A stretch of 64,000 nt of DNA from Terriglobia bacterium (lineage in GTDB: Bacteria > Acidobacteriota > Terriglobia > Bryobacterales > Bryobacteraceae), in assembly GCA_021325175.1 (NCBI GenBank), contig JAJPHS010000127.1:12909-76908 (forward strand), in the 5' to 3' direction. Every line of letters begins with the position of its first letter. Position 1 is the first letter of the stretch. The notes beneath the pieces were generated by a model, which had not been told where the DNA came from, did no database searches, and saw only the letters and a list, made by a program, of their open reading frames with translations. Of the stretch, positions 1 through 64,000 are shown piece after piece. The position numbers were made by a program, and so were the translations under genes.

Positions 1-594
1 CTTCCAGCGATGGTCCAGCACGATGGTCAGCGGGCACCACACCAGCAGCACCGCGACCATCACGGTGGTAATCTGCATGATCCGCAGCGCTTTGCCGCTC
101 GATTCGTGAACGCCCTTGATATTGGTCCACCAAAAATATAAGGTCACCAGCACGGCGACGCCCGCGGCGAACGTATTGGTGTTCACGTGAACATTTTCGT
201 GCAGCAGATCGCTGATCTCGTTGAGCAGCGCTCCCAGATACTGCCCCGCGCTCACGACGCTGATCGGGCCGGTGAGGATGTAATCGAAAACCAGCGAGGA
301 AACCGAGAATTTCGCGGCGATCGGTCCCATGCTGTCGTGGACCACCACGTACACGCCGCCGCGCACGAACATGGAGCAGCTTTCCATGTACACGCTGCGC
401 ACCGCGAAGCTGAACAACATGACTCCGAGGACGAACCACGGCGCCGATTTGCCAATCGCCTGCTCCGCCGCCCCGCCGGCGTAGAACATGGACGAAGCCA
501 AATCGCTCAGAACGATCGCGGCGCCGCGCCAGAAGCTGATAAAGGAGAGCGCCACCGTCGTCGCCACCACAACTTTGGACATCGACGATGGCAT
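1..594 (-). CDS. APC-family amino acid permease, N-terminal part (gene continues past the left edge)
   Basis: Own translation of the minus strand from ATG at 594: MPSSMSKVVVATTVALSFISFWRGAAIVLSDLASSMFYAGGAAEQAIGKSAPWFVLGVMLFSF... It gives 198 uninterrupted codons to position 1, several hydrophobic helices and G/C-rich third positions. It is absent from the ORF track because there is no stop in the window. Track ORF 187..597(+) is its Arg/His-rich shadow. Confidence 0.6.
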   Translation of the reverse strand, partial: MPSSMSKVVVATTVALSFISFWRGAAIVLSDLASSMFYAGGAAEQAIGKSAPWFVLGVMLFSFAVRSVYMESCSMFVRGGVYVVVHDSMGPIAAKFSVSSLVFDYILTGPISVVSAGQYLGALLNEISDLLHENVHVNTNTFAAGVAVLVTLYFWWTNIKGVHESSGKALRIMQITTVMVAVLLVWCPLTIVLDHRWK

Positions 595-741
595 TGAGCC
601 GTCTTGTGAAGGCATCAGAACCTCTTATGGTACGACAGTGAAGAGCGGCAATTCCCATCTCCGTCTTCCGCCGTTCCTCAGCTTCGCTCCTCCGCCTGAT
701 AGAATCGTAACTTCCTTCATTTCAACCCAAGGAGAAAGCAA

Positions 742-1638
742 TTGGCACAACTCGGATTTTTGGGGCTGGGAATCATGGGCTATCCAATGGCGCAGCACCT
801 GGTCAAGAGCGGAAACCAGGTCGCGCTCTGGTCGCATAACGCGGGCAAGGCAAAGGAGCTTGCAAAGGACGGCAAAGCAACCGCCTGCGCCACGCCCAAA
901 CAAGTTGCCGAAAACGCCGATTTTATCTTCTATTGCGTCGGCGATAATGCGATGGCGCGGCAAGTGACGCTGGGCGCGGATGGTTTGATCGAAGGCGTGC
1001 GCCGCAACGCAGTGATCGCCGATTGCAGCACCATTGCGCCTTCGGTGAGCCGCGAAATCGGCGCCGCGTTCGCCCAAAAAGGCGCGCGATTCCTGGATAC
1101 GCCTTGCACCGGTTCGAAACCCGGAGCAGAAGGCGCGACGCTTACGTTTATGATCGGCGGCGACAAGGCCGCTTACGACGCGATAAAGCCTTATCTCGAT
1201 CTGATGGGCAAAATGTTTTATTACTGCGGCGGTCCCGGCCAGGGTCTGCAAGCCAAGCTGACCCAAAATCTGATCCTCGCCAATATCATGCAAGCGTTCG
1301 CCGAGGGCATGGTGCTCGCCACCAAGGGTGGTGTCGCGCCGGAGCTGATGCTCGAAATTCTGAACAATAGCGCGGCCAAAAGCGGGCTCATCTCCTATAA
1401 GGCGCCGTTTATCTTCAATCGCGATTTTCAAACCAATTTTGCCTTGAAATGGATGGCCAAGGATGTGGGGCTCGCGCTCGAAACGGGCAAGGCGATGAAC
1501 GTCCCGCTGCCGGCGACCGCGCTTACCGAACAGATGATGCGCGCCGCCATGGCGTCGGGCTACGCGGAAGACGATTTTTGTTCCACGATCCGGGTTTTGG
1601 AAGATTGGACCGGGGTGACGGTGCAAAAGCAGGGCTAA
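742..1638 (+). CDS. NAD(P)-dependent oxidoreductase, 3-hydroxyisobutyrate dehydrogenase (HIBADH) family
   Basis: 298 aa with N-terminal Rossmann motif GFLGLGIMGYPMA. Full-length resemblance to beta-hydroxyacid dehydrogenases. Confidence 0.85.
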   Translation: MAQLGFLGLGIMGYPMAQHLVKSGNQVALWSHNAGKAKELAKDGKATACATPKQVAENADFIFYCVGDNAMARQVTLGADGLIEGVRRNAVIADCSTIAPSVSREIGAAFAQKGARFLDTPCTGSKPGAEGATLTFMIGGDKAAYDAIKPYLDLMGKMFYYCGGPGQGLQAKLTQNLILANIMQAFAEGMVLATKGGVAPELMLEILNNSAAKSGLISYKAPFIFNRDFQTNFALKWMAKDVGLALETGKAMNVPLPATALTEQMMRAAMASGYAEDDFCSTIRVLEDWTGVTVQKQG

Positions 1639-1744
1639 GAGAATTCCCTGAGTGGTAAGAAAGCGGCTGTGGCGGTCCTAATTTCCTGTAAACAATGGCA
1701 GCTAATCGTGATTAAAAAATATTAGCCGACGTCTACAAAAAACT

Positions 1745-1774
1745 GTTGCAATCCCGATCTCTGTATATTAATAT
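1745..1774 (+). promoter_or_regulatory. Putative sigma70-type promoter upstream of dxr leader
   Basis: TTGCAA (1745-1750), 18-nt spacer, TAATAT (1769-1774). A-tracts lie immediately upstream (1711-1744). Confidence 0.4.
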
Positions 1775-1780
1775 TGGAAT

Positions 1781-1925
1781 TAAGCCGGGGAGGAAACTCC
1801 CACCAAAGCGAGACTAACCTCATTAAAGACCCCTGAAGCAAACCTCCCCGGCGCCCCTCTGGGGTACCCGTTTCTAAAGAGGTTCAGGCGGTTTGAGGTA
1901 CCCGGAAACTGCTATTATCAGGCAA
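1781..1925 (+). ncRNA. Candidate structured 5' leader / cis-regulatory RNA upstream of dxr (class unknown)
   Basis: 10-bp perfect helix GCCGGGGAGG (1784-1793) / CCTCCCCGGC (1843-1852). Competing local hairpin GGGAG-GAAA-CTCCC (1788-1801). CCCC-TCT-GGGG hairpin (1854-1864). GGGTACC (1862-1868) can pair with GGTACCC (1897-1903). Confidence 0.3.
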
Positions 1926-3128
1926 GTGGATCTGCTTACGCTTTTGGGTTCTACGGGTTCAATTGGGACCAGTACGTTGGATGTGGTCCGGCGCTGGCCG
2001 CACCGTTTTGGAGTTTACGCGCTGGCGGCCGGACGTAACGTTTCCCTTCTCGCCGATCAGATCGCAGAATTTCGACCCCAAGTCGCCGTTGTCGCCGATC
2101 CAGGCGCTCTCAACGAACTCGCCGCGATTCTAAAAGCCAGAAACATCAAAGCTCCCGAGCTGGCCTGCGGGCCCGAAGCGCGTGTCGCCGTAGCGGTTGC
2201 GCCGGAGGCTTCCATCGTCATGTCGGCGATCGTCGGCGTTGAGGGACTCGAAGCGACGTACGAAGCCGTTCGCCGCGCGAAACGTGTCGGGCTGGCAAAC
2301 AAAGAGGTCCTGGTCGCGAGCGGGGCCTTGGTGATCGCCGCCGCGCGATCCTCCGGGGCGGAATTAATCCCGGTCGATAGCGAGCATAATGGGGCTCATC
2401 AGAGCTTGCGCGCCGGACAGAGGCGCGAAGTCGCAAAATTGATCCTGACGGCCTCCGGCGGACCATTTCGCGAGACTCCCGCGGCCGAGCTCGCCCGGGT
2501 GACGCCGGAGCAGGCTTTAAATCATCCAACATGGAGGATGGGAAAGCGAATCACCATCGATTCGGCGACATTGATGAATAAGGGTTTTGAAGTCATCGAA
2601 GCCTGCTGGCTTTTCGATCTTCAGCCGAAAGAAATCGAAGTGGTGATCCATCCCCAATCGAAGATTCACGCCATGGTGGAGTACGCCGATGGCAGCGTAA
2701 TTGCCCAAATTTCAGCGACAGATATGCGGCTGCCCATCCAATACGCGCTGACGTATCCGGAAAGAGCCGATGCGCCTGTGCCGCGGCTCGATTGGAGGGA
2801 ATCGGCGCGATGGACGTTCGATCCGCCGGATTGGAAGAAATTTCCGTTATTGAAGCTGGCCTACGAGGCTCAGGAAGCGGGCGGATCGTCCACGGCAACT
2901 TTGAATGCCGCTGACGAAATCGCGGTGGAGGCCTTTCTTTCGGGACAGATCCCGTTTCCGGCCATCGCGGCCACCGTGGCCGAAACATTGCAGCGTGTTC
3001 CGCGGCGCGAGCCCAAGTCGGTACAGGAAGTACTTGAATTGGATCGCCTTTCGCGGCAAAAGGCGCGTAACATTATAGAGACGAGGTGGGGTGTCAGGCT
3101 CCCGAACGAGGCTGCCGTCCGCGCGTAA
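1926..3128 (+). CDS. dxr: 1-deoxy-D-xylulose 5-phosphate reductoisomerase
   Basis: Motifs LLGSTGSIGTSTLDVV, LANKE and PVDSEHNGAHQSL. The ORF opens at TTG 1893, but GTG 1926 gives (M)DLLTLLGSTGSIG, matching the usual Dxr N-terminus. Confidence 0.93.
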   Translation: MDLLTLLGSTGSIGTSTLDVVRRWPHRFGVYALAAGRNVSLLADQIAEFRPQVAVVADPGALNELAAILKARNIKAPELACGPEARVAVAVAPEASIVMSAIVGVEGLEATYEAVRRAKRVGLANKEVLVASGALVIAAARSSGAELIPVDSEHNGAHQSLRAGQRREVAKLILTASGGPFRETPAAELARVTPEQALNHPTWRMGKRITIDSATLMNKGFEVIEACWLFDLQPKEIEVVIHPQSKIHAMVEYADGSVIAQISATDMRLPIQYALTYPERADAPVPRLDWRESARWTFDPPDWKKFPLLKLAYEAQEAGGSSTATLNAADEIAVEAFLSGQIPFPAIAATVAETLQRVPRREPKSVQEVLELDRLSRQKARNIIETRWGVRLPNEAAVRA

Positions 3129-3134
3129 CCGACT

Positions 3135-4448
3135 ATGGTCTTTTTGCAAAATGTCTGGTGGTTCCTGGTTCTGATCGGAGTGATGATCCTGCTCCATGAG
3201 CTAGGCCACTTTGTCGTTGCCAGGCTGTTCGACGTGAAAGTGGAAACTTTCAGTTTTGGCTTTGGCCCGCGGCTTTTCGGATTCAAACACGGCGAGACCG
3301 ATTTCCGTTTTTCCGCGCTGCCGATTTTAGGCGGCTACGTCAAAATGGCGGGCGATCAACCCGGAGAAGAAGCCACCGATCCGCGCAGTCTCATCGCCAA
3401 GCCGCGATGGCAGCGGTTGCTGATCACGCTGGCCGGTCCCGCGGTGAACGTGATCCTCGCCGTGATTTTGCTCACCGGGCTGTTCATGGAGCATTACCCC
3501 AAAGTGCCGACGCCACCCGATCCCGCGGTGGGATATCTGGCTCCCGATGGCGCCGCGGCGAAAGCCGGGATTCATGAAGGCGACCGCGTAGTGCAAGTGG
3601 ACAATGTCACCGATCCGAATTGGGAAGACATCGCCATGAAGGAGATGGCCAGCGCCGGACGTCCGATGCAGGTTTGGGTTTTGCGCGACGGGCAGCGGCT
3701 GCATTTCACAATCATCCCCACGCTCGATCAAAAGGACGGGATCGGCGTCGCCGGATGGGGCCAGCAAACCGAGGTTCAGGTGGGCAGCGTGGCGCCGGGG
3801 ACGGAAGCGCAGCGGGTGGGACTTCAGCGCGGCGATGTTCTGTTGAGCGCCAACGGCGAGCCGCTGCGATCGGTCTCGCGGCTCTATGAAATCGAGAAGG
3901 CCACCGAAGGGAAGCCGATCCAGCTTGAATACTCCCGCAAGGGCCAAATCCACCGTGTGATGGTCACGCCGGTGAAGAGCGAAGTGGATGGCCAGCAGCG
4001 CTGGATGATCGGCCTGACCGTGGAGTCGCGGATCGAAATCACCAAGCTGCCGTTTCTCGCGGCCGTGAAGGAATCCTGGCGCTGGAATATGCAAAGCGCC
4101 AAGATGATTTTTCAGTTCCTTGAAGGCATGCTGGAGCGGCGCATGTCGCCGAAATCGCTGGTGGGCCCGGTGGGGATCGCCGCGATGTCGGGCGAAGCGG
4201 CTCGCGAAGGGGCGGCTTCCTACTTCAGCCTGATGGCGGCCGTGAGCCTGAATCTGGCCATCTTCAACCTGCTTCCCATTCCGATCCTCGACGGCGGCGT
4301 GATTATGATGCTGCTGGTGGAAATGCTCATGCGGCGCGAGCTCGATCTGAAGGTGAAGGAAGCGGTGGTGAAGGTCGGCTTCGTGTTTCTGATGATGGTC
4401 GTTGTATTCGTGATTTACAACGACATTTCGAAAATCTTGCCAGGCTGA
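3135..4448 (+). CDS. rseP: RIP zinc metalloprotease RseP (site-2 protease)
   Basis: HELGHFVVARLF (HExxH) in the first TM segment, central PDZ-like region, C-terminal NLLPIPILDGG motif. The dxr-rseP order is classical. Confidence 0.92.
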   Translation: MVFLQNVWWFLVLIGVMILLHELGHFVVARLFDVKVETFSFGFGPRLFGFKHGETDFRFSALPILGGYVKMAGDQPGEEATDPRSLIAKPRWQRLLITLAGPAVNVILAVILLTGLFMEHYPKVPTPPDPAVGYLAPDGAAAKAGIHEGDRVVQVDNVTDPNWEDIAMKEMASAGRPMQVWVLRDGQRLHFTIIPTLDQKDGIGVAGWGQQTEVQVGSVAPGTEAQRVGLQRGDVLLSANGEPLRSVSRLYEIEKATEGKPIQLEYSRKGQIHRVMVTPVKSEVDGQQRWMIGLTVESRIEITKLPFLAAVKESWRWNMQSAKMIFQFLEGMLERRMSPKSLVGPVGIAAMSGEAAREGAASYFSLMAAVSLNLAIFNLLPIPILDGGVIMMLLVEMLMRRELDLKVKEAVVKVGFVFLMMVVVFVIYNDISKILPG

Positions 4449-4485
4449 GCAGCCGATCCGCAAAGAGCGGCGGCGGGGCGGGCCA

Positions 4486-5688
4486 TTAACGCTGATTGGT
4501 CGCCGTTTCCTTCAGCTTCGCTCCCGCCAGATGCGCGATGGCGCCCAGCGTCGTCTGCGCCGCGTTCAATCCGAGCCGAAAATCTCCATCCGAATAGTGC
4601 GAATACACGTCGATCGGCTGATGATGCGTCGGGTCCCAGCCCGCGCCGATCTCGGGGCCGCGCTCGAGCTCGCGCAGGCTGATCGCCGCCGTCAGATCCA
4701 TGAACGGCGTTGAATCCGTGTTGGTCATGTGATTGCCGACCTGCGCCGGGTAATCCGTCGCGTACTTTTCATTCGCGTCGCGAAACGCCCAGGCGAGCTC
4801 CTGCGCCTGCGCGGCGAACTTCGAGCGCGATTGAAACTCGATGTTGACGTCCGCCTCCGGACGCTGGTGATCGCTCACCGTGCCATCGCGGCGCGGCATG
4901 CCGTGATCGAACAGCATCATATCGTGCTGGATCATTCCCAGCCATTTCGGCTCCGGATATTTGCCCGAGCCCGGCGGATCTTCCTTGCCCTGCAAATCCT
5001 TTCGCTGCTCGACGTAAGCCCGCGCGCCGTTCAGTCCCGTCTCCTCGTTGTTCCACAGCGCAAATCGCACCGAGCGTTCGGTGGTCACATCGGGGCTGCT
5101 CAAAACGCGCGCGACCTCCATCACCAGCGCGGTACCCGAGCCGTCGTCGTTGGCCGCCTCGCCCCAACCGATGCCGTCGAAATGCGCGCCGACAATATAC
5201 ATCTCCTCGGGATGCGTGGAGCCGATCTTCGTGCAGAAAACTTCCTCGCGCGGGCCGGGTGTTGAAGGCTGCGCATTCAACTCGCGCAGGCGCTGGTCCG
5301 GCTGAAGATTGGGATCGTTGTTGACGCCCACCGGCCCGCGCTCGCCTTTGATCACCGCCCCGCCCGGCGCGCTGCCGCGGCCGCCTCTTCCGCCTCGCCC
5401 GCCGCGGCCGTTTTGCGCCGGCGGAGCGTAATTGTAATGGATGCGCTCGGCAGGCGCGCAGCCGTAGCTTTTAAGCTGCGCCTCGATCCAATCCAGCGCC
5501 GCGCGATTGCGATCCGTACCCTGCCGGCGATCGCCGAAGCGGGTTAATCCGCGAATCGTTTCCTTATAGCGCTGCAACTGTAGCCGCCCGACCAGCGCTT
5601 TGATGGTCTCATCGGGGGCGTCCTGCGCAACAATGACCGGCGCAATAAACAAGACTCCAGCGGCGGGAAGAAAAAATCGTGTCAGCAT
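4486..5688 (-). CDS. M28-family metallo-aminopeptidase, secreted
   Basis: Signal peptide. HFDGIGWGEAANDDGSG and WNNEETGLNGA metal-ligand regions typical of peptidase M28. Contains a GRGGRGGRGGRG low-complexity insert. Confidence 0.8.
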   Translation of the reverse strand: MLTRFFLPAAGVLFIAPVIVAQDAPDETIKALVGRLQLQRYKETIRGLTRFGDRRQGTDRNRAALDWIEAQLKSYGCAPAERIHYNYAPPAQNGRGGRGGRGGRGSAPGGAVIKGERGPVGVNNDPNLQPDQRLRELNAQPSTPGPREEVFCTKIGSTHPEEMYIVGAHFDGIGWGEAANDDGSGTALVMEVARVLSSPDVTTERSVRFALWNNEETGLNGARAYVEQRKDLQGKEDPPGSGKYPEPKWLGMIQHDMMLFDHGMPRRDGTVSDHQRPEADVNIEFQSRSKFAAQAQELAWAFRDANEKYATDYPAQVGNHMTNTDSTPFMDLTAAISLRELERGPEIGAGWDPTHHQPIDVYSHYSDGDFRLGLNAAQTTLGAIAHLAGAKLKETATNQR

Positions 5689-5887
5689 CGAATTTGTTTA
5701 TTGTACGCCGGCGGCGAGCGGCCGTCACGCGCGCTGAATGTTCGCCCAAAAGCACCGATAGAGACATAAAGTCAGTTCATATACCGTAGGGAAACGGCTT
5801 TAGTTCCTCTCTACGGTACTTTTAGGTCGCGGATACTAGTATTTCCGCATCTGTTCGAAAGCTCCATTCTGTCGATACACTCATCGA

Positions 5888-6484
5888 GTGGAGAAACCGA
5901 AGGTCCATCGCGGCGCCCGAAGATCGCGGCAAAGGGGCAACACGCTGGTCGAATCGGCGCTTACGCTTATACCCACGCTGGTGATGTTTCTGGGCATCGC
6001 CGACGTCTCGCTGGTCATTTTTCTGCAAAGCACGCTGACCAACGCGACGCTTGAAGGTGTCCGCTGGGCGATCACGTTTCAATCGAGCTATAACGGCACG
6101 GATTGCTCATCCTCGCAGGCCTCCTGCATTACCAAAGTAGTTCAGGACAACTGCTACGGCTTCCTGAACAGCTACAGCAGCCTGGTCACCGTGAATTACT
6201 ACACGGCGAACGATCTGAGCAACCCGGTGGAGACGTGCAACTCGGGTACCTGCACTCAAACCGGAACGCTGCCGCAGACGCTGAGCAACGGCACCGTGGT
6301 CAAATACGCGAATCAGCCGGGAAATATCGTGCAGGTCCAGGTCTCCAATTTCCCCTGGAACTGGCTGTTCCCCGTGGCGGCGACCGGCTATCACCTGACT
6401 GCAAAGAGCATCAATCTAAACGCGTCATCCATGGACGTTCTCGGCAGCCTGGCCGTCGGCGCAACCACACCGCCGAATCCTTAG
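5888..6484 (+). CDS. TadE-like pseudopilin (Flp pilus assembly family)
   Basis: N-terminus RG/NTLVESALTLIPTLVMFLGI matches the TadV-type prepilin cleavage pattern (G, then E at +5) followed by a hydrophobic helix. GTG start. Confidence 0.7.
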   Translation: MEKPKVHRGARRSRQRGNTLVESALTLIPTLVMFLGIADVSLVIFLQSTLTNATLEGVRWAITFQSSYNGTDCSSSQASCITKVVQDNCYGFLNSYSSLVTVNYYTANDLSNPVETCNSGTCTQTGTLPQTLSNGTVVKYANQPGNIVQVQVSNFPWNWLFPVAATGYHLTAKSINLNASSMDVLGSLAVGATTPPNP

Positions 6485-6496
6485 GAGAATCCACGC

Positions 6497-7207
6497 GTGC
6501 CCATCCAAAAGAAAGAACGCGGCAACTCGGCGCTCGAATTCGCCATCGTCATGGGGATGCTGGTGCCGATGTTTGCCGGAGTAGTGACGCTCAGCCTGGC
6601 GCTGGCCCGCGACATTCAGGTGAGCAATGTGTGCCGCGACGCCGTAGTACTTATGGTGCGCGCCGTCACGGATCCCTCCTCCGGCCTGGATCTGTCACAG
6701 GCGCAGAATCAACGCATTATCGTGGCGGCGGCGAGCGGCTTGGGAATGAACTCGGACGCGCAGAATGACCCCAGCTCCACGGGCAGCGCCGTGGTCATCC
6801 TTTCGCAGGTGATTCTGGTGGGACCGCAGCAGTGCGACGTCGGCGTGGTGCCGAATCCGAGCGGCGTGCCCAATAATACTCCTCCCGATTACGGCTGGAA
6901 CTCGAGCAACTGCCCCAACTACGGGCAGTACGTCTTCGCGTACCGCGTGGTGATCGGAAACGGGACGCGTTGGTCGAGCACGTTGGGCGCTCCGCCACCG
7001 GCCGACATTCAAAGCAATGGAACAATTTCCGCCGCCAACATCGCCAAGGACACTTCCAACCGGGCGAGCAACATGGGCTCGGGCGGAGTCATTTCGCTTG
7101 CGCCGGGCAGCTATGCGCTGATTTCCGAGATGTACGCGGACGTGAGTTTCCTGAATCTGTTTTCGATTTGGCATACGCCGGTTCTTTATGCGCGCAACGT
7201 TTCCTAG
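6497..7207 (+). CDS. TadE-like pseudopilin, second copy
   Basis: N-terminus RG/NSALEFAIVMGMLVPMFAGV (G-x4-EF plus a hydrophobic helix). Lies 12 nt after the previous gene. Confidence 0.7.
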   Translation: MPIQKKERGNSALEFAIVMGMLVPMFAGVVTLSLALARDIQVSNVCRDAVVLMVRAVTDPSSGLDLSQAQNQRIIVAAASGLGMNSDAQNDPSSTGSAVVILSQVILVGPQQCDVGVVPNPSGVPNNTPPDYGWNSSNCPNYGQYVFAYRVVIGNGTRWSSTLGAPPPADIQSNGTISAANIAKDTSNRASNMGSGGVISLAPGSYALISEMYADVSFLNLFSIWHTPVLYARNVS

Positions 7208-7258
7208 GCCTGAATTGCGCGCCGGGCGCGACTTTGGAAAAACGCAGGAGACCGAGAG

Positions 7259-9076
7259 ATGAAAAACATCAACCGACAACGCCGCGGATTCACTTTGATT
7301 CTCTATGCGGTGATGCTGACGTTCATTGTGGCCTCCGCCGGCCTGGCGCTCGACGTTGGCACAATTTACATGATCCGCGCGCGGCTGTCATCGGCGGCCG
7401 ACGCCGCCGCGCTGGCGGCCGGACGGAGCGTCAATTTGGCCAATACCGTTACTCAGGCGACTGCTGCCGCGCAAAGCACAGCCAATTCATTTTTCGCAGC
7501 CAATTTCCCGACAGGATACTTCAACACAGTGGGCACTCCCACGGTGACACCGACCTTTACGCAGGAGACCGACTCTTATGGAAATCCCACCGGGGTTCTC
7601 GATATCACGGTAACGGCAAGCGTTAAGGCGCCGACCTATTTCATGAACATTTTTCGCGTCTCCAATATCACCGTCAGCGCGTCCAGCACGGCGAGCCGGC
7701 GCGGCTTGGTGATGATGCTGGTGCTGGACGAATCGAGTTCGATGAATACGCCGAGCTCGCCTACGGCCTGCGCGGTGATGCGCCAGGCCGCGCAAAACTT
7801 CATTACATTGTTCAGCCCGTTCGATTATATCGGTCTGGTGGCGTTCGATTCTACAGCTCACCTTTCGTATCCGCCGAGCACCAGTTGGGGAGACGGAACC
7901 CTGAATACGGCTATCGGCAACATCATCTGCAAGAACAACACCAACACCATCTCTGCCCTATATCTGGCCTACCAGGAAATTAAGAGCGTGGGCCTGCCTC
8001 TGGCGGAAAATACCATCGTTTTGTTTACCGATGGTTCGCCCAACGGCGTTTCCGCAGTTTTCCCCCTGCGGACTCAAAGCGATACTCGATGGAGCGGTCT
8101 CTATTCGGGAGCCCAGCAAGCCGGAGGCGTCGGGGAGGCCGATACCAATCACTGGACCAGTCTGCCCAGCGGCTGCCAAGACCAGGGGCCGGTTGATCCG
8201 TATCTGAACAGTATCGGCTATAGCGTCAACGAAGAACAGCCCTGCACGCCTCCGGTAATTTGCACCAGCGGAACCATCAGCGGAACCATCACGCAATGGG
8301 GCGATCAGGACTCCTGGGGAGCGACCACGTGGGGCCTTGCCGCTCCCACGGATTCCGACACCGCCCCTTCCTGGCCGTCGACCTGCAATAAGGGCAATGT
8401 CAAATCCTCCAACCTTCCGTCTCCGGATCAGTACAACATGAGGCACATCATCGCCTATATCCCCGATACCGACAAATACGGCAATTCGTTGCATGGAATC
8501 GCCGTGCCGACGGGTACCTCCCCGGAAGGCACTGTGACTAACGCCGCCGACGGAACACGGCGCGACACCCGCGACTATTGGCTATTTCAGACAAATAGTT
8601 ACTGCAACAGCAACGTCAGCCCGTCCTGTAAAAATGTCGGCGATCTTTGGTCCCATCACAGCAGCATCGGCTCCGGGTCGAACTTCTTTACCAGCGGCCC
8701 CTACGCGGGCCACTTTCGCCCCGACCAGCCTAATTCGATTGTAGCCGCCAGCATGAACGGCACCATGGATATGGCTAACACGATCCGCAGCGATACAACC
8801 TACCATCCGGTCATTCACGTGATTTACCTCACCGGCAATGGAACGGACTCGGTGGATCACGAATTTCTTCCGATCGTCGCCAATTTTCCGAACATCCCCG
8901 TCCTGCCCTACGACGCCGGTTACGTGGTCGGCGCCGATACGCAGCCGGTTCTCTACGCCAATCCCGCTTTCAACCCCGATCAGGAGTCGGGAAAATATTT
9001 TGTCACTGCGGACAAGAATCAGCTTACTTCGTTGTTCGCGCAGTTGGCGTCCGAAGTCCTGCGCCTCAGTAAATGA
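7259..9076 (+). CDS. TadG-like pilus-associated protein with von Willebrand factor A domain
   Basis: N-terminal RRGFTLILYAVMLTFIVASAGLALDVG (TadG-type membrane anchor). vWA MIDAS signature LVLDESSSMN. 605 aa. Confidence 0.75.
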   Translation: MKNINRQRRGFTLILYAVMLTFIVASAGLALDVGTIYMIRARLSSAADAAALAAGRSVNLANTVTQATAAAQSTANSFFAANFPTGYFNTVGTPTVTPTFTQETDSYGNPTGVLDITVTASVKAPTYFMNIFRVSNITVSASSTASRRGLVMMLVLDESSSMNTPSSPTACAVMRQAAQNFITLFSPFDYIGLVAFDSTAHLSYPPSTSWGDGTLNTAIGNIICKNNTNTISALYLAYQEIKSVGLPLAENTIVLFTDGSPNGVSAVFPLRTQSDTRWSGLYSGAQQAGGVGEADTNHWTSLPSGCQDQGPVDPYLNSIGYSVNEEQPCTPPVICTSGTISGTITQWGDQDSWGATTWGLAAPTDSDTAPSWPSTCNKGNVKSSNLPSPDQYNMRHIIAYIPDTDKYGNSLHGIAVPTGTSPEGTVTNAADGTRRDTRDYWLFQTNSYCNSNVSPSCKNVGDLWSHHSSIGSGSNFFTSGPYAGHFRPDQPNSIVAASMNGTMDMANTIRSDTTYHPVIHVIYLTGNGTDSVDHEFLPIVANFPNIPVLPYDAGYVVGADTQPVLYANPAFNPDQESGKYFVTADKNQLTSLFAQLASEVLRLSK

Positions 9077-9852
9077 CCGCGCCGCTCGTTTTTCTCCTGC
9101 TGCTTGGCTCGTCAGAGGCGGGCGTCCCGCTGCTGGCAGGATGCTCGGCCGGCGATGAACGGCTGGCGGTGATCGCCGTTGCCGACCGCGTCGAAGTGCG
9201 GCAGGCCATTTCGAGCAGCGACGGTACCTGCTACCGGCTGGACCTGATTCGCGCGGATAAGAAAATCTCCGGCTATGTGCTGGGCGAGTCCCTTCCCGCC
9301 GTCGCGGCGTTCGCCGCCGAGCGCGAAAGGATCGACAGCCAGAGGCTGCCGGCCTTGGTCCGCGGCGCCGCCGGCCCTTCCGAAGCCACCCCGCAGCCCT
9401 CCGGCTCCGGCCGCAACGACGCGAAGGCGGCGGAGCCCAATTTCGCGGTCCCGGAATATTTGAGCGACTTCGTCGCGCGCGACGTCGAGGGCCGGCCGCA
9501 CCATCTCTCCTCACTTCCCGGGCGCCTCATCGTCGTGGCCTTCTGGTCGGGCCGATCCAAAGCCGCCCTGGGCGACCTGCAAGCGATCTACAACCAGTAC
9601 AAGCACCGAGGCGTTTCCGTTGTAGGCATCAACATCGATGGAGCCCGCATGCTCGCCCGCGAAACCGAAGATGTCGATCTCGGCTTTCCCCAATGGGCCG
9701 ATCCGGGCGGCATCGCTCAACATTACGGCGTCGGCCGGTCCGGAAAAGCTTTTGTGCTTGATCGCTCGCGGCGAGTTCTCGCCGCCGGCTCCAGCGCTGA
9801 CGCCGCGCGGGCCGTGAAACAGTTGATGAGCGCGAAAACCCGAGTCCGATAA
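9073..9852 (+). CDS. Thioredoxin-fold (TlpA/redoxin-like) lipoprotein lacking the CxxC active site
   Basis: ATGA overlap with the TadG-like stop. Lipobox LLAGC. Redoxin-like block LIVVAFWSGRSKAALGDLQAIYNQYKHRGVSVVGINIDG, in which the usual W-C-x-x-C aligns to R-S-K-A-A. Confidence 0.65.
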   Translation: MTAPLVFLLLLGSSEAGVPLLAGCSAGDERLAVIAVADRVEVRQAISSSDGTCYRLDLIRADKKISGYVLGESLPAVAAFAAERERIDSQRLPALVRGAAGPSEATPQPSGSGRNDAKAAEPNFAVPEYLSDFVARDVEGRPHHLSSLPGRLIVVAFWSGRSKAALGDLQAIYNQYKHRGVSVVGINIDGARMLARETEDVDLGFPQWADPGGIAQHYGVGRSGKAFVLDRSRRVLAAGSSADAARAVKQLMSAKTRVR

Positions 9853-9859
9853 ACAGACG

Positions 9860-10999
9860 TTACTCCAGCCGCAGGATTATTCCGGTATCCGTCGCGGCCC
9901 ACTGATGTTCAGCGTCCGGACCCGCTAAAACCACCGACCGCGCACTCGCCTTGTAATCCACCGTCATCTCCGACCACTCCTTCATATCCGAGCTGGTCAG
10001 GATGCGAACTTTTCCCGGAATCGGCGAGATGTTCAGTTTTCCCGGGGGCTCGACTGCGGCGAGAAACGCGCGCGGTCCCGCAAACAGCGCCACGTCGGTT
10101 ACGCGCCGGTCCTGCTGGCGAAAAACCTGCGTGCTCTGCCCCGCTTTCAGATCCAGCCGGAAAACCTCACTCGGATACTCGAACGCTTCGTTGAAGGAAA
10201 ACGCCGCCAGCCCGATCGAACCGGACAGGCGCACGCTGATGATGGTCCCGTAGAAATCGGCTCCGGTCGCGCTCCAGGTTTTTCCGGCATCGTGCGTTTC
10301 GATCAGCATTGTTTCGCCTTTGGCGGGACGCCGCCGCACGGCGCGCTCCGGCTCCATCCACGACGGCAGATGCGGATCATCGCCGCGCGGCGTCACGGCT
10401 CCGCCCATGATCACGCCGTCGTTTCCTGTAAACGCAATCTGCGTATAAGCCGCGTGAGCGGGATCGCCGGCCGGTTTGGCGGCGGCCGCAATCGCCGTCC
10501 AGGTTTTGCCGCCATCCTTGGTTTCGAAAGCGCTTTTCTGATTGCCCGCCGCGAATCCGTGCTGCGCGTCCAGAAACCACAGGCGCGTGATCAGTCCGCC
10601 CGGCGGCGCCGGACCCAGCTTTTTTTCGGGCTTCTTCTGCTCGCCGATTCTTTTCCACGTCGCTCCGCTGTCCTCGGTAAACCAGATCGCGTTATCGCCG
10701 GCCATCCAACCGGTCGATTCGTTCAGAAAGAAAATCGAGCGCGGCGAATCGTGCAGCGGCTGCAAAGTCCAGTTCTCGCCGCCATCGGTGGTGAGAAGCT
10801 CCACGTCGCGGGGTTTATGCGCGCCCGTCTCATCGATGATCGCGCCGACCCCGACGCCGTGCCGCGCCGAAGGAAACGCCAGATCCTCGATCGCCAGCGT
10901 TTCATGCAGTTTGTCGTAAAAATATTGAATCTTCCACTGTGGATCGGCGCCTTGCGCGAATCCGGAGATCAGAAGAGCAAAAACCCAGGCATATTTCAT
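9860..10999 (-). CDS. Secreted BNR/Asp-box beta-propeller protein (Ycf48-like)
   Basis: Signal peptide. Repeated Asp-box motifs TTDGGENWT, TEDSGATWK, TKDGGKTWT, THDAGKTWS. Confidence 0.7.
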   Translation of the reverse strand: MKYAWVFALLISGFAQGADPQWKIQYFYDKLHETLAIEDLAFPSARHGVGVGAIIDETGAHKPRDVELLTTDGGENWTLQPLHDSPRSIFFLNESTGWMAGDNAIWFTEDSGATWKRIGEQKKPEKKLGPAPPGGLITRLWFLDAQHGFAAGNQKSAFETKDGGKTWTAIAAAAKPAGDPAHAAYTQIAFTGNDGVIMGGAVTPRGDDPHLPSWMEPERAVRRRPAKGETMLIETHDAGKTWSATGADFYGTIISVRLSGSIGLAAFSFNEAFEYPSEVFRLDLKAGQSTQVFRQQDRRVTDVALFAGPRAFLAAVEPPGKLNISPIPGKVRILTSSDMKEWSEMTVDYKASARSVVLAGPDAEHQWAATDTGIILRLE

Positions 11000-11003
11000 C
11001 GTT

Positions 11004-11579
11004 CTACTCGCTGCGCGCCTGCGCCATCATCCAGTCGAGCGCCGAAGCTTTCGGGTCGGTCCGCGCCAGCGCGATCAAACAACCGATCTGCTCGCCGACC
11101 GTCGTCAGCATCTCCATTTCGCCGCCGCTGTGGAAGTGCGGCTCCCGGTGCTGCACATTGATCACGCCCGCCACGCGATTCCGCACCACCACTGGCGCCG
11201 AAAGGAACGCTTCGTAGGCGTCTTCCGGCAGGTCGGTGAAGTGCTTGAAGCGCGGATCGAGATACGCCTCGCGGGAGATCGAAACCAGCCGGCGCTCGCG
11301 GGCGACCCAACCGGTCAATCCTTCGCCCAGCCCCAGCCGTACCTTGCCGATCGTATCCGGCCGCGGATTATTCGATACGCCCAAAACCAGCTCGCGATCC
11401 TGTAGCAGATAAAGCAGGCAGGCATCGCATCCCATAAACTCGACCACCAGCGAAACGACTTGCTGAAGCGCATCGCCGAGATCCATCTCGCGCGACATCA
11501 GGCGGCTGATTTTCTGTAGAAGTCGAAGTTGCTGCTCGGTATTTTCGAGCGCAGTTTCCAGTTCTTTGACGCGGGACAC
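11004..11579 (-). CDS. GAF domain-containing protein (stand-alone)
   Basis: 191 aa. Short N-terminal coiled segment, then a GAF-like core (GEGLTGWVARERR ... VAGVINVQH). Lies 4 nt upstream of the beta-propeller gene. Confidence 0.75.
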   Translation of the reverse strand: MSRVKELETALENTEQQLRLLQKISRLMSREMDLGDALQQVVSLVVEFMGCDACLLYLLQDRELVLGVSNNPRPDTIGKVRLGLGEGLTGWVARERRLVSISREAYLDPRFKHFTDLPEDAYEAFLSAPVVVRNRVAGVINVQHREPHFHSGGEMEMLTTVGEQIGCLIALARTDPKASALDWMMAQARSE

Positions 11580-11665
11580 CGGCTACATTATGCCAGAAGC
11601 AGAGCGGCGAGTGGGCGCACCGGTTATCCGGAGACGCGCGTCCTGGCCGGATGTTATTTTAAATC

Positions 11666-11693
11666 TTGACCGGGCGAAATCCTGAGCTATAAT
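11666..11693 (+). promoter_or_regulatory. Putative recA promoter
   Basis: TTGACC (11666-11671), 16-nt spacer, TATAAT (11688-11693). Confidence 0.45.
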
Positions 11694-11694
11694 T

Positions 11695-11716
11695 AGGAGA
11701 ATAAAAGGAGAATAAA
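11695..11716 (+). repeat. Perfect 11-bp tandem duplication AGGAGAATAAA x2 (duplicated Shine-Dalgarno) ending on the A of the recA ATG
   Basis: Read directly: AGGAGAATAAA (11695-11705), AGGAGAATAAA (11706-11716). Confidence 0.8.
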
Positions 11717-12786
11717 TGGACGAAAAAGAACGCAGCCGGGTGCTCGGCGCGACGCTGGGGCAGATCGAAAAGCAGTTCGGAAAAGGCTCGATAATCCGCC
11801 TCGGCGCGCAGGCCGTGCAGGCTGTGCCGGTCATTTCGACCGGGTCCATTTCGGTGGATTTCGCGCTCGGCGCCGGAGGGTTCCCGCGCGGGCGAATTTC
11901 CGAGATTTTCGGCCCGGAATCGTCGGGAAAAACAACCATCGCGCTCCAGGTTGTGGCGGAGGCGCAGCGCGTCGGCGGGATGGCGGCTTATATCGACGTG
12001 GAGCACGCGCTCGATCCGGCGTACGCCAGGAAATTGGGCGTGGATGTCGACAATTTGCTCGTTTCGCAGCCCGATTACGGCGAACAGGCGCTGGAAATTA
12101 CCAACGCCCTGATCACGTCGGGATCGATCGATGTGCTGGTGGTCGACTCCGTCGCAGCGCTGGTGCCCAAGGCCGAACTCGACGGCGAAATGGGCGACAG
12201 CTTCATGGGCGTTCATGCGCGGCTGATGTCGCAGGCCATGCGCAAGCTTACCGGAATCGTTTCCAAATCCAATACCTGCCTTATTTTTATCAACCAGATC
12301 CGCGAGAAAATCGGCGTCATGTTCGGCAATCCGGAAACCACCACCGGCGGCCGCGCGCTGAAGTTTTATGCCAGCGTGCGAGCCGATATTCGCCGAATCG
12401 CGGCGATCAAGGACGGGGAGAACGTCGTCGGCAATCGCACCAAGATCAAGATTGTGAAGAACAAAATGGCTCCGCCGTTTCGCGAGGCCGAGTTCGACAT
12501 AATTTACGGCGAGGGAATTTCGCGCGAAGGCGACCTGATCGACATGGCCGTCGCGCAGAATTTGATCGAGAAAAGCGGCGCCTGGTACAGCTTCAAAGGC
12601 GAGCGGATCGGGCAGGGCCGCGACAATGCGAAGCAATTTTTGAAGGATAATCCCGACGTGATGCGCAAGCTCGACACGGAAGTGCGCAAGGCGGTCGGGT
12701 TGTTGAAGGCGGAAGCCGCGCCGCCATCGGTTCCACCGCCGGCTACCCAGGCGCCGGCAGCAGCGGCTCGCGGGCGGAGTTCCTAG
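11716..12786 (+). CDS. recA: Recombinase RecA
   Basis: [16 protein letters not shown], Walker [10 protein letters not shown] and [22 protein letters not shown]. 356 aa. Confidence 0.98.
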
Positions 12787-12827
12787 GCGGAACGCTTCCG
12801 TTGAAACCGCGCTTGCAAGAAAAGCGC

Positions 12828-14174
12828 TCAGGAGAGTTTCAACGATTCCGCCAGGCCCAATGCGTCCTCGATCGCCGCGCCGATACGCAGCAGGGTGTCT
12901 TCAGATCGCGCGGGGCCGAGGATCTGCATTCCGATCGGCAGGCGGCTCCTGGTGAATCCGCACGGCATCGCCAGCGATGGAACGCCTAACATGTTTACCG
13001 CCCGCATCAGCCGCGTCGAGATCATGCGCACATCGTCGCGTTTTCCCGCAATATCGACCGTCATTTCACCGATCTTGGGCGCCGCCGCCGGCGTGGCGGG
13101 CACGATGAGACAATCGGCCTTGCTCCACACCCTCGAAAATTCGCGGGCGTAGATCCGCCGCAGACGAAGCGCGTCGGCGTAATCGATTCCCAAAATCAAC
13201 CGGCCCTGATCGAGCAGCGCCAGCACGTCCGCGCCAAAATCGCCGCGCCGGTTGAGATGGGGCCGCCAGTTGGCGGCCGCTTCCACCAGCAGCAGCACGC
13301 GTCCTGCGGCGTTGATCGCGTTGATATCGGGAACCGTCACCTCCACCACTCGCCCGCCGATGGCCGCCGCCGTCTGGATGGCGCCTCGCACGGCGGCGGC
13401 GACCTCCGCATCCAAGGAATCGAAATAGAAGTTTCGCGGCACGCCGATGCGCAGCCCGCCCAGCTCGGCTTGGCCGGCGGGAACATATCCGGACGCATTT
13501 TCCGCCATTGCCTGAAAGCAAATGGCCGTATCACGAACGGTTCTGGTCATCGGCCCGATGTGATCCATGGTCATCGACAGGGGAATCACGCCGCGGCGGC
13601 TCACGCGCTCATAGGTCGGCTTCAAACCGACCGTGCCGCAGAACGACGAAGGAATCCGGATGGACCCGCCGGTGTCCGTGCCCGTCGCCATGAAGACCAG
13701 ATCCGCGGCGACGGCCGCGCCCGATCCGCCGCTCGATCCGCCGGGAATTCGCTCCGGGTCCCAGGGATTTCGAACCGCGCCGAAATGCGGGTTGGTGGAG
13801 GTGATGCCGTAAGCGAGCTCGTGCAGACCCGTTTTGCCGATCGAGATCGCGCCCGCCTCGCGCAGCCTGGCGGCGACCACGGCATCTTCGTCGGGAATAA
13901 AATCCGCGAGAATTTTCGATCCGGCCGTGGTCCGGACGCCGCGCGTCTGGATCAGGTCCTTGTGCGCGATCGGAATCCCATGTAGGGGGCCTCGATCGAC
14001 GCCGCGAGCCAGCTCCGCGTCTCTTTCTTTCGCTTCCGCGCGCGCCGCTTCGGCGGTGACCGTGATGAACGCGTTCAGCCGGTCCCGCGCGGTTCGCTTC
14101 AGTGATTCCTCCACCATTTCGACGGAAGAAATTTTGCGCGCGCGCAGCGCCGCCGCCGCTTCCTGAATGTTCAC
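12828..14174 (-). CDS. Amidase-signature family amidase (GatA/AtzE-like)
   Basis: GGSSGGSGAAVAA amidase signature. The ORF extends to 14210, but GTG 14174 forms a GTGA overlap with the stop of the upstream small ORF. Confidence 0.85.
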   Translation of the reverse strand: MNIQEAAAALRARKISSVEMVEESLKRTARDRLNAFITVTAEAARAEAKERDAELARGVDRGPLHGIPIAHKDLIQTRGVRTTAGSKILADFIPDEDAVVAARLREAGAISIGKTGLHELAYGITSTNPHFGAVRNPWDPERIPGGSSGGSGAAVAADLVFMATGTDTGGSIRIPSSFCGTVGLKPTYERVSRRGVIPLSMTMDHIGPMTRTVRDTAICFQAMAENASGYVPAGQAELGGLRIGVPRNFYFDSLDAEVAAAVRGAIQTAAAIGGRVVEVTVPDINAINAAGRVLLLVEAAANWRPHLNRRGDFGADVLALLDQGRLILGIDYADALRLRRIYAREFSRVWSKADCLIVPATPAAAPKIGEMTVDIAGKRDDVRMISTRLMRAVNMLGVPSLAMPCGFTRSRLPIGMQILGPARSEDTLLRIGAAIEDALGLAESLKLS

Positions 14175-14338
14175 GCAAGATCCTCCGGTCCGGTCCACGC
14201 ATCCGCCCACGGCGGAATAGAGCGAACCAGGGGCTCGAACAATGCCTCGAGCGTCTCCAGAACGCCTGCAATTTTTTCGATCTCAATTGCCTGATCCACG
14301 CTTGCGGCGCGCAGCCGCCAATCGGTCCTATTTGGCAT
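14171..14338 (-). CDS. Small protein (55 aa) translationally coupled to the amidase; possible GatC/AtzG-like subunit
   Basis: Internal ATG of track ORF 14171..14494, 9 nt after the upstream stop: MPNRTDWRLRAASVDQAIEIEKIAGVLETLEALFEPLVRSIPPWADAWTGPEDLA. 4-nt GTGA overlap with the amidase start. Confidence 0.4.
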   Translation of the reverse strand: MPNRTDWRLRAASVDQAIEIEKIAGVLETLEALFEPLVRSIPPWADAWTGPEDLA

Positions 14339-14346
14339 CGGCGAGG

Positions 14347-14808
14347 TCAACTTTGGCGGCCGGTCTGCAACGGCCGGATTTGAAAGCTCTGATGGGCCGC
14401 GGATGGGTGGTTCACTTTCGAGCGCCGCCCCTCCGCCTGAAGCCGCCGGTGCGCTTCCTGCCAGTCCGGCAATTGTTCGCTCTCCTGCTCCCAATGGACG
14501 AGAGCGGCTTCATCGCACCACTCCAGCAGGCGGCGCATCGCCACCCGATGCGGTCCGGTCATCATGAAGGACTTCATGGCGGCTTCGCTCGCCCACAGCG
14601 TACGGGTCCAGAACGTGCGATCGCGATCGCGCAGCAGCGAAACGCGCAAATTTCCCTCGGAGCGCCGGGCCTGCCAGGCGCATCGAATCGAAGAATACAG
14701 AAACGGCGCAAGATACCGCCATAAGCGCACGCGCAAGCGGGTGATGGAAACAACCGCCACAGCGTAGAGTATACCCCGTGCCGCGGCTTCAAAGCGCTCA
14801 CGATACAA
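14347..14808 (-). CDS. Conserved hypothetical, ABM/Dabb-like (DUF3291-like) protein
   Basis: SITRLRVRLWRYLAPFL ... TFWTRTLWASEAAMKSFMMTGPHRVAMRRLLEWCDEAALVHW pattern recalled from monooxygenase-like small proteins. The true start may be GTG 14760. Confidence 0.5.
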   Translation of the reverse strand: MYRERFEAAARGILYAVAVVSITRLRVRLWRYLAPFLYSSIRCAWQARRSEGNLRVSLLRDRDRTFWTRTLWASEAAMKSFMMTGPHRVAMRRLLEWCDEAALVHWEQESEQLPDWQEAHRRLQAEGRRSKVNHPSAAHQSFQIRPLQTGRQS

Positions 14809-14818
14809 TTAAGGAATA

Positions 14819-15994
14819 ATGCTCGCCACCGAAAAACGTTCGGCGCCGCTGCCGTTGACCTGTCTTAGCGAAGAAGAAAAGATGTTCCAGTCGAGCGTGC
14901 GCAAATTCGCGCGCGAGCGCCTGGCGCCGTACGTTCGCGAAATGGACGAGGCCGGCGTTTTTCGCAAGGACCTTCTCAAGGAATTTTTCGACCTGGGCCT
15001 GATGGCGATCGACGTTCCCGAACAGTACGAAGGTCAGGGCGGGTATTTTTTCCAGTCGATTCTGGCGATCGAGGAGCTGGCGAAGGTGGACCCCTCGGCG
15101 GCCGTGATCGTCGACGTGCAGAATACGCTGTTCAACAACGCGATTCAGCGCTGGGCGAGCGAGGAACAAAAACGGAAATATTTTCCGCGGCTGGCGAAAG
15201 ACACGGTGGCCAGCTACGCGTTATCGGAGGCCGGCTCGGGCTCGGACGCCTTCGCCATGGCTACGCGCGCCATCGATGCGGGCGATCATTTTCGCATCAC
15301 CGGCCGCAAGCTTTGGATCACCAACGCCGCCGAAGCCGGACTCTTTTTGCTGTTCGCCAACGCCAATCCCGAGGCCGGCTACAAGGGAATTACCGCGTTC
15401 CTGATTGAACGCGAATTTCCCGGATTCAAGGTCGGCAAGAAAGAAGACAAGCTCGGGATTCGCTCGTCATCCACCTGCGAGCTGATTCTGGACGATTGCC
15501 GCGTGCCGAAGGCTAACGTCGTCGGCGAGATCGGCAAAGGCTACAAGATCGCGATTGAAACCTTGAATGAAGGCCGGATTGGAATCGGCTCGCAGATGGT
15601 CGGACTGGCGCAGGGGGCGCTCGATCACGCCTTGCAATATTCAAAGCAGCGAAAACAGTTCGGCAAACCGATCAGCGAATTTCAGGGTGTGCAGTTCGAT
15701 CTGGCGGAAATGGCGGTTGAGGTGGAAGCCGCGCGGCTGATGGTCTATAACGCGGCCCGCCTGCGCGATGCCGGGCTGCCCTTCGTCACCGAAGCCGCGA
15801 TGTGCAAGTATTTCGCCTCGCAGGTTGCCGAGCGGGCCGCTTCACGCGCCGTCGAAGTGCTCGGCGGGGTCGGCTTTACGAAGGATTATCCGGTTGAAAA
15901 GCTTTATCGCGACGCGAAAATCGGCCGGATTTATGAAGGCACCAGCAACATGCAACGTGTCACGATCGCCAAGCAGATGTTAAAGGATGGATGA
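14819..15994 (+). CDS. Acyl-CoA dehydrogenase (short/branched-chain type)
   Basis: 391 aa. YALSEAGSGSDAF, WITNA and a C-terminal YEGTSNMQ-type motif. Confidence 0.92.
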   Translation: MLATEKRSAPLPLTCLSEEEKMFQSSVRKFARERLAPYVREMDEAGVFRKDLLKEFFDLGLMAIDVPEQYEGQGGYFFQSILAIEELAKVDPSAAVIVDVQNTLFNNAIQRWASEEQKRKYFPRLAKDTVASYALSEAGSGSDAFAMATRAIDAGDHFRITGRKLWITNAAEAGLFLLFANANPEAGYKGITAFLIEREFPGFKVGKKEDKLGIRSSSTCELILDDCRVPKANVVGEIGKGYKIAIETLNEGRIGIGSQMVGLAQGALDHALQYSKQRKQFGKPISEFQGVQFDLAEMAVEVEAARLMVYNAARLRDAGLPFVTEAAMCKYFASQVAERAASRAVEVLGGVGFTKDYPVEKLYRDAKIGRIYEGTSNMQRVTIAKQMLKDG

Positions 15995-16049
15995 GCAGAT
16001 GTCCGGAAACCGCATGTAGGCCGGGTTCGTCCGCAGTACAGGAGTTGAT

Positions 16050-16826
16050 ATGCGCGCTCTTTCGCTCGCCCTGATATTGGCCGGCGCGATCTTCGCCGCC
16101 GACAAGAAATGGGACCTCACGCCGGCCCAGATTGACGACATTATCCAGAAATTTTCCGCCAAGGAATCGGCCTTCGCCAAGGCGCGCGATAACTACACTT
16201 ATCGCCAGACGGCGCGCATCCAGGAAGCCGACGAGAACGGCGCCCCCGGCGGCAAGTGGGAGGAAGTGACCGACGTCACCTTTACGCCCAGCGGAGAGCG
16301 CACCGAACACGTGGTCCGCGCCCCGGTGGCGACTCTGCGGCTCATCGTGATGGACCCCGGCGACATCGAGGATATGCGCCACACCCAGCCGTTTGTGCTC
16401 ACCACCGAGGAGCTGCCCAACTATTGGGTCCGCTATCTCGGCCATCAGCAGGTGGACGAGATCGGCTGCTATGTTTTCGCGGTGAAGCCGAAGAAAATGG
16501 AGCCGAACAAGCGCTATTTTTCGGGCGAAGTTTGGGTGGACGATCAGGATTTGCAAATCGTCAAGTCGTATGGGCGCGGCGTTGGGCTGCAAAAGCGCGG
16601 CGAGGATCATCAGTATCCGAAGTTTGAAACATACCGCGAGCAGATCGACGGCAAATACTGGTTTCCCACCTACACCATCGCCAACGACACGCTGCACTTT
16701 AAAGACAACGACGTCCGGATCAAGCAAACCATCCGCTATGAAGATTACAAGCAATTTAAATCGGACGTGAAAATCACTTACGGGGACGAAGCGGATACGA
16801 AGAAGGACGAGAAGAAAAAACAGTAG
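16050..16826 (+). CDS. Secreted hypothetical protein, possibly LolA-like fold (outer-membrane lipoprotein-sorting-like family)
   Basis: Signal peptide MRALSLALILAGAIFAADKK. Lys-rich C-terminal tail. The family assignment is from memory only. Confidence 0.55.
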   Translation: MRALSLALILAGAIFAADKKWDLTPAQIDDIIQKFSAKESAFAKARDNYTYRQTARIQEADENGAPGGKWEEVTDVTFTPSGERTEHVVRAPVATLRLIVMDPGDIEDMRHTQPFVLTTEELPNYWVRYLGHQQVDEIGCYVFAVKPKKMEPNKRYFSGEVWVDDQDLQIVKSYGRGVGLQKRGEDHQYPKFETYREQIDGKYWFPTYTIANDTLHFKDNDVRIKQTIRYEDYKQFKSDVKITYGDEADTKKDEKKKQ

Positions 16827-16911
16827 TACTCGCGGCGCCGCCGCTCAGCGAAATACCCTAAACCCGGCCGCCGTTTCCGCCGATCCAATAAACGGATAAA
16901 CGTAATTTTTC

Positions 16912-18036
16912 ATGGCCACGGCGGGGGATTCGCGGGAGAGGGATCTGGAGCAGCTCAAGGCGCTGTTCCTCGCCAGCCTCAACCACGAAATTCGAACGCC
17001 GCTGAGCGGGATTCTCGGCATGGTGGATCTGCTGCTGGAGACGCACCTGGATGACGAGCAGCGCGAATACGTGCAGGCCGCGCGGCTTTGCGCCGAAAAT
17101 CTGTTCGAAATTTTAAACGCGGCGCTCGAATATTCGGCGCTCGAAGCCGGCCGAGTTTCGCTCGATGAGAGCGAGTTCAGTCTAAAGGAAGCGTTTGAAG
17201 CCGCGCTGGCCCAGCATGCGGCGCGGGCGCAGGCCAAGGGGATCCGCATGATCTCCAGTCTGGCGGCGAACCTGCCCGAAGTGATTCTCGGCGACGCGCC
17301 ACGTCTGCGCGAGCTGGTGAGCCATCTGCTCGCCAACGCCGTAAAATTCACGCATCGCGGCTCGGTCGAGCTGCGCGCGTTTACCGATGCATCGAACACC
17401 CTGGTGATCCAGGTAGCTGACACCGGTATCGGAATTCCTCCAGATCGCGTGGGCCTGATCTTCGATTCGTTTCGCCAGGTGGAAAGCGGCCTGGCGCGCC
17501 GCTATCCGGGACTCGGCCTGGGTCTGTGCGTGGTGCGCAAGCTGGTTTCGCTGATGAACGGCTCAATCGAGGTGCAGAGCGTGCTCGAGGAAGGCTCGAC
17601 GTTCAGCGTGCGGCTGCCGCTGCGCCTGCCCGATTCTCCGGCCGAAGCGCAACCCTCCGAGGCCAGCCCGCGAATTCTCGCGGTGGATGATAATCCAGTC
17701 AGCATGACTGTTCTTCGCCACACGCTGGAGCGGCGACGGCTTCGCGTGGACTGCGCGGCATCCGCATCCGAAGCTCTGGCGGCGGCTTCCCGGCGCCGCT
17801 ATGACCTGGTGCTGATGGATCTGCAAATGCCCGGAATGGACGGACTCCAGGCGACGGCCGCCATGCGGCGCCTGCCCGGGTACGAATCGGTCCCGATTCT
17901 CGCGCTGACCGCCAATTCAGACGACGAGGTCCGGCTGCGCTGCCGTGACGCAGGTATGCAGGCTTTCCTGATCAAGCCGGTGGAACCGAACGATCTGCTC
18001 TCGGCTGTCGGGCGGTTTTTGAAGCAGGCGACGTAA
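16912..18036 (+). CDS. Hybrid sensor histidine kinase / response regulator without an input domain
   Basis: H-box [10 protein letters not shown] begins about 22 aa from the N-terminus. N/G boxes [24 protein letters not shown]-terminal receiver ILAVDDNP ... [14 protein letters not shown]. Confidence 0.85.
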
Positions 18037-18040
18037 AACT

Positions 18041-18487
18041 TCAGCCGGCGATCCGGATCAGCCGCGACGCCATTTTCCGCCGTGCGCCGCCCGCCAGAAG
18101 GTCCTGCAAGGTATAGCGGTTCAGCGCCGCAAACAGCGCCGCCAAAGCTTCATCGAGCACCGGCTTGAGGGTGCAAACCGGCGTCAGAACGCAGTGATTG
18201 GAAGCGCGATCGAAACATTCCGCCAGCCGCATCCTGGGCTCGGCGTCGCGCACCACGTCCCCTAAGCGGATCGATCCGGGATGCCTGGCCAGCGCAATCC
18301 CGCCCCCGCGCCCCGGCGTCACCGACAGATATCCGTGCTCGGCGAGCGTCTGCACCACGCGCACCAGATGGTGTTTCGAAATGCGGTAGGCCGCGCTGAT
18401 CTCCCGCGTGGACGATGGATTTCCTTCGCGCGCGCCGAGATACAGCAGCACGCGCAGCGCGTATTCGGAATGAAGCGTGAGCTGCAT
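18041..18487 (-). CDS. Rrf2-family transcriptional regulator (NsrR/IscR-like, three Cys)
   Basis: MQLTLHSEYALRVLLYLG ... ISKHHLVRVVQTL wHTH. Cys triad CFDRASNHCVLTPVC. Confidence 0.85.
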   Translation of the reverse strand: MQLTLHSEYALRVLLYLGAREGNPSSTREISAAYRISKHHLVRVVQTLAEHGYLSVTPGRGGGIALARHPGSIRLGDVVRDAEPRMRLAECFDRASNHCVLTPVCTLKPVLDEALAALFAALNRYTLQDLLAGGARRKMASRLIRIAG

Positions 18488-19749
18488 TACTTCCAGTAGT
18501 CCGGTAGATCGTGTTTGGTGTCGCGGACGATTTCCATAATCGCGCGCCGGTCCTCGGCGGAGATGCGCGACGGCGTCTTGCCCGCCAGCGCGCCATACAG
18601 CCCCTGGTAGACGCTTTCCTTGGCCACCGCCGGAAGCGCGTCGAAAAGCTCGCTATAGATCATGTAGCTCAACGGATAACGGAACATGCGCGTTCGCAGA
18701 TCGAAGTCGCGCAGCGAACGCCCCTGCTTGTCGCGCGGGCCGCGCTGCGGAAAAGTTTTGGTGAACATCGAAACACCCGCCACCGGATCGTACATCTTCG
18801 CCTCATTCTCGAAAAGCATGTAGCTCACCAGTTCGTCTGTGATCATTTTCAGGCGATTCTGTTTGAATTCCTCGATCTTGCCGTCCTGCTCCGCGATTCT
18901 CGTTTCCCATTGAAGGCGGGTGAGCAGATTGTTCACGCGCGTTTGATGCTCGATGGTCATCAGCGCGACGATGTCGCTGGTCGGCTCGGGATATTGCGAA
19001 AGATCGAAACGCCCGCGCAGGCTGGTCAGGTTCTGGGTGTCGCGGTATTCGAGCACGCTCGGCTGATCGGCGCGAGGCGCGACCGCATTGGCGCGCGATT
19101 GCATCTCGCCGGCCGTGCCCGTCACGTACCATCCGCCCCAGCGATCGTCGAACGGTGTGCGATGGTCGACCATTTTGGCCTGGGCTGCGAAACGCGGCGC
19201 GCCGTCCGGGCCGGGAATCACGGAAGTAATCTCCAATCCGGGGACGTTCAAAGTGCCGGGAATCATGTGGCACTGCATGCATTCCATCGTCCGGCGCAGG
19301 AATTGCGGTTTGGCTGTCTTTTCCCGCTCCAGGGTGTAAAATTCGAGGCCTTGCTTAGCATCGGTGACGATCACTTCCATCACGTCGCCCTCGGGCACGT
19401 AACCGACCGCGGCATCGTCGCTGAAATAAAGGGCACGCGGCGATTTGGGCGAGATTTTCGGCCCCTGAAAACTGGTTTTGGAAAACACCAGCATCTGCGA
19501 ATCGCTATGGATCCCGAGGTGCTTTAACAGGCTCGGCAAATATCCGAACCGCGGATCGTAATCAAGCTTGGTTTTGCCCTGATCGATCTCCGCCTGCAAA
19601 CGCGTAATGGCGTCGTTCGGCGCGCGTTTTTCGTACTGGATGGCCGGATGATCGAAAGGCAGGTAGGGAAAATCGAAGGCGTCGTCATGTGCCGCCGCCC
19701 AGCCGCAGGCGGCAAAAAGTGCGGCGCAGGCTGGCCACTTAAGTTGCAT
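18487..19749 (-). CDS. Secreted protein with a single CXXCH haem-c binding motif (function unknown)
   Basis: Signal peptide MQLKWPACAALFAACGWAAA. CMQCH motif. Its stop overlaps the Rrf2 start at 18487. Confidence 0.7.
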   Translation of the reverse strand: MQLKWPACAALFAACGWAAAHDDAFDFPYLPFDHPAIQYEKRAPNDAITRLQAEIDQGKTKLDYDPRFGYLPSLLKHLGIHSDSQMLVFSKTSFQGPKISPKSPRALYFSDDAAVGYVPEGDVMEVIVTDAKQGLEFYTLEREKTAKPQFLRRTMECMQCHMIPGTLNVPGLEITSVIPGPDGAPRFAAQAKMVDHRTPFDDRWGGWYVTGTAGEMQSRANAVAPRADQPSVLEYRDTQNLTSLRGRFDLSQYPEPTSDIVALMTIEHQTRVNNLLTRLQWETRIAEQDGKIEEFKQNRLKMITDELVSYMLFENEAKMYDPVAGVSMFTKTFPQRGPRDKQGRSLRDFDLRTRMFRYPLSYMIYSELFDALPAVAKESVYQGLYGALAGKTPSRISAEDRRAIMEIVRDTKHDLPDYWK

Positions 19750-19763
19750 ATTAGATGCATCTT
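19741..19763. promoter_or_regulatory. NsrR-type 11-1-11 inverted-repeat operator overlapping the start codon of the haem-c/Rrf2 operon
   Basis: Plus strand AAGTTGCATAT-T-AGATGCATCTT. The half-sites AAGTTGCATAT and AAGATGCATCT resemble the E. coli NsrR half-site AANATGCATTT as I recall it. Confidence 0.5.
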
Positions 19764-19804
19764 ATCACCATCCGGGCGCGGGCGGCGATTCGAGACAATG
19801 AGAC

Positions 19805-21082
19805 TTGATCGAGATCAGCGACGCATCCACCTTTCGCGGTTGCGCGGACGAGCTTTTTACGCCCCGCGGCGAAGACGAGCTTCTGCGCGTGTTCACGCGC
19901 GGCGAGCCGCTGACGATTTTGGGCGCTCTTACCGGCGTCACCGGCGGCGCGGTGCCGCTTTCCGGCTCCGCCATTTCGATGACCAGGATGAATCGCATCG
20001 AAATTCAGCCCGGACGCGCGATTGTCGGGCCCGGAGCGCTGCTGCGCGACGTCCAGGACGCGGCCGCCCGCTCCGGCCAGTTTTATGCGCCGGACCCCAC
20101 CGAGAACACCTCCTCGATCGGGGGAAATATCGCTTGCAACGCCAGCGGGTCGCGAAGTTACCGATTCGGCGCGACTCGCGATCACGTCATCGCGCTCCGC
20201 GTCGCGCTGCTCGATGGCCGGCTGATTGAGGCGCGTCGCGGCCAGCCGGTCGACTTCGACGTTCCCGCCATTCGCGTTCCGCGGACAACCAAGTTTTCGG
20301 CCGGCTATCGCCTGTCGCCGGGGATGGATTGGATCGATTTATTTATTGGCAGCGAGGGCACCCTCGGCGTGGTCACGCAGGCCGAGCTTCGCTTGTTGCC
20401 GGCGCCCGGCGAATTGACCGGCGGCGTGATTTTCTTTCCATCGGAAGGCGCCGCGCTCGATGCCGTCGAGCGGTGGCGCCGCGCGCCGGAGCTGCGCATG
20501 ATCGAATACTTCGACGCCGCGTCGCTGCGAATGATGGACGTCAACCATAACGCGGCGCTGATGATCGAGTTCGAGGGCGATTGCAGCCTCGATCTAACCG
20601 GCGCTCTCGAAGCCGAGTCGTGGTTTGCGATTTCGGCCGCCGATCGCGAGCGTCTGCGCCAGTTTCGCCACACGTTGCCGGAGCGGGTGAATGCGCGCAT
20701 CCGGCGTACGGGATTTTTAAAGCTGAGCACCGATTACGCGGTGCCGCTTGAAAAAAACCGCGAGATGATCGCGATTTACCGCAAAATGATCGATCTCGAT
20801 TACGTTCTGTTCGGCCACATCGGCGACGCGCATCTGCACATCAACACTTTTTCGTCCTCGGCGGCCGAGTTCGAGCGCGCCAAAGCGCTGATGACGGAGC
20901 TGGCCCGCGCTGCGGTCGAGCTGGGCGGCACGGTCGGCGCCGAGCATGGGCTCGGAAAACGGAAAGCGGGGCTGCTTGCGGTGCAGTATTCAGAAGAAGA
21001 AATCGCGGCCATGCGCGCGGTCAAGCGGCGATTCGATCCGGACTGGAGATTAGGCGTCGGGACGTTATTTGAACCACAGTAG
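19805..21082 (+). CDS. FAD-binding oxidoreductase (GlcD / D-lactate dehydrogenase-like, PCMH type)
   Basis: 425 aa. IGGNIACNASG FAD-binding segment and C-terminal GTVGAEHGLGKRK motif. Confidence 0.85.
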   Translation: MIEISDASTFRGCADELFTPRGEDELLRVFTRGEPLTILGALTGVTGGAVPLSGSAISMTRMNRIEIQPGRAIVGPGALLRDVQDAAARSGQFYAPDPTENTSSIGGNIACNASGSRSYRFGATRDHVIALRVALLDGRLIEARRGQPVDFDVPAIRVPRTTKFSAGYRLSPGMDWIDLFIGSEGTLGVVTQAELRLLPAPGELTGGVIFFPSEGAALDAVERWRRAPELRMIEYFDAASLRMMDVNHNAALMIEFEGDCSLDLTGALEAESWFAISAADRERLRQFRHTLPERVNARIRRTGFLKLSTDYAVPLEKNREMIAIYRKMIDLDYVLFGHIGDAHLHINTFSSSAAEFERAKALMTELARAAVELGGTVGAEHGLGKRKAGLLAVQYSEEEIAAMRAVKRRFDPDWRLGVGTLFEPQ

Positions 21083-21348
21083 CCGTTAGCTTTTCGACGG
21101 CTGGATTCATCCGCGCCGGGCCGTAGCTCGCAAGTTATTTAAAAAGCAGGGCTAAATTCCGGTGCGGGCGGAAAGTCCCCCCGTGCTTCAAATGCCGCCA
21201 GCCGTTTGATACCGGCGGAGAATTGCCGCGTCTCACCTATTGATTTTTCCTGAAATGGACATTGCGGCAAAATGTGGCGACCCGTGTAGAGTTTCATCAT
21301 CAAATAGAGCGGCTTGGCGTTCGGATATAATGTAAGTTCCTGCCCAAC

Positions 21349-22320
21349 ATGATAGACACGCCCAGCAAGAAGATTATCCTATTGACGCCACGGGGGTTCT
21401 GCGCCGGCGTGGTACGCGCGATCGATGTAGTGAGGATCGCGCTCGATCTCTATGGCGCTCCCATATACGTGCGCAAGGAGATTGTCCATAATCGCCATGT
21501 CGTGGACGAATTGCGCGGCGCAGGCGCCATTTTCGTTGAGGAGCTGGACGAAGTTCCCGAAGGCGCCCGGGTGATTTTCAGCGCTCATGGAGTGTCGCCG
21601 GCCGTGCGCGCGCAAGCCAGGCAGCGGCGGCTGCAAGTGATCGACGCCACCTGCCCGCTGGTCACCAAGGTTCATCTGGAAGCCGTCAAGTTCGCCAAAA
21701 AAGGGTACACGATCGTTTTAATCGGGCACAAAGACCACGACGAGGTCATCGGCACGCTGGGTGAGGCGCCGGAGTCGACCGTGCTGGTTTCAACCGTCGA
21801 GGACGTGGATCGGCTGGAGGTTCGCGATCCCGGGCGCGTTTCCTTCATTACCCAGACGACGCTAAGTTTGGATGAAACCAAGGACATCGTCGAGCGGCTC
21901 CGGCAGCGTTTTCCCGAGATCCAGGGGCCGGCCGCGCAGGATATCTGCTATGCGACCGAGAACCGCCAGCTTGCGGTCAAGGCGGTGGTTCCGCTGTGCC
22001 AGGTGCTGCTGGTGGTCGGCTCCCAGAACAGTTCCAATTCGCGGCGGCTGGTGGAAGTTTGCGAAAAAATGGGCGTGCCCGCTTACTTAATCGATGATTT
22101 ACGCGAGGTCCGGCCGGAATGGCTGGACGGCGTGCGTACGGTCGCGGTAACGGCGGGGGCTTCCGCGCCGGAGAACCTGGTTCAGGAATTGATCGGGTCG
22201 CTCAAAGAGCAAGGGTTCGGCCAGTTGGAGGAGATGGAAATTAAAGAAGAGGACGTGAGATTCCATCTTCCGTCGGATCTGGCCAAGACGGTGCAACTGC
22301 AAACTGCAACTCGCGTATGA
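21349..22320 (+). CDS. ispH: 4-hydroxy-3-methylbut-2-enyl diphosphate reductase
   Basis: PRGFCAGVVRAI, ATCPLVTKVH and VVGSQNSSNS motifs (three cluster Cys regions). Confidence 0.94.
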   Translation: MIDTPSKKIILLTPRGFCAGVVRAIDVVRIALDLYGAPIYVRKEIVHNRHVVDELRGAGAIFVEELDEVPEGARVIFSAHGVSPAVRAQARQRRLQVIDATCPLVTKVHLEAVKFAKKGYTIVLIGHKDHDEVIGTLGEAPESTVLVSTVEDVDRLEVRDPGRVSFITQTTLSLDETKDIVERLRQRFPEIQGPAAQDICYATENRQLAVKAVVPLCQVLLVVGSQNSSNSRRLVEVCEKMGVPAYLIDDLREVRPEWLDGVRTVAVTAGASAPENLVQELIGSLKEQGFGQLEEMEIKEEDVRFHLPSDLAKTVQLQTATRV

Positions 22321-22387
22321 GGATGCAAGGGGCGGCGCGGGCCATCGTATTTTTGGGCCCGCGAATTCGAGTCAAGAGCGCGGCGGG

Positions 22388-24310
22388 ATGTTTATGAGTC
22401 CTGGCGTACAGATCGCGGATCCGTTGGTGAGCGCCTGCGCGGAGGCGCAGCGGCGGGCGGCGAATTATCTGCTCGGGCTGCAACACGCCGACGGCTACTG
22501 GTGGGCGGACCTCACCGCGGACACCACGCTCGAATCCGATTTTATTTTGCTCGAGCTGTGGCGGCATCCGCCGGTGGACGGCATTTGGAATCCGCCGACG
22601 CGGGAATTAATCGACAAGGCGGCGCGATCGATCCTCGAGCGGCAGCTGCCCGATGGCGGATTCAATATCTACGCCGAAGGTCCATCGGAGCTCAACGCCA
22701 CGATCAAGGCATATACGGCTTTAAAGCTGGCGGGGATGTCCGAACACGATCCCAGCCTGGCTCGGGCGCGGGAGCGTATCCTGGCGCTCGGGGGATTGCA
22801 GCGCGCCAACTCCTATGTCAAGGTCAATCTAAGCCTGTTCGGGCTTTATCCGCGCGAGCACACTCCGTCCATTCCCCCGGAATTGATGCTGCTCGGCAAC
22901 TTTATCTACCAGATGTCGAGCTGGACGCGCGCCATTGTGATTCCGCTGTCGATCGTGCACGCCATGAATCCGCGGCGGCCGGTCCCGGCCGGATTTTCGC
23001 TTAACGAATTGTTCAAACCCGGCGAGCCGTTCGAATTTCCCAACAACGAAGGCTTTTTCAGTTGGCGAAATTTTTTCCTGAAAGCCGACAAAGTTTTCAA
23101 ATTCGCCGAAAAACGCATGTGGCGCGGCCTGCGGACCACGGCCATCCGCCGCGCCGAACAGTGGATGCTGGAGCGCACCCGCTACACCGACGGTCTGGCG
23201 GCGATCTATCCGCCGATGATGTACGTCATCATGGCGCTCGACCTTTTGGGCTACCCGAAGGATCATCCCGACGTGAAGGAAGCCGAGCGGCAGTTCTTCA
23301 ATCTGCTGGTGGATGACGAGCGCGGCTTCTACTTCCAGCCCTGTTTTTCGGTGGTGTGGGACACCGCGATCGCGGCGTTCGCGCTCGGCGAATCGAAACT
23401 GGCGCCCGACGCCGCATTGACCCGCTGCGCCGACTGGCTGCTGACCAAGGAAGTGCGGCGCCGCGGCGACTGGACCGTGAAGCGCCCCAACGTGCCGCCC
23501 TCTGGCTGGTATTTCGAGTTTGCCAACGAATGGTATCCCGATATCGACGATACGGCGCAGGTTCTACTGGCGTTGAGCCGCGCCCGCGCATCGAGCGGCC
23601 ACGACGCCTGCGTGCGGCGCGCCTTGACCTGGCTGCTGGCGATGCAATCGAAAGACGGGGGCTGGGCCGCTTTCGACGTGGATAATAACTGGCAGTCGCT
23701 CAGCGCGGTTCCCTTCGCGGACCATAATGCGATGCTCGATCCGACCTGCCCGGATATTACGGGACGCGTTCTCGAGGGGCTGATCGCATCGGGCGTCGAG
23801 CGCGATCACGCGGCCATCCGGCGCGGAGTTGCGTATCTAAAGCGCGCCCAGGAAGCCGACGGAAGCTGGTACGGGCGCTGGGGCGTCGATTATATTTACG
23901 GCACCTGCTTCGCGCTGCGCGGGCTGCGCGCGGCGGGCGAGAGCGACCGCGAGGCCTACATTTTGCGCGCCGGCGAGTGGCTGCGATCGATTCAGAACGC
24001 CGATGGCGGCTGGGGCGAGAGCTGCGCTTCCTACGATCGGAAGACGTTTGTGCCGGCCGCATCGACTCCCTCGCAAACCGCCTGGGCGATTTCCGGGCTG
24101 ATCGCCGGCGGCGACACCACCAGCAACAGCCTGCACAAAGGAATCGAGTACCTGATCGAAACGCAGCGGAAAGACGGCGGATGGGATGAGAAATTGTCCA
24201 CCGGAACCGGCTTTCCCGGCGTTTTTTATCTGAAATATCACTATTATCGACATTCGTTTCCGGTCCTGGCGTTATCGGACTATTTGAGAACGAGAAATGG
24301 GGCCAAATGA
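22388..24310 (+). CDS. shc: Squalene-hopene cyclase
   Basis: 640 aa. DIDDTAQV (DxDD catalytic motif) and repeated QW-type motifs (QxxDGGW / QNADGGWGE). Confidence 0.96.
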   Translation: MFMSPGVQIADPLVSACAEAQRRAANYLLGLQHADGYWWADLTADTTLESDFILLELWRHPPVDGIWNPPTRELIDKAARSILERQLPDGGFNIYAEGPSELNATIKAYTALKLAGMSEHDPSLARARERILALGGLQRANSYVKVNLSLFGLYPREHTPSIPPELMLLGNFIYQMSSWTRAIVIPLSIVHAMNPRRPVPAGFSLNELFKPGEPFEFPNNEGFFSWRNFFLKADKVFKFAEKRMWRGLRTTAIRRAEQWMLERTRYTDGLAAIYPPMMYVIMALDLLGYPKDHPDVKEAERQFFNLLVDDERGFYFQPCFSVVWDTAIAAFALGESKLAPDAALTRCADWLLTKEVRRRGDWTVKRPNVPPSGWYFEFANEWYPDIDDTAQVLLALSRARASSGHDACVRRALTWLLAMQSKDGGWAAFDVDNNWQSLSAVPFADHNAMLDPTCPDITGRVLEGLIASGVERDHAAIRRGVAYLKRAQEADGSWYGRWGVDYIYGTCFALRGLRAAGESDREAYILRAGEWLRSIQNADGGWGESCASYDRKTFVPAASTPSQTAWAISGLIAGGDTTSNSLHKGIEYLIETQRKDGGWDEKLSTGTGFPGVFYLKYHYYRHSFPVLALSDYLRTRNGAK

Positions 24311-25419
24311 GAGTACCGCTGGGGCAGGTCGCCGACATGGCGGCCTACATCGCGAAAAATAAACTGCGTCCAAAGCCGGAGTGGCAGCGAAACCTGGCCG
24401 CGGACGATTCGGCAAATCCCTTTAAGATCATTCACACCCAGATCCCCTCGGCGCGCGCCGGGCGCAAACCGCATCCGATGATCAACAAACGGTTTCCACT
24501 GGTAATGATGCTGGAGCCGCTGCACGCCTGCAATCTGACCTGCACCAGCTGCGGGCGGATTCGCGAGTACGAATCGACCGTGCGGGAGCGCTTGACGCTG
24601 GAGCAGTGCTTGCGCGCGGTGGATGAGTGCGGCGCGCCTCTGGTTTCAATCTGCGGAGGCGAGCCGCTGCTTTATCCCGAAATCGGTCCGCTGGCGGCCG
24701 CGATTTTGCAGCGCGGAAAATACATTCAGCTTTGCACTAACGGCATGTTTATTGCAAAAAAGTTGAAGGAATTCAAACCCGATAACGCCTTCGTGTTTAA
24801 CGTTCACCTCGACGGGATGGAGAAGAATCACGATCTCGCCGTCGAGCGGCCGGGCGTGTTTCGCGAGGCCATCGAGGGCGTAAAGGCCGCCAAAGCCGCC
24901 GGCTTCAAGGTTTTCTCGAATACCACCGTCTACAAAGAAACCGACATGCGCGAGATCGAGGAGCTGTTCGAGTACCTGGCGCAGTTCAAAGTAGACGGCC
25001 ACACCATCGCGCCGGCGTATGGATATTCGGCGGTGAATGATCGCGAGATTTTCCTGACTCGCGAGGATGTGCACGAGAAGTTCAAGTCCATCGACAAGCT
25101 TTCGAAGAAATATCCGATCGTCGCCTCGCCGGTGTACATGGAGTTTTTAAAGGGCGAGCGGGATCTGCCGTGCACTGCCTGGGGCAATCCGACGTATAAC
25201 GTTAAGGGCTGGAAGGGTCCGTGTTATTTGATCACCGACGCCCATTACGACACGTTCGAAGAGCTGATGACGCGGACGCCCTGGGAAAATTACGGAGCGG
25301 GCAATGATCCGCGGTGCGCCGATTGCATGGTGCATTGCGGATACGAGCCCTCGGCGGCGTACGGCATTAATTCGAAGTTCAGCGATCCGTTTAAATCGCT
25401 GGCGTGGCTGCTGAGTTAA
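24307..25419 (+). CDS. hpnH: Adenosyl-hopene transferase HpnH (radical SAM)
   Basis: ATGA overlap with the shc stop. CNLTCTSCGRI radical-SAM CxxxCxxC motif. C-terminal Cys-rich PRCADCMVHCGYEP. Confidence 0.9.
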   Translation: MRVPLGQVADMAAYIAKNKLRPKPEWQRNLAADDSANPFKIIHTQIPSARAGRKPHPMINKRFPLVMMLEPLHACNLTCTSCGRIREYESTVRERLTLEQCLRAVDECGAPLVSICGGEPLLYPEIGPLAAAILQRGKYIQLCTNGMFIAKKLKEFKPDNAFVFNVHLDGMEKNHDLAVERPGVFREAIEGVKAAKAAGFKVFSNTTVYKETDMREIEELFEYLAQFKVDGHTIAPAYGYSAVNDREIFLTREDVHEKFKSIDKLSKKYPIVASPVYMEFLKGERDLPCTAWGNPTYNVKGWKGPCYLITDAHYDTFEELMTRTPWENYGAGNDPRCADCMVHCGYEPSAAYGINSKFSDPFKSLAWLLS

Positions 25420-25426
25420 CTCGCGT

Positions 25427-26398
25427 GTGAAACCCGTTTTGGTGACCGGCGCGACGGGGTTTGTCGGATGGCATGTCGCGCGGACGCTTTTGAATCGCGG
25501 CGATATGGTTCGCGTGCTGGCGCGCGATCCAAAACGAGTGCGCGAGCTGGATGGAGCCGAAATCGCGCGCGGCGATTTGCGCGATTCGGATTCGCTCAAG
25601 CGGGCGGTGGCGGGCTGCGCCGTGGTCTATCACGTCGCGGCGGATTACCGGCTGTGGACGCGCGAGCCGCGGGAAATGTTCCGCTCCAACGTGGACGGAA
25701 CCCGAGCCCTGCTTGATGCCGCTCGCGCCGCGGGAGTCGAGCGCGTGGTTTATACCAGCACGGTCGGATGCATCGGCATTCCAGAGAGCGCCATCGGCGA
25801 TGAGGATACGCCGGTTTCGATCGCGGAAATGAACGGGCCGTATAAAAAATCGAAATTTCTGGCCGAGCAGATCGCGCGCGAAAAGACGGATTTGCCGGTG
25901 GTGATCGTCAATCCCACCGCGCCGGTCGGGGATCACGATTTTAAGCCGACGCCGACAGGAAGAATCGTCGTCGATTTCCTGCGCGGGAAGATGCCGGGAT
26001 TCGTCGATACGGGTTTGAATGTGGTGGACGTTCGCGATGTCGCCGAGGGGCACTTGCTGGCTTGCGAGCGCGGGCGAGCCGGGGAGCGGTACATTTTGGG
26101 GTCGGAAAATCTGACTTTAGAGGAGATTTTCAGGAAATTGGCGGAAATTGCCGGCCGGCCGGCGCCGAAAATCCGCGTGCCTTACCCGCTGGCATATGCT
26201 TATGGCGCGGTTTCCACGGCCTGGGCGAGCGTGACCGGACGCGAGCCGCTGGCGCCGCTGGACGCGGTGAGAATGTCACGAAAAAGGATGTGGGTGCGTC
26301 ATGACAAAGCCGCGCGGGATCTCGGATATTCGCCGGGTCCGGCGCAGGCGGCGCTGAAGCGGGCGGTCGAGTGGTTCCGCGCCAATGGCTACTGTTAA
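25427..26398 (+). CDS. hpnA: Hopanoid-associated sugar epimerase HpnA (SDR family)
   Basis: VLVTGATGFVGWHV, HVAADYRLW, YKKSKFLAEQ and KPTPTGRIVVDFL. Close to my recollection of the HpnA family pattern. Confidence 0.85.
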   Translation: MKPVLVTGATGFVGWHVARTLLNRGDMVRVLARDPKRVRELDGAEIARGDLRDSDSLKRAVAGCAVVYHVAADYRLWTREPREMFRSNVDGTRALLDAARAAGVERVVYTSTVGCIGIPESAIGDEDTPVSIAEMNGPYKKSKFLAEQIAREKTDLPVVIVNPTAPVGDHDFKPTPTGRIVVDFLRGKMPGFVDTGLNVVDVRDVAEGHLLACERGRAGERYILGSENLTLEEIFRKLAEIAGRPAPKIRVPYPLAYAYGAVSTAWASVTGREPLAPLDAVRMSRKRMWVRHDKAARDLGYSPGPAQAALKRAVEWFRANGYC

Positions 26399-27020
26399 AA
26401 CGTGGCTGCTGGTGGCGGCCGAGCGGCGCGAGTTTGATGGAATCTTGGAGCGTTTCGGCGCATCTGAAAGATTAAACTGGCCGGTGGAGTTCGCCTGCGA
26501 GGCGCATTATCGGGGTGACCGCTACGTGATGGTCGCCAATGGTCCGGGCCGAAGGTTGGCCGGGAAAGCTTTGGAGAAAAGAATCGACGTGGACGGGATT
26601 GTCAGCACGGGATTTTGCGGAGCGCTTGATCCGGCTTTAAGGGTGGGCGATGTTGTCACGGATGCGGGTGCGGTTTATTGCGTTGATCGCGTGATTGTCA
26701 GCGCCGCCGAGAAGCGCGCGCTGCGGGAAACAACCGGTGCGGCGGCGGTCGATATGGAATCCGCCGCCGTGGCGGCCAAGGCCGCCGAATGGGGCGTCCC
26801 ATTTCACTTCATTCGCGCCGTTTCCGACGCCGCCTGCGACGATATGCCGCTCGATTTCAATTTATACCGCGACCCGCAGGGCCGCTTTTCCCGCGGGCGC
26901 ATTACGCTGGCGGCGCTGGCCCGGCCTTTTATGCGGGTTCCCGCTTTGCTACGCTTGGATCGCAACACGAAGATCGCCGCGCGATCGTTAGGGGCTTATT
27001 TTGCTGACTGCCGACTCTAG
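26385..27020 (+). CDS. hpnG: Hopanoid-associated phosphorylase/nucleosidase HpnG
   Basis: PNP/UDP-1 family features (STGFCGAL, VDMESAAVA, IRAVSD). Position directly after hpnA. Confidence 0.75.
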   Translation: MATVKTWLLVAAERREFDGILERFGASERLNWPVEFACEAHYRGDRYVMVANGPGRRLAGKALEKRIDVDGIVSTGFCGALDPALRVGDVVTDAGAVYCVDRVIVSAAEKRALRETTGAAAVDMESAAVAAKAAEWGVPFHFIRAVSDAACDDMPLDFNLYRDPQGRFSRGRITLAALARPFMRVPALLRLDRNTKIAARSLGAYFADCRL

Positions 27021-27057
27021 CCGCATCACCGTTCGCGCTCCCCGGACGCCCCGCCAA

Positions 27058-28140
27058 ATGCGGGCGGCCGTGTACAAAGGCGCGGGCGTGATTGAAGTGG
27101 ACACGCTGCCGGTGCCCGAAATCGCAGCGGGAGAAATTCTGATTCGCGTTGAAACCTGCGGGATTTGTCACACCGACCTCAAAAAAATCGAATACAATTT
27201 ACTGCCGCCGCCGCGAATTTACGGTCATGAAACCGCCGGCGTAGTCGCGGCCGTGGGCGAAAATGTCACGCGATACCGGCCCGGCGATCGGGTCATCGTG
27301 TTTCATCACATTCCTTGCGGCCAATGTTTTTATTGCGAAAAGAAACTTTACGCGCAGTGTCCGGTCTATAAGAAGGTGGGCGTGACCGCGGGATACGAGC
27401 CGGCGGGCGGCGGATTTTCGCAGTATGTGCGCGTGATGGACTGGATCGTCGAGCAGGGCCTAGAAAAGATTCCCGAAGGAGTCTCCTTCGACGCGGCCTG
27501 TTTTGTCGAGCCGGTGAATACCTGCCTCAAGGGAGTCAAGCTGATCGATCCGCGGCCGGGCGACGCGATCGCGATTTTAGGCCAGGGTCCCATCGGGCTG
27601 ATTTTCACCATGATTGCCGCTCGCACCGGAGCGCGGGTAATTGCAACCGATACAATGGCCGCGCGGCGCGAGCTGGCGCGGCGGTTCGGCGCCCAGGAAG
27701 TCTTCGATCCGCGCGACGAGAATTTCGAAAAAACCGCGCGGGCAATGACCTCCGGCCGCGGGCTCGATTTGGCGATCGTCGCCGCATCGGCCCGCGGAAT
27801 TGTCGAGCAGGCGGTGCGGGCATCGCGGCCCGGCGCGCGAATTTTGCTGTTTGCGCAGACCTCGCATCAGGAGCGTATCGAGGTTTCCGGCGCCGACATT
27901 TGCATGGGCGAACGGGTTTTGTGCGGCTCCTACAGCGCCTCCGTCGACCTGCAACGGGAATCGGCCGATTTGGTTTTCAGCGGGGCGCTGCCGGTGGAAA
28001 AGCTGATTTCTCACCGCTTTCCGCTGCCCCGGATTCAGGAGGGAATCGACCGCGCGTTGCATCCGGACGAACAATCGTTGAAGATAGTAATTAAGCCGCA
28101 ACTCGACTCATCCGAGGACAGTAAAGCGAGGATCAAATGA
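27058..28140 (+). CDS. Zn-dependent alcohol/polyol dehydrogenase (MDR family)
   Basis: Catalytic Zn ligands in ETCGICHTDL and GHETAG. Structural Zn site CGQCFYCEKKLYAQC. GxGxxG as LGQGPIGL. The track ORF opens at 27001, but ATG 27058 (MRAAVYKG) fits the family N-terminus. Confidence 0.85.
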   Translation: MRAAVYKGAGVIEVDTLPVPEIAAGEILIRVETCGICHTDLKKIEYNLLPPPRIYGHETAGVVAAVGENVTRYRPGDRVIVFHHIPCGQCFYCEKKLYAQCPVYKKVGVTAGYEPAGGGFSQYVRVMDWIVEQGLEKIPEGVSFDAACFVEPVNTCLKGVKLIDPRPGDAIAILGQGPIGLIFTMIAARTGARVIATDTMAARRELARRFGAQEVFDPRDENFEKTARAMTSGRGLDLAIVAASARGIVEQAVRASRPGARILLFAQTSHQERIEVSGADICMGERVLCGSYSASVDLQRESADLVFSGALPVEKLISHRFPLPRIQEGIDRALHPDEQSLKIVIKPQLDSSEDSKARIK

Positions 28141-29179
28141 GCCAGCACATGACGGCTGCGGTGCTGTATGGAAAAGAGCACTTGCAGATCGAACGGGTCG
28201 ATGTGCCCCGCATTGGGCCGGCGACGTGCTGGTGCGCGTGCGCGCAGCGTTAACCTGCGGAACCGACGTGAAGGTTTTTCGCCGCGGATATCATGCGCGG
28301 ATGATCGTCCCGCCGGCCCTGTTCGGGCACGAGCTGGCCGGCGATATCGTAGAAATGGGCGCGGATGTTCGCGGATTCAAGCTCGGCCAGCGCGTGGTGG
28401 CGGCCAATTCGGCGCCCTGCGGGCAGTGCTTTTTTTGCCGGCGCGGGCAGGACAATCTGTGTGAGGATCTGCTGTTCAACAACGGCGCCTACGCCGAATA
28501 TATTCGCATTCCGCAGCGCATCGTCGAGAAAAATATGTACGAGGTGCCCGAGCACGTCTCCTATCAGGACGCGGCGCTGGTGGAGCCGCTCGCCTGCGTG
28601 CTGCGCGGCCTGGAGGAATCCGGGGTGCGGGAGGGCGATACCATCGCCATCATCGGCCTGGGGCCCATCGGGATGATGTTCGTACGCCTGGCCAAGGCAG
28701 TCTACGGCGCGCGCGTGATCGCCGTCGGGCGCCGCCAGCCGCAGCTCGATCGGGCGCGGAAGATGGGCGCCGATGAAGTGGTGATCAACAGCGAAGGCGC
28801 GGACGCGCTCGGCGCGGTTCACGAAATCACCGGCGGGCACGGCGCCGACGTGGTGATTGAAGCGGTGGGTTTGCCGGAAGTGTGGCAGCTCGCAATCAAG
28901 ATGCTGCGCCGCGGGGGCGTGGTGAATTTTTTCGGCGGCTGCCCGAGCGGAACCGAAATCCGGCTCGACACCAATCTGCTGCATTATTCCGAACTGACCT
29001 GCAAGGCGAGTTTTCATCACACGCCGGCGCTGATCCGCAAAGCGCTGGAGATCGTGACGCGCGGCTATGTTTCGGCCAAGGATCTGGTAAACCGGGTCGA
29101 GCCGCTGGCCAATCTGCTCGAGGTGATGCAGCACCTGATGAGTCACAACGGACATTTGAAGACGGCGATCATTCCGTAG
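28137..29179 (+). pseudogene. Second Zn-dependent alcohol/polyol dehydrogenase, interrupted by an apparent 1-nt deletion near 28220 (or a sequence error)
   Basis: ATG 28137 (ATGA overlap with the upstream stop) encodes MSQHMTAAVLYGKEHLQIERVDVPRIGP, then hits a stop. The conserved continuation GDVLVRVRAALTCGTDVK... is in the frame of track ORF 28226..29179. The junction falls in CCGG(G)CGAC. Confidence 0.7.
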
Positions 29180-29182
29180 GCC

Positions 29183-30094
29183 GTGTTTCTCCCGCCGGTT
29201 TCTTTTCTCAAATCCGATGGTGCCAGGCGCTGCTGGAATCTTGACGAATCGCTCCGGTACACGCGCTGGCTGGCGACGCATCACTACGAAAATTTCCACG
29301 TCGTAAGTTTTCTTTTGCCCAAGCGCCTGCATCAGGATTTTTATAACGTCTACTCGTTTTGCCGCTGGGCGGACGATTTAGGCGACGAACTCGGCGACAC
29401 GGCCGAGAGCCTGAAGCAGCTAGCCTGGTGGCGCGCGGAGCTGCACAGGATGTACGCCGGGTCGGCTTCTCACCCCGTCTTCGTCGCTTTGCAGGGAACT
29501 GCGGCGCGCCATGCACTGCCGGTTGAGCCGTTCGACGATCTGATCACCGCGTTCGAGCGCGATCAGACCAAAACTCGTTATCGCGACTGGGACGAAGTGT
29601 TTGAATACTGCAAGTATTCGGCGAATCCGGTGGGACGGCTGGTGCTGGGACTTTGTGGATACCACGATGCAAAAAGATACGAACTCTCCGATGCGACCTG
29701 CACCGCCCTTCAGCTTGCCAACTTCTGGCAGGATGTAACCATCGATTGGGAAAAAGACCGCGTGTATCTTCCGCTTCACCTGTTCGAGCAGCACGGCTGC
29801 CCGCTCGAGGCGATCGCGCAGAGAATATACGATGAGCGATTTCGCGCGGTGATGAAGGACGCGGTCGAGGTCGCGCGCGGGCTGTTTTTAAAAGGCCTGC
29901 CGCTGGCGGAAATGGTCAGCCGGAGGCTCGCCATCGATGTTGAGCTGTTCAGCCGCGGCGGGATGAAAGTGCTCGAAAAGATCGAGCGCCAGGGTTACAA
30001 CGTGCTGGCCGCGCGGCCGGCGATTTCGAAAGTAGAGCGGATCGCTTTGCTGCTCGGCGCCATCCGCCGCCGGGCATTTTCACGCGCGGCATGA
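29183..30094 (+). CDS. hpnC: Squalene synthase HpnC (hydroxysqualene synthase)
   Basis: HYENFHVVSFLLPKRL and CRWADDLGDE (Asp-rich motif), phytoene/squalene synthase fold. Lies next to hpnD. Confidence 0.85.
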   Translation: MFLPPVSFLKSDGARRCWNLDESLRYTRWLATHHYENFHVVSFLLPKRLHQDFYNVYSFCRWADDLGDELGDTAESLKQLAWWRAELHRMYAGSASHPVFVALQGTAARHALPVEPFDDLITAFERDQTKTRYRDWDEVFEYCKYSANPVGRLVLGLCGYHDAKRYELSDATCTALQLANFWQDVTIDWEKDRVYLPLHLFEQHGCPLEAIAQRIYDERFRAVMKDAVEVARGLFLKGLPLAEMVSRRLAIDVELFSRGGMKVLEKIERQGYNVLAARPAISKVERIALLLGAIRRRAFSRAA

Positions 30095-30933
30095 ACGTCG
30101 AGAAATCCTATGCCTGGTGCGCTCGCCTGGCGCGGTCACAGGCCAAGAATTTTTATTATTCCTTTCTTTTGCTGAGCCCGGAAAAGCGGCGGGCGATGTG
30201 CGCCATCTACGCTTTTATGCGCTACTGCGACGACCTGAGCGACGCCGAGGGCATAGCCGATCGCGCCGCAGCGATTGCGAAATGGGAGCAGGACTTGCGC
30301 GCCGCGCTCGATGGCGCGGCTCCGGAGCATCCGCTATGGCCGGCCTTCGCCGACGCCGCGGCGCGTTTTAATATTCCGCGGCGCTATTTCTTCGAAATGA
30401 TCAAGGGCGTCAGCTCCGATCTCGAGCCGCGCAGGATCCAAACCTTCGACGAGCTGTACGATTACTGCTACCATGTGGCCAGCGTCGTGGGCCTGACGAT
30501 CATTCATATTTTTGGCTTCGATGGCGAAGACTCGCTGGATCTTGCCGAAAAATGCGGTGTTGCGTTTCAGTTGACGAATATTTTGCGCGACATCGGCGAG
30601 GATGCCGCGCGCGGCCGGGTGTACTTGCCGGCCGAGGATTTTCGAAAATTTGGCGTCTCGCCGGAGACGTTTGAGCCGCGCGAGAAATTTTTGGAACTGA
30701 TGGCCTTTGAAGCCGGGCGGGCGCGCCGCTATTACCGCGAATCGGCGCCACTGATCGGGCGAATCCACGCCTCCAGCCGGGCTTCGCTGCGCGCGCTGAT
30801 CGGAATCTACTCGCGCCTGCTGGAGCGGATTGTCGAATCGAACTACGACGTGCTCGAGCGGCGCATTCGCGTGCCGAACTGGGAAAAAATCCGGGTGCTG
30901 GTGGCGGCGCGCTGGGGAGTCAAACCCGTATGA
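30091..30933 (+). CDS. hpnD: Presqualene diphosphate synthase HpnD
   Basis: ATGA overlap with hpnC. NFYYSFLLL, YAFMRYCDDLSD and NILRDIGEDAARGRVYLP motifs. Confidence 0.88.
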   Translation: MNVEKSYAWCARLARSQAKNFYYSFLLLSPEKRRAMCAIYAFMRYCDDLSDAEGIADRAAAIAKWEQDLRAALDGAAPEHPLWPAFADAAARFNIPRRYFFEMIKGVSSDLEPRRIQTFDELYDYCYHVASVVGLTIIHIFGFDGEDSLDLAEKCGVAFQLTNILRDIGEDAARGRVYLPAEDFRKFGVSPETFEPREKFLELMAFEAGRARRYYRESAPLIGRIHASSRASLRALIGIYSRLLERIVESNYDVLERRIRVPNWEKIRVLVAARWGVKPV

Positions 30934-31802
30934 AAATCGCATTCCTGGGATTGGGAAAAATGGGCGCGGGCATGGCCCGCAATTTAATCCGCGCCGGGCA
31001 CGAGCTGACGCTTTATAACCGCAGTATCGAAAAAGCGCGAGAGATCACGGGCGCGCGCGTGGCGGATTCTCCGGCCGAGGCCTGCCGCGATGCGGAAGCG
31101 GCCATTTCCATGCTCGCCGACGATCACGCGGTGGAGGTTGTCGTTTGCGGCGACCGCGGGATCGCGGCCGGACTCCCGGAAGGCGCGGCGCACATCTGCT
31201 CCGCCACCATCAGCACCGCCATGGCGCGGCGCCTCACCGCGCTTCATGAGAACCGGCGCCAGGCTTATCTCAGCGCGCCGGTGTTCGGACGTCCCCAGGC
31301 GGCGGAGGCCAAGAAGCTGATCGTCGTTCCGGCCGGATCGCGCGAGCGGATCGAAAAATTCGAGCCGCTGTTTGAGGCCATAGGAGGCGCCACGTTCATT
31401 GCTGGCAGCGAGCCGTGGCAGGCGAACGCGGTTAAGCTGTGCGGCAATTTCATGATCGCGTCGATGCTCGAAGCGTTTAGCGAAGCCTTCGCGACGCTGC
31501 GCAAGGCCGGGGTCGATCCCGGCAAATTCCTGGAGATTGTGAACGCGCTTTTCCAGTCTCCTGTTTATGCCAATTACGGCCAGCTCATTGTCGAGGAAAA
31601 ATTCGAGCCGGCCGGATTTGCACTCAAGCTGGGTCTAAAGGACGTGCGGCTGGTGCTTCAAACCGCCGAAGAGATGGCTTCGCCCATGCCGCTGGCCAGC
31701 GCCATTCGCGATCGTTTCCTGGAGGCGATGGCTCATGCGCAGGCGGAAATGGATTGGTCGAGCGTGGCCAAATCAGCGGCACGGCAGGCCGGTCTGACCT
31801 GA
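30930..31802 (+). CDS. NAD(P)-dependent oxidoreductase, HIBADH/6-phosphogluconate dehydrogenase-like, translationally coupled to hpnD
   Basis: ATGA overlap with the hpnD stop. Rossmann motif FLGLGKMGAGMA. 290 aa. Paralogous in type to 742..1638. Confidence 0.85.
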   Translation: MKIAFLGLGKMGAGMARNLIRAGHELTLYNRSIEKAREITGARVADSPAEACRDAEAAISMLADDHAVEVVVCGDRGIAAGLPEGAAHICSATISTAMARRLTALHENRRQAYLSAPVFGRPQAAEAKKLIVVPAGSRERIEKFEPLFEAIGGATFIAGSEPWQANAVKLCGNFMIASMLEAFSEAFATLRKAGVDPGKFLEIVNALFQSPVYANYGQLIVEEKFEPAGFALKLGLKDVRLVLQTAEEMASPMPLASAIRDRFLEAMAHAQAEMDWSSVAKSAARQAGLT

Positions 31803-31810
31803 CCCGTAAT

Positions 31811-31831
31811 ATCCGGCCGGGCGCGGATTTT
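31811..31831 (+). terminator. Weak candidate intrinsic terminator after the hopanoid operon
   Basis: ATCCG (31811-31815) pairs with CGGAT (31824-31828), followed by TTTT. The stem is short, so support is low. Confidence 0.3.
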
Positions 31832-31878
31832 CCGCTCCACAAATCGAACTGCGGCCAAGGAGCGCGCCGAGCTCTCGC

Positions 31879-32064
31879 TCAGCCATGTCCCAGGTACATC
31901 AGCCAGCCGAGCGCGAAAATCGCAACCACGAAATAACCGAAGCAGTATGCGGCATAGCGCAGCCGCTCGCGATCGGTGCGCTTGCTGATGATTCCCAGCA
32001 CGATCGACGTAAGCAAAGCGAACAGCAGCGACGCCTCAAAGTGCGACAGCTTCATCTTCGGCAT
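31879..32064 (-). CDS. Small membrane protein (61 aa, two predicted TM helices)
   Basis: MPKMKLSHFEASLLFALLTSIVLGII ... YFVVAIFALGWLMYLG. Its start shares one nucleotide with the upstream stop (TGATG). Confidence 0.45.
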   Translation of the reverse strand: MPKMKLSHFEASLLFALLTSIVLGIISKRTDRERLRYAAYCFGYFVVAIFALGWLMYLGHG

Positions 32065-32468
32065 CAGTCTTTCCTTCCTGTCGCGATTTCATAGGCGTCC
32101 ACCATGGCCAGAATATTCAGCAGACCGGCCGCGACCAGAAATTTCGTTCCGTAATCGTGCACATGGCCGGCCATATCGGGCTGTTCATAGCCGAAGGCGC
32201 GAGCCAACAGAAAAAGCACGCCGCTCATCAGGTCGCCAATGAAACCGCCGCAATAGATCACCGTGGTCAGCAGGTCGCCCGTCTGCCACTGAAACATCGC
32301 GCCGCGCATCATCAGTCCGAGCAGGAACATCAGCGCCACGCACGCCGCCAAAATGGCTCCGCGCCCCGGACGTTTCAGAAGAAAATGGCCGCCGCCGGGG
32401 ATAAACCAGCCCAGCGCGACCACCGGGATCCAATTGCGCGGGGGCGCCGCTGCTTTCAATTCCGCCAT
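32064..32468 (-). CDS. Multi-pass membrane protein of unknown function
   Basis: 134 aa with 3-4 hydrophobic helices (WIPVVALGWFIPGGGHFLL...). Confidence 0.6.
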   Translation of the reverse strand: MAELKAAAPPRNWIPVVALGWFIPGGGHFLLKRPGRGAILAACVALMFLLGLMMRGAMFQWQTGDLLTTVIYCGGFIGDLMSGVLFLLARAFGYEQPDMAGHVHDYGTKFLVAAGLLNILAMVDAYEIATGRKD

Positions 32469-32561
32469 GAAATCCCATCTTAACGCATCGTGCGATACTC
32501 AATAAATCGGCGGCGCCCCTGAGGCCATGCGCGGAGCCCGCCGCCAACGTTCGCGTCAAAA

Positions 32562-33404
32562 TTGATGCTGTCACAACTGATCAGGCCGGAGTTGTGGATG
32601 GAGTGGGCCGAGCGCGGCATCCGCGTCATGGTCATCCTGATGCTCGCCTGGATTTTCAGCCGCGTCACCGGCCGCCTGCTGGCCGAGTTCCGTAATTACA
32701 CCCTGCGGATCATCGACCGGCGTCACGAAGGCTCCACGTATGAGATGGAAAAGCGCGCGACCACGCTGATTTCGGTGCTGACCAAAATTTCCACGCTGCT
32801 GATCTGGCTGATCGCGCTGGTGATGGCGCTGAGCGAGATGAATTTTCGAATCGAACCTTTGCTTGCCGGCTTCGGCATCGCCGGCATCGCCGTGGGACTT
32901 GGCGCGCAGACACTCGTTAAGGATTGGCTTGGCGGGCTATTTATTTTGCTGGAGGATCAACTGCGCATCGGCGACGGCGTGGTGATCAATGGAATCTCAG
33001 GATCGGTGGAGGAGATCAATCTCCGCACCACGATCCTGCGCGGCGAAAATGGCGCGGTGCATGTGATCGCCAACGGCTCCATCACCACACTTTCCAATCT
33101 GACGCGCGAATATTCCTATTATGTGTTCGAAACGACGCTGGCCCACTCGGCCGACGTGGACAAAGCGCTGGCAATCCTCGAAGCCGCCGGCTCGGATTTG
33201 GCCGCCGATGGCATCTTCGGCCCGCTGATTCTTTCGCCGATGGAGGTGATGGGCATCGACCGCCTGGCCGAGCGCGGCGTCACGGTGAAGGCGCGGATTA
33301 AAACGCTTCCCTCCAAGCAGGCCGCCGTCGGACGTGAATTGAATCGCCGCGTGAAGCTCGCGCTGGCCCGAGCGGGAATCGATTTTCCGCCGGTAACGCG
33401 CTGA
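32562..33404 (+). CDS. Mechanosensitive ion channel (MscS family)
   Basis: Three N-terminal TM helices, then LVKDWLGGLFILLEDQLRIGDGVVINGISGSVEEINLRTT (MscS beta-domain signature). Confidence 0.87.
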   Translation: MMLSQLIRPELWMEWAERGIRVMVILMLAWIFSRVTGRLLAEFRNYTLRIIDRRHEGSTYEMEKRATTLISVLTKISTLLIWLIALVMALSEMNFRIEPLLAGFGIAGIAVGLGAQTLVKDWLGGLFILLEDQLRIGDGVVINGISGSVEEINLRTTILRGENGAVHVIANGSITTLSNLTREYSYYVFETTLAHSADVDKALAILEAAGSDLAADGIFGPLILSPMEVMGIDRLAERGVTVKARIKTLPSKQAAVGRELNRRVKLALARAGIDFPPVTR

Positions 33405-33409
33405 CTGGC

Positions 33410-34102
33410 TTACGCCGCTTCGCCGGATTCTTCGACCACTCGTCCGTCGAATAGATGAATGTTGCGATCGGCGTAGCGCGCATAGCGCGGATCGTGCGTC
33501 ACCATGCAGATGGTCGCGCCGCCGCGATGCAGTTCGCGCAGCAGATCCATTACGGCCTCGCCGTTTGCCGAATCCAGGTTTCCGGTGGGCTCGTCCGCGA
33601 GCAAGATGGAGGGATCGCCGGCCAAAGCTCGGGCCACCGCAACGCGCTGCTGCTGGCCGCCGGAGAGCTGCGACGGATAATGCTTCACCCGATGCGACAT
33701 CCCGACCCGTTCCAGAGCTTCATGCACGCGCTTTTTCCGTTCCGCGCTCGGCATGCCGCGATAGGTGAGCGGCAGCTCCACGTTTTCATATACGGTGAGA
33801 TCGCCGATCAGATTGAATGCCTGGAAAATAAAGCCGATTTCGCGGTTGCGGATGCGCGCCCGCTCGCTCAGCTTCAGGTTCTGGACCGGTTTGCCGTTCA
33901 GGATGTAGGCGCCGCTGGTGGGCGAATCGAGAAGGCCGAGGATCGCAAGCAGCGTCGATTTGCCGCAGCCTGAAGGTCCCGCGATGGAAAGATACTCGCC
34001 CTTCTGAATGTCCAGGTGTATCCCCGCCAGGGCGTGCGTTTCCACTTCATCCGTCGTGAAAACCTTGGTCACGCCTTCAAGATGAATCAATGCTTCGGAC
34101 AT
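33410..34102 (-). CDS. ABC transporter ATP-binding protein (MacB/LolD/DevA type)
   Basis: Walker A GPSGCGKST, signature LSGGQQQRVAVARAL, Walker B ILLADEPTGNLD. Confidence 0.92.
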   Translation of the reverse strand: MSEALIHLEGVTKVFTTDEVETHALAGIHLDIQKGEYLSIAGPSGCGKSTLLAILGLLDSPTSGAYILNGKPVQNLKLSERARIRNREIGFIFQAFNLIGDLTVYENVELPLTYRGMPSAERKKRVHEALERVGMSHRVKHYPSQLSGGQQQRVAVARALAGDPSILLADEPTGNLDSANGEAVMDLLRELHRGGATICMVTHDPRYARYADRNIHLFDGRVVEESGEAA

Positions 34103-34141
34103 TTTTCCCCTTTTCCGCCCCCGCCCGTTACGGCCGCGGCT

Positions 34142-35395
34142 TTAATTCAGTCGAATACGCGGATTTTGATCCTGCGCCGACATGTCGGACAAAATCACCT
34201 GATCGCCCACCTTCAATCCTTCCAGCACCTCGATGGTGTTGACCGAGCTGCGCCCCAGCTTCACCTGCGTGCGCGTGGCGCCCTTGCCATCCTCGTCGAG
34301 CTTAAACAGGCTCACCACGCTGTTTTCCTGGCCGAACACCGGACGGCCAACGTAAACCACGTTATCCAGCCGCGAAATTTCGATGGTGCCATCCACGCTT
34401 AAATCCGGCACGGCGCCCGGAGGCAGCGGACCATCCAATTTGCAATCCACCGTTCGAGTGCCATTCACAATAGACGCATCGATTCGAATTACGTGCCCTG
34501 GAACAATTCCGTTCCGTGTATCTATTTCCGCTTTCTGCCCCAGCGCGATATCCTTCGCCTGAGTTTCGGCTATTTGCAGCCGCGCCATCAATTTTTGCGG
34601 CGAAGCGACCTTGGCGAGCACGTCGCCAGGCTTCACTTTCTGCCCCACTTGCAGCGTCATTTCCTGAACTTTTCCGGAAATTCCCGCGCGAATGGTCAGC
34701 TCGTCGAACTGTTTTTTCTTCAAGGCGTACTGCGCTTTCAATTTTTCGATCGCGACCTGCTTCGATTCGATCTGGGCGTCGATTGAGTCCTTCATAATAT
34801 CGAGTTTTTCCTTCTCGATTTTGTACTTCGCCACCAGTTTCTCCCAATTCGCCTTGGAGATTTGCGCATCCATATCCGCTTTGAGATTGAGCTTGAGGAG
34901 CTGCTGATCACGGTCCTTGGTCAGTTCGGCCTGCTTCATATCGCTTTCCGTGCTCTCGACCACCGACTGCTGATCGAACTTCTGGCTTTCCAGCTTCACG
35001 CGCGTGTCCTGAAGATCGGCCTCGGCCTGCTTGATCTGCCATTCAAGATCGTTGGCGGCGACTTCCATATCCGGATTGGTTAATACCATGATGATCGTGT
35101 TGGGTTGCACCTCATCGCCGCCTTTTTTATCGATCCGCGCCACCTGGCTGTCGAATTGCGCAGGAATCCAGACGATATCCTCGGGAACCAGCGTTCCCAG
35201 GCCGCGGCGCTCGATCACGATCGGCCCGCGCTTCACCGAGTCAATCCAGACCGTTGCCCGCTCCACGGTAGGCGCGGCGGGTTTGAGCTTGGAAAGCTGC
35301 CAACTGATGGCTCCCACGGCGGCGAGTGTGATCACAACGATCACCGCCCGCTTGATCGCCTTTTTTCTCGCCACGCCTTCGCGCTTGACATCCAT
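34142..35395 (-). CDS. Efflux periplasmic adaptor (HlyD/MacA membrane-fusion family)
   Basis: N-terminal TM anchor, long coiled-coil hairpin, beta-barrel C-terminal part. 417 aa. Confidence 0.85.
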   Translation of the reverse strand: MDVKREGVARKKAIKRAVIVVITLAAVGAISWQLSKLKPAAPTVERATVWIDSVKRGPIVIERRGLGTLVPEDIVWIPAQFDSQVARIDKKGGDEVQPNTIIMVLTNPDMEVAANDLEWQIKQAEADLQDTRVKLESQKFDQQSVVESTESDMKQAELTKDRDQQLLKLNLKADMDAQISKANWEKLVAKYKIEKEKLDIMKDSIDAQIESKQVAIEKLKAQYALKKKQFDELTIRAGISGKVQEMTLQVGQKVKPGDVLAKVASPQKLMARLQIAETQAKDIALGQKAEIDTRNGIVPGHVIRIDASIVNGTRTVDCKLDGPLPPGAVPDLSVDGTIEISRLDNVVYVGRPVFGQENSVVSLFKLDEDGKGATRTQVKLGRSSVNTIEVLEGLKVGDQVILSDMSAQDQNPRIRLN

Positions 35396-35564
35396 AGGAA
35401 AGCCCCCAGTCTGGTTAGAATTTCGTCCGTAAACGGCGAACGCACGCCTTCTGCCATCCTATGTTACTGCAATAAGGTGGGTTCGGAAGAAGTCACTGTT
35501 CGTTCATGGGACGGCCTTGTGCGGAGCCGCTGAACGAGAGTTGCCGAACTGGGCCCTTTGGAAA

Positions 35565-35640
<76 letters not shown>

Positions 35641-35950
35641 TCGGGTGGGCAGCAACCATTTTCGCGCTCCAGCCTGCGATTGTCAAAGGTTCCTGCCCTT
35701 CCGCCGGCCGCAATGAAACGTAATGTGACTGTAACGCCTTAAACGGATGAATTATAAAATGTTCTGACTTTGGGAGGCTCCTTGCAATTTAATGAAATAA
35801 AAGGAAAATTGATTCAAAACTTGTTGTTGCCCGAAAGGCGATTTGTGCTAAGCTGAAAACCGTCGCCTGCAATCGGAGGGCGGCTCGGTGGGGCGACAGC
35901 AGAGCATTCGCAGCAGAAACTCCAAATCAGAGTTGCAACGTAACTCACAT

Positions 35951-35982
35951 ATTTCCACAGCTTGTGGAAATCTTGTGGGAAT
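35951..35982. promoter_or_regulatory. Cluster of three DnaA-box-like 9-mers directly upstream of dnaA (autoregulation and/or oriC element)
   Basis: ATTTCCACA (35951-35959), GCT, TGTGGAAAT (35963-35971) form a perfect 21-bp palindrome. TGTGGGAAT lies at 35974-35982. Compare the consensus TTATCCACA. Confidence 0.55.
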
Positions 35983-36006
35983 TTTGTTGTCGGGGAGCGA
36001 TTGAAA

Positions 36007-37347
36007 ATGACGGAAAGCGTAACGACAGCGGCAGTGACGAATCCGGCCAATGAGTGGGAGCGCATTAAGACCATTCTGGCCCGGAAAATCAGCCCGCAAT
36101 CGTATCAGAACTGGGTCGTGCGCACTTCTTTTGAAGGATTCGATTCGGGGGTGGTCCGGGTCAGCGTTCCGGACCAGGTGACCAAGGAGTTCATGGAGCA
36201 GGAGTACGCTGAAGAGGTGCGGTCGGCGGCGCGCGAGCTGAATCTGCACATCGAGTGTGTGCGGTACATCCCGAAACCGGCGCATTTTTCGGCGCCCGCC
36301 GAAAGCGCGGAACCGATTTTTGGCTCGGCCGTGAGCCACATCAATCCGCGATTTGACTTCAAGAATTTCGTCGTCGGTTCCTGCAATCAGTTTGCGCACG
36401 CGGCCGCCAAAGCCGTGGCGCACACTCCCTCGCGCAGTTATAACCCGCTGTTCCTTTATGGCGGAGTCGGCGTGGGAAAAACGCACTTGATGCATGCCAT
36501 CGGACGCGAGCTGCTGGAGCGCTATCCGGCGATGCGAATCGTCTACACCTCGAGCGAGCGGTTTATGAACGAGATGATCACTTGCGTGAAATCTGAGCGG
36601 ATGCCGGCCTTTCATCGGCATTACCGGTCGGCTGACGTGCTGCTGGTGGACGATATCCAGGTGCTCGCCGGCAAGGAGCGAACGCAAGAGGAGTTTTTTC
36701 ATACCTTCAACGAGCTCTACGACCACCAGAAGCAGATCGTGATTTCAAGCGACTCCGCGCCGAAAAGCACGCCGGGATTGGTGGAGCGGCTGCGATCGCG
36801 CTTCGAATGGGGTCTGATGGTCGATATCCAGCCGCCGGATCTCGAAACCAAGATGGCGATCCTCGATAAAAAAGCAGAGCAGGAAGGGGTCCATCTGCCG
36901 GAGGATGTGCGAAACTACATCGCAACAAAAACGAAGTCGAATGTTCGGGAGCTTGAAGGAGCGCTGCTCAAGCTGGTCGCGTATTCGGAAGTAACCGGAT
37001 CGGCGATTACGCTTCCGATGGCGCAGCAGGTGCTCAAATATCTGATTCCGACGGGAGAAAAACGAATCACCATGGATGCGGTGCTGCGCGCGGTGGCCGA
37101 AAAGTTCCAGTTGCAGCCGGCCATGCTGAAGCAAAAAACCAATGCGCGGCACATCGCTTATCCGCGGCAGGTGGCGATGTATTTGATTAAGGAGCTAACG
37201 CAATCCTCGCTGCCGGAAATCGGGCGTATGTTCGGCGGCAAACATCACACCACAGTGCTTCATTCGGTGCAGAAGATCGACCGGCTGCGCCGCGAGGACG
37301 CGGAAGTGAACAGACTCATCCACAGCGTAATCGATTCGATTCATTGA
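36007..37347 (+). CDS. dnaA: Chromosomal replication initiator DnaA
   Basis: Walker A LYGGVGVGKTHLMHAIG, DDIQVLAGKERTQEEFFHTFN and C-terminal DNA-binding HTTVLHSVQKI. The track ORF starts at TTG 35962 inside the DnaA boxes; ATG 36007 is preferred. Confidence 0.97.
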   Translation: MTESVTTAAVTNPANEWERIKTILARKISPQSYQNWVVRTSFEGFDSGVVRVSVPDQVTKEFMEQEYAEEVRSAARELNLHIECVRYIPKPAHFSAPAESAEPIFGSAVSHINPRFDFKNFVVGSCNQFAHAAAKAVAHTPSRSYNPLFLYGGVGVGKTHLMHAIGRELLERYPAMRIVYTSSERFMNEMITCVKSERMPAFHRHYRSADVLLVDDIQVLAGKERTQEEFFHTFNELYDHQKQIVISSDSAPKSTPGLVERLRSRFEWGLMVDIQPPDLETKMAILDKKAEQEGVHLPEDVRNYIATKTKSNVRELEGALLKLVAYSEVTGSAITLPMAQQVLKYLIPTGEKRITMDAVLRAVAEKFQLQPAMLKQKTNARHIAYPRQVAMYLIKELTQSSLPEIGRMFGGKHHTTVLHSVQKIDRLRREDAEVNRLIHSVIDSIH

Positions 37348-37592
37348 GCTTAGAATCGCGTCACACAACCGGATGTGGAGAATTGCTGTGAACCGCTGTG
37401 GATGGATTCCGCAAGGCGGAATCAGGCACCGTTTTCGGCTTAGGAACGCACAGGTTTTGGTGGTTTTAACCCCACGGTCTTGCTATAATTTAGGAAGAAA
37501 TCAACTTTTCAACAGTCCCTATGAATCTTCTTCTTATCTAAAGATTATTTGGAACAGGATTAGAAGAGAAGAGCAGTCAAGGAATCGTCTAA
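37348..37592. promoter_or_regulatory. dnaA-dnaN intergenic region: candidate oriC / dnaN promoter
   Basis: DnaA-box-like TGTGGAGAA (37374-37382, one mismatch as TTCTCCACA) and TGTGGATGG (37397-37405). Extended -10 TGCTATAAT (37481-37489). Markedly AT-rich stretch at 37470-37590. Confidence 0.45.
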
Positions 37593-38726
37593 ATGGAATT
37601 CACCGTCAGCAGGGCCGATCTGGTACGTGAATTGAACCTTTCCCAGGGCGTGGTTGAGAAGAAGACCACGATTCCGATTCTGTCTAACGTGCTGGTGGAG
37701 GCGGATGGCGATCGGATTCATCTGACGGCGACTGACCTGGAACTAGGCATCCGTTGCTCGTGCGCGGCGCGGGTGAAGAAATCGGGAGGCGGGACGATTC
37801 CGGCGCGGAGGCTGCTCGATTACGTGCGGCTGCTGCCGGATGGCGACGTTCAGGTAAAAATTCAAGACAACCATTGGGCCAGCCTGGTCAGCGGGAGATC
37901 GCGCACGCGCATCGCCGGCATGTCGCGCGAGAGTTTTCCGGAGCTGCCGCGGATGCCGTCACAGCTCGCGGAAATTCCGATTGGTGTGATCGGTTCGATG
38001 ATCGGCAAAACAATCTTCGCGATTTCCGCCGAGGAATCACGTTTTACGTTGAACGGCGCGCTGCTGGTATTGCGCAAGGGCGGGATCACGATGGTGGCGA
38101 CCGACGGTCATCGTCTGGCGATGGTGGAGAGCGAAGGCGAGATCGAGGGAATCTCTGGCGAGTATCGGGCGCTGCTTCCGAAAAAGGCCATGCAGGAGCT
38201 GCAAAAACTGGCGGGCGAAGCGGACGCCGCATCGCTGGTGAAGTTTTCAGGCGATGAAAATCATCTGTTTTTCGAGCTCGGCGACAGGCTGCTGTTGAGT
38301 CGTAAGCTGACCGGAAATTTTCCGGATTACGCACGCGTGCTGCCTAAGGACCATCCCTACTCGGTTACGCTCGAACGGGATGAGTTTCGCGGTGCGATCG
38401 AGCGCGTGGCGCAATTTTCTGATGAGCGTTCGCGCGCCATCCGCGTTCGTGTCGCTCCGGGTGAAGTGAAGGTACATTCCTCGGTTTCCGATACCGGCGA
38501 GAGCGAGGAAAGCATTTTAGCGTCGTACGAGGGTCCGGCGGTGGAGATTGGATTCAACGCGCAATACCTGCTGGAATTTTTGCGTGCGTTGAATGAGCCG
38601 CGGGTGATGTTCCTGTTCAAGGATCCGAATAGCGCGGGCGAGATGCGTCCGGCCGAGACCGAAGGCGGGGGCGCGGCGTCCCAGACGTATCACTACCGCT
38701 ACGTCATCATGCCGATGAGGATTTAA
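37593..38726 (+). CDS. dnaN: DNA polymerase III beta sliding clamp
   Basis: 377 aa. MEFTVSRADLVRELNLSQGVVEKKTTIPILSNVL N-terminus and C-terminal YVIMPMRI. Confidence 0.97.
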   Translation: MEFTVSRADLVRELNLSQGVVEKKTTIPILSNVLVEADGDRIHLTATDLELGIRCSCAARVKKSGGGTIPARRLLDYVRLLPDGDVQVKIQDNHWASLVSGRSRTRIAGMSRESFPELPRMPSQLAEIPIGVIGSMIGKTIFAISAEESRFTLNGALLVLRKGGITMVATDGHRLAMVESEGEIEGISGEYRALLPKKAMQELQKLAGEADAASLVKFSGDENHLFFELGDRLLLSRKLTGNFPDYARVLPKDHPYSVTLERDEFRGAIERVAQFSDERSRAIRVRVAPGEVKVHSSVSDTGESEESILASYEGPAVEIGFNAQYLLEFLRALNEPRVMFLFKDPNSAGEMRPAETEGGGAASQTYHYRYVIMPMRI

Positions 38727-38747
38727 AAGGCGGTTCATGGTACGTAG

Positions 38748-41231
<2,484 letters not shown>

Positions 41232-41464
41232 AAAAGCACACCGCGCGATCTTCGAAGCATAGTTCGCGTTTCCGCCGAAGGTGGCCCAGAGATCCAGGCG
41301 GATGTGAAATTGCCCCTGGAGCAGATGGCTTCTGTTTTAGGGAACCGATCGCCATTCTTTCTTAGGTATTAGCTCCAGGAATTTGGCACGTAGGGCGGAC
41401 AATTGGCCGATTTTTCAAGCTGGAAATCCGCGTGCTTTAATACGGTGTCAGGAGGTACACTACC

Positions 41465-41953
41465 ATGCAGAGTCTACGCACGCTTTGGCGCGTGGCAGCA
41501 GTCACGTTTCTGCTTGCGGGTTTTTTTGGCCTTCAGTCGCACGTCCTGGAGGGCCGCATGACGGGAGGCGGCAATATCGTTTCCGGCGCTACTCTGGTAA
41601 CGTTCGGAACAGAGCTACACTGCGATGTGAGTAAGACCCCCAATAATCTAGAGGTGAACTTTGGCGGGAACCGTTTTCATATGGACGATCTGGCGGGTGC
41701 AAGCTGCTCGCTGCTCGGCAATCCTGCGCCCCCGCCGGCGCCCTTTAATACCTATTTCGGTCACGGTTTCGGGACGTACAACGGCAATCCCGGATACCAG
41801 ATCGACTGGGTTTTCCAGGATTTCGGCGAGCCGGGCGTGGGCACGGACACCGCCGATATCACGATCACCGCGCCCGGCGGCGCTGTGATTCTGAATGCGT
41901 CGGGAACACTGCAATCGGGAAATCTTCAAGCACACGCGGAAACGGGCCAGTAG
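41465..41953 (+). CDS. Secreted hypothetical protein
   Basis: Signal peptide. MTGGG ... NNLEVNFGGNRFHM ... DFGEPGVGTD ... GNLQAH pattern with no assignable function. Confidence 0.6.
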   Translation: MQSLRTLWRVAAVTFLLAGFFGLQSHVLEGRMTGGGNIVSGATLVTFGTELHCDVSKTPNNLEVNFGGNRFHMDDLAGASCSLLGNPAPPPAPFNTYFGHGFGTYNGNPGYQIDWVFQDFGEPGVGTDTADITITAPGGAVILNASGTLQSGNLQAHAETGQ

Positions 41954-42003
41954 TTTATGTAGACGTTCGGGCGAGAGCGCACCGAATCTCCGCTCTTCCA
42001 AAA

Positions 42004-42165
42004 CTAGAGCGTCGATCCGGTGTAGGTGACGCGCTTGCGCAGAAAATGCGTCCGCTGCTCGATGGGCCTGTCCATCAGCCGCCGGATCATGTCGAGCAAT
42101 TCGCGGTCACACTCTTTTTTTAACGCCGCGAGTTTTTGTTTTCTGCCGGCGCGCTTCTTCTTCAT
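42004..42165 (-). CDS. Candidate small ORF (53 aa) overlapping the 3' end of the nucleotidyltransferase gene in another frame, or its frameshifted C-terminus
   Basis: Own translation: MKKKRAGRKQKLAALKKECDRELLDMIRRLMDRPIEQRTHFLRKRVTYTGSTL. G/C-rich third positions in the non-overlapping part. It is below the track length cut-off. Coordinates are +/-1 because my reading of the T-run at about 42115-42121 is uncertain. Confidence 0.3.
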   Translation of the reverse strand: MKKKRAGRKQKLAALKKECDRELLDMIRRLMDRPIEQRTHFLRKRVTYTGSTL

Positions 42166-42619
42166 GCAGGGCCTTTTCCAGAATATCCAACACAGCCTTA
42201 TCTCGCGGCCGGGCGGCGGCTCGTTTGCTCTTCACGATCGCGGCGAGATTGGCGATGAGCAGCGAGCAATCTCCGAGCTTCACCTCGTCGGCTTGAGCGC
42301 GTAAGGCGGCGAAGGAGCGCACTCCGTGAATGCTTCCCATGAAGTCCGCCTGAAGACCGGAATCTTCGCGCACCAGGCGGTACAGATCGGAAACCGGATA
42401 GTATGGCCGAAGTAAAACACCATTCAGGTCTCTTGCGAGCGTCTTCAATTTTTTAAGATTCCGCGGCGTTTTGCGAAAGAAAAAATCGAAATCGACGGTG
42501 GTGACGGGAGCGCCGCGAAGCGCCGCGGCGGCGTTGCCGATCAGAATCGCTTCGAGGCCGATCTTATTGAGCGCGCGCGCCAGTTCTTCGAGAAGCGGCC
42601 GCGCGTCCATGACGTTCAC
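42107..42619 (-). CDS. Minimal nucleotidyltransferase-fold protein (function unknown)
   Basis: GNAAAALRGAPVTTVDFDFFF resembles the G-x-...-D-x-D nucleotidyltransferase core. 170 aa, with a K/R-rich tail ending in an A7 tract. Confidence 0.6.
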   Translation of the reverse strand: MNVMDARPLLEELARALNKIGLEAILIGNAAAALRGAPVTTVDFDFFFRKTPRNLKKLKTLARDLNGVLLRPYYPVSDLYRLVREDSGLQADFMGSIHGVRSFAALRAQADEVKLGDCSLLIANLAAIVKSKRAAARPRDKAVLDILEKALHEEEARRQKTKTRGVKKRV

Positions 42620-42628
42620 TCTAACATT

Positions 42629-43714
42629 TCAATCCACGTACACTCGCGTGACCCGGGCATGGATGCCGCACAGCACGCTATAGGAAATCGTCCCCGCCCA
42701 GCGCGCGATCTGCTGCGCGTCGATGGAAACCGAGCCTTCCGAGCCGAGCAGCGTCACGGCATCGCCCGCCCGCAGATCCGTATCCGTCGCATCGATGGTG
42801 GTCAGATCCATGGACACCGCGCCGATAATGGGAACCAGCTTCCCGCGGGCGATTACCTTGCCGCGATTCGACAAGCGGTGCGGGATGCCGTCGGCGTAAC
42901 CGGCGGCCAGCACCGCGATGCGCATCGCGCGCGGGGCGCGATAAATTCCGCCATAGCCGACTAGCGCGCCCGCCTCGATATCCTTAACCGAGAGCACGGC
43001 CGCTTTCCAGGAGAGCGCCGGCCGGACCTCGAGCGCCGGCGGCGGCGCCGGTCCGCGGCCCGGCGAGACGTAACCATAAATCGCATGGCCGGGACGAACC
43101 AGGTTTCCCCAGGCCTCCGTGCGCCGGTAGGCGACCGGAATCGTGCTCGAAAGATGCACATAGGCCGGAGCGACGCCGCGAGCCCGAAACGCCGCGAGCA
43201 CGGCCGCGAAGCGCGCGATCTGCTCCTCGGTCTGGCGGCTTTCATAATTGGCCGAAGAGGCGAAGTGCGTCATCAATCCTTCAAGCGGCGCGGGCGCGGC
43301 CAGAACGGCGCGCAGTATCTCGGCCGGCTCGGCTCGCGTGCCGAGCCGGCCCATGCCGCTGTCGATTTTCAGATGATAAGGCACGCGCACCGCGGCCAGA
43401 TCTTCCAGCGAATGAACCACGGGAGTCAGGCTAAATGTTTCAAGCGCGGCGCGGTCTTCCGAAAGAAAATCCGCCATCACCAGAATTCGCGCGGCGATTC
43501 CGGCCTGGCGCAGCGCGATTCCTTCGCTGGTGTTTGAAACCGCCAGCCAGCGGACGCCTTCAGATTCGAGCACCCGGGAAATTTCGATCGCGCCGTGGCG
43601 ATAGGCGTCGGCTTTGACCACCGCCATCACCTCGGCGCGTCCCTCGAGCACGCCGCGAACCGCGCGATAATTCTCGCGAATGCGCCCCAGCGACACCTCC
43701 ACCCAGCTACGCAT
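42629..43714 (-). CDS. alr: Alanine racemase
   Basis: PLP-lysine motif AVVKADAYRHG and a C-terminal beta-domain. 361 aa. Confidence 0.93.
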   Translation of the reverse strand: MRSWVEVSLGRIRENYRAVRGVLEGRAEVMAVVKADAYRHGAIEISRVLESEGVRWLAVSNTSEGIALRQAGIAARILVMADFLSEDRAALETFSLTPVVHSLEDLAAVRVPYHLKIDSGMGRLGTRAEPAEILRAVLAAPAPLEGLMTHFASSANYESRQTEEQIARFAAVLAAFRARGVAPAYVHLSSTIPVAYRRTEAWGNLVRPGHAIYGYVSPGRGPAPPPALEVRPALSWKAAVLSVKDIEAGALVGYGGIYRAPRAMRIAVLAAGYADGIPHRLSNRGKVIARGKLVPIIGAVSMDLTTIDATDTDLRAGDAVTLLGSEGSVSIDAQQIARWAGTISYSVLCGIHARVTRVYVD

Positions 43715-44792
43715 GGCGCGCCAAACTTATCAGCAGTTTTTCATAAGCATCAGTGACGGCGTCCCAACTGTATTGCGCCCGCACGCGATCGATAGCGCGC
43801 GCGCGAAGCCGGCTGCGCTCTGCTTCCGGCATTTCGAGCACACGCTGGATCTGCTGGGCGAGATCGGAGTGGCGGAACGGGACTCCCGCGCCGCCCGCGA
43901 CCTCGCGATTTTCCGGATTGTCCAAATATAGAACGAGCGCCCCGCGGCCCATCGCCTCGATCAGCGCCGGATGCGTACCGCCAACTTCGGTGGCGTGAAT
44001 ATAAGCGAAGCAGTGCGAGCCGAGCTCGCGATAGCCCTGGCCGTAGATCGCGCCCGGAATCACAATTCGCCGATCTTGTGTATCCCGAACCTGGCGGATG
44101 TACTCCGCTGCGTACGGCGCATCTCCAATGAGCGCGAGCTTCATCGTGGTCCGCACTTTTTCGAAGGCCTGGCGCACCAGCAGAGGATTATTCTCCGGCT
44201 CCATCCGGCTGACGTAGAGAAAATATCGCTCCGGCTCCAAGCCCAGCCGGTCGAGCTCCGCAGTAGTTTGCACTTTTCCGGTTTCGGCGCCGTAGGGAAT
44301 CATGATGGACTCCCGATGATAACGGTCGCGATAATATCGCGCGATGTGCGCGGCATCGGTGACCAGGGCGTTTGGCATCCAGGTGGCGAGCCACTCCGAG
44401 GCGCGATACCATGCTTTGGCCGCCGCGTTCCATTTCTTGCGGTTGCGCTCCAGGCCATCGACGTTCAGCGCGACCGGTATCGCCGCGGCGCGCGGGATCC
44501 AGGTGAAGATCGCGTTGGCGGCGTTGCAATAGAGAACGGCGTGCTGTCGAGCGAAGACGAGATGGAGCGTCGAAAAGAACGTGTGCGCGACTGTGTCCAA
44601 ATATTTGTGGCGGATGGTTGGCAGGTATTTCAATGCAACGCCGCGATATTTCTTCTCAGTATGGCGATCGCGGCAATACACCGTCACCCGATGGCCGCGG
44701 GCGGCAAGGCGGGTTGAAAGCTCCTCGGCGAAGGTTTCAAAGCCGCCGTATCGTGCGGGGATGCCGCGAGTGCCCAGGATCGCAAAATTCAC
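43707..44792 (-). CDS. Glycosyltransferase family 4 (GT-B, DUF1972-type N-terminus)
   Basis: MNFAILGTRGIPARYGGFETFAEELSTRL N-terminus and a C-terminal EVGGTHPALIEAM E-x7-E-like region. Confidence 0.85.
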   Translation of the reverse strand: MNFAILGTRGIPARYGGFETFAEELSTRLAARGHRVTVYCRDRHTEKKYRGVALKYLPTIRHKYLDTVAHTFFSTLHLVFARQHAVLYCNAANAIFTWIPRAAAIPVALNVDGLERNRKKWNAAAKAWYRASEWLATWMPNALVTDAAHIARYYRDRYHRESIMIPYGAETGKVQTTAELDRLGLEPERYFLYVSRMEPENNPLLVRQAFEKVRTTMKLALIGDAPYAAEYIRQVRDTQDRRIVIPGAIYGQGYRELGSHCFAYIHATEVGGTHPALIEAMGRGALVLYLDNPENREVAGGAGVPFRHSDLAQQIQRVLEMPEAERSRLRARAIDRVRAQYSWDAVTDAYEKLLISLARHA

Positions 44793-44822
44793 TTACTGCT
44801 TCTAATTATCCGCGTGTTTTCA

Positions 44823-45872
44823 TTATCCGCGAGCGGCGCGGGCTTTTGCCAGCCCGCGCGCGGTGGGCCGCGGAGCCGGACGGCTCACCGGCTTATAGGA
44901 GAACCAACTGGCGATGTAATCGTCCTTGACCCGGCGGCGCTTCATGATTTCGGCGCGCTTGGCGAGCACCCGCCTCCAGTTGCGCGCCAGATACAGGAAC
45001 GCCTTAAGCGAGGTGTGCTCGCGCAGCAGGCAGGCGCAGACCACGACGATGTCGCGCACGGTGATCGAGAACCAGTTGCGGCGGTAGAGATCCCCGGTCA
45101 TGTTCTTGATGCGCATCAGGAACCGGTTCTTCACCGAGTGCATGTTGATTTCCGGCGGCAGCGCGCGGCGATTGCCGGGCAGCACGTTCCGGACATGATA
45201 ACCGCGGGCCAGCGGCGTATAGATGCATCGCCAGCCCATCAACTGCGCGCGCCAGGCGACGTCGGCGTCTTCGCGATACACGAAAAAATCGGGATCGAAG
45301 AATTCGCCGTCAATCTGAATATCCTCGATCATCTGCCGCCGGTAGAGCGCGGCCGCCGCGGTCGCGCCGAAGACGTATTCAAAATTGACGTAGTGCCCGT
45401 TGTCCACTTCCTGGCTGCCGCGATCCAGATGCCGGAGCATCGGCGTGAAATAGATTCCCGTCGAATCGACAAGCTGCTTTTCCGGAAGATCGAACGTGGC
45501 CCGTATGGTGAGCAGCTTGCCGCATACGGTGCCGACTTTGGGATCCAACTGGCCCGCCTCCACCAGCGCCTGGATGAAGTTTTTCAGTAGCAAAACGTCA
45601 GGATTGAGCGTCAGGATCCACTCACCCCGGGATAGGGAGATCGCCTGATTTTGCGCCGCCGCGAACCCGATGTTCTGACTGTTGTAATGGATCCGGCAGC
45701 GGTCCTCGAAGCGCTCCAGAATATCCGTGGTGCCGTCGGTGGAGGCGTTGTCGATGACCACCACCTCCAGATTCGGATACTTTTGTTCCAACACGGATTC
45801 CAGGCATCGTTTAATGAATCGGCCGCTATTGTAAGTGACGATTGTGACGGAGACTAAGTCGTTGTAGGCCAT
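44823..45872 (-). CDS. Glycosyltransferase family 2
   Basis: VSVTIVTYNSGRFIKRCLESVL, VVVIDNASTDGT and a downstream DxD region. Confidence 0.87.
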   Translation of the reverse strand: MAYNDLVSVTIVTYNSGRFIKRCLESVLEQKYPNLEVVVIDNASTDGTTDILERFEDRCRIHYNSQNIGFAAAQNQAISLSRGEWILTLNPDVLLLKNFIQALVEAGQLDPKVGTVCGKLLTIRATFDLPEKQLVDSTGIYFTPMLRHLDRGSQEVDNGHYVNFEYVFGATAAAALYRRQMIEDIQIDGEFFDPDFFVYREDADVAWRAQLMGWRCIYTPLARGYHVRNVLPGNRRALPPEINMHSVKNRFLMRIKNMTGDLYRRNWFSITVRDIVVVCACLLREHTSLKAFLYLARNWRRVLAKRAEIMKRRRVKDDYIASWFSYKPVSRPAPRPTARGLAKARAARG

Positions 45873-45881
45873 GCGAATGGT

Positions 45882-46784
45882 TTATAAATTCGGTGGTACT
45901 ACGCCGCGCCCCCTTTGCGACATAAGGCACAGCCCGGCAATACGTACAATCCTTAAACCTGCAAGGATGGGGGCCAGAGTCCGTTGTTCCATCATCCCCG
46001 CGACCATCCGCGGGAAGGAGCTGACCAAAACCGCCATGCAAACCGCGCGGTAACCGAAGTCGCTGAAGTGCTTAGCGGCATACCTTAGAAGGCTAACACA
46101 CCAGTACACGGCACGGCACCCGGGGGCGAGCTGGGCGATGGAGTGGGCGCCGCGATGCCTGGCCTGGACGTTCGGCAGATATTCGATCCGGTATCCGGCT
46201 TGCGCGGCCCGGCGGCAAAAATCGACGTCTTCAAACCATATGGGATAAAATTTTTCATCAAATCCACCCAATTTTTCCCACACATCCCGCCGGAACATGA
46301 GGAACGCCCCCGCGGGCTGCTCGACCGCGCCCGCTTGATCGAGCGGGCGATCCAGATAGCGGTATTTTCGATTCACCGGGTTCGATGGCCACAGCCGATT
46401 TACTCCGAAAAGCTCGAAGATGAGCGAAGCGGGTGTAGGAAAACGGCGAATTGTGAAGCCCGCTTGCGCCTGCCCGCCAGAATCGACCAATTGGCCGGCC
46501 GCGAGGCCATGAGCGCGGCTTGCCTCCACCAGCGCGTCAACCGAAGTGAGCAAAGCAACGTCGGGATTTAACAGGAGAAAAAATTCGGAATCGCTGGCGC
46601 GAACGCCCTGATTCACGGCCGCGGCGAATCCGCGGTTGTGAGGATTGGCGATGTGCCGCGCCCCAGCCTGCGGAAGCGTGCGGTCGCGCGAGGCGTTATC
46701 GACCACCAGCGGCGCGACGGAAGGAGCCATGTCAGCAAGGCTCTCCAGGCAGCATCCGATGACCTGCGCGGAGTTGTGCGTCAC
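45882..46784 (-). CDS. Glycosyltransferase family 2 (first canonical start truncates conserved strand beta-1)
   Basis: (M)THNSAQVIGCCLESL, VVDNASRD, NRGFAAAVNQG. In-frame upstream codons encode LSVTAII but contain no ATG/GTG/TTG. Confidence 0.78.
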   Translation of the reverse strand: MTHNSAQVIGCCLESLADMAPSVAPLVVDNASRDRTLPQAGARHIANPHNRGFAAAVNQGVRASDSEFFLLLNPDVALLTSVDALVEASRAHGLAAGQLVDSGGQAQAGFTIRRFPTPASLIFELFGVNRLWPSNPVNRKYRYLDRPLDQAGAVEQPAGAFLMFRRDVWEKLGGFDEKFYPIWFEDVDFCRRAAQAGYRIEYLPNVQARHRGAHSIAQLAPGCRAVYWCVSLLRYAAKHFSDFGYRAVCMAVLVSSFPRMVAGMMEQRTLAPILAGLRIVRIAGLCLMSQRGRGVVPPNL

Positions 46785-46786
46785 AA

Positions 46787-47758
46787 TTATCGCCGTAACA
46801 GACAGAAGTAGACCCTCCAGTAACGGTCACAACCGGTCTGTCGTTGTATTTCAAAGATGTTATGCTCGCTCGCCTTAATGATGGTGCGCAACCGGTCCTG
46901 GAGCGCGCCGGCTAGTTCCCCATCCATCCGCCTCGCGCTTTTCAACCCATGGAGTTTGCCCCGAAACCACTCGTAACCCGCTCGGTGGCGAACCGCCAGC
47001 ATTCCCCATAGCAACTGTCCCGCCACAATTCGCCACAGCGATTCGGCGCGGAAGTACTTTGCCGCCAATAAGACCTGATTCCGGGAAAGGAAGAACACCG
47101 TGTCCGAATTCCACGCCCCCAGCGTGGCGCTGCCGCGATGCCGCGCCACGCAGTCCGGCAGATACACGCCGCTTCGCCCGGCGGCGGCGCAGCGAAGTCC
47201 GAAATCGATATCTTCGTAGTAGGATTCGAACCGCTCATCGAGCAGCCCAATTTCTTCGAACAGCCGGCGTTGAAACAGGGCCGCGGTCATGGGCGCGAAC
47301 CGGATGGCGCGCGCCTTGTTCCAATAAGCGGAATCGGGTTTTCCCGCTCCGCAGCGGTGCGGGCAGGCGGCGCGCGAAATTTCATCGAAAGCGCCGTCGA
47401 TGATCGAGGGGTCCGACGCCCGCAGAATTTTTCCCGTCGCGAAAGAGGCGTCCCCCATGCCGGCGAGCATTCTATCCAGCCATTCGCCATCGAGCGTCAC
47501 GTCATTGTTGAGGATCGCCACAACGTCGGCGCGCGCGGCTTCAATTCCGCGATTTACCGCCGCCGCGAAGCCCAGATTGCGTCCCAGCCGCAGCACCCTC
47601 GCGCCGGCGGATTCGGCGAACTCCGCCGAGCCGTCCGTCGAGCCGTTATCGGCCACGATCCACTCATCGAAGGGTCGCGTTTGCGCGGCGAGACTGGCGG
47701 CAAGCTCGCGCAGCAGATCAATGCGGTTGCAGTGCGGAACGACAGCGGCGGCGATCAT
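46787..47758 (-). CDS. Glycosyltransferase family 2
   Basis: AAVVPHCNRIDLLRELAASL, IVADNGSTDGS, NLGFAAAVNRG, LNNDV. Confidence 0.87.
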   Translation of the reverse strand: MIAAAVVPHCNRIDLLRELAASLAAQTRPFDEWIVADNGSTDGSAEFAESAGARVLRLGRNLGFAAAVNRGIEAARADVVAILNNDVTLDGEWLDRMLAGMGDASFATGKILRASDPSIIDGAFDEISRAACPHRCGAGKPDSAYWNKARAIRFAPMTAALFQRRLFEEIGLLDERFESYYEDIDFGLRCAAAGRSGVYLPDCVARHRGSATLGAWNSDTVFFLSRNQVLLAAKYFRAESLWRIVAGQLLWGMLAVRHRAGYEWFRGKLHGLKSARRMDGELAGALQDRLRTIIKASEHNIFEIQRQTGCDRYWRVYFCLLRR

Positions 47759-47759
47759 G

Positions 47760-48431
47760 TCAGGTAAACCGCTTTTTCACCAGAAACCAGAGATTGTAGA
47801 ATCCGTCGCGCCACGGATTCAGTTTGATCTCTCCCAACCGCGACGTATATAAAATCGAGATCTCGGCGAAGCGGACGCGATTGCTTTTGAGCGCCTCAAT
47901 CTTGATCTCCTCGGAAAACGCCATGCCGTCGGAAACCAGTTTCATTCCCTTCAGAATCGAGCGGCGAAACACCCACATCCCCGATTGCGAATCGCGAACC
48001 CAGCGGAAATAGAGCGCGGACATGGCCATCGATAAAATCAGGTTGCCGAATTTGTGTTTGAAGCTCATCGCCTTCCGATCGCGCACCGGGAAGCGCGAGG
48101 CGTTCAGAAAATCGACATCCAGATGAAGAAATGCTTCGAGCAGATAAGAAATCGCGTCGGGAGGGTAGCTGTGATCGCCGTCGAGCGTCACGATCAGATC
48201 GCCGGTCGCCTTCGCGAATCCCGTTTTATAACTGCGGCCGTAGCCGCGCACGTTTTCGCGGATGACCTGGGCCCCCAGATTTTTCGCGACCTCCGAAGTT
48301 CGGTCCGTCGAGCCGTTATCGACCACGATGACCTGGTCGACAAATTCCGGCATACGTTTGAGCACGGACTCAATTCCTTGCTCTTCGTTCAGGCAGGGAA
48401 TGATGACGGTGATGCGCTGACCTTTATACAT
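47760..48431 (-). CDS. Glycosyltransferase family 2, polyprenyl-phosphate glycosyltransferase (Dpm1/GtrB-like)
   Basis: ITVIIPCLNEEQGI, VVDNGSTDRT, TLDGDHSYP. ATG 48431 (MYKGQRITV) is preferred over the track start 48572. Confidence 0.85.
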   Translation of the reverse strand: MYKGQRITVIIPCLNEEQGIESVLKRMPEFVDQVIVVDNGSTDRTSEVAKNLGAQVIRENVRGYGRSYKTGFAKATGDLIVTLDGDHSYPPDAISYLLEAFLHLDVDFLNASRFPVRDRKAMSFKHKFGNLILSMAMSALYFRWVRDSQSGMWVFRRSILKGMKLVSDGMAFSEEIKIEALKSNRVRFAEISILYTSRLGEIKLNPWRDGFYNLWFLVKKRFT

Positions 48432-48474
48432 CGCGCGGAAATAAATCCATAGAATAGCGTGCCGGACGTGTATC

Positions 48475-48939
48475 ATGAGTTCTATGAAGTTGCTTCCAGC
48501 TTTGATGATCGCGGCGCTCGGCGCGCAGGCGGCGGGAATCGGCGAGGTGAAGACCGTGTATCTTTTGCCCATGTCCAGTTCGCTCGATCAGTACCTGGCG
48601 ACGCATTTGACCTCCGGCAATGTGTTGCAGGTGGTGACCGATCCCAAGAAGGCCGACGCGATTTTGTGCGACCGCATCGGCGCGACGCTCGACGATAAGC
48701 TGAATGAACTTTACGGCAAGGCCAATCCCGAGCCCGATTCCAAGGATCTGGTCGACGCGTCGCGGCCGGTGGTGCAGTCGATTTCCCACGCGCGCGGGAC
48801 CATATTTCTGATCGATCGCAAAACACGCAACGTTTTGTGGAGCGTCTACGATCCGCCGAAATCCACCTCGCCCGGCGATTTGAACCGGGCGGCGGGAAAA
48901 ATCACCGCCAGGCTGGCCAAGGATTTAAAGGGCAAATAG
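48475..48939 (+). CDS. Secreted hypothetical protein
   Basis: Signal peptide MSSMKLLPALMIAALGAQAAG. 154 aa with no recognisable domain. Confidence 0.55.
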   Translation: MSSMKLLPALMIAALGAQAAGIGEVKTVYLLPMSSSLDQYLATHLTSGNVLQVVTDPKKADAILCDRIGATLDDKLNELYGKANPEPDSKDLVDASRPVVQSISHARGTIFLIDRKTRNVLWSVYDPPKSTSPGDLNRAAGKITARLAKDLKGK

Positions 48940-48941
48940 GC

Positions 48942-49511
48942 GTGCTGACGGCGCGCTTTGAGGACGCACTTGTTTACGCCACTCGTCTGCACGCGGCCCA
49001 GAGGCGCAAGGGATCCACGATCCCGTATATCTCGCATCTGCTGGGCGTCGCCTCGCTGGTGCTTGAATACGGCGGCGGCGAGGATGAAGCGATCGCCGGG
49101 TTGTTACACGATGCCGTAGAGGACCAGGGCGGCGAGCGGGCTCGCGCCGAGATTTTGAAGCGATTCGGGCCGCGCGTCACCGCGATCGTCGACGGCTGCA
49201 CCGATACGGATCAGGAGCCTAAGCCGCCGTGGCGGCCGCGCAAAGAAGTTTTTCTGGACCAGTTGCGCGCCGCGCCGGTGGCCGTTCGGCTGGTGGTCGC
49301 CTGCGACAAGCTGCATAATGCGCGAGCCATGGCCCGGGATTATCGTGTCTGTGGCGAAGCGGTCTGGTCGCGGTTCACGGGCGGGCGTGAAGGAACGCTG
49401 TGGTATTATCGCGCGCTGGTGGAAGTGTTGAGCGACCCTCCGGCTCCGCCGGTAGCGGAGCTGGCAAGAGCGGTGAGCGAGCTGGAGTCTCTGGCGGCGC
49501 CGCCCCTGTAG
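48942..49511 (+). CDS. HD-domain phosphohydrolase (SpoT/RelA N-terminal hydrolase-like)
   Basis: HLLGVASLV and LLHDAVED (H...HD...D metal ligands). GTG 48942, 2 nt after the preceding stop, is preferred over the track start 48837. Confidence 0.75.
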   Translation: MLTARFEDALVYATRLHAAQRRKGSTIPYISHLLGVASLVLEYGGGEDEAIAGLLHDAVEDQGGERARAEILKRFGPRVTAIVDGCTDTDQEPKPPWRPRKEVFLDQLRAAPVAVRLVVACDKLHNARAMARDYRVCGEAVWSRFTGGREGTLWYYRALVEVLSDPPAPPVAELARAVSELESLAAPPL

Positions 49512-49534
49512 CAGAGGCGGGATGCGTTTCGGAT

Positions 49535-51874
49535 TCAACCTCGCGCACGCATCCGCTCCAATTCCCGGCGATATGATTCGACAAGTTTCGCCGTCATCGC
49601 GCGCATGTCTCGCGTCGCAACCACATAGGCCCGGGCGCGATGCGCCAATTCCGCGGCTTTGGCGGGATGCTGCAATAATCGAACCACCCGCTCGGCGAAT
49701 CCCTCCGGATCGTCGGCCAGAGCGCAGATCTCGCCATCTTCCGCCGCGAGCCCTTCGGCGCCCAGCCTGGTGGAAACGACCGGAATTCCGGCCGCAAAAG
49801 CTTCAAGCAGCTTCACCCGCACTCCCGATCCGCTGAGAATCGGGCAGACGAATGCGGAATAGCGCGAAAGCGGTTCCCGTACGTCTTCGACGAAACCGAT
49901 CAGCTCCACCGCTTCCGCGCCGGGCAGCGAATGCCGCGGCGGAGGATCGCTGCCGATCACCACCAGCCGCGCGCGAGGCTCCGCCGCACGAATTTTCGGC
50001 AGCACGCGCCTCAGGAACCAATCGAGGGCCTCCACGTTCGGCACATGCCGGAAACTGCCGAGAAACAGCATCGTGAACGGCTCCCGGCCGGTGGGGCGAA
50101 ATTCGTAGCGCGCGGTATCGATGCCGGCGCGGAACTGCCAATCGATCCGGCCGCGAAGCTCCGGCAGGAACGATTCGAGGTAATCCGCGTTTTCCTTACT
50201 GCAAACCTGGATTCGATCAGGATGCGGCAGCATGCGCAGCTCATAGCGGATCGCGCGTAGATACTCCCAGCGGGCCTGTAGCCGTTCGGCGGGAGACTTG
50301 ATGAACGGAAGCCGCCGCGCGATCGATTGGAAGTAAACGCCGTGCTCGAAAAGAATGCTCGGGATGCGGCGGAACTTGCCCGCGTACTGCCCGAGCACGG
50401 TGTATTCAAGCTGCAAAACGTCGATTTGCTTCAGATAGATCTGGCGGTGAATCAGCCAGGCGAGATCGCGGGTGCGAAATTCGCGAACCGCGTGCGGCTC
50501 CGGCGATCCAATGGCCTTTTGCCGGGGCTCGCTTCGCTCGACATACTCGACGGAGGCGCAGATCTGTTCGAGCTCAGCGTGCGCTTTCTGCTCGCGGGCG
50601 TAGTCGAGCAGAACGATCAGATGGAGTTCGCATAGACGCGCCAGCTCGCGCACGGTTTGATACATGAACACGCCGCCGCCGTGAATCGGCGGGCAGATCG
50701 GGTACGGCGAAACGAAAAGCACGCGCAGCGGCTCGTGGTCAAGGGGTGCGAAGGTGTCTCGAAAATGCCCGCCGAGCGGCCGGCGAAAAGCTTCGGTATC
50801 AGAGATGATGGCGAGAGATCGCGCGCGGGCGCGGGCGCGAATCGCCGCGGGAAGCTGCAGCGCGGCGCGCGCGATGGCGGCGAAATTCGAGCGCTCTGGC
50901 GAATCCCCGCCAATCCAACTGATCATCGCGGTGGACCAGATGAAGAAGAAATTTGAAAGCAGCCGCGCGGGCTCGTGGATATTTTTCCAGGTGAAAAGAA
51001 TAAAGTTCTTTTTGAGAACCGATTGAATATAAGCGTCGCCGAAGCGGCGGCCGATGGTACCGCGATGCTCGTGATAGACGACGCTCGCCGGCTGATATAG
51101 AACCTTCCAGCCGCGCTTCCAGGCCATATAGCCGAGGTCGGTGTCCTCCAGATAAAAAGGCCGCAGCAGTTCGTCGAAGCCGCCGAGTGAAAGGAATTTT
51201 TTGCGGTCGAACGCGCAGGAGCCGCCGCCCCCATAAAAGCATGGATATGGTTCGGTGATGCCAGGCTCAATGCGATGCGCCACGCGCAGCGCGCCCTGTT
51301 GCCACCATCCTTCGGTGAGTCCGGTTTCCTCGCGCTTTTTGTTGGGGTCGGAAAAATAGATCTGGCAGGAGACGGCGAAAACATCTTCGTCGGTGAAGCC
51401 GGCAAGCAGGGGTTTTAAAAAATCGCGCTCCACCCGCATGTCGTTATTGAGGAGAACCACGATATCGTGACGCGCGTGGCGGACGCCTTGGTTCGATCCT
51501 CCGCCAAAGCCCAGATTTCGTTCGAGCGCGATCAGCCGCACGGAAGGAAAACGTTCGAGCAGGAACGGCGCGCTGCCATCCGCGGATCCGTTATCTACGA
51601 CGATGACTTCGCTGCCCGGGCACTGCTCCGCCGCGGCGAGAACCGAGGGCAGATATTTTTCGAGCAGGTCGCGGCCGTTCCAGTTGGGGATCACGATGCT
51701 CGCCGCGCGGGTGCTGGGGGCGGCGCCGGCGGGAAGAGGTTTGCGAGGGAAAAGCCGATGGATGAAATCAGCGCAAAAAAGCGCAATTCCGCTCAAAATC
51801 AGCAAAAATGGCGCAAAAAGCGCGATTGGCAGGTTTTTTAGGATGCGCCAGGCGGCCTGCAAGAACCGGCGCAT
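49535..51874 (-). CDS. Membrane-anchored bifunctional glycosyltransferase (N-terminal GT2 + C-terminal GT4)
   Basis: TM helix, then ASIVIPNWNGRDLL, VVDNGSADGS, LNNDM (GT2). Then VLFVSPYPICPPIHGGGV and a C-terminal GT-B half. ATG 51874 shares one nucleotide with the upstream stop (TAATG). Confidence 0.85.
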   Translation of the reverse strand: MRRFLQAAWRILKNLPIALFAPFLLILSGIALFCADFIHRLFPRKPLPAGAAPSTRAASIVIPNWNGRDLLEKYLPSVLAAAEQCPGSEVIVVDNGSADGSAPFLLERFPSVRLIALERNLGFGGGSNQGVRHARHDIVVLLNNDMRVERDFLKPLLAGFTDEDVFAVSCQIYFSDPNKKREETGLTEGWWQQGALRVAHRIEPGITEPYPCFYGGGGSCAFDRKKFLSLGGFDELLRPFYLEDTDLGYMAWKRGWKVLYQPASVVYHEHRGTIGRRFGDAYIQSVLKKNFILFTWKNIHEPARLLSNFFFIWSTAMISWIGGDSPERSNFAAIARAALQLPAAIRARARARSLAIISDTEAFRRPLGGHFRDTFAPLDHEPLRVLFVSPYPICPPIHGGGVFMYQTVRELARLCELHLIVLLDYAREQKAHAELEQICASVEYVERSEPRQKAIGSPEPHAVREFRTRDLAWLIHRQIYLKQIDVLQLEYTVLGQYAGKFRRIPSILFEHGVYFQSIARRLPFIKSPAERLQARWEYLRAIRYELRMLPHPDRIQVCSKENADYLESFLPELRGRIDWQFRAGIDTARYEFRPTGREPFTMLFLGSFRHVPNVEALDWFLRRVLPKIRAAEPRARLVVIGSDPPPRHSLPGAEAVELIGFVEDVREPLSRYSAFVCPILSGSGVRVKLLEAFAAGIPVVSTRLGAEGLAAEDGEICALADDPEGFAERVVRLLQHPAKAAELAHRARAYVVATRDMRAMTAKLVESYRRELERMRARG

Positions 51875-53124
51875 TACTCCTTCACCCGCGGACCGACGCC
51901 GGCGATTCGACCCAGCCTGACCCATCGCGACTGGCGCACCATCGCAAGCTGCGTTTCAAGGAAATCGATCCGTTTTTGAAGATTTTGCGCCCATTCGGTT
52001 CGTTCGATGACGGTAGCTTCGGCGCGATCGAGCAGGCGGACGGCTTCACTGAGCTCGGCTGACTTCGCGGCGAGCCCGGCGCTCAGCCGCGTTTCCGTGT
52101 CGATAGCCCATTGCGCCCGGGCGCGATTTTCTTGCTCTAATTCACTGATTTTTGCGTTGTATTGGTCGACAATGCGGGCGGCGTTGGCCTGTTCGGATTT
52201 CAATTCGTCTTGAAGGGCGGTGACGCGATCCATGGCGGAGCGCCACTTCGCCTCGAGATCGAGAGCCCAGCGATTTTGCTCTTCAAGATGATGCGTTTGC
52301 TCCAGATGCGCGTCTTGCAGCGCTTTATGATCGGCGATTAACTCATCCAGCCATTTTTTGGTTTGGGCGAGCTCGCTCTGAAGCAGCGCGATGTGCTGCT
52401 CGCGTTCCCGCAAAAGATTGGCGGCGCGAGGAACATAGACGAATGGGCGCGCGTCGCCCGGCGGCGCAGCGGAACAGACGGCGACAAAGAAATTTGCTTC
52501 GTCCGCGCGCAGGGCGGCCAGCGGCAAATGCGCTTCGGGTCCGCTGGCGTCGGCCGCGGCCGGCGCGAAGGTGAAAGATTCCTGCCGGTTTTGCAGGAAT
52601 ATCACGACGTTGGGAAAAGACCGGGCAAGCACGTCGCGAAACTCTTCGAACTCGAATTCGTGGACGTGGAACGGATTCGGCCCGTGCTCGCCGCGCGATT
52701 GCGTGTAATAGAGCTTGTTCGGAGTCGAAACAAGAAATACGCCGTGGGCTTGGAGGACGCGAGCGGCTTCCTTCACGAGATCCGGCCATTCGGCAAGATG
52801 CTCGATCACTTCGAACGCCGTGATGAGTTCAAACGAGCGATCGGCGAACGGCAGGCTGGTCGCGGAGGCCTGAAGAAATCGGACGTTGGCGCGCTGATAG
52901 TGAGCCTGCGCATAGGCGACTGCTTCGTGCGAGGAATCAATTCCCACGGCGAAGCGGGCGCGTTTTGCGATTTCGGCAACGCCGTAGCCGGAGCCGCAGC
53001 CGAGGTCGAGCGCTCGCGAATGATGCGCATAGCGAAGCGCGAAAGCGTAGCGCGCGGCATGTTCCGCCCAGAGGTCGTCGTTCACCTCGCCGGGAATGAC
53101 CCGCTCGCCCGTAAATTCGATCAC
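51874..53124 (-). CDS. Class I SAM-dependent methyltransferase with a long C-terminal coiled coil (WbdD-like chain terminator candidate)
   Basis: LDLGCGSGYG SAM motif I, then about 170 aa of heptad-rich sequence (LLQSELAQTKKWLDELIADHKALQDAHLEQTHHLEEQNRWALDLEAKW...). Confidence 0.85.
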   Translation of the reverse strand: MIEFTGERVIPGEVNDDLWAEHAARYAFALRYAHHSRALDLGCGSGYGVAEIAKRARFAVGIDSSHEAVAYAQAHYQRANVRFLQASATSLPFADRSFELITAFEVIEHLAEWPDLVKEAARVLQAHGVFLVSTPNKLYYTQSRGEHGPNPFHVHEFEFEEFRDVLARSFPNVVIFLQNRQESFTFAPAAADASGPEAHLPLAALRADEANFFVAVCSAAPPGDARPFVYVPRAANLLREREQHIALLQSELAQTKKWLDELIADHKALQDAHLEQTHHLEEQNRWALDLEAKWRSAMDRVTALQDELKSEQANAARIVDQYNAKISELEQENRARAQWAIDTETRLSAGLAAKSAELSEAVRLLDRAEATVIERTEWAQNLQKRIDFLETQLAMVRQSRWVRLGRIAGVGPRVKE

Positions 53125-54410
53125 AGCGCGGCGGCTCCGGCGGAGATTTTTGAGTTGATCTCCACGCGGCAGGGAAAGTGGAATTGCCCGTAGATGGGCG
53201 CGCCGGAACGGGCCATCTGGAGCACGACGGCGTTATCGATCCAATCGCACATCGAATAGTGCTCGAGGGTGCCGTCGGCGATGGCCGGGGAGAAAGAAAA
53301 TGACGCGGCGTAAAGCGCGGGAAGCTCAATATAAAAATCGACGGTGCAGACTTCTCCGGCCGGCAGCGGCGGTAGCGAATAACCCTCGCGCTCCGTATTG
53401 GTGCCGGCGAAATCGACGCCCAGATGATTCCGGAACATGAAGCCGATGATAGGGCGATCTAGATTAGCCTTGGCTCGCGCGCTGATCCGGACCACCACCG
53501 TGGAAGAGGGTTGAAGCTCGGTGATTTTGCGGCCGGACTCGTCAAAAACGGCTATGCCCAGGATTTCGGCGCGGCCGTCGCCGAAGCGGTGATCGATATT
53601 GGGAATCTCCTCGACGATCTCGGGTGGTGGTTTGTAAGCGGCGGCGGAGGTGACCGGCGCGTGGTCTCGGTAACGGTCGTCTTTTGCCGCCATCGCCGCC
53701 ATGTATTGAGCGACAACGAGGTCCGTTTTTCCGATGGCCATGACGCGGCCCCGCTCCAGCCACATTGCCCGGTCGCCCAGGGCTTTGACGTCGCCTGTCG
53801 AATGGGAAACGAACAAGATCGTGATGCCGCGCGAGCGAAGTTCGTGAACCTTTCTCATACAGCGCTGCCGGAAGTAGATGTCGCCCACCGAAAGAGCTTC
53901 ATCGACGAGCAATATTTCGGGATCGAGGTGAATGGCGACCGCGAATGCCAGGCGGACCACCATTCCACTCGAATAAGTCTTGACGGGCTGGCGAATGAAT
54001 TCGCCGATTTCGGCGAAGGCTTCGATTTGGGGAAATCTTCGATCCATCTCCTTAGTGGATAGACCAAGGATTGCGCCGTTGAGATAAACATTGTCGCGTC
54101 CGGAAAATTCGGGATCGAAGCCGGAGCCGAGTTCGAGCAGAGCGGCGACGCGGCCGTTCACTTTCACTTGTCCGGCGGTCGGTTGAAGAATACCGGCGCA
54201 AATTTGCAGAAGGGTGCTTTTTCCCGAACCGTTTTCTCCGACGATGCAAAACGTTGCGCCGGCTTCGACTTCAAAGGAGACGTCGCGTAGGGCCCAATAG
54301 TCCGTGTGGAACTGTCGGCGCTGGAAAGTGGCGAGTTCCTTGAGCCGGTCACCCGAGGAGGCATAGATCGAATAACTCTTCGAAACTTGGGCGAATTCGA
54401 CGGCGGGCAC
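53121..54410 (-). CDS. wzt: Polysaccharide/O-antigen ABC exporter ATP-binding protein Wzt with C-terminal extension (glycan-binding-type domain)
   Basis: FWALRDVSFEV-type lead-in, Walker A GENGSGKST, LELGSGFDPEFSGRDN, YSSGMVVRLAFAV, LLVDEALSVGD. About 190-aa C-terminal beta-rich domain. GTG 54410 is preferred because the track start 54503 runs into the tRNA-Met promoter. Confidence 0.88.
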   Translation of the reverse strand: MPAVEFAQVSKSYSIYASSGDRLKELATFQRRQFHTDYWALRDVSFEVEAGATFCIVGENGSGKSTLLQICAGILQPTAGQVKVNGRVAALLELGSGFDPEFSGRDNVYLNGAILGLSTKEMDRRFPQIEAFAEIGEFIRQPVKTYSSGMVVRLAFAVAIHLDPEILLVDEALSVGDIYFRQRCMRKVHELRSRGITILFVSHSTGDVKALGDRAMWLERGRVMAIGKTDLVVAQYMAAMAAKDDRYRDHAPVTSAAAYKPPPEIVEEIPNIDHRFGDGRAEILGIAVFDESGRKITELQPSSTVVVRISARAKANLDRPIIGFMFRNHLGVDFAGTNTEREGYSLPPLPAGEVCTVDFYIELPALYAASFSFSPAIADGTLEHYSMCDWIDNAVVLQMARSGAPIYGQFHFPCRVEINSKISAGAAAL

Positions 54411-54478
54411 TATTGCGATTGTAAGGCGTGAGGAGCGCGCCGGGCAATCGTAATATTCAGACCTTCTTATCTGTATAC

Positions 54479-54508
54479 TTGACAGAATTCGGGCACGCTG
54501 CATACGCT
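54479..54508 (+). promoter_or_regulatory. Putative promoter of tRNA-Met
   Basis: TTGACA (54479-54484), 18-nt spacer, TACGCT (54503-54508), about 10 nt before the tRNA 5' end. Confidence 0.4.
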
Positions 54509-54518
54509 GGTAGTTAAC

Positions 54519-54595
54519 GCCGGTGTAGCTCAGGTGGTTAGAGCGACGGTCTCATAATCCGTAGGTCGCAGGTTCGACTCCTGCCGCCGGCACCA
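54519..54595 (+). tRNA. tRNA-Met (anticodon CAT; elongator type, tRNA-Ile2/lysidine not excluded), CCA encoded
   Basis: GCCGGTGTAGCTCAGGTGGTTAGAGCGACGGTCTCATAATCCGTAGGTCGCAGGTTCGACTCCTGCCGCCGGCACCA. Cloverleaf folds by hand. The anticodon stem lacks the GGG/CCC of initiator tRNA. Confidence 0.9.
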
Positions 54596-54600
54596 GCTTT

Positions 54601-55500
54601 TCAGTGATTTTCGCCGCTGATGTGCTGAAAGATCCTATCTAACTCAGCCTGAGAGTAATACTCGATTTCGATACGGCCGCGCTGCTCGGTCAACTCGACG
54701 ATACGAACGCGCGTGCCTAAGACCCGTTCGAGTTGATCGGCCGCCGCTTTGACATTTGGGTCCTGTTGCGTAGTCGACTTGGCCCGGCCTTTGGTGGGCC
54801 GCTCGGCCGTAAGATTCTGAACGAGCGCTTCGACCTGCCGCACCGACATCCCCTGCGCGGCGGCCTTCTCGGCTACCTCGATTTGGCTTTCGGCTGTCGC
54901 CAAGCCTAAAATCGCCCGGGCATGCCCCATCGAGATTCGTTGAGCTACTAAAAGATTCTGAACATCTTGCGGGAGCTTCAGCAATCGAATCGTGTTTACC
55001 ACTGACGTCCGGTCTTTTCCAGTGCGGCGCGCGATCTCTTCATGAGAGAGTCCCATCTCACGATGAAGACGGTCATAGGCGTGGGCGATTTCGAGAGGAT
55101 TGAGGTCCTCGCGCTGGAGGTTTTCGATTAAAGCGAGCTCCAGAAGATTTGTGTCGGCAACGTCCTGCACGACAACGGGCACCTCGGTTAATCCTGCGAG
55201 CTGGGCGGCGCGCCATCGGCGCTCTCCGGCCACGATCTGGTATCCGGTCCCGGACCGGCGGACGATCAGCGGTTGAATGATGCCATTGGCGCGAATTGAC
55301 GTGGCGAGTTCCTCAAGCCGGTCTCGTTGGAATATTGTCCGCGGTTGATCGGGATTTGGTTCAATTTCCGCGATAGGCAAGCTGGCCGCTTTCTGTTCCG
55401 ACGGCTGCTGTTTCGGCGGCGGTGATGGGGCGCGCGCCGGAAGAAGCGCGGAAAGTCCCTTACCGAGCGCTTTGCGTTGCTTGTCGCCGACGGCGTTCAT
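54601..55500 (-). CDS. parB: Chromosome partitioning protein ParB
   Basis: ALGKGLSALL N-terminal box, GIIQPLIVR, IVAGERRWRAAQLAGL, HTH region. Confidence 0.94.
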   Translation of the reverse strand: MNAVGDKQRKALGKGLSALLPARAPSPPPKQQPSEQKAASLPIAEIEPNPDQPRTIFQRDRLEELATSIRANGIIQPLIVRRSGTGYQIVAGERRWRAAQLAGLTEVPVVVQDVADTNLLELALIENLQREDLNPLEIAHAYDRLHREMGLSHEEIARRTGKDRTSVVNTIRLLKLPQDVQNLLVAQRISMGHARAILGLATAESQIEVAEKAAAQGMSVRQVEALVQNLTAERPTKGRAKSTTQQDPNVKAAADQLERVLGTRVRIVELTEQRGRIEIEYYSQAELDRIFQHISGENH

Positions 55501-56254
55501 TCTCTAAGATCTCCTTCGCAAGTTTTATATAGCTTTCTGCCCCACGTGATCGGGGATCGTAAAGCAGGATGGGTTTGCCAAAGCTCGGTGCCTCAGCCAG
55601 CCGGATGCTGCGGGGGATAACGGTCGAAAGCACATCCCGCTCAAAAAATTCTTTGAGATCGTCCGCTACTTGACGCGTCAAATTCGTGCGATCGTCGTAC
55701 ATGGTTAAAAGAATTCCTTCGATCTGAATGGGATGTGAGAAGGATTCGCGCACGCGGTCGATGGTATCCATGAGTTGGGAGATTCCTTCGAGTGCGAAAA
55801 ATTCGCATTGGATCGGAATAAGCACCGAATCGGCGGCTAACAAGGCATTGAGTGTCAAGAGATCGAGAGCTGGCGGACAGTCGATTAAGATGTAATCGTA
55901 TTCGTCGAGCACTGGCCGAAGCGCTTTAGAGAGACGATATTCGCGGTCGTCCAGGTCCACTAGATCCAAGTTCGCCGCAACCAGATTCTTGTCTGCGGGA
56001 ATAATTGAAAGGCCATCGTACTCAGTCGTCTGAATGGTTTCCGATGCGGCCACGCCATTTAATAGTGCCTGATAGAACGTCGGTTTCTCACTGGATTTCT
56101 CAATTCCCAGGCCGGTCGTGCAGTTGCCCTGCGGGTCGGAGTCGACAAGCAAAATTCGAAGGTCGTTAGCCGCGAGCGACGCTCCCAAATTGATCGCGGT
56201 AGTGGTTTTGCCTACGCCGCCTTTTTGATTCGTAATCGCGATAACCTTTGCCAC
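55460..56254 (-). CDS. parA: Chromosome partitioning ATPase ParA/Soj
   Basis: Deviant Walker A NQKGGVGKTTT. GTG 56254, immediately after the rsmG stop, is preferred over the track start 56326. Confidence 0.94.
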   Translation of the reverse strand: MAKVIAITNQKGGVGKTTTAINLGASLAANDLRILLVDSDPQGNCTTGLGIEKSSEKPTFYQALLNGVAASETIQTTEYDGLSIIPADKNLVAANLDLVDLDDREYRLSKALRPVLDEYDYILIDCPPALDLLTLNALLAADSVLIPIQCEFFALEGISQLMDTIDRVRESFSHPIQIEGILLTMYDDRTNLTRQVADDLKEFFERDVLSTVIPRSIRLAEAPSFGKPILLYDPRSRGAESYIKLAKEILENERRRRQATQSAR

Positions 56255-56255
56255 T

Positions 56256-56837
56256 TCAGTGGATCTTATCACGTTCCACGTGAAACTGGGCAATGACCCG
56301 GTTCCGAGTACCGGGAACCGGAACAATCTGGAAGGGTTTGGGTAAACGTAGCAGCTCCTCAGCGGTCATGAAAATGGCGGAATGAAAAGCCACATTTAAA
56401 GAAAGTAAATCGGAAGGTCGAACGCCACGGCCGACCAGCCAATCGAACCCGCCCGCAATCTTCTCAGCTCGCCCCACAATGACAGAGATGTTTTCCAAGC
56501 CGCGAGCAGCCTCTCTCAAAAAAACGCCCTTGCGCTGATGCGCCTCGACCAATGTAACCTCGCACTCAGGCCGCGCGATTGCAAGGGGAATGCCCGGAAA
56601 ACCGGCGCCAGAGCCTACGTCCACAATACGCAGATCGCCACGCGGCAGAACGGACCCAATAAAAAGGGACTCGCAGTAATGCAACTGAACCACCTCGAAA
56701 AAAGACGAGATGCTGGTCAGGTTCAAATTTCGATTCCACTTGTACAACAAGTCGTAGTGCCGTTCTAACTGAGTAAGTTGTACCGGACTGAGCTGAATCC
56801 AGGAGCACGTCCGAACCAGAGCATCCTGAAAAGTCAT
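56256..56837 (-). CDS. rsmG: 16S rRNA (guanine527-N7)-methyltransferase RsmG
   Basis: [18 protein letters not shown] motif. Position between mnmG and parA. ATGA overlap with the mnmG stop. Confidence 0.9.
56273..56286. promoter_or_regulatory. parS-like centromere site
   Basis: GTTCCACGTGAAAC, one mismatch from the core of the consensus tGTTTCACGTGAAACa. Lies in the 3' end of rsmG just upstream of parA. Confidence 0.6.
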
Positions 56838-58687
56838 CGCATGACGTTGAGAAAAACGTCCAACAGGGCTACTGCGGCAGGCGTGACGCCAGGGATTCTT
56901 GCGGCTTGTTCAAGCGTTTCCGGGCGGACGCGCTGAAGCTTCTCGCGAATCTCATTGGAAAGGCCTGGCAGAGACGCATAGGTAAACTGATCCGGGATTC
57001 TGCGCTTTCCCGACGCCCGAAGCCGTTCAACCTGGCGCTCCTGCTGCGCAATGTATCCGGAGTACTTAATCTCCGTTTCCAAGGTATCGAGAACGCCACG
57101 CATCAGAGGTTCCGCAGCTTCGCGTTCCAGCATTCCGCGAACCTGCTCAATCCGCGCCTCGGGCCGGCGCAACCAACCCGCAATGGTCGGACGATCATCG
57201 ATCGCCAAGCCTAAGTGCGACGGATCCACTATGACACGCTCCACTGCTTTCCGCAGTAATCGTTTTTGAGCCATTTTTTGCTCGAAAACCGCCCATCTGG
57301 TATCGGAAACCAAACCCGCAGCCCGGCCTAGAGGCGTTAGCCGCTCATCGGCATTGTCGATTCGCAGATTGAGGCGAAATTCGGCGCGCGAGGTGAACAT
57401 TCGATACGGTTCGTCGGCGCCCTGGGTCACAAGATCGCTGACCAAAATTCCGATGTAACCTTCGGTTCGGTCGATAATAAGCGGAGGCAGATCTCCGCAC
57501 CGTCGAGCCGCATTAAGCCCAGCTATTAAGCCTTGGCAAGCGGCTTCTTCGTAACCCGAGGTACCATTGATCTGGCCTGCAAGAAATAACCCACCGACAG
57601 ACTTAAGTTCCAGAGAATGATTTAGCTCTCTAGGATCGATCGCATCATATTCGATAGCGTAACCCGGGCGAATCATTTCTGATCCTTCCAGCCCCGGAAT
57701 CGACGCCACAACTCTCGCTTGTACATCAATGGGCATGCTCGTCGACATCCCGTTGACGTAGATCTCATTGGTGTCGAGGCCTTCCGGCTCCAGAAAAATC
57801 TGATGGCGACGTTTGTCTGGAAACTTTACAATCTTATCCTCGATTGAAGGACAGTATCTTGGCCCGAGCCCTTCAATCTGACCGCTATAAAGCGGCGATC
57901 GCGCAATATTCTCGCGCAAAATGCGGTGTGTCTCTTCCGTAGTATATGCCAGAAAACAAGGAACTTGCTCACGATCGATACGCTCCGTCAAAAAAGAAAA
58001 CGGCGTCGGCTCCAAATCGCCGTATTGGGGCTCAAAACGCGACCACTCAATCGTACGGCCATCCAGCCGCGGCGGCGTTCCGGTCTTCAAGCGCTTCCAC
58101 TCCAAGCCGAGCGTCCGTAACTGCTCACCAAGCAGGTTCGATGGCGCTTCGCCACTCCGCCCGCAACTGTATTTGTACTCGCCAACGTGCGCCAAACCAT
58201 TCAAAAATGTACCGGTTGTTACCACCACCGCATCGGACTGTATAGTTCGGCCATCGCGCAGCAGAACACCTTCGACGCGCCGCTTGCCGGATCCGCAGCC
58301 ACAAATCAAAAGCTGGGCGACCTCGGCTTGCAATATGCGGAGATTCGGCTCTTTTTCTAACGCTTCGCGCATGCGCAGCCGGTACAGCTTCTTGTCGCAC
58401 TGGGCGCGCGGCGATCGCACCGCCGGACCGCGGCTGGTATTCAGCAGACGAAATTGGATGCCGGCCGCGTCCGTGATCTCGCCCATAATGCCGCCGAGCG
58501 CGTCAATTTCGCGCACCAGATGCCCTTTGGCGATTCCACCCACGGCCGGATTGCAGGACATTTGCGCGATGAGATCGAGATTCATCGTGACCATCGCGGT
58601 ACTCAGACCCAATCGCGCGCAGGCGCGCGCCGCTTCGCATCCGGCGTGCCCGGCGCCTACAACGATCACGTCATAACGATTCGGCAT
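56834..58687 (-). CDS. mnmG: tRNA uridine-5-carboxymethylaminomethyl modification enzyme MnmG (GidA)
   Basis: [19 protein letters not shown] motif and [21 protein letters not shown]. 617 aa. Confidence 0.97.
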
Positions 58688-58730
58688 TTCACCAACATTC
58701 TAACCCGCCGCGCTAAACTGGCATTTCAAC

Positions 58731-59960
58731 GTGAAAATCCTCATTATCGGCGGCGGCGGCCGCGAACACGCCATCGCCTGGCGACTCGCGAAAGAAGGTC
58801 ACAAGATCTACGCAGCGCCCGGAAATCCCGGCATCGCGGAAATCGGAACCAACCTTCACGCCACCGGCCTTGATGCAGCCAAAGCTGTCGATCCCGATTT
58901 GACCGTGGTCGGACCCGAGGCTCCCCTCGCCCAAGGAATCGTCGATCAGTTCCGCGCTGCCGGCCTGCCCATTGTTGGACCAACGCGCGAACTGGCGCGG
59001 CTTGAGGCAAGCAAGATTTATGCAAAAGTGCTCATGCAAAGGCTGGGCGTTCCCACCGCGCGATTTGTCCTGGTCGAAAACGTCGAAGCCGGAATCGAGG
59101 CGCTATCTCAATTCCATCCGCCGGTCGCCATCAAAGCGGACGGGCTCGCTACGGGCAAAGGCGTCATCATCGCGCGAACCATCGAGGAGGCCGAAGCCGC
59201 GGTGCGAACGCTCGGGCCGCGGCTCGTCATCGAGGAGTTTCTCAGCGGTGAAGAAGCCAGCTTCATCGTTCTATCCGACGGCCGGCGCTTCACCGCATTT
59301 GACGTCTCCCAAGACCACAAGACCCTCGGCGAGGGCGACACCGGGCCGAATACCGGCGGAATGGGCGCATATAGCGATGGCCGAATTCTTGGCTCAAGCG
59401 AAGTTCAGCGCGTCATCGACACCATCATCGAGCCGGTGATTTCCACCACTGGCTTCACTGGATTCCTCTACGCCGGGCTCATGATGACTTCGAGCGGTCC
59501 AAGGGTTCTCGAGTTCAACGTGCGGCTCGGGGACCCGGAGGCCCAGGCAATCCTACACCGGCTCGACGATTCGACCGACTTCGCGGGCGCGCTACTCCAG
59601 TCGGCCACCGGTTCTTTGAGGGAACAATTACGCTCCAAATTCGATCCGTCCGTTTGCGTCGTGCTGGCCGCCTCAGGTTATCCAGGCAAGCCGCGCACGG
59701 GTGATCCGATACAGGGCATTTCCGAGTGCCGCGCGCAGGTATTCCAGGCCGGCACGCGAATCGGCTCTCGCGGCATTGAAACGGCAGGCGGGCGCGTTCT
59801 TGGCATCACCGCCTCGGGCCGCGATCTTTCGTCGGCCATCAGCAACGCCTACGCCGGCGTGGAGGCGATCCACTTTGATAACATGCAGTATCGCCGCGAC
59901 ATCGGCCGAAAGGGCTTAAAGCGCTGGCCGCCTGCTACAATCGAGGCTACGGGGACGTAG
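58731..59960 (+). CDS. purD: Phosphoribosylamine--glycine ligase
   Basis: MKILIIGGGGREHAIAWRL, ATP-grasp core, GPRVLEFNVRLGDPE. The last 10 nt overlap the tRNA-Arg 5' end. Confidence 0.96.
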   Translation: MKILIIGGGGREHAIAWRLAKEGHKIYAAPGNPGIAEIGTNLHATGLDAAKAVDPDLTVVGPEAPLAQGIVDQFRAAGLPIVGPTRELARLEASKIYAKVLMQRLGVPTARFVLVENVEAGIEALSQFHPPVAIKADGLATGKGVIIARTIEEAEAAVRTLGPRLVIEEFLSGEEASFIVLSDGRRFTAFDVSQDHKTLGEGDTGPNTGGMGAYSDGRILGSSEVQRVIDTIIEPVISTTGFTGFLYAGLMMTSSGPRVLEFNVRLGDPEAQAILHRLDDSTDFAGALLQSATGSLREQLRSKFDPSVCVVLAASGYPGKPRTGDPIQGISECRAQVFQAGTRIGSRGIETAGGRVLGITASGRDLSSAISNAYAGVEAIHFDNMQYRRDIGRKGLKRWPPATIEATGT

Positions 59961-60027
59961 CTCAGTTGGATAGAGCGGTCGCCTCCTAAGCGACAGGTCG
60001 GCGGTTCAAATCCGCCCGTCCCTACCA
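59951..60027 (+). tRNA. tRNA-Arg (anticodon CCT), CCA encoded
   Basis: GGGGACGTAGCTCAGTTGGATAGAGCGGTCGCCTCCTAAGCGACAGGTCGGCGGTTCAAATCCGCCCGTCCCTACCA. Cloverleaf folds by hand (G1:U72 wobble) with anticodon loop CTCCTAA. Confidence 0.92.
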
Positions 60028-60065
60028 GCGCCGATCGCAAATACAGCATTGTGCGCGATTCAAAA

Positions 60066-60105
60066 ATAGCTCCGGCAGTTCAAATCCGCCCCGTCCCGAA
60101 CACCA
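60066..60105 (+). repeat. Degenerate direct copy of the tRNA-Arg T-arm/acceptor 3' end (tRNA fragment / att-like scar)
   Basis: CGGCAGTTCAAATCCGCCCCGTCCC (60073-60097), followed by GAACACCA, versus CGGCGGTTCAAATCCGCCCGTCCC then TACCA in the gene: 1 substitution and 1 indel. It is preceded by ATAGCTCC, resembling the D-arm start GTAGCTCA. Confidence 0.55.
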
Positions 60106-60219
60106 TTCAAACGCCGAAGTTACCATTAACTGCAATGCGCTTTATCCGGGCAGCCGCGATATGCTTAAATGAAATTTGCCCCAACCGGCCTGATTCCAGG
60201 CTACAAGCGGATATTCTTT

Positions 60220-60480
60220 ATGGCTTATGTAATTGCAGAACCGTGCGTGGGAGTGAAAGACACGGCATGCGTCGATGCGTGCCCGGTCGATTGCATTCAT
60301 CCCAAAAAAGACTCTGAGAAATTTCCGAACGAACAGATGTTGTACATCGATCCGGTCGAGTGCATCGATTGCGGCGCCTGCGTTCCGGTTTGCCCGGTTT
60401 CCGCGATTTTCGCTCTCGACGATCTTCCGGAAAAATGGGCCGATTACGCTCAGAAGAACGCCGCCTTCTTCGGACGCTGA
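60220..60480 (+). CDS. fdxA: 7Fe ferredoxin (3Fe-4S + 4Fe-4S, FdxA type)
   Basis: MAYVIAEPCVGVKDTACVDACPVDCIH ... CIDCGACVPVCPVSAI. ATG 60220 is preferred over the track start 60169. Confidence 0.88.
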   Translation: MAYVIAEPCVGVKDTACVDACPVDCIHPKKDSEKFPNEQMLYIDPVECIDCGACVPVCPVSAIFALDDLPEKWADYAQKNAAFFGR

Positions 60481-60539
60481 TTCCTAGATAAACAATTCTA
60501 CTGAGAGTTGCCGTTCCCGCCGATCCACTGAAGTAGAGT

Positions 60540-61190
60540 ATGTCCTCACCTCTGGCCGGAAAATTTCAGGACCACTATTCCATCCTCAACGTGGACGCCA
60601 AGGCCACTTCGGAAGTCATCCAACAGGCGTACTCAAAGCTTGCCGAAAAGTATCGCCCGGATAATCCGGAAACCGGAGATTTCGAAAAATTCGAATCCGT
60701 CAATCTGGCGTACGAAGTACTTTCCGATGGAAACCTCCGGCGCGAATTCGATAAACTCAAAGGCCTCGATCAGGACCCCGGGTTTAAGTTCACCGGATCC
60801 GATTTCTTCCCGGAGCTCAGCCGCGGCGTAAATTTACGCCTGGCACTGCTATGCGTGCTCTACGACCGCCGCCGGTTGCGGCCATTCACGCCCAGCCTTG
60901 CCATGCGGCAGCTTGAAAATATGCTCGAGACCACCAGCGATGAGTTGAACTTCGCCTTGTGGTACCTGAAACAGCGCGGCCTGGTGGCGATGGACGATAA
61001 AAGCAGCTTGCAGATCACGGTCGAAGGCATGGATTTTCTCGAAGCGAATCAGCCGTCTCCGGAATCCGTCCTGCCGCTGATCAAAGCGGACGCGATCGCC
61101 GCCGGCAAGGCGCCGACCCCCGTGAAAAAGGTGTCGAACGCGGTAGGGTCGGTTCGCAACGCCCTTCACAGCGCCGCGCTGCGGCGTTAA
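60540..61190 (+). CDS. J-domain-like protein with HPD replaced by RPD
   Basis: DHYSILNVDAKATSEVIQQAYSKLAEKYRPDNPETGDFEKFESVNLAYEVLSD aligns to the DnaJ J-domain, but the catalytic His is Arg. The C-terminal half is uncharacterised. Confidence 0.7.
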   Translation: MSSPLAGKFQDHYSILNVDAKATSEVIQQAYSKLAEKYRPDNPETGDFEKFESVNLAYEVLSDGNLRREFDKLKGLDQDPGFKFTGSDFFPELSRGVNLRLALLCVLYDRRRLRPFTPSLAMRQLENMLETTSDELNFALWYLKQRGLVAMDDKSSLQITVEGMDFLEANQPSPESVLPLIKADAIAAGKAPTPVKKVSNAVGSVRNALHSAALRR

Positions 61191-61558
61191 CCGCGATACG
61201 CCGCGCTTTGAACGTCCGTTTCCCAGACCTTTACTTCGCGAATGCGAACCGGCACGGCGGACTTGAGCGTTTGCGAAATCTCCCGATAAAAATACTCCGC
61301 GATATTTTCAGCGGACGGATTCTTTACGTCGAAGGGCGCGATATCGTTCAGAAAAACGTGATCCAGGCGGTCGATAATCGACCGCATCGCGTCTCTTACG
61401 TCGATAAAATCGACCAGAAGGCCGGTTTCATCCAGGCGCTCGCCTTCGATGACCACCTGCACGCGAAAATTGTGCCCGTGCACGTTCTCGCATTTTCCTT
61501 TGTAATTTCGCAGCGCATGTCCGGCGGCGAAGGTCTGTTCGACGGCGACTTCAAACAT
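61187..61558 (-). CDS. queD: 6-carboxy-5,6,7,8-tetrahydropterin synthase
   Basis: CENVHGHNF zinc/catalytic motif and about 123 aa from ATG 61558 (MFEVAVEQTF). 8-nt overlap with the dinG-like stop. Confidence 0.88.
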   Translation of the reverse strand: MFEVAVEQTFAAGHALRNYKGKCENVHGHNFRVQVVIEGERLDETGLLVDFIDVRDAMRSIIDRLDHVFLNDIAPFDVKNPSAENIAEYFYREISQTLKSAVPVRIREVKVWETDVQSAAYRG

Positions 61559-63470
61559 TGAAGAATTTCTCCACGTCTTCCCGCTTCGTTGTGAATCCGT
61601 AATGAGGCAAACTGTCAAAAAAAACCTGCCCGTAGCGCATCCGCGTGATGCGATGATCGAGCAGCGCCAGAACGCCGCAATCGGCGCGGCCGCGGATCAG
61701 CCGGCCGAAGCCTTGCTTCAGCGCGATCGCCGCTTGCGGCAAATGATAGTCATGAAATGGCTCGCCGCCTTCGGCGCGAATCGCCGCGGCGCGAGCTTCC
61801 ACAACCGGATCGCTCGGCACCGCAAAGGGAAGTTTATCAATGATCACGCAGCTCAACTGGTCGCCCGGCACATCTACACCTTGCCAGAAAGAAGCGGTCG
61901 CAAACAACACCGCGTTGGGAGTCGAGCGAAATTCATCGAGCAGCGCGCTGCGCGGGCCGGTTCCTTGCAGCAGGGTCTGAAACGGTACTTCGAGCGACAC
62001 GCGATCGTAGATGAGGCGCATCTGCTGGTAGCTGGTGAATAAGACGAACGCGCGGCCGCGGCTGAGAAACAGCAGCTCGATGATTTCGCGCGCCGCGGCG
62101 GCAGGGAACGCCTGATCGCGCGGGTCGGGCAGGTTTTGTGGCACATAAAGCAACGCCTGGCGGCCGTAATCGAAATGGCTCGGCACCACCAGCGTGCGCG
62201 CGGCGCGCAAACCCAGGCGAGCCTTGGTGAACTCGAAATCGCCGGCGACAGCCAGCGTGGCCGAGGTCAAAATCACCGAATCGACGCGATCGAACAGCTT
62301 ATCATCGAGAATCCGCGAAACGTCGATGGGCGTCGCTTGCAAAAAAGTTCCGCGCCCGCGCCGCTCGATCCAATATACGAAGCGCCGATCCTTGGCTTCC
62401 ATCCAAAATTCCAGTCGCCGCGCCAGATCGCGAGCGCGGGCGGCAAGCGGAATCGCTTCCTCCGGCGCAACCTTGATCAGCTCGAGCTGAAGCGCAATCA
62501 GCTCCAGTCCGGCCAGCACGTCGCGATAAACCTCCTCGTGCTTCATCAGGAAAGCTTCGTGCGAGCGGAAACCGGTGCGGCCTTCGGCGGCTTCAAAAAG
62601 ATTCAGAAAATGCATGGCGCGATCGCTCACCATCAGCAAAATGCGGTCCAGCTCCGCGCTTGAAAAATACTTGCGATGCGAAACGGAGGAAACGTCGCGA
62701 ATCAACTCATCGAATTGATAGCTCGAAACGGAAAGGCCGAAGTACTGCCCGGCGACATCCTCCATCTCGTGCGCTTCGTCGAAGATCACGGCGCCGTACT
62801 CGGGAATGATGCCGCCGCGATCGTCTTCCTTTACGGCGAGATCGGCGAAAAACAGATGATGATTGACGATAATCAGATCGCTTTCCTGCGCCTTCTGATG
62901 CATGCGCGTGATGAAACAGCGGTCAAACTGACGGCAGTTTTGTCCGGTGCAGCGGTCCGAGCGCGCGTCGATCTTGGCCCAAGCCGTGCTCGCTTCCGGA
63001 AGCGAGCGAATCTCGGCGCGATCGCCGGTTTCGGTTGTTTTTTCCCATTCGCGAATGATCTGGAAATCGGCGACCTCCTCCAGCCCTTCGAGCACCGGCT
63101 CTCTTTCGGCGTCGTAGATTTTCTGCCGGCAGGCGTAGTTGTTGCGGCCTTTCATGTAGCAGGCGCGCAGCGGGCCCATGTTCTTTTCAAGAAAAGGAAT
63201 GTCCTTATAAAAAAGCTGCTCTTGAAGATTTTTCGTTCCCGTGGAGATCACTACGCGCCGGCCGGAAAGAATCGCCGGCACCAGATAGGCGAGAGTCTTG
63301 CCTGTGCCCGTTCCCGCTTCGACGATCAAATGCTTCTTCTCTCGAAGCGCCGCTTCCACCGCTTCCGCCATTTCAAGCTGTCCCGGGCGATACTCAAAGC
63401 TCGGACGCCATTCCGAAAGCAAGCCGCGCTTGGAAAAAAACTGCCGGACCGTGAGCGTTTTGGCGGGCAC
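61551..63470 (-). CDS. dinG: ATP-dependent DNA helicase, DinG/XPD (Rad3) family with Fe-S Cys cluster
   Basis: Walker A EAGTGTGKTLAY, DEAH box FDEAHEMED. The four Cys are in C-x10-C (CYMKGRNNYAC) and C-x4-C-x5-C (CTGQNCRQFDRC). Confidence 0.88.
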   Translation of the reverse strand: MPAKTLTVRQFFSKRGLLSEWRPSFEYRPGQLEMAEAVEAALREKKHLIVEAGTGTGKTLAYLVPAILSGRRVVISTGTKNLQEQLFYKDIPFLEKNMGPLRACYMKGRNNYACRQKIYDAEREPVLEGLEEVADFQIIREWEKTTETGDRAEIRSLPEASTAWAKIDARSDRCTGQNCRQFDRCFITRMHQKAQESDLIIVNHHLFFADLAVKEDDRGGIIPEYGAVIFDEAHEMEDVAGQYFGLSVSSYQFDELIRDVSSVSHRKYFSSAELDRILLMVSDRAMHFLNLFEAAEGRTGFRSHEAFLMKHEEVYRDVLAGLELIALQLELIKVAPEEAIPLAARARDLARRLEFWMEAKDRRFVYWIERRGRGTFLQATPIDVSRILDDKLFDRVDSVILTSATLAVAGDFEFTKARLGLRAARTLVVPSHFDYGRQALLYVPQNLPDPRDQAFPAAAAREIIELLFLSRGRAFVLFTSYQQMRLIYDRVSLEVPFQTLLQGTGPRSALLDEFRSTPNAVLFATASFWQGVDVPGDQLSCVIIDKLPFAVPSDPVVEARAAAIRAEGGEPFHDYHLPQAAIALKQGFGRLIRGRADCGVLALLDHRITRMRYGQVFFDSLPHYGFTTKREDVEKFFNV

Positions 63471-63598
63471 CTACCATCATGATAGTGGCCCGATTCAATT
63501 CTTTAAACGGCCGCTGGCGCAGGACCGGCGCCGCGGCGTCTCTGAATTGGCCTTGCAATGCGACACTACGCCGGCGCGTAGCGATACCATGGAGACTT

Positions 63599-64000
63599 AT
63601 GAGCGAACTTGTAGCCTACGCGCGCCAGGGTGACATTGGCGTCATCACGATCAATAATCCGCCGGTGAACGCACTCAGTCCGGGAGTTCCGGAAGGCATA
63701 ATCGCCGGGATCGAAAAGGCGGAAGCTGATCCGGAAGTCCGGGCAGTGGTGGTGATCGGCGGCGGGCGGACATTCATCGCCGGCGCCGATATTCGCGAAT
63801 TTGGAAAGATCACGGCCGGACAAAAAGAGCGGATCGCGCTTTATCCGCTGATGAACAAAATCGAGGATTCGAAAAAGCCGGTGGTCATGGCGATTCATGG
63901 CACGGCCTTTGGCGGGGGACTGGAAACGGCGATGTCCGGGCATTACCGCATCGGGCTCGCGACCGCGCAGGTCGGACAGCCTGAAGTGAAACTCGGGATC
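63599..64000 (+). CDS. Enoyl-CoA hydratase / FadB-type multifunctional protein, N-terminal part (continues past the right edge)
   Basis: Own translation from ATG 63599: MSELVAYARQGDIGVITINNPPVNALSPGV ... FIAGADIREFG ... AIHGTAFGGGLETAM (crotonase signature). 134 codons open to the window end. Confidence 0.85.
   Translation, partial: MSELVAYARQGDIGVITINNPPVNALSPGVPEGIIAGIEKAEADPEVRAVVVIGGGRTFIAGADIREFGKITAGQKERIALYPLMNKIEDSKKPVVMAIHGTAFGGGLETAMSGHYRIGLATAQVGQPEVKLGI

Follow-up and report, generated by a model that had tools for sequence, protein, structure and literature searches.

A conserved pair of zinc-dependent medium-chain dehydrogenases inside the hopanoid gene cluster of Terriglobia, with a tentative role in side-chain redox chemistry

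Two adjacent genes for zinc-dependent medium-chain dehydrogenases, here called MDR1 and MDR2, lie inside the hopanoid gene cluster of a soil acidobacterium of the Terriglobia, between hpnG and hpnC, and this placement is real and highly conserved. The association of the genes with the cluster is not new, having been published in 2017 under the names ug1 and ug2. From motifs and gene neighbourhood it is tentatively proposed that the pair may act as a redox couple on the ribose-derived C5 side chain of hopanoids, a reading that we regard as possible rather than probable.

The window (the whole 64,000-nucleotide stretch of Terriglobia contig JAJPHS010000127.1 that was analysed) carried a block of genes, all on the + strand, in the order ispH-shc-hpnH-hpnA-hpnG-MDR1-MDR2-hpnC-hpnD. 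The order was assigned by NCBIfam and Pfam profile matches and agrees with that given in a sequence-only reading of this DNA. The features were as follows.

21349..22320, + strand, ispH (HMBPP reductase), which opens the conserved block; NCBIfam NF002189, 461 bits, above cut-off
22388..24310, + strand, shc, squalene-hopene cyclase; TIGR01507, 643.6 bits
24307..25419, + strand, hpnH, adenosylhopane synthase (radical SAM); TIGR03470, 413.8 bits
25427..26398, + strand, hpnA, hopanoid-associated SDR ("sugar epimerase"); TIGR03466, 467 bits
26385..27020, + strand, hpnG, PNP/UDP-family phosphorylase, adenine removal from adenosylhopane; TIGR03468 and Pfam PF01048
27058..28140, + strand, MDR1, 360 aa, Zn-dependent medium-chain dehydrogenase with NAD-type cofactor motif; PF08240 and PF00107
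28137..29179, + strand, MDR2, 347 aa when intact, Zn-dependent medium-chain dehydrogenase with NADP-type motif; PF08240 and PF00107 on ORF 28226-29179
28218..28219, + strand, frameshift at codon Pro28 of MDR2; CC here, CCC in near-identical contigs
29183..30094, + strand, hpnC (hydroxysqualene synthase), GTG start; TIGR03464, 339 bits
30091..30933, + strand, hpnD (presqualene diphosphate synthase); top match TIGR03465, 261 bits, slightly below cut-off 278.6
30930..31802, + strand, HIBADH / tartronate-semialdehyde-reductase-like NAD(P) dehydrogenase; matches to TIGR01505 and TIGR01692 fall far short of their cut-offs

For hpnG the top NCBIfam match was TIGR03468 (HpnG), whose cut-off of 187 bits it misses with a score of 133.7. 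The gene 3' of hpnD is, by its NCBIfam matches, HIBADH-like and not hpnE; it overlaps hpnD by ATGA and was present as an accessory only in the closest relatives (L001, L004, L005, L011). The junctions quoted in the sequence-only reading were all found in the sequence: ATGA overlaps at shc/hpnH, MDR1/MDR2 (28137-28140) and hpnC/hpnD, a 14-nt overlap of hpnA and hpnG, and a gap of 3 nt between the MDR2 stop and the hpnC GTG. MDR1 had been begun at 27001, where its longest ORF starts with TTG. The exact start at ATG 27058 was shared by 55 of 120 called homologues and upstream extensions differed in length; judged by this comparison, ATG 27058 is most likely the true start, which leaves a 37-nt spacer after hpnG in place of the overlap implied by TTG 27001.

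Both proteins matched PF08240 (GroES-like) and PF00107 (Rossmann) above the gathering score and, on their domains, intact ligands and closest structures, are Zn-dependent MDRs of the polyol/threonine-dehydrogenase type, as had been read earlier. The zinc-site and four-Cys motifs quoted before are present in each (CGICHTD, GHETAG and CGQCFYC...C in MDR1; TCGTD, GHELAG and CGQCFFC...C in MDR2). The predicted catalytic zinc ligands are Cys37/His57/Glu58/Glu151 in MDR1 and Cys41/His65/Glu66/Glu150 in MDR2, with structural Cys87/90/93/101 and Cys95/98/101/109, respectively, and they align with those of 4ej6 and the P. horikoshii threonine dehydrogenase (TDH). MDR1 has the Rossmann motif GQGPIG and Asp198 after beta-2, which is the NAD type, and MDR2 has GLGPIG and the NADP-type motif Gly198-Arg199-Arg200; the two proteins are 29% identical. 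Motif conservation in MDR1 was scored across 81 orthologues, and zinc ligands and structural Cys4 were kept in 79-81 orthologues of MDR1/MDR2; the GxGxxG motifs are likewise conserved among orthologues. The top solved-structure match of both MDRs was a putative Zn-binding dehydrogenase of S. meliloti (4ej6/4ejm; E 1e-37 and 3.5e-44), and the closest PDB structures of MDR1 further included threonine dehydrogenases, a ketose reductase and sorbitol dehydrogenase (DH).

Neither protein reached the NCBIfam cut-off of a named equivalog (Tdh, IolM, GatD, IdnD, sorbitol/L-iditol 2-dehydrogenase); the top scores were 172.5/158.7 bits for IolM (cut-off 450) and 154/162.6 bits for Tdh (cut-off 458), with others lower. 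Homologues are named L-iditol 2-dehydrogenase by JGI. The two-domain fold and the Cys/His/Glu catalytic zinc site are shared with the polyol dehydrogenase/ketose reductase branch (1pl6 sorbitol DH, 1e3j whitefly NADP-ketose reductase, 7y9p xylitol DH, 3m6i L-arabinitol 4-DH, 4a2c galactitol-1-P 5-DH) at E 1e-25 to 1e-38, but identity is just ~30-35% and below all curated equivalog cut-offs. Enzymes of this branch oxidise their substrates, free polyols or polyol phosphates, at C2, and we know of none that acts on a lipid-linked polyol. Tdh (2d8a, 2dfv, 2dq4) is likewise among the top NCBIfam/PDB matches and has the four-Cys structural zinc and the CGTD motif seen in MDR2; the MDR scores of 154-163 bits are nevertheless far from cut-offs of 380-458, and the hopanoid locus has no kbl partner, a context other than threonine catabolism. 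The closest annotated relative of MDR2, WP_242323970.1 of Rhodococcus opacus pLPS8, is 45% identical, keeps the ANSAPC and F-x-NGA motifs and is encoded in a DeoR / FGGY-kinase / class-II-aldolase polyol operon, and a 35% identical homologue on S. meliloti pSymA is a single gene in a sugar ABC uptake/catabolism operon. Unlike MDR1-MDR2, both are unpaired and have no linkage to isoprenoid genes.

Synteny was scored in 80 species-level Terriglobia genomes with MDR1 identity of 67-82%. MDR1 was followed by MDR2 in 78/78 species genomes, hpnG stood directly 5' of MDR1 in 69 of 70, and hpnC or hpnD stood directly 3' of MDR2 at all 73 of 73 species loci. The block was retained in 80/80 genomes and in more distant clades, while its flanks were scrambled, any one flanking gene family being common to at most 12 loci among the 80 species. 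Median identity was 71% for MDR1 and 74% for MDR2 versus 43% for HpnG, the least conserved protein of the block. The same block was found in SD1 Acidobacteriaceae (identity ~50%) and at most metagenomic loci, and MDR1 and MDR2 were adjacent at all loci with room (134/134). At related loci ispH also stood upstream of shc and hpnH lay within the block at only part of them; at hopanoid-type loci hpnA was immediately 5' of hpnG or of MDR1. Co-conservation with hpnG/hpnH, as expected in the sequence-only reading, therefore held in relatives (Terriglobia and the distant clades), but an MDR homologue was found at 0/7 non-acidobacterial hpnH loci (Alpha- and Betaproteobacteria, Streptomyces).

In the published description (Sinninghe Damsté et al. 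2017, Front Microbiol 8:968, PMC5462960), ug1 is a ~370-aa Zn-dependent alcohol dehydrogenase after hpnA-hpnG and ug2 a ~350-aa Zn-binding alcohol dehydrogenase before hpnC (Table S1), both recorded for Acidobacteria of SD1 and SD3; their function was called "not established" and none was proposed. By position, size and family, MDR1 matches ug1 and MDR2 ug2, and the defining order and sizes were found in the window, in the 80 genomes and at SD1 loci. The 2017 paper placed ug1 and ug2 in separate clusters, whereas here they were always adjacent, and its SD3 clusters were without ug2 beside hpnC, whereas the Bryobacterales loci here have it. The same paper put forward hpnA for the step from ribosylhopane to bacteriohopanetetrol (BHT); the literature to August 2026 still leaves this enzyme unassigned (PMC12583986; PMC13459092), as the sequence-only reading had held.

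The preferred reading runs as follows. Gene identity, intact motifs, pairing and conserved placement in the operon are shown directly; what the enzymes act on, which way each reaction runs and any connection with BHT are inferred. In Terriglobia the pair would be transcribed and translationally coupled inside the hopanoid operon, between hpnG and hpnC, and would act on the ribitol-like C5 side chain that is the product of HpnH and HpnG. With NADPH, MDR2 would reduce a side-chain carbonyl, which may be the C-35 aldehyde of ribosylhopane in its open-chain form, so that BHT results, or else a 34-keto intermediate; with NAD+, MDR1 would oxidise a side-chain hydroxyl or lactol. The cell-free activity that converts ribosylhopane to BHT was reportedly found by Bodlenner in 2015 to be NADPH-dependent. 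The pocket would see only the pentose/pentitol head, the hopane tail remaining outside, which would explain orthologues with the same motifs acting on free pentose/pentitol in hopanoid-free relatives; recognition of a C4-C5 polyol head agrees with the polyol operon of the closest annotated MDR2 relative. The side-chain module may have been recruited from an ancestral free-pentose/pentitol couple, and it could also yield keto, lactone or 34-epimeric bacteriohopanepolyols (BHPs). Against a side-chain role, BHT needs just one reduction, yet two enzymes of opposite cofactor type are conserved, and among annotated proteins the closest relatives are soluble enzymes of polyol catabolism.

The sequence-only reading had proposed an aldose-to-alditol type reductase. 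Such NADPH-dependent chemistry is that of aldose/xylose reductases and the MDR2 motif is of the NADP type, but those enzymes are aldo-keto reductases, a separate superfamily with a (beta/alpha)8 barrel and no zinc; no such barrel domain was found in MDR1 or MDR2, for which Pfam gave MDR-related domains only. Aldose reduction is usually carried out by aldo-keto reductases, and enzymes of this MDR subfamily typically work at C2, between a polyol hydroxyl and a ketose, and not on the aldose C1-aldehyde/alditol pair. Terriglobia synteny and the MDR2 cofactor motif speak for candidacy as ribosylhopane reductase; the pair in hopanoid-free Vicinamibacteria, the loci without hpnG and the 0/7 non-acidobacterial loci speak against it. 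The pair is linked to hpnH/hpnG in Terriglobia but not in BHT producers generally, C. thermophilum making BHT without ug2 (PMC5462960), and it occurs at loci without hpn genes (five in Vicinamibacteria and ~12 metagenomic). Its presence in relatives reported to be hopanoid-free weakens the idea that it is the BHT enzyme. Some role of the pair on the hopanoid side chain accordingly keeps a minority share of our confidence, and the exact role of ribosylhopane reductase is rather improbable; similarly low weight is given to a Terriglobia module in which MDR2 would be the NADPH-dependent ribosylhopane reductase and MDR1 an NAD+ side-chain dehydrogenase (lactol-to-lactone or C-34).

The occurrences of the pair away from hpnG or hopanoid genes bear on all readings. 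In Vicinamibacteria five loci carried orthologues of both genes side by side, equally diverged (47% and 53-55% identity) and unchanged in their active-site motifs, behind queF-(pro_dh); no hpn genes were found within 10 kb and the pair does not adjoin hpnCDE. This group (SD6) is reported to be without shc, hpnH, hpnG and hopanoids, and to retain hpnC/D/E (PMC5462960). At four of the five loci, nucleoside phosphorylase and transporter genes lay 5-10 kb from the pair, which parallels its position beside the nucleoside-phosphorylase homologue HpnG. About 12 metagenomic loci carried an orthologous pair with no hpn genes at the locus, and at L100 the pair was independent of hopanoid genes. An Armatimonadota MAG had the order MDR1-MDR2-(89 aa)-hpnC-hpnD-hpnE, with shc, hpnH and hpnG not found within 10 kb of the pair. 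A well-supported clade (type-b) had a mini-cluster ispH-hpnA-MDR1-MDR2-SQS, with a single SQS_PSY gene and no hpnG in between, and at L119 the pair accompanied hpnA-hpnG, yet hpnC/D were not downstream.

A doubtful but serious alternative is that in all lineages the substrate of the pair is a small soluble compound (sugar, polyol or amino-alcohol) and never ribosylhopane, the pair either interconverting aldose/ketose and polyol or making a polyol head group or co-substrate; co-transcription with hopanoid genes would then be regulatory, or the product would feed the unusually polar, poorly extractable acidobacterial lipids. The identical motifs in hopanoid-free Vicinamibacteria and Terriglobia and the sugar/polyol operons of the closest annotated relatives favour it, and polyol pathways typically combine an NAD-type with an NADP-type enzyme. 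TarJ, an MDR, is an NADPH-dependent ribulose-5-phosphate reductase that with the cytidylyltransferase TarI makes CDP-ribitol. A parallel, as a lead only, is the MDR1 relative P0139, which is fused to a nucleotidyltransferase and suggests nucleotide activation of a polyol phosphate; its fused domain is PF00483/PF12804 and, unlike the TarI case, not IspD-like, no TarJ match was among the NCBIfam results for the MDRs and no cytidylyltransferase was found in the hopanoid block. Recovery of acidobacterial BHPs was ~10x higher when whole cells rather than extracts were processed, which implies head groups that are large and polar (PMC5462960). Neither a head group of this kind nor a soluble substrate is known, however, no conserved glycosyl- or phosphotransferase was found in the block, and this alternative gives no specific reason for a tight, ancient siting exactly between hpnG and hpnC.

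It is unlikely that the pair belongs as an accessory to the squalene module HpnC/HpnD/HpnE instead of to side-chain synthesis, serving a redox step or variant in squalene formation or use. The invariant position of MDR2 immediately 5' of hpnC or hpnD, the Armatimonadota order, the type-b mini-cluster and the retention of both the pair and hpnC/D/E in Vicinamibacteria would fit such a role, and ug2 was already called "somehow associated" with hpnCDE (PMC5462960). Every step from FPP to squalene is nevertheless assigned to HpnD, HpnC and HpnE (PMC7306690); proteobacterial and actinobacterial hpnCDE clusters are without the pair, C. thermophilum has hpnCDE without ug2, the Vicinamibacteria pairs are not beside these genes, the L119 pair has no hpnC/D downstream, and a polyol-type pocket with soluble polyol-catabolic relatives fits a C30 hydrocarbon alcohol poorly. 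Equally unlikely is the lack of any functional link, an ancestral housekeeping pair having been trapped in an early Terriglobia hopanoid cluster and kept by inertia. The independent pairs of Vicinamibacteria and L100 agree with this, and clade-specific contexts are compatible with few historical rearrangements, but the block is invariant among scrambled flanks, its junctions overlap or nearly so, and association with isoprenoid-lipid genes recurs in three arrangements and a second phylum.

The sequence-only reading took MDR2 as open through 28137-29179, but the window copy is split by a 1-nt deletion: the frame from ATG 28137 ends at TAA 28251-28253 and the rest lies in another frame (ORF 28226-29179). 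In DNA alignments one C is missing relative to L001, L004 and L005 (GGGCCCGGC versus GGG-CCGGC at 28218-28219). The deletion is probably an assembly error, because near-identical contigs from three other samples have intact MDR2; the gene is intact (347 aa) in L001, L002, L004 and L005. That the deletion and premature stop make MDR2 a true pseudogene in this strain, leaving MDR1 alone functional, is very unlikely, since the remaining ~1045 nt equal L004/L005 except for one or two substitutions, no further lesions were found, the deletion falls in a G/C run (GGGCCCGG) typical of consensus errors, and all other loci examined have intact MDR2.

In the core C35 hopanoid pathway, the conversion of ribosylhopane to BHT is the one step still to be assigned, and lipids of the BHT type belong to the major biomarkers used in geochemistry. 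In the light of the comparative data, experiments need to take the two genes together, with pentose/pentitol-type substrates and the Vicinamibacteria orthologues as control. Should one of the genes perform the step, a highly abundant phylum of soils would offer a definite candidate that is cheap to test, and the step would have been solved by different enzymes in different phyla; a role in the squalene module or in a polar head group would instead point to a part of membrane-lipid biosynthesis in acidobacteria that has so far gone unrecognised.

The tightly packed + strand gene order that the sequence-only reading had described around the two Zn-dependent medium-chain dehydrogenase genes (MDR1 and MDR2, between hpnG and hpnC) was recovered in NCBIfam and Pfam searches, with the flanking genes placed as follows.

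21349-22320, + strand, ispH
22388-24310, + strand, shc
24307-25419, + strand, hpnH
25427-26398, + strand, hpnA
26385-27020, + strand, hpnG (top NCBIfam match is the HpnG model at 133.7 bits, under its cut-off of 187)
29183-30094, + strand, hpnC
30091-30933, + strand, hpnD

The reported junctions were all seen in the sequence (ATGA at shc/hpnH, MDR1/MDR2 and hpnC/hpnD, a 14-nt hpnA/hpnG overlap and a 3-nt gap before hpnC), as were the quoted zinc motifs. The gene overlapping the hpnD stop via ATGA (30930-31802, +) encodes a HIBADH / tartronate-semialdehyde-reductase-like NAD(P) dehydrogenase and is not hpnE; this fourth oxidoreductase coupled to the block was found in the closest relatives only (homologous loci L001, L004, L005 and L011) and was absent from other species loci. 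The window cluster (21349-31802) is missing hpnE, and neither hpnE nor further hopanoid genes were found outside the block among the ten other large window ORFs tested. In the Armatimonadota locus and in loci of Acidobacteriaceae of acidobacterial subdivision 1 (SD1), hpnE lies right behind hpnD (L087 14284-15741; L088 14171-15604; L180 14974-16323). Scanning of 20.8-32.6 kb for promoter and terminator consensus gave counts at chance level, and Rfam and tRNA scans returned three tRNAs and nothing else. Elsewhere in the window the following features were located.

1893-4448, + strand, dxr (DXP reductoisomerase) and an rseP-type M50 protease gene
35565-35640, - strand, tRNA-Gly
35962-37347, ORF beyond tRNA-Gly, aligning with the DnaA gene of syntenic locus L001
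37593-38726, ORF beyond tRNA-Gly, presumed dnaN from position and size
38751-41231, ORF beyond tRNA-Gly, presumed gyrB from position and size
49535-54503, - strand, glycan-export-type cluster
56834-58687, mnmG/gidA

The alignment with the L001 DnaA gene places the hopanoid block ~4 kb from dnaA. The dxr and rseP-type genes lie ~17 kb upstream of the block, dxr being the window's second MEP-pathway gene besides ispH. In the glycan-export-type cluster, a glycosyltransferase of 796 aa combines several domains (GT2 + GT4/GT1); encoded with it are a methyltransferase of class I and a Wzt-type ABC ATPase carrying a carbohydrate-binding domain at its C-terminus.

Both MDR proteins carry PF08240 and PF00107 (Pfam) and share just 29% identity. 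In MDR1 the catalytic residues are Cys37/His57/Glu58/Glu151 and the structural ones Cys87/90/93/101; it also has GQGPIG and an Asp198 ending beta-2, which from general Rossmann-fold knowledge we read as an NAD-type signature; MDR2 has catalytic Cys41/His65/Glu66/Glu150, structural Cys95/98/101/109, GLGPIG and Gly198-Arg-Arg, which we likewise take for an NADP-type signature. These ligand and cofactor-motif features were kept in 79-81 orthologues. The top curated families were scyllo-inosose 3-dehydrogenase IolM and threonine dehydrogenase, with scores of 154-172 bits where the cut-offs are 380-458. Among solved structures the best match was 4ej6, an uncharacterised S. meliloti Zn-dehydrogenase, and the other top matches were archaeal threonine dehydrogenases, an NADP-ketose reductase and sorbitol, xylitol and arabinitol dehydrogenases. 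Family, structure and motif matches thus agree with the earlier description of polyol-type Zn dehydrogenases, and the scores and structures place both proteins in the polyol/TDH-type MDR branch with no characterised equivalog. They are ordinary members of a well-known superfamily. Identity as threonine dehydrogenase was rejected, the score being far under cut-off and the context not fitting. An AlphaFold2 model of MDR1 from a shallow protein alignment (A3) had a mean pLDDT of 49 and was unusable.

Two details of the gene models required revision. The start previously given for MDR1, TTG 27001, is not supported by homologue starts, which point to ATG 27058 as most probably the true one: the conserved M-x-A-A-V-Y is the exact start in 55 of 120 called homologues, N-terminal extensions being variable. 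This start would leave a 37-nt spacer behind hpnG. For MDR2 the junctions and motifs hold but a single open frame does not, since translation from the ATG at 28137 ends at a TAA (28251-28253) and the rest of the protein is encoded in a different frame by ORF 28226-29179. Aligned with the DNA of close relatives, the window is missing one C in GGGCCCGG (window 28218-28219), MDR2 otherwise differing from them by one or two substitutions. In contigs from three other samples with MDR1 100% identical to the window's (L004-L006), MDR2 is complete at 347 aa in L004 and L005, and in L006 the contig ends within it. A consensus error is the most likely source of the lesion; a very recent frameshift at strain level is less likely.

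Close homologues of MDR1 number in the thousands in Acidobacteriia and Bryobacteraceae assemblies. A species-representative scan gave at least 595 MDR1 matches; the 80 best of them, at 67-82% identity and from MAGs of Bryobacterales, Terriglobia and Acidobacteriaceae, were kept and annotated by tblastn with the window proteins. Within these best 80 of at least 595, and counting loci with room, MDR2 directly followed MDR1 in 78/78, hpnC or hpnD followed MDR2 in 73/73, and hpnG stood immediately 5' of MDR1 in 69/70, so that in Terriglobia the pair stays linked to hpnG. To control for shallow divergence, clustering was applied to every ORF of these loci; no family outside the ispH-to-hpnD block was common to more than 12 loci, and the flanks are therefore scrambled while the block is fixed. 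Median identities in the same loci were 71% for MDR1, 74% for MDR2, 70% for Shc, 74% for HpnH and 43% for HpnG, which puts the two MDRs roughly level with Shc and HpnH and well above HpnG. HpnG is by far the block's least conserved protein (minimum 29% identity, L007-L086). In SD1 Acidobacteriaceae the block is intact, with MDR1 ~50% and MDR2 ~54% identical to the window's, hpnE next downstream and hpnJ nearby. The hpnH gene lies within the block in only ~38 of ~60 related species loci with room (L014, L026 and L032 are examples without it), and in three loci from Acidobacteriaceae MAGs an HpnH-like but divergent radical-SAM gene (40-46% identity) lies upstream of ispH on the opposite, - strand (L067 3368-4264; L073 3402-4367; L082 3948-4844).

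The nearest non-Terriglobia clade for MDR1 is Vicinamibacteria, corresponding to subdivision 6 (SD6). In five loci the two genes are adjacent with their order unchanged; identities of 47% and 53-55% make them as close to the window's pair as the SD1 pair is, and no hpn genes were found within 10 kb in any of the five. The local unit is queF (PF14489, ~122 aa)-(pro_dh)-MDR1-MDR2, at ~8.4-12.2 kb in L089-L092, the proline dehydrogenase gene (PF01619) lying between queF and the MDR1-like gene in 4/5 loci. Nucleoside transporter and phosphorylase genes occur 5-10 kb upstream in 4/5; this divergent upstream cluster comprises nupC, pyrimidine-nucleoside phosphorylase, PNP and cdd. Published work describes cultured as well as environmental SD6 Acidobacteria as keeping hpnC/D/E and lacking shc, hpnH, hpnG and hopanoids (PMC5462960).

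Seeding a metagenome scan with distant MDR1-like sequences yielded 80 loci, whose identity to the closest of the MDR1 clade references (window MDR1 or the homologous proteins P0121 or P0122) was 48-78%. MDR2 followed MDR1 in 56/56. The upstream gene was hpnG in 32/45, hpnA without hpnG in 8/45 (type b) and neither in 5/45. Type b has the order ispH-hpnA-MDR1-MDR2-single SQS_PSY, with flanks unrelated by Pfam in L132. The pair of an Armatimonadota MAG (44% and 48% identity) is followed by hpnC-hpnD-hpnE, with no shc, hpnH or hpnG within 10 kb. A cyanobacterial MDR1-like protein (P0128, 43% identity) is encoded by a lone gene beside hetR/patX and was set aside as uninformative, having neither pair nor hpn genes. 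The diagnostic motifs of both proteins were identical across all genomic contexts compared. A neighbour-joining tree of MDR1-like proteins gave context clades at 60/60 (type b), 60/60 (Vicinamibacteria) and 32/60 (hpnG-adjacent) and left their branching order open, so the ancestral context of the pair cannot be inferred from it.

Co-conservation with hpnG/hpnH, which holds in Terriglobia, did not extend to the other hopanoid loci compared: no MDR1 or MDR2 homologue was found within 12 kb of seven non-acidobacterial hpnH loci (Roseomonas, Mycetohabitans, Streptomyces, Burkholderia, Methylobacterium, Azospirillum and Cupriavidus). In two of these organisms, Roseomonas marmotae p1318-3 (L093 4197-10565) and Mycetohabitans rhizoxinica pBRH01 (L094 1-3520), the hpn clusters are flanked by aepX-aepY-AEP aminotransferase genes, and the Roseomonas locus also has a phosphocholine-cytidylyltransferase-family gene, a CDP-alcohol phosphatidyltransferase gene and an LPG-synthase-domain gene, which suggests a link of phosphonolipid head-group genes to proteobacterial hopanoid loci.

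The specific interpretation of the sequence-only reading, that the pair supplies the reductase converting ribosylhopane to bacteriohopanetetrol (BHT), is only partly supported. Guilt by association with hopanoid genes inside Terriglobia is very strong; the step is the sole orphan redox step of the core pathway, comes right after HpnG and yields a ribitol-like polyol; and MDR2, judged by its cofactor motif, looks NADPH-dependent. Against a side-chain role, the pair predates the side-chain genes and can be separated from them, its active site appears unchanged in hopanoid-free Vicinamibacteria, squalene-synthesis genes are its recurrent neighbours outside Terriglobia, and two enzymes of opposite cofactor types are kept where a single reduction would do. 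BHT producers of other phyla lack the pair, and C. thermophilum makes BHT without the MDR2 gene, 'ug2' (PMC5462960). Action of the pair on the hopanoid side chain at all is put forward tentatively, and the narrower reading within it, MDR2 as the ribosylhopane reductase, is rather unlikely.

The MDR branch of polyol/TDH type usually works at C2 (polyol/ketose), and aldoses are usually reduced at C1 by aldo-keto reductases, although MDRs are capable of aldehyde reduction; an aldose-to-alditol reductase is therefore not the default chemistry of the fold. A soluble polyol or sugar, or the precursor of a head group, is a doubtful possibility as the substrate of the pair, one that draws on annotated relatives sitting in sugar and polyol operons. 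The top MDR2 homologue in annotated replicons, on Rhodococcus opacus pLPS8 (45% identity), shares the ANSAPC and F-x-NGA motifs and lies in a DeoR / Zn-dehydrogenase / class II aldolase unit with genes for an FGGY kinase and an MFS transporter alongside, an arrangement typical of operons for soluble polyol catabolism; an S. meliloti homologue (35% identity) is the last gene of a sugar ABC-transporter operon. In P0139 (602 aa; 4.2-kb Logan contig) an NTP_transferase domain (PF00483/PF12804) is followed, within one fusion protein, by an MDR1-like domain (40% identity), a possible hint that relatives could produce a phosphorylated polyol or sugar for subsequent nucleotide activation. The two operons and the fusion support a pocket for a small polyol or sugar head. 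A ribose-derived polyol as substrate would accommodate both the position beside hpnG and the nucleoside genes near the Vicinamibacteria pair, and is a partial unifier.

Service to the squalene module, also a partial unifier, suits three contexts (Terriglobia, type b and Armatimonadota) as well as the hpnCDE genes reported for SD6, but matches a polyol-type pocket poorly and is considered unlikely. It is equally improbable that the pair has no functional link to the hopanoid genes. Replacement of the missing hpnE by MDR2 was rejected as a main reading, SD1 and Armatimonadota loci carrying the pair plus hpnE.

The association of these genes with hopanoid genes is already published, 'ug1' (a Zn-dependent ADH of ~370 aa after hpnA-hpnG; MDR1) and 'ug2' (a Zn-binding ADH of ~350 aa before hpnC; MDR2) having been described in 2017 in SD1/SD3 Acidobacteria (PMC5462960). 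Sinninghe Damsté et al. gave their function as 'not established' and suggested hpnA for the conversion of ribosylhopane to BHT (PMC5462960). The earlier statement that this conversion has no assigned enzyme agrees with the literature to August 2026, papers of November 2025 and August 2026 describing the enzyme as not established or drawing the step as non-enzymatic (PMC12583986, PMC13459092). The literature searched contained no functional assignment of these ADHs past PMC5462960 and, as far as it shows, the ribosylhopane-reductase proposal for the pair is unpublished. New here are the depth of conservation of the pair, its occurrence outside hopanoid clusters and adjoining hpnCDE in a second phylum, the MDR2 frameshift in the window assembly, and the obligate MDR1-MDR2 pairing with cofactor motifs predicted to be complementary, NAD- and NADP-type. 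The MDR pair makes the question of how ribosylhopane is converted to BHT experimentally approachable.
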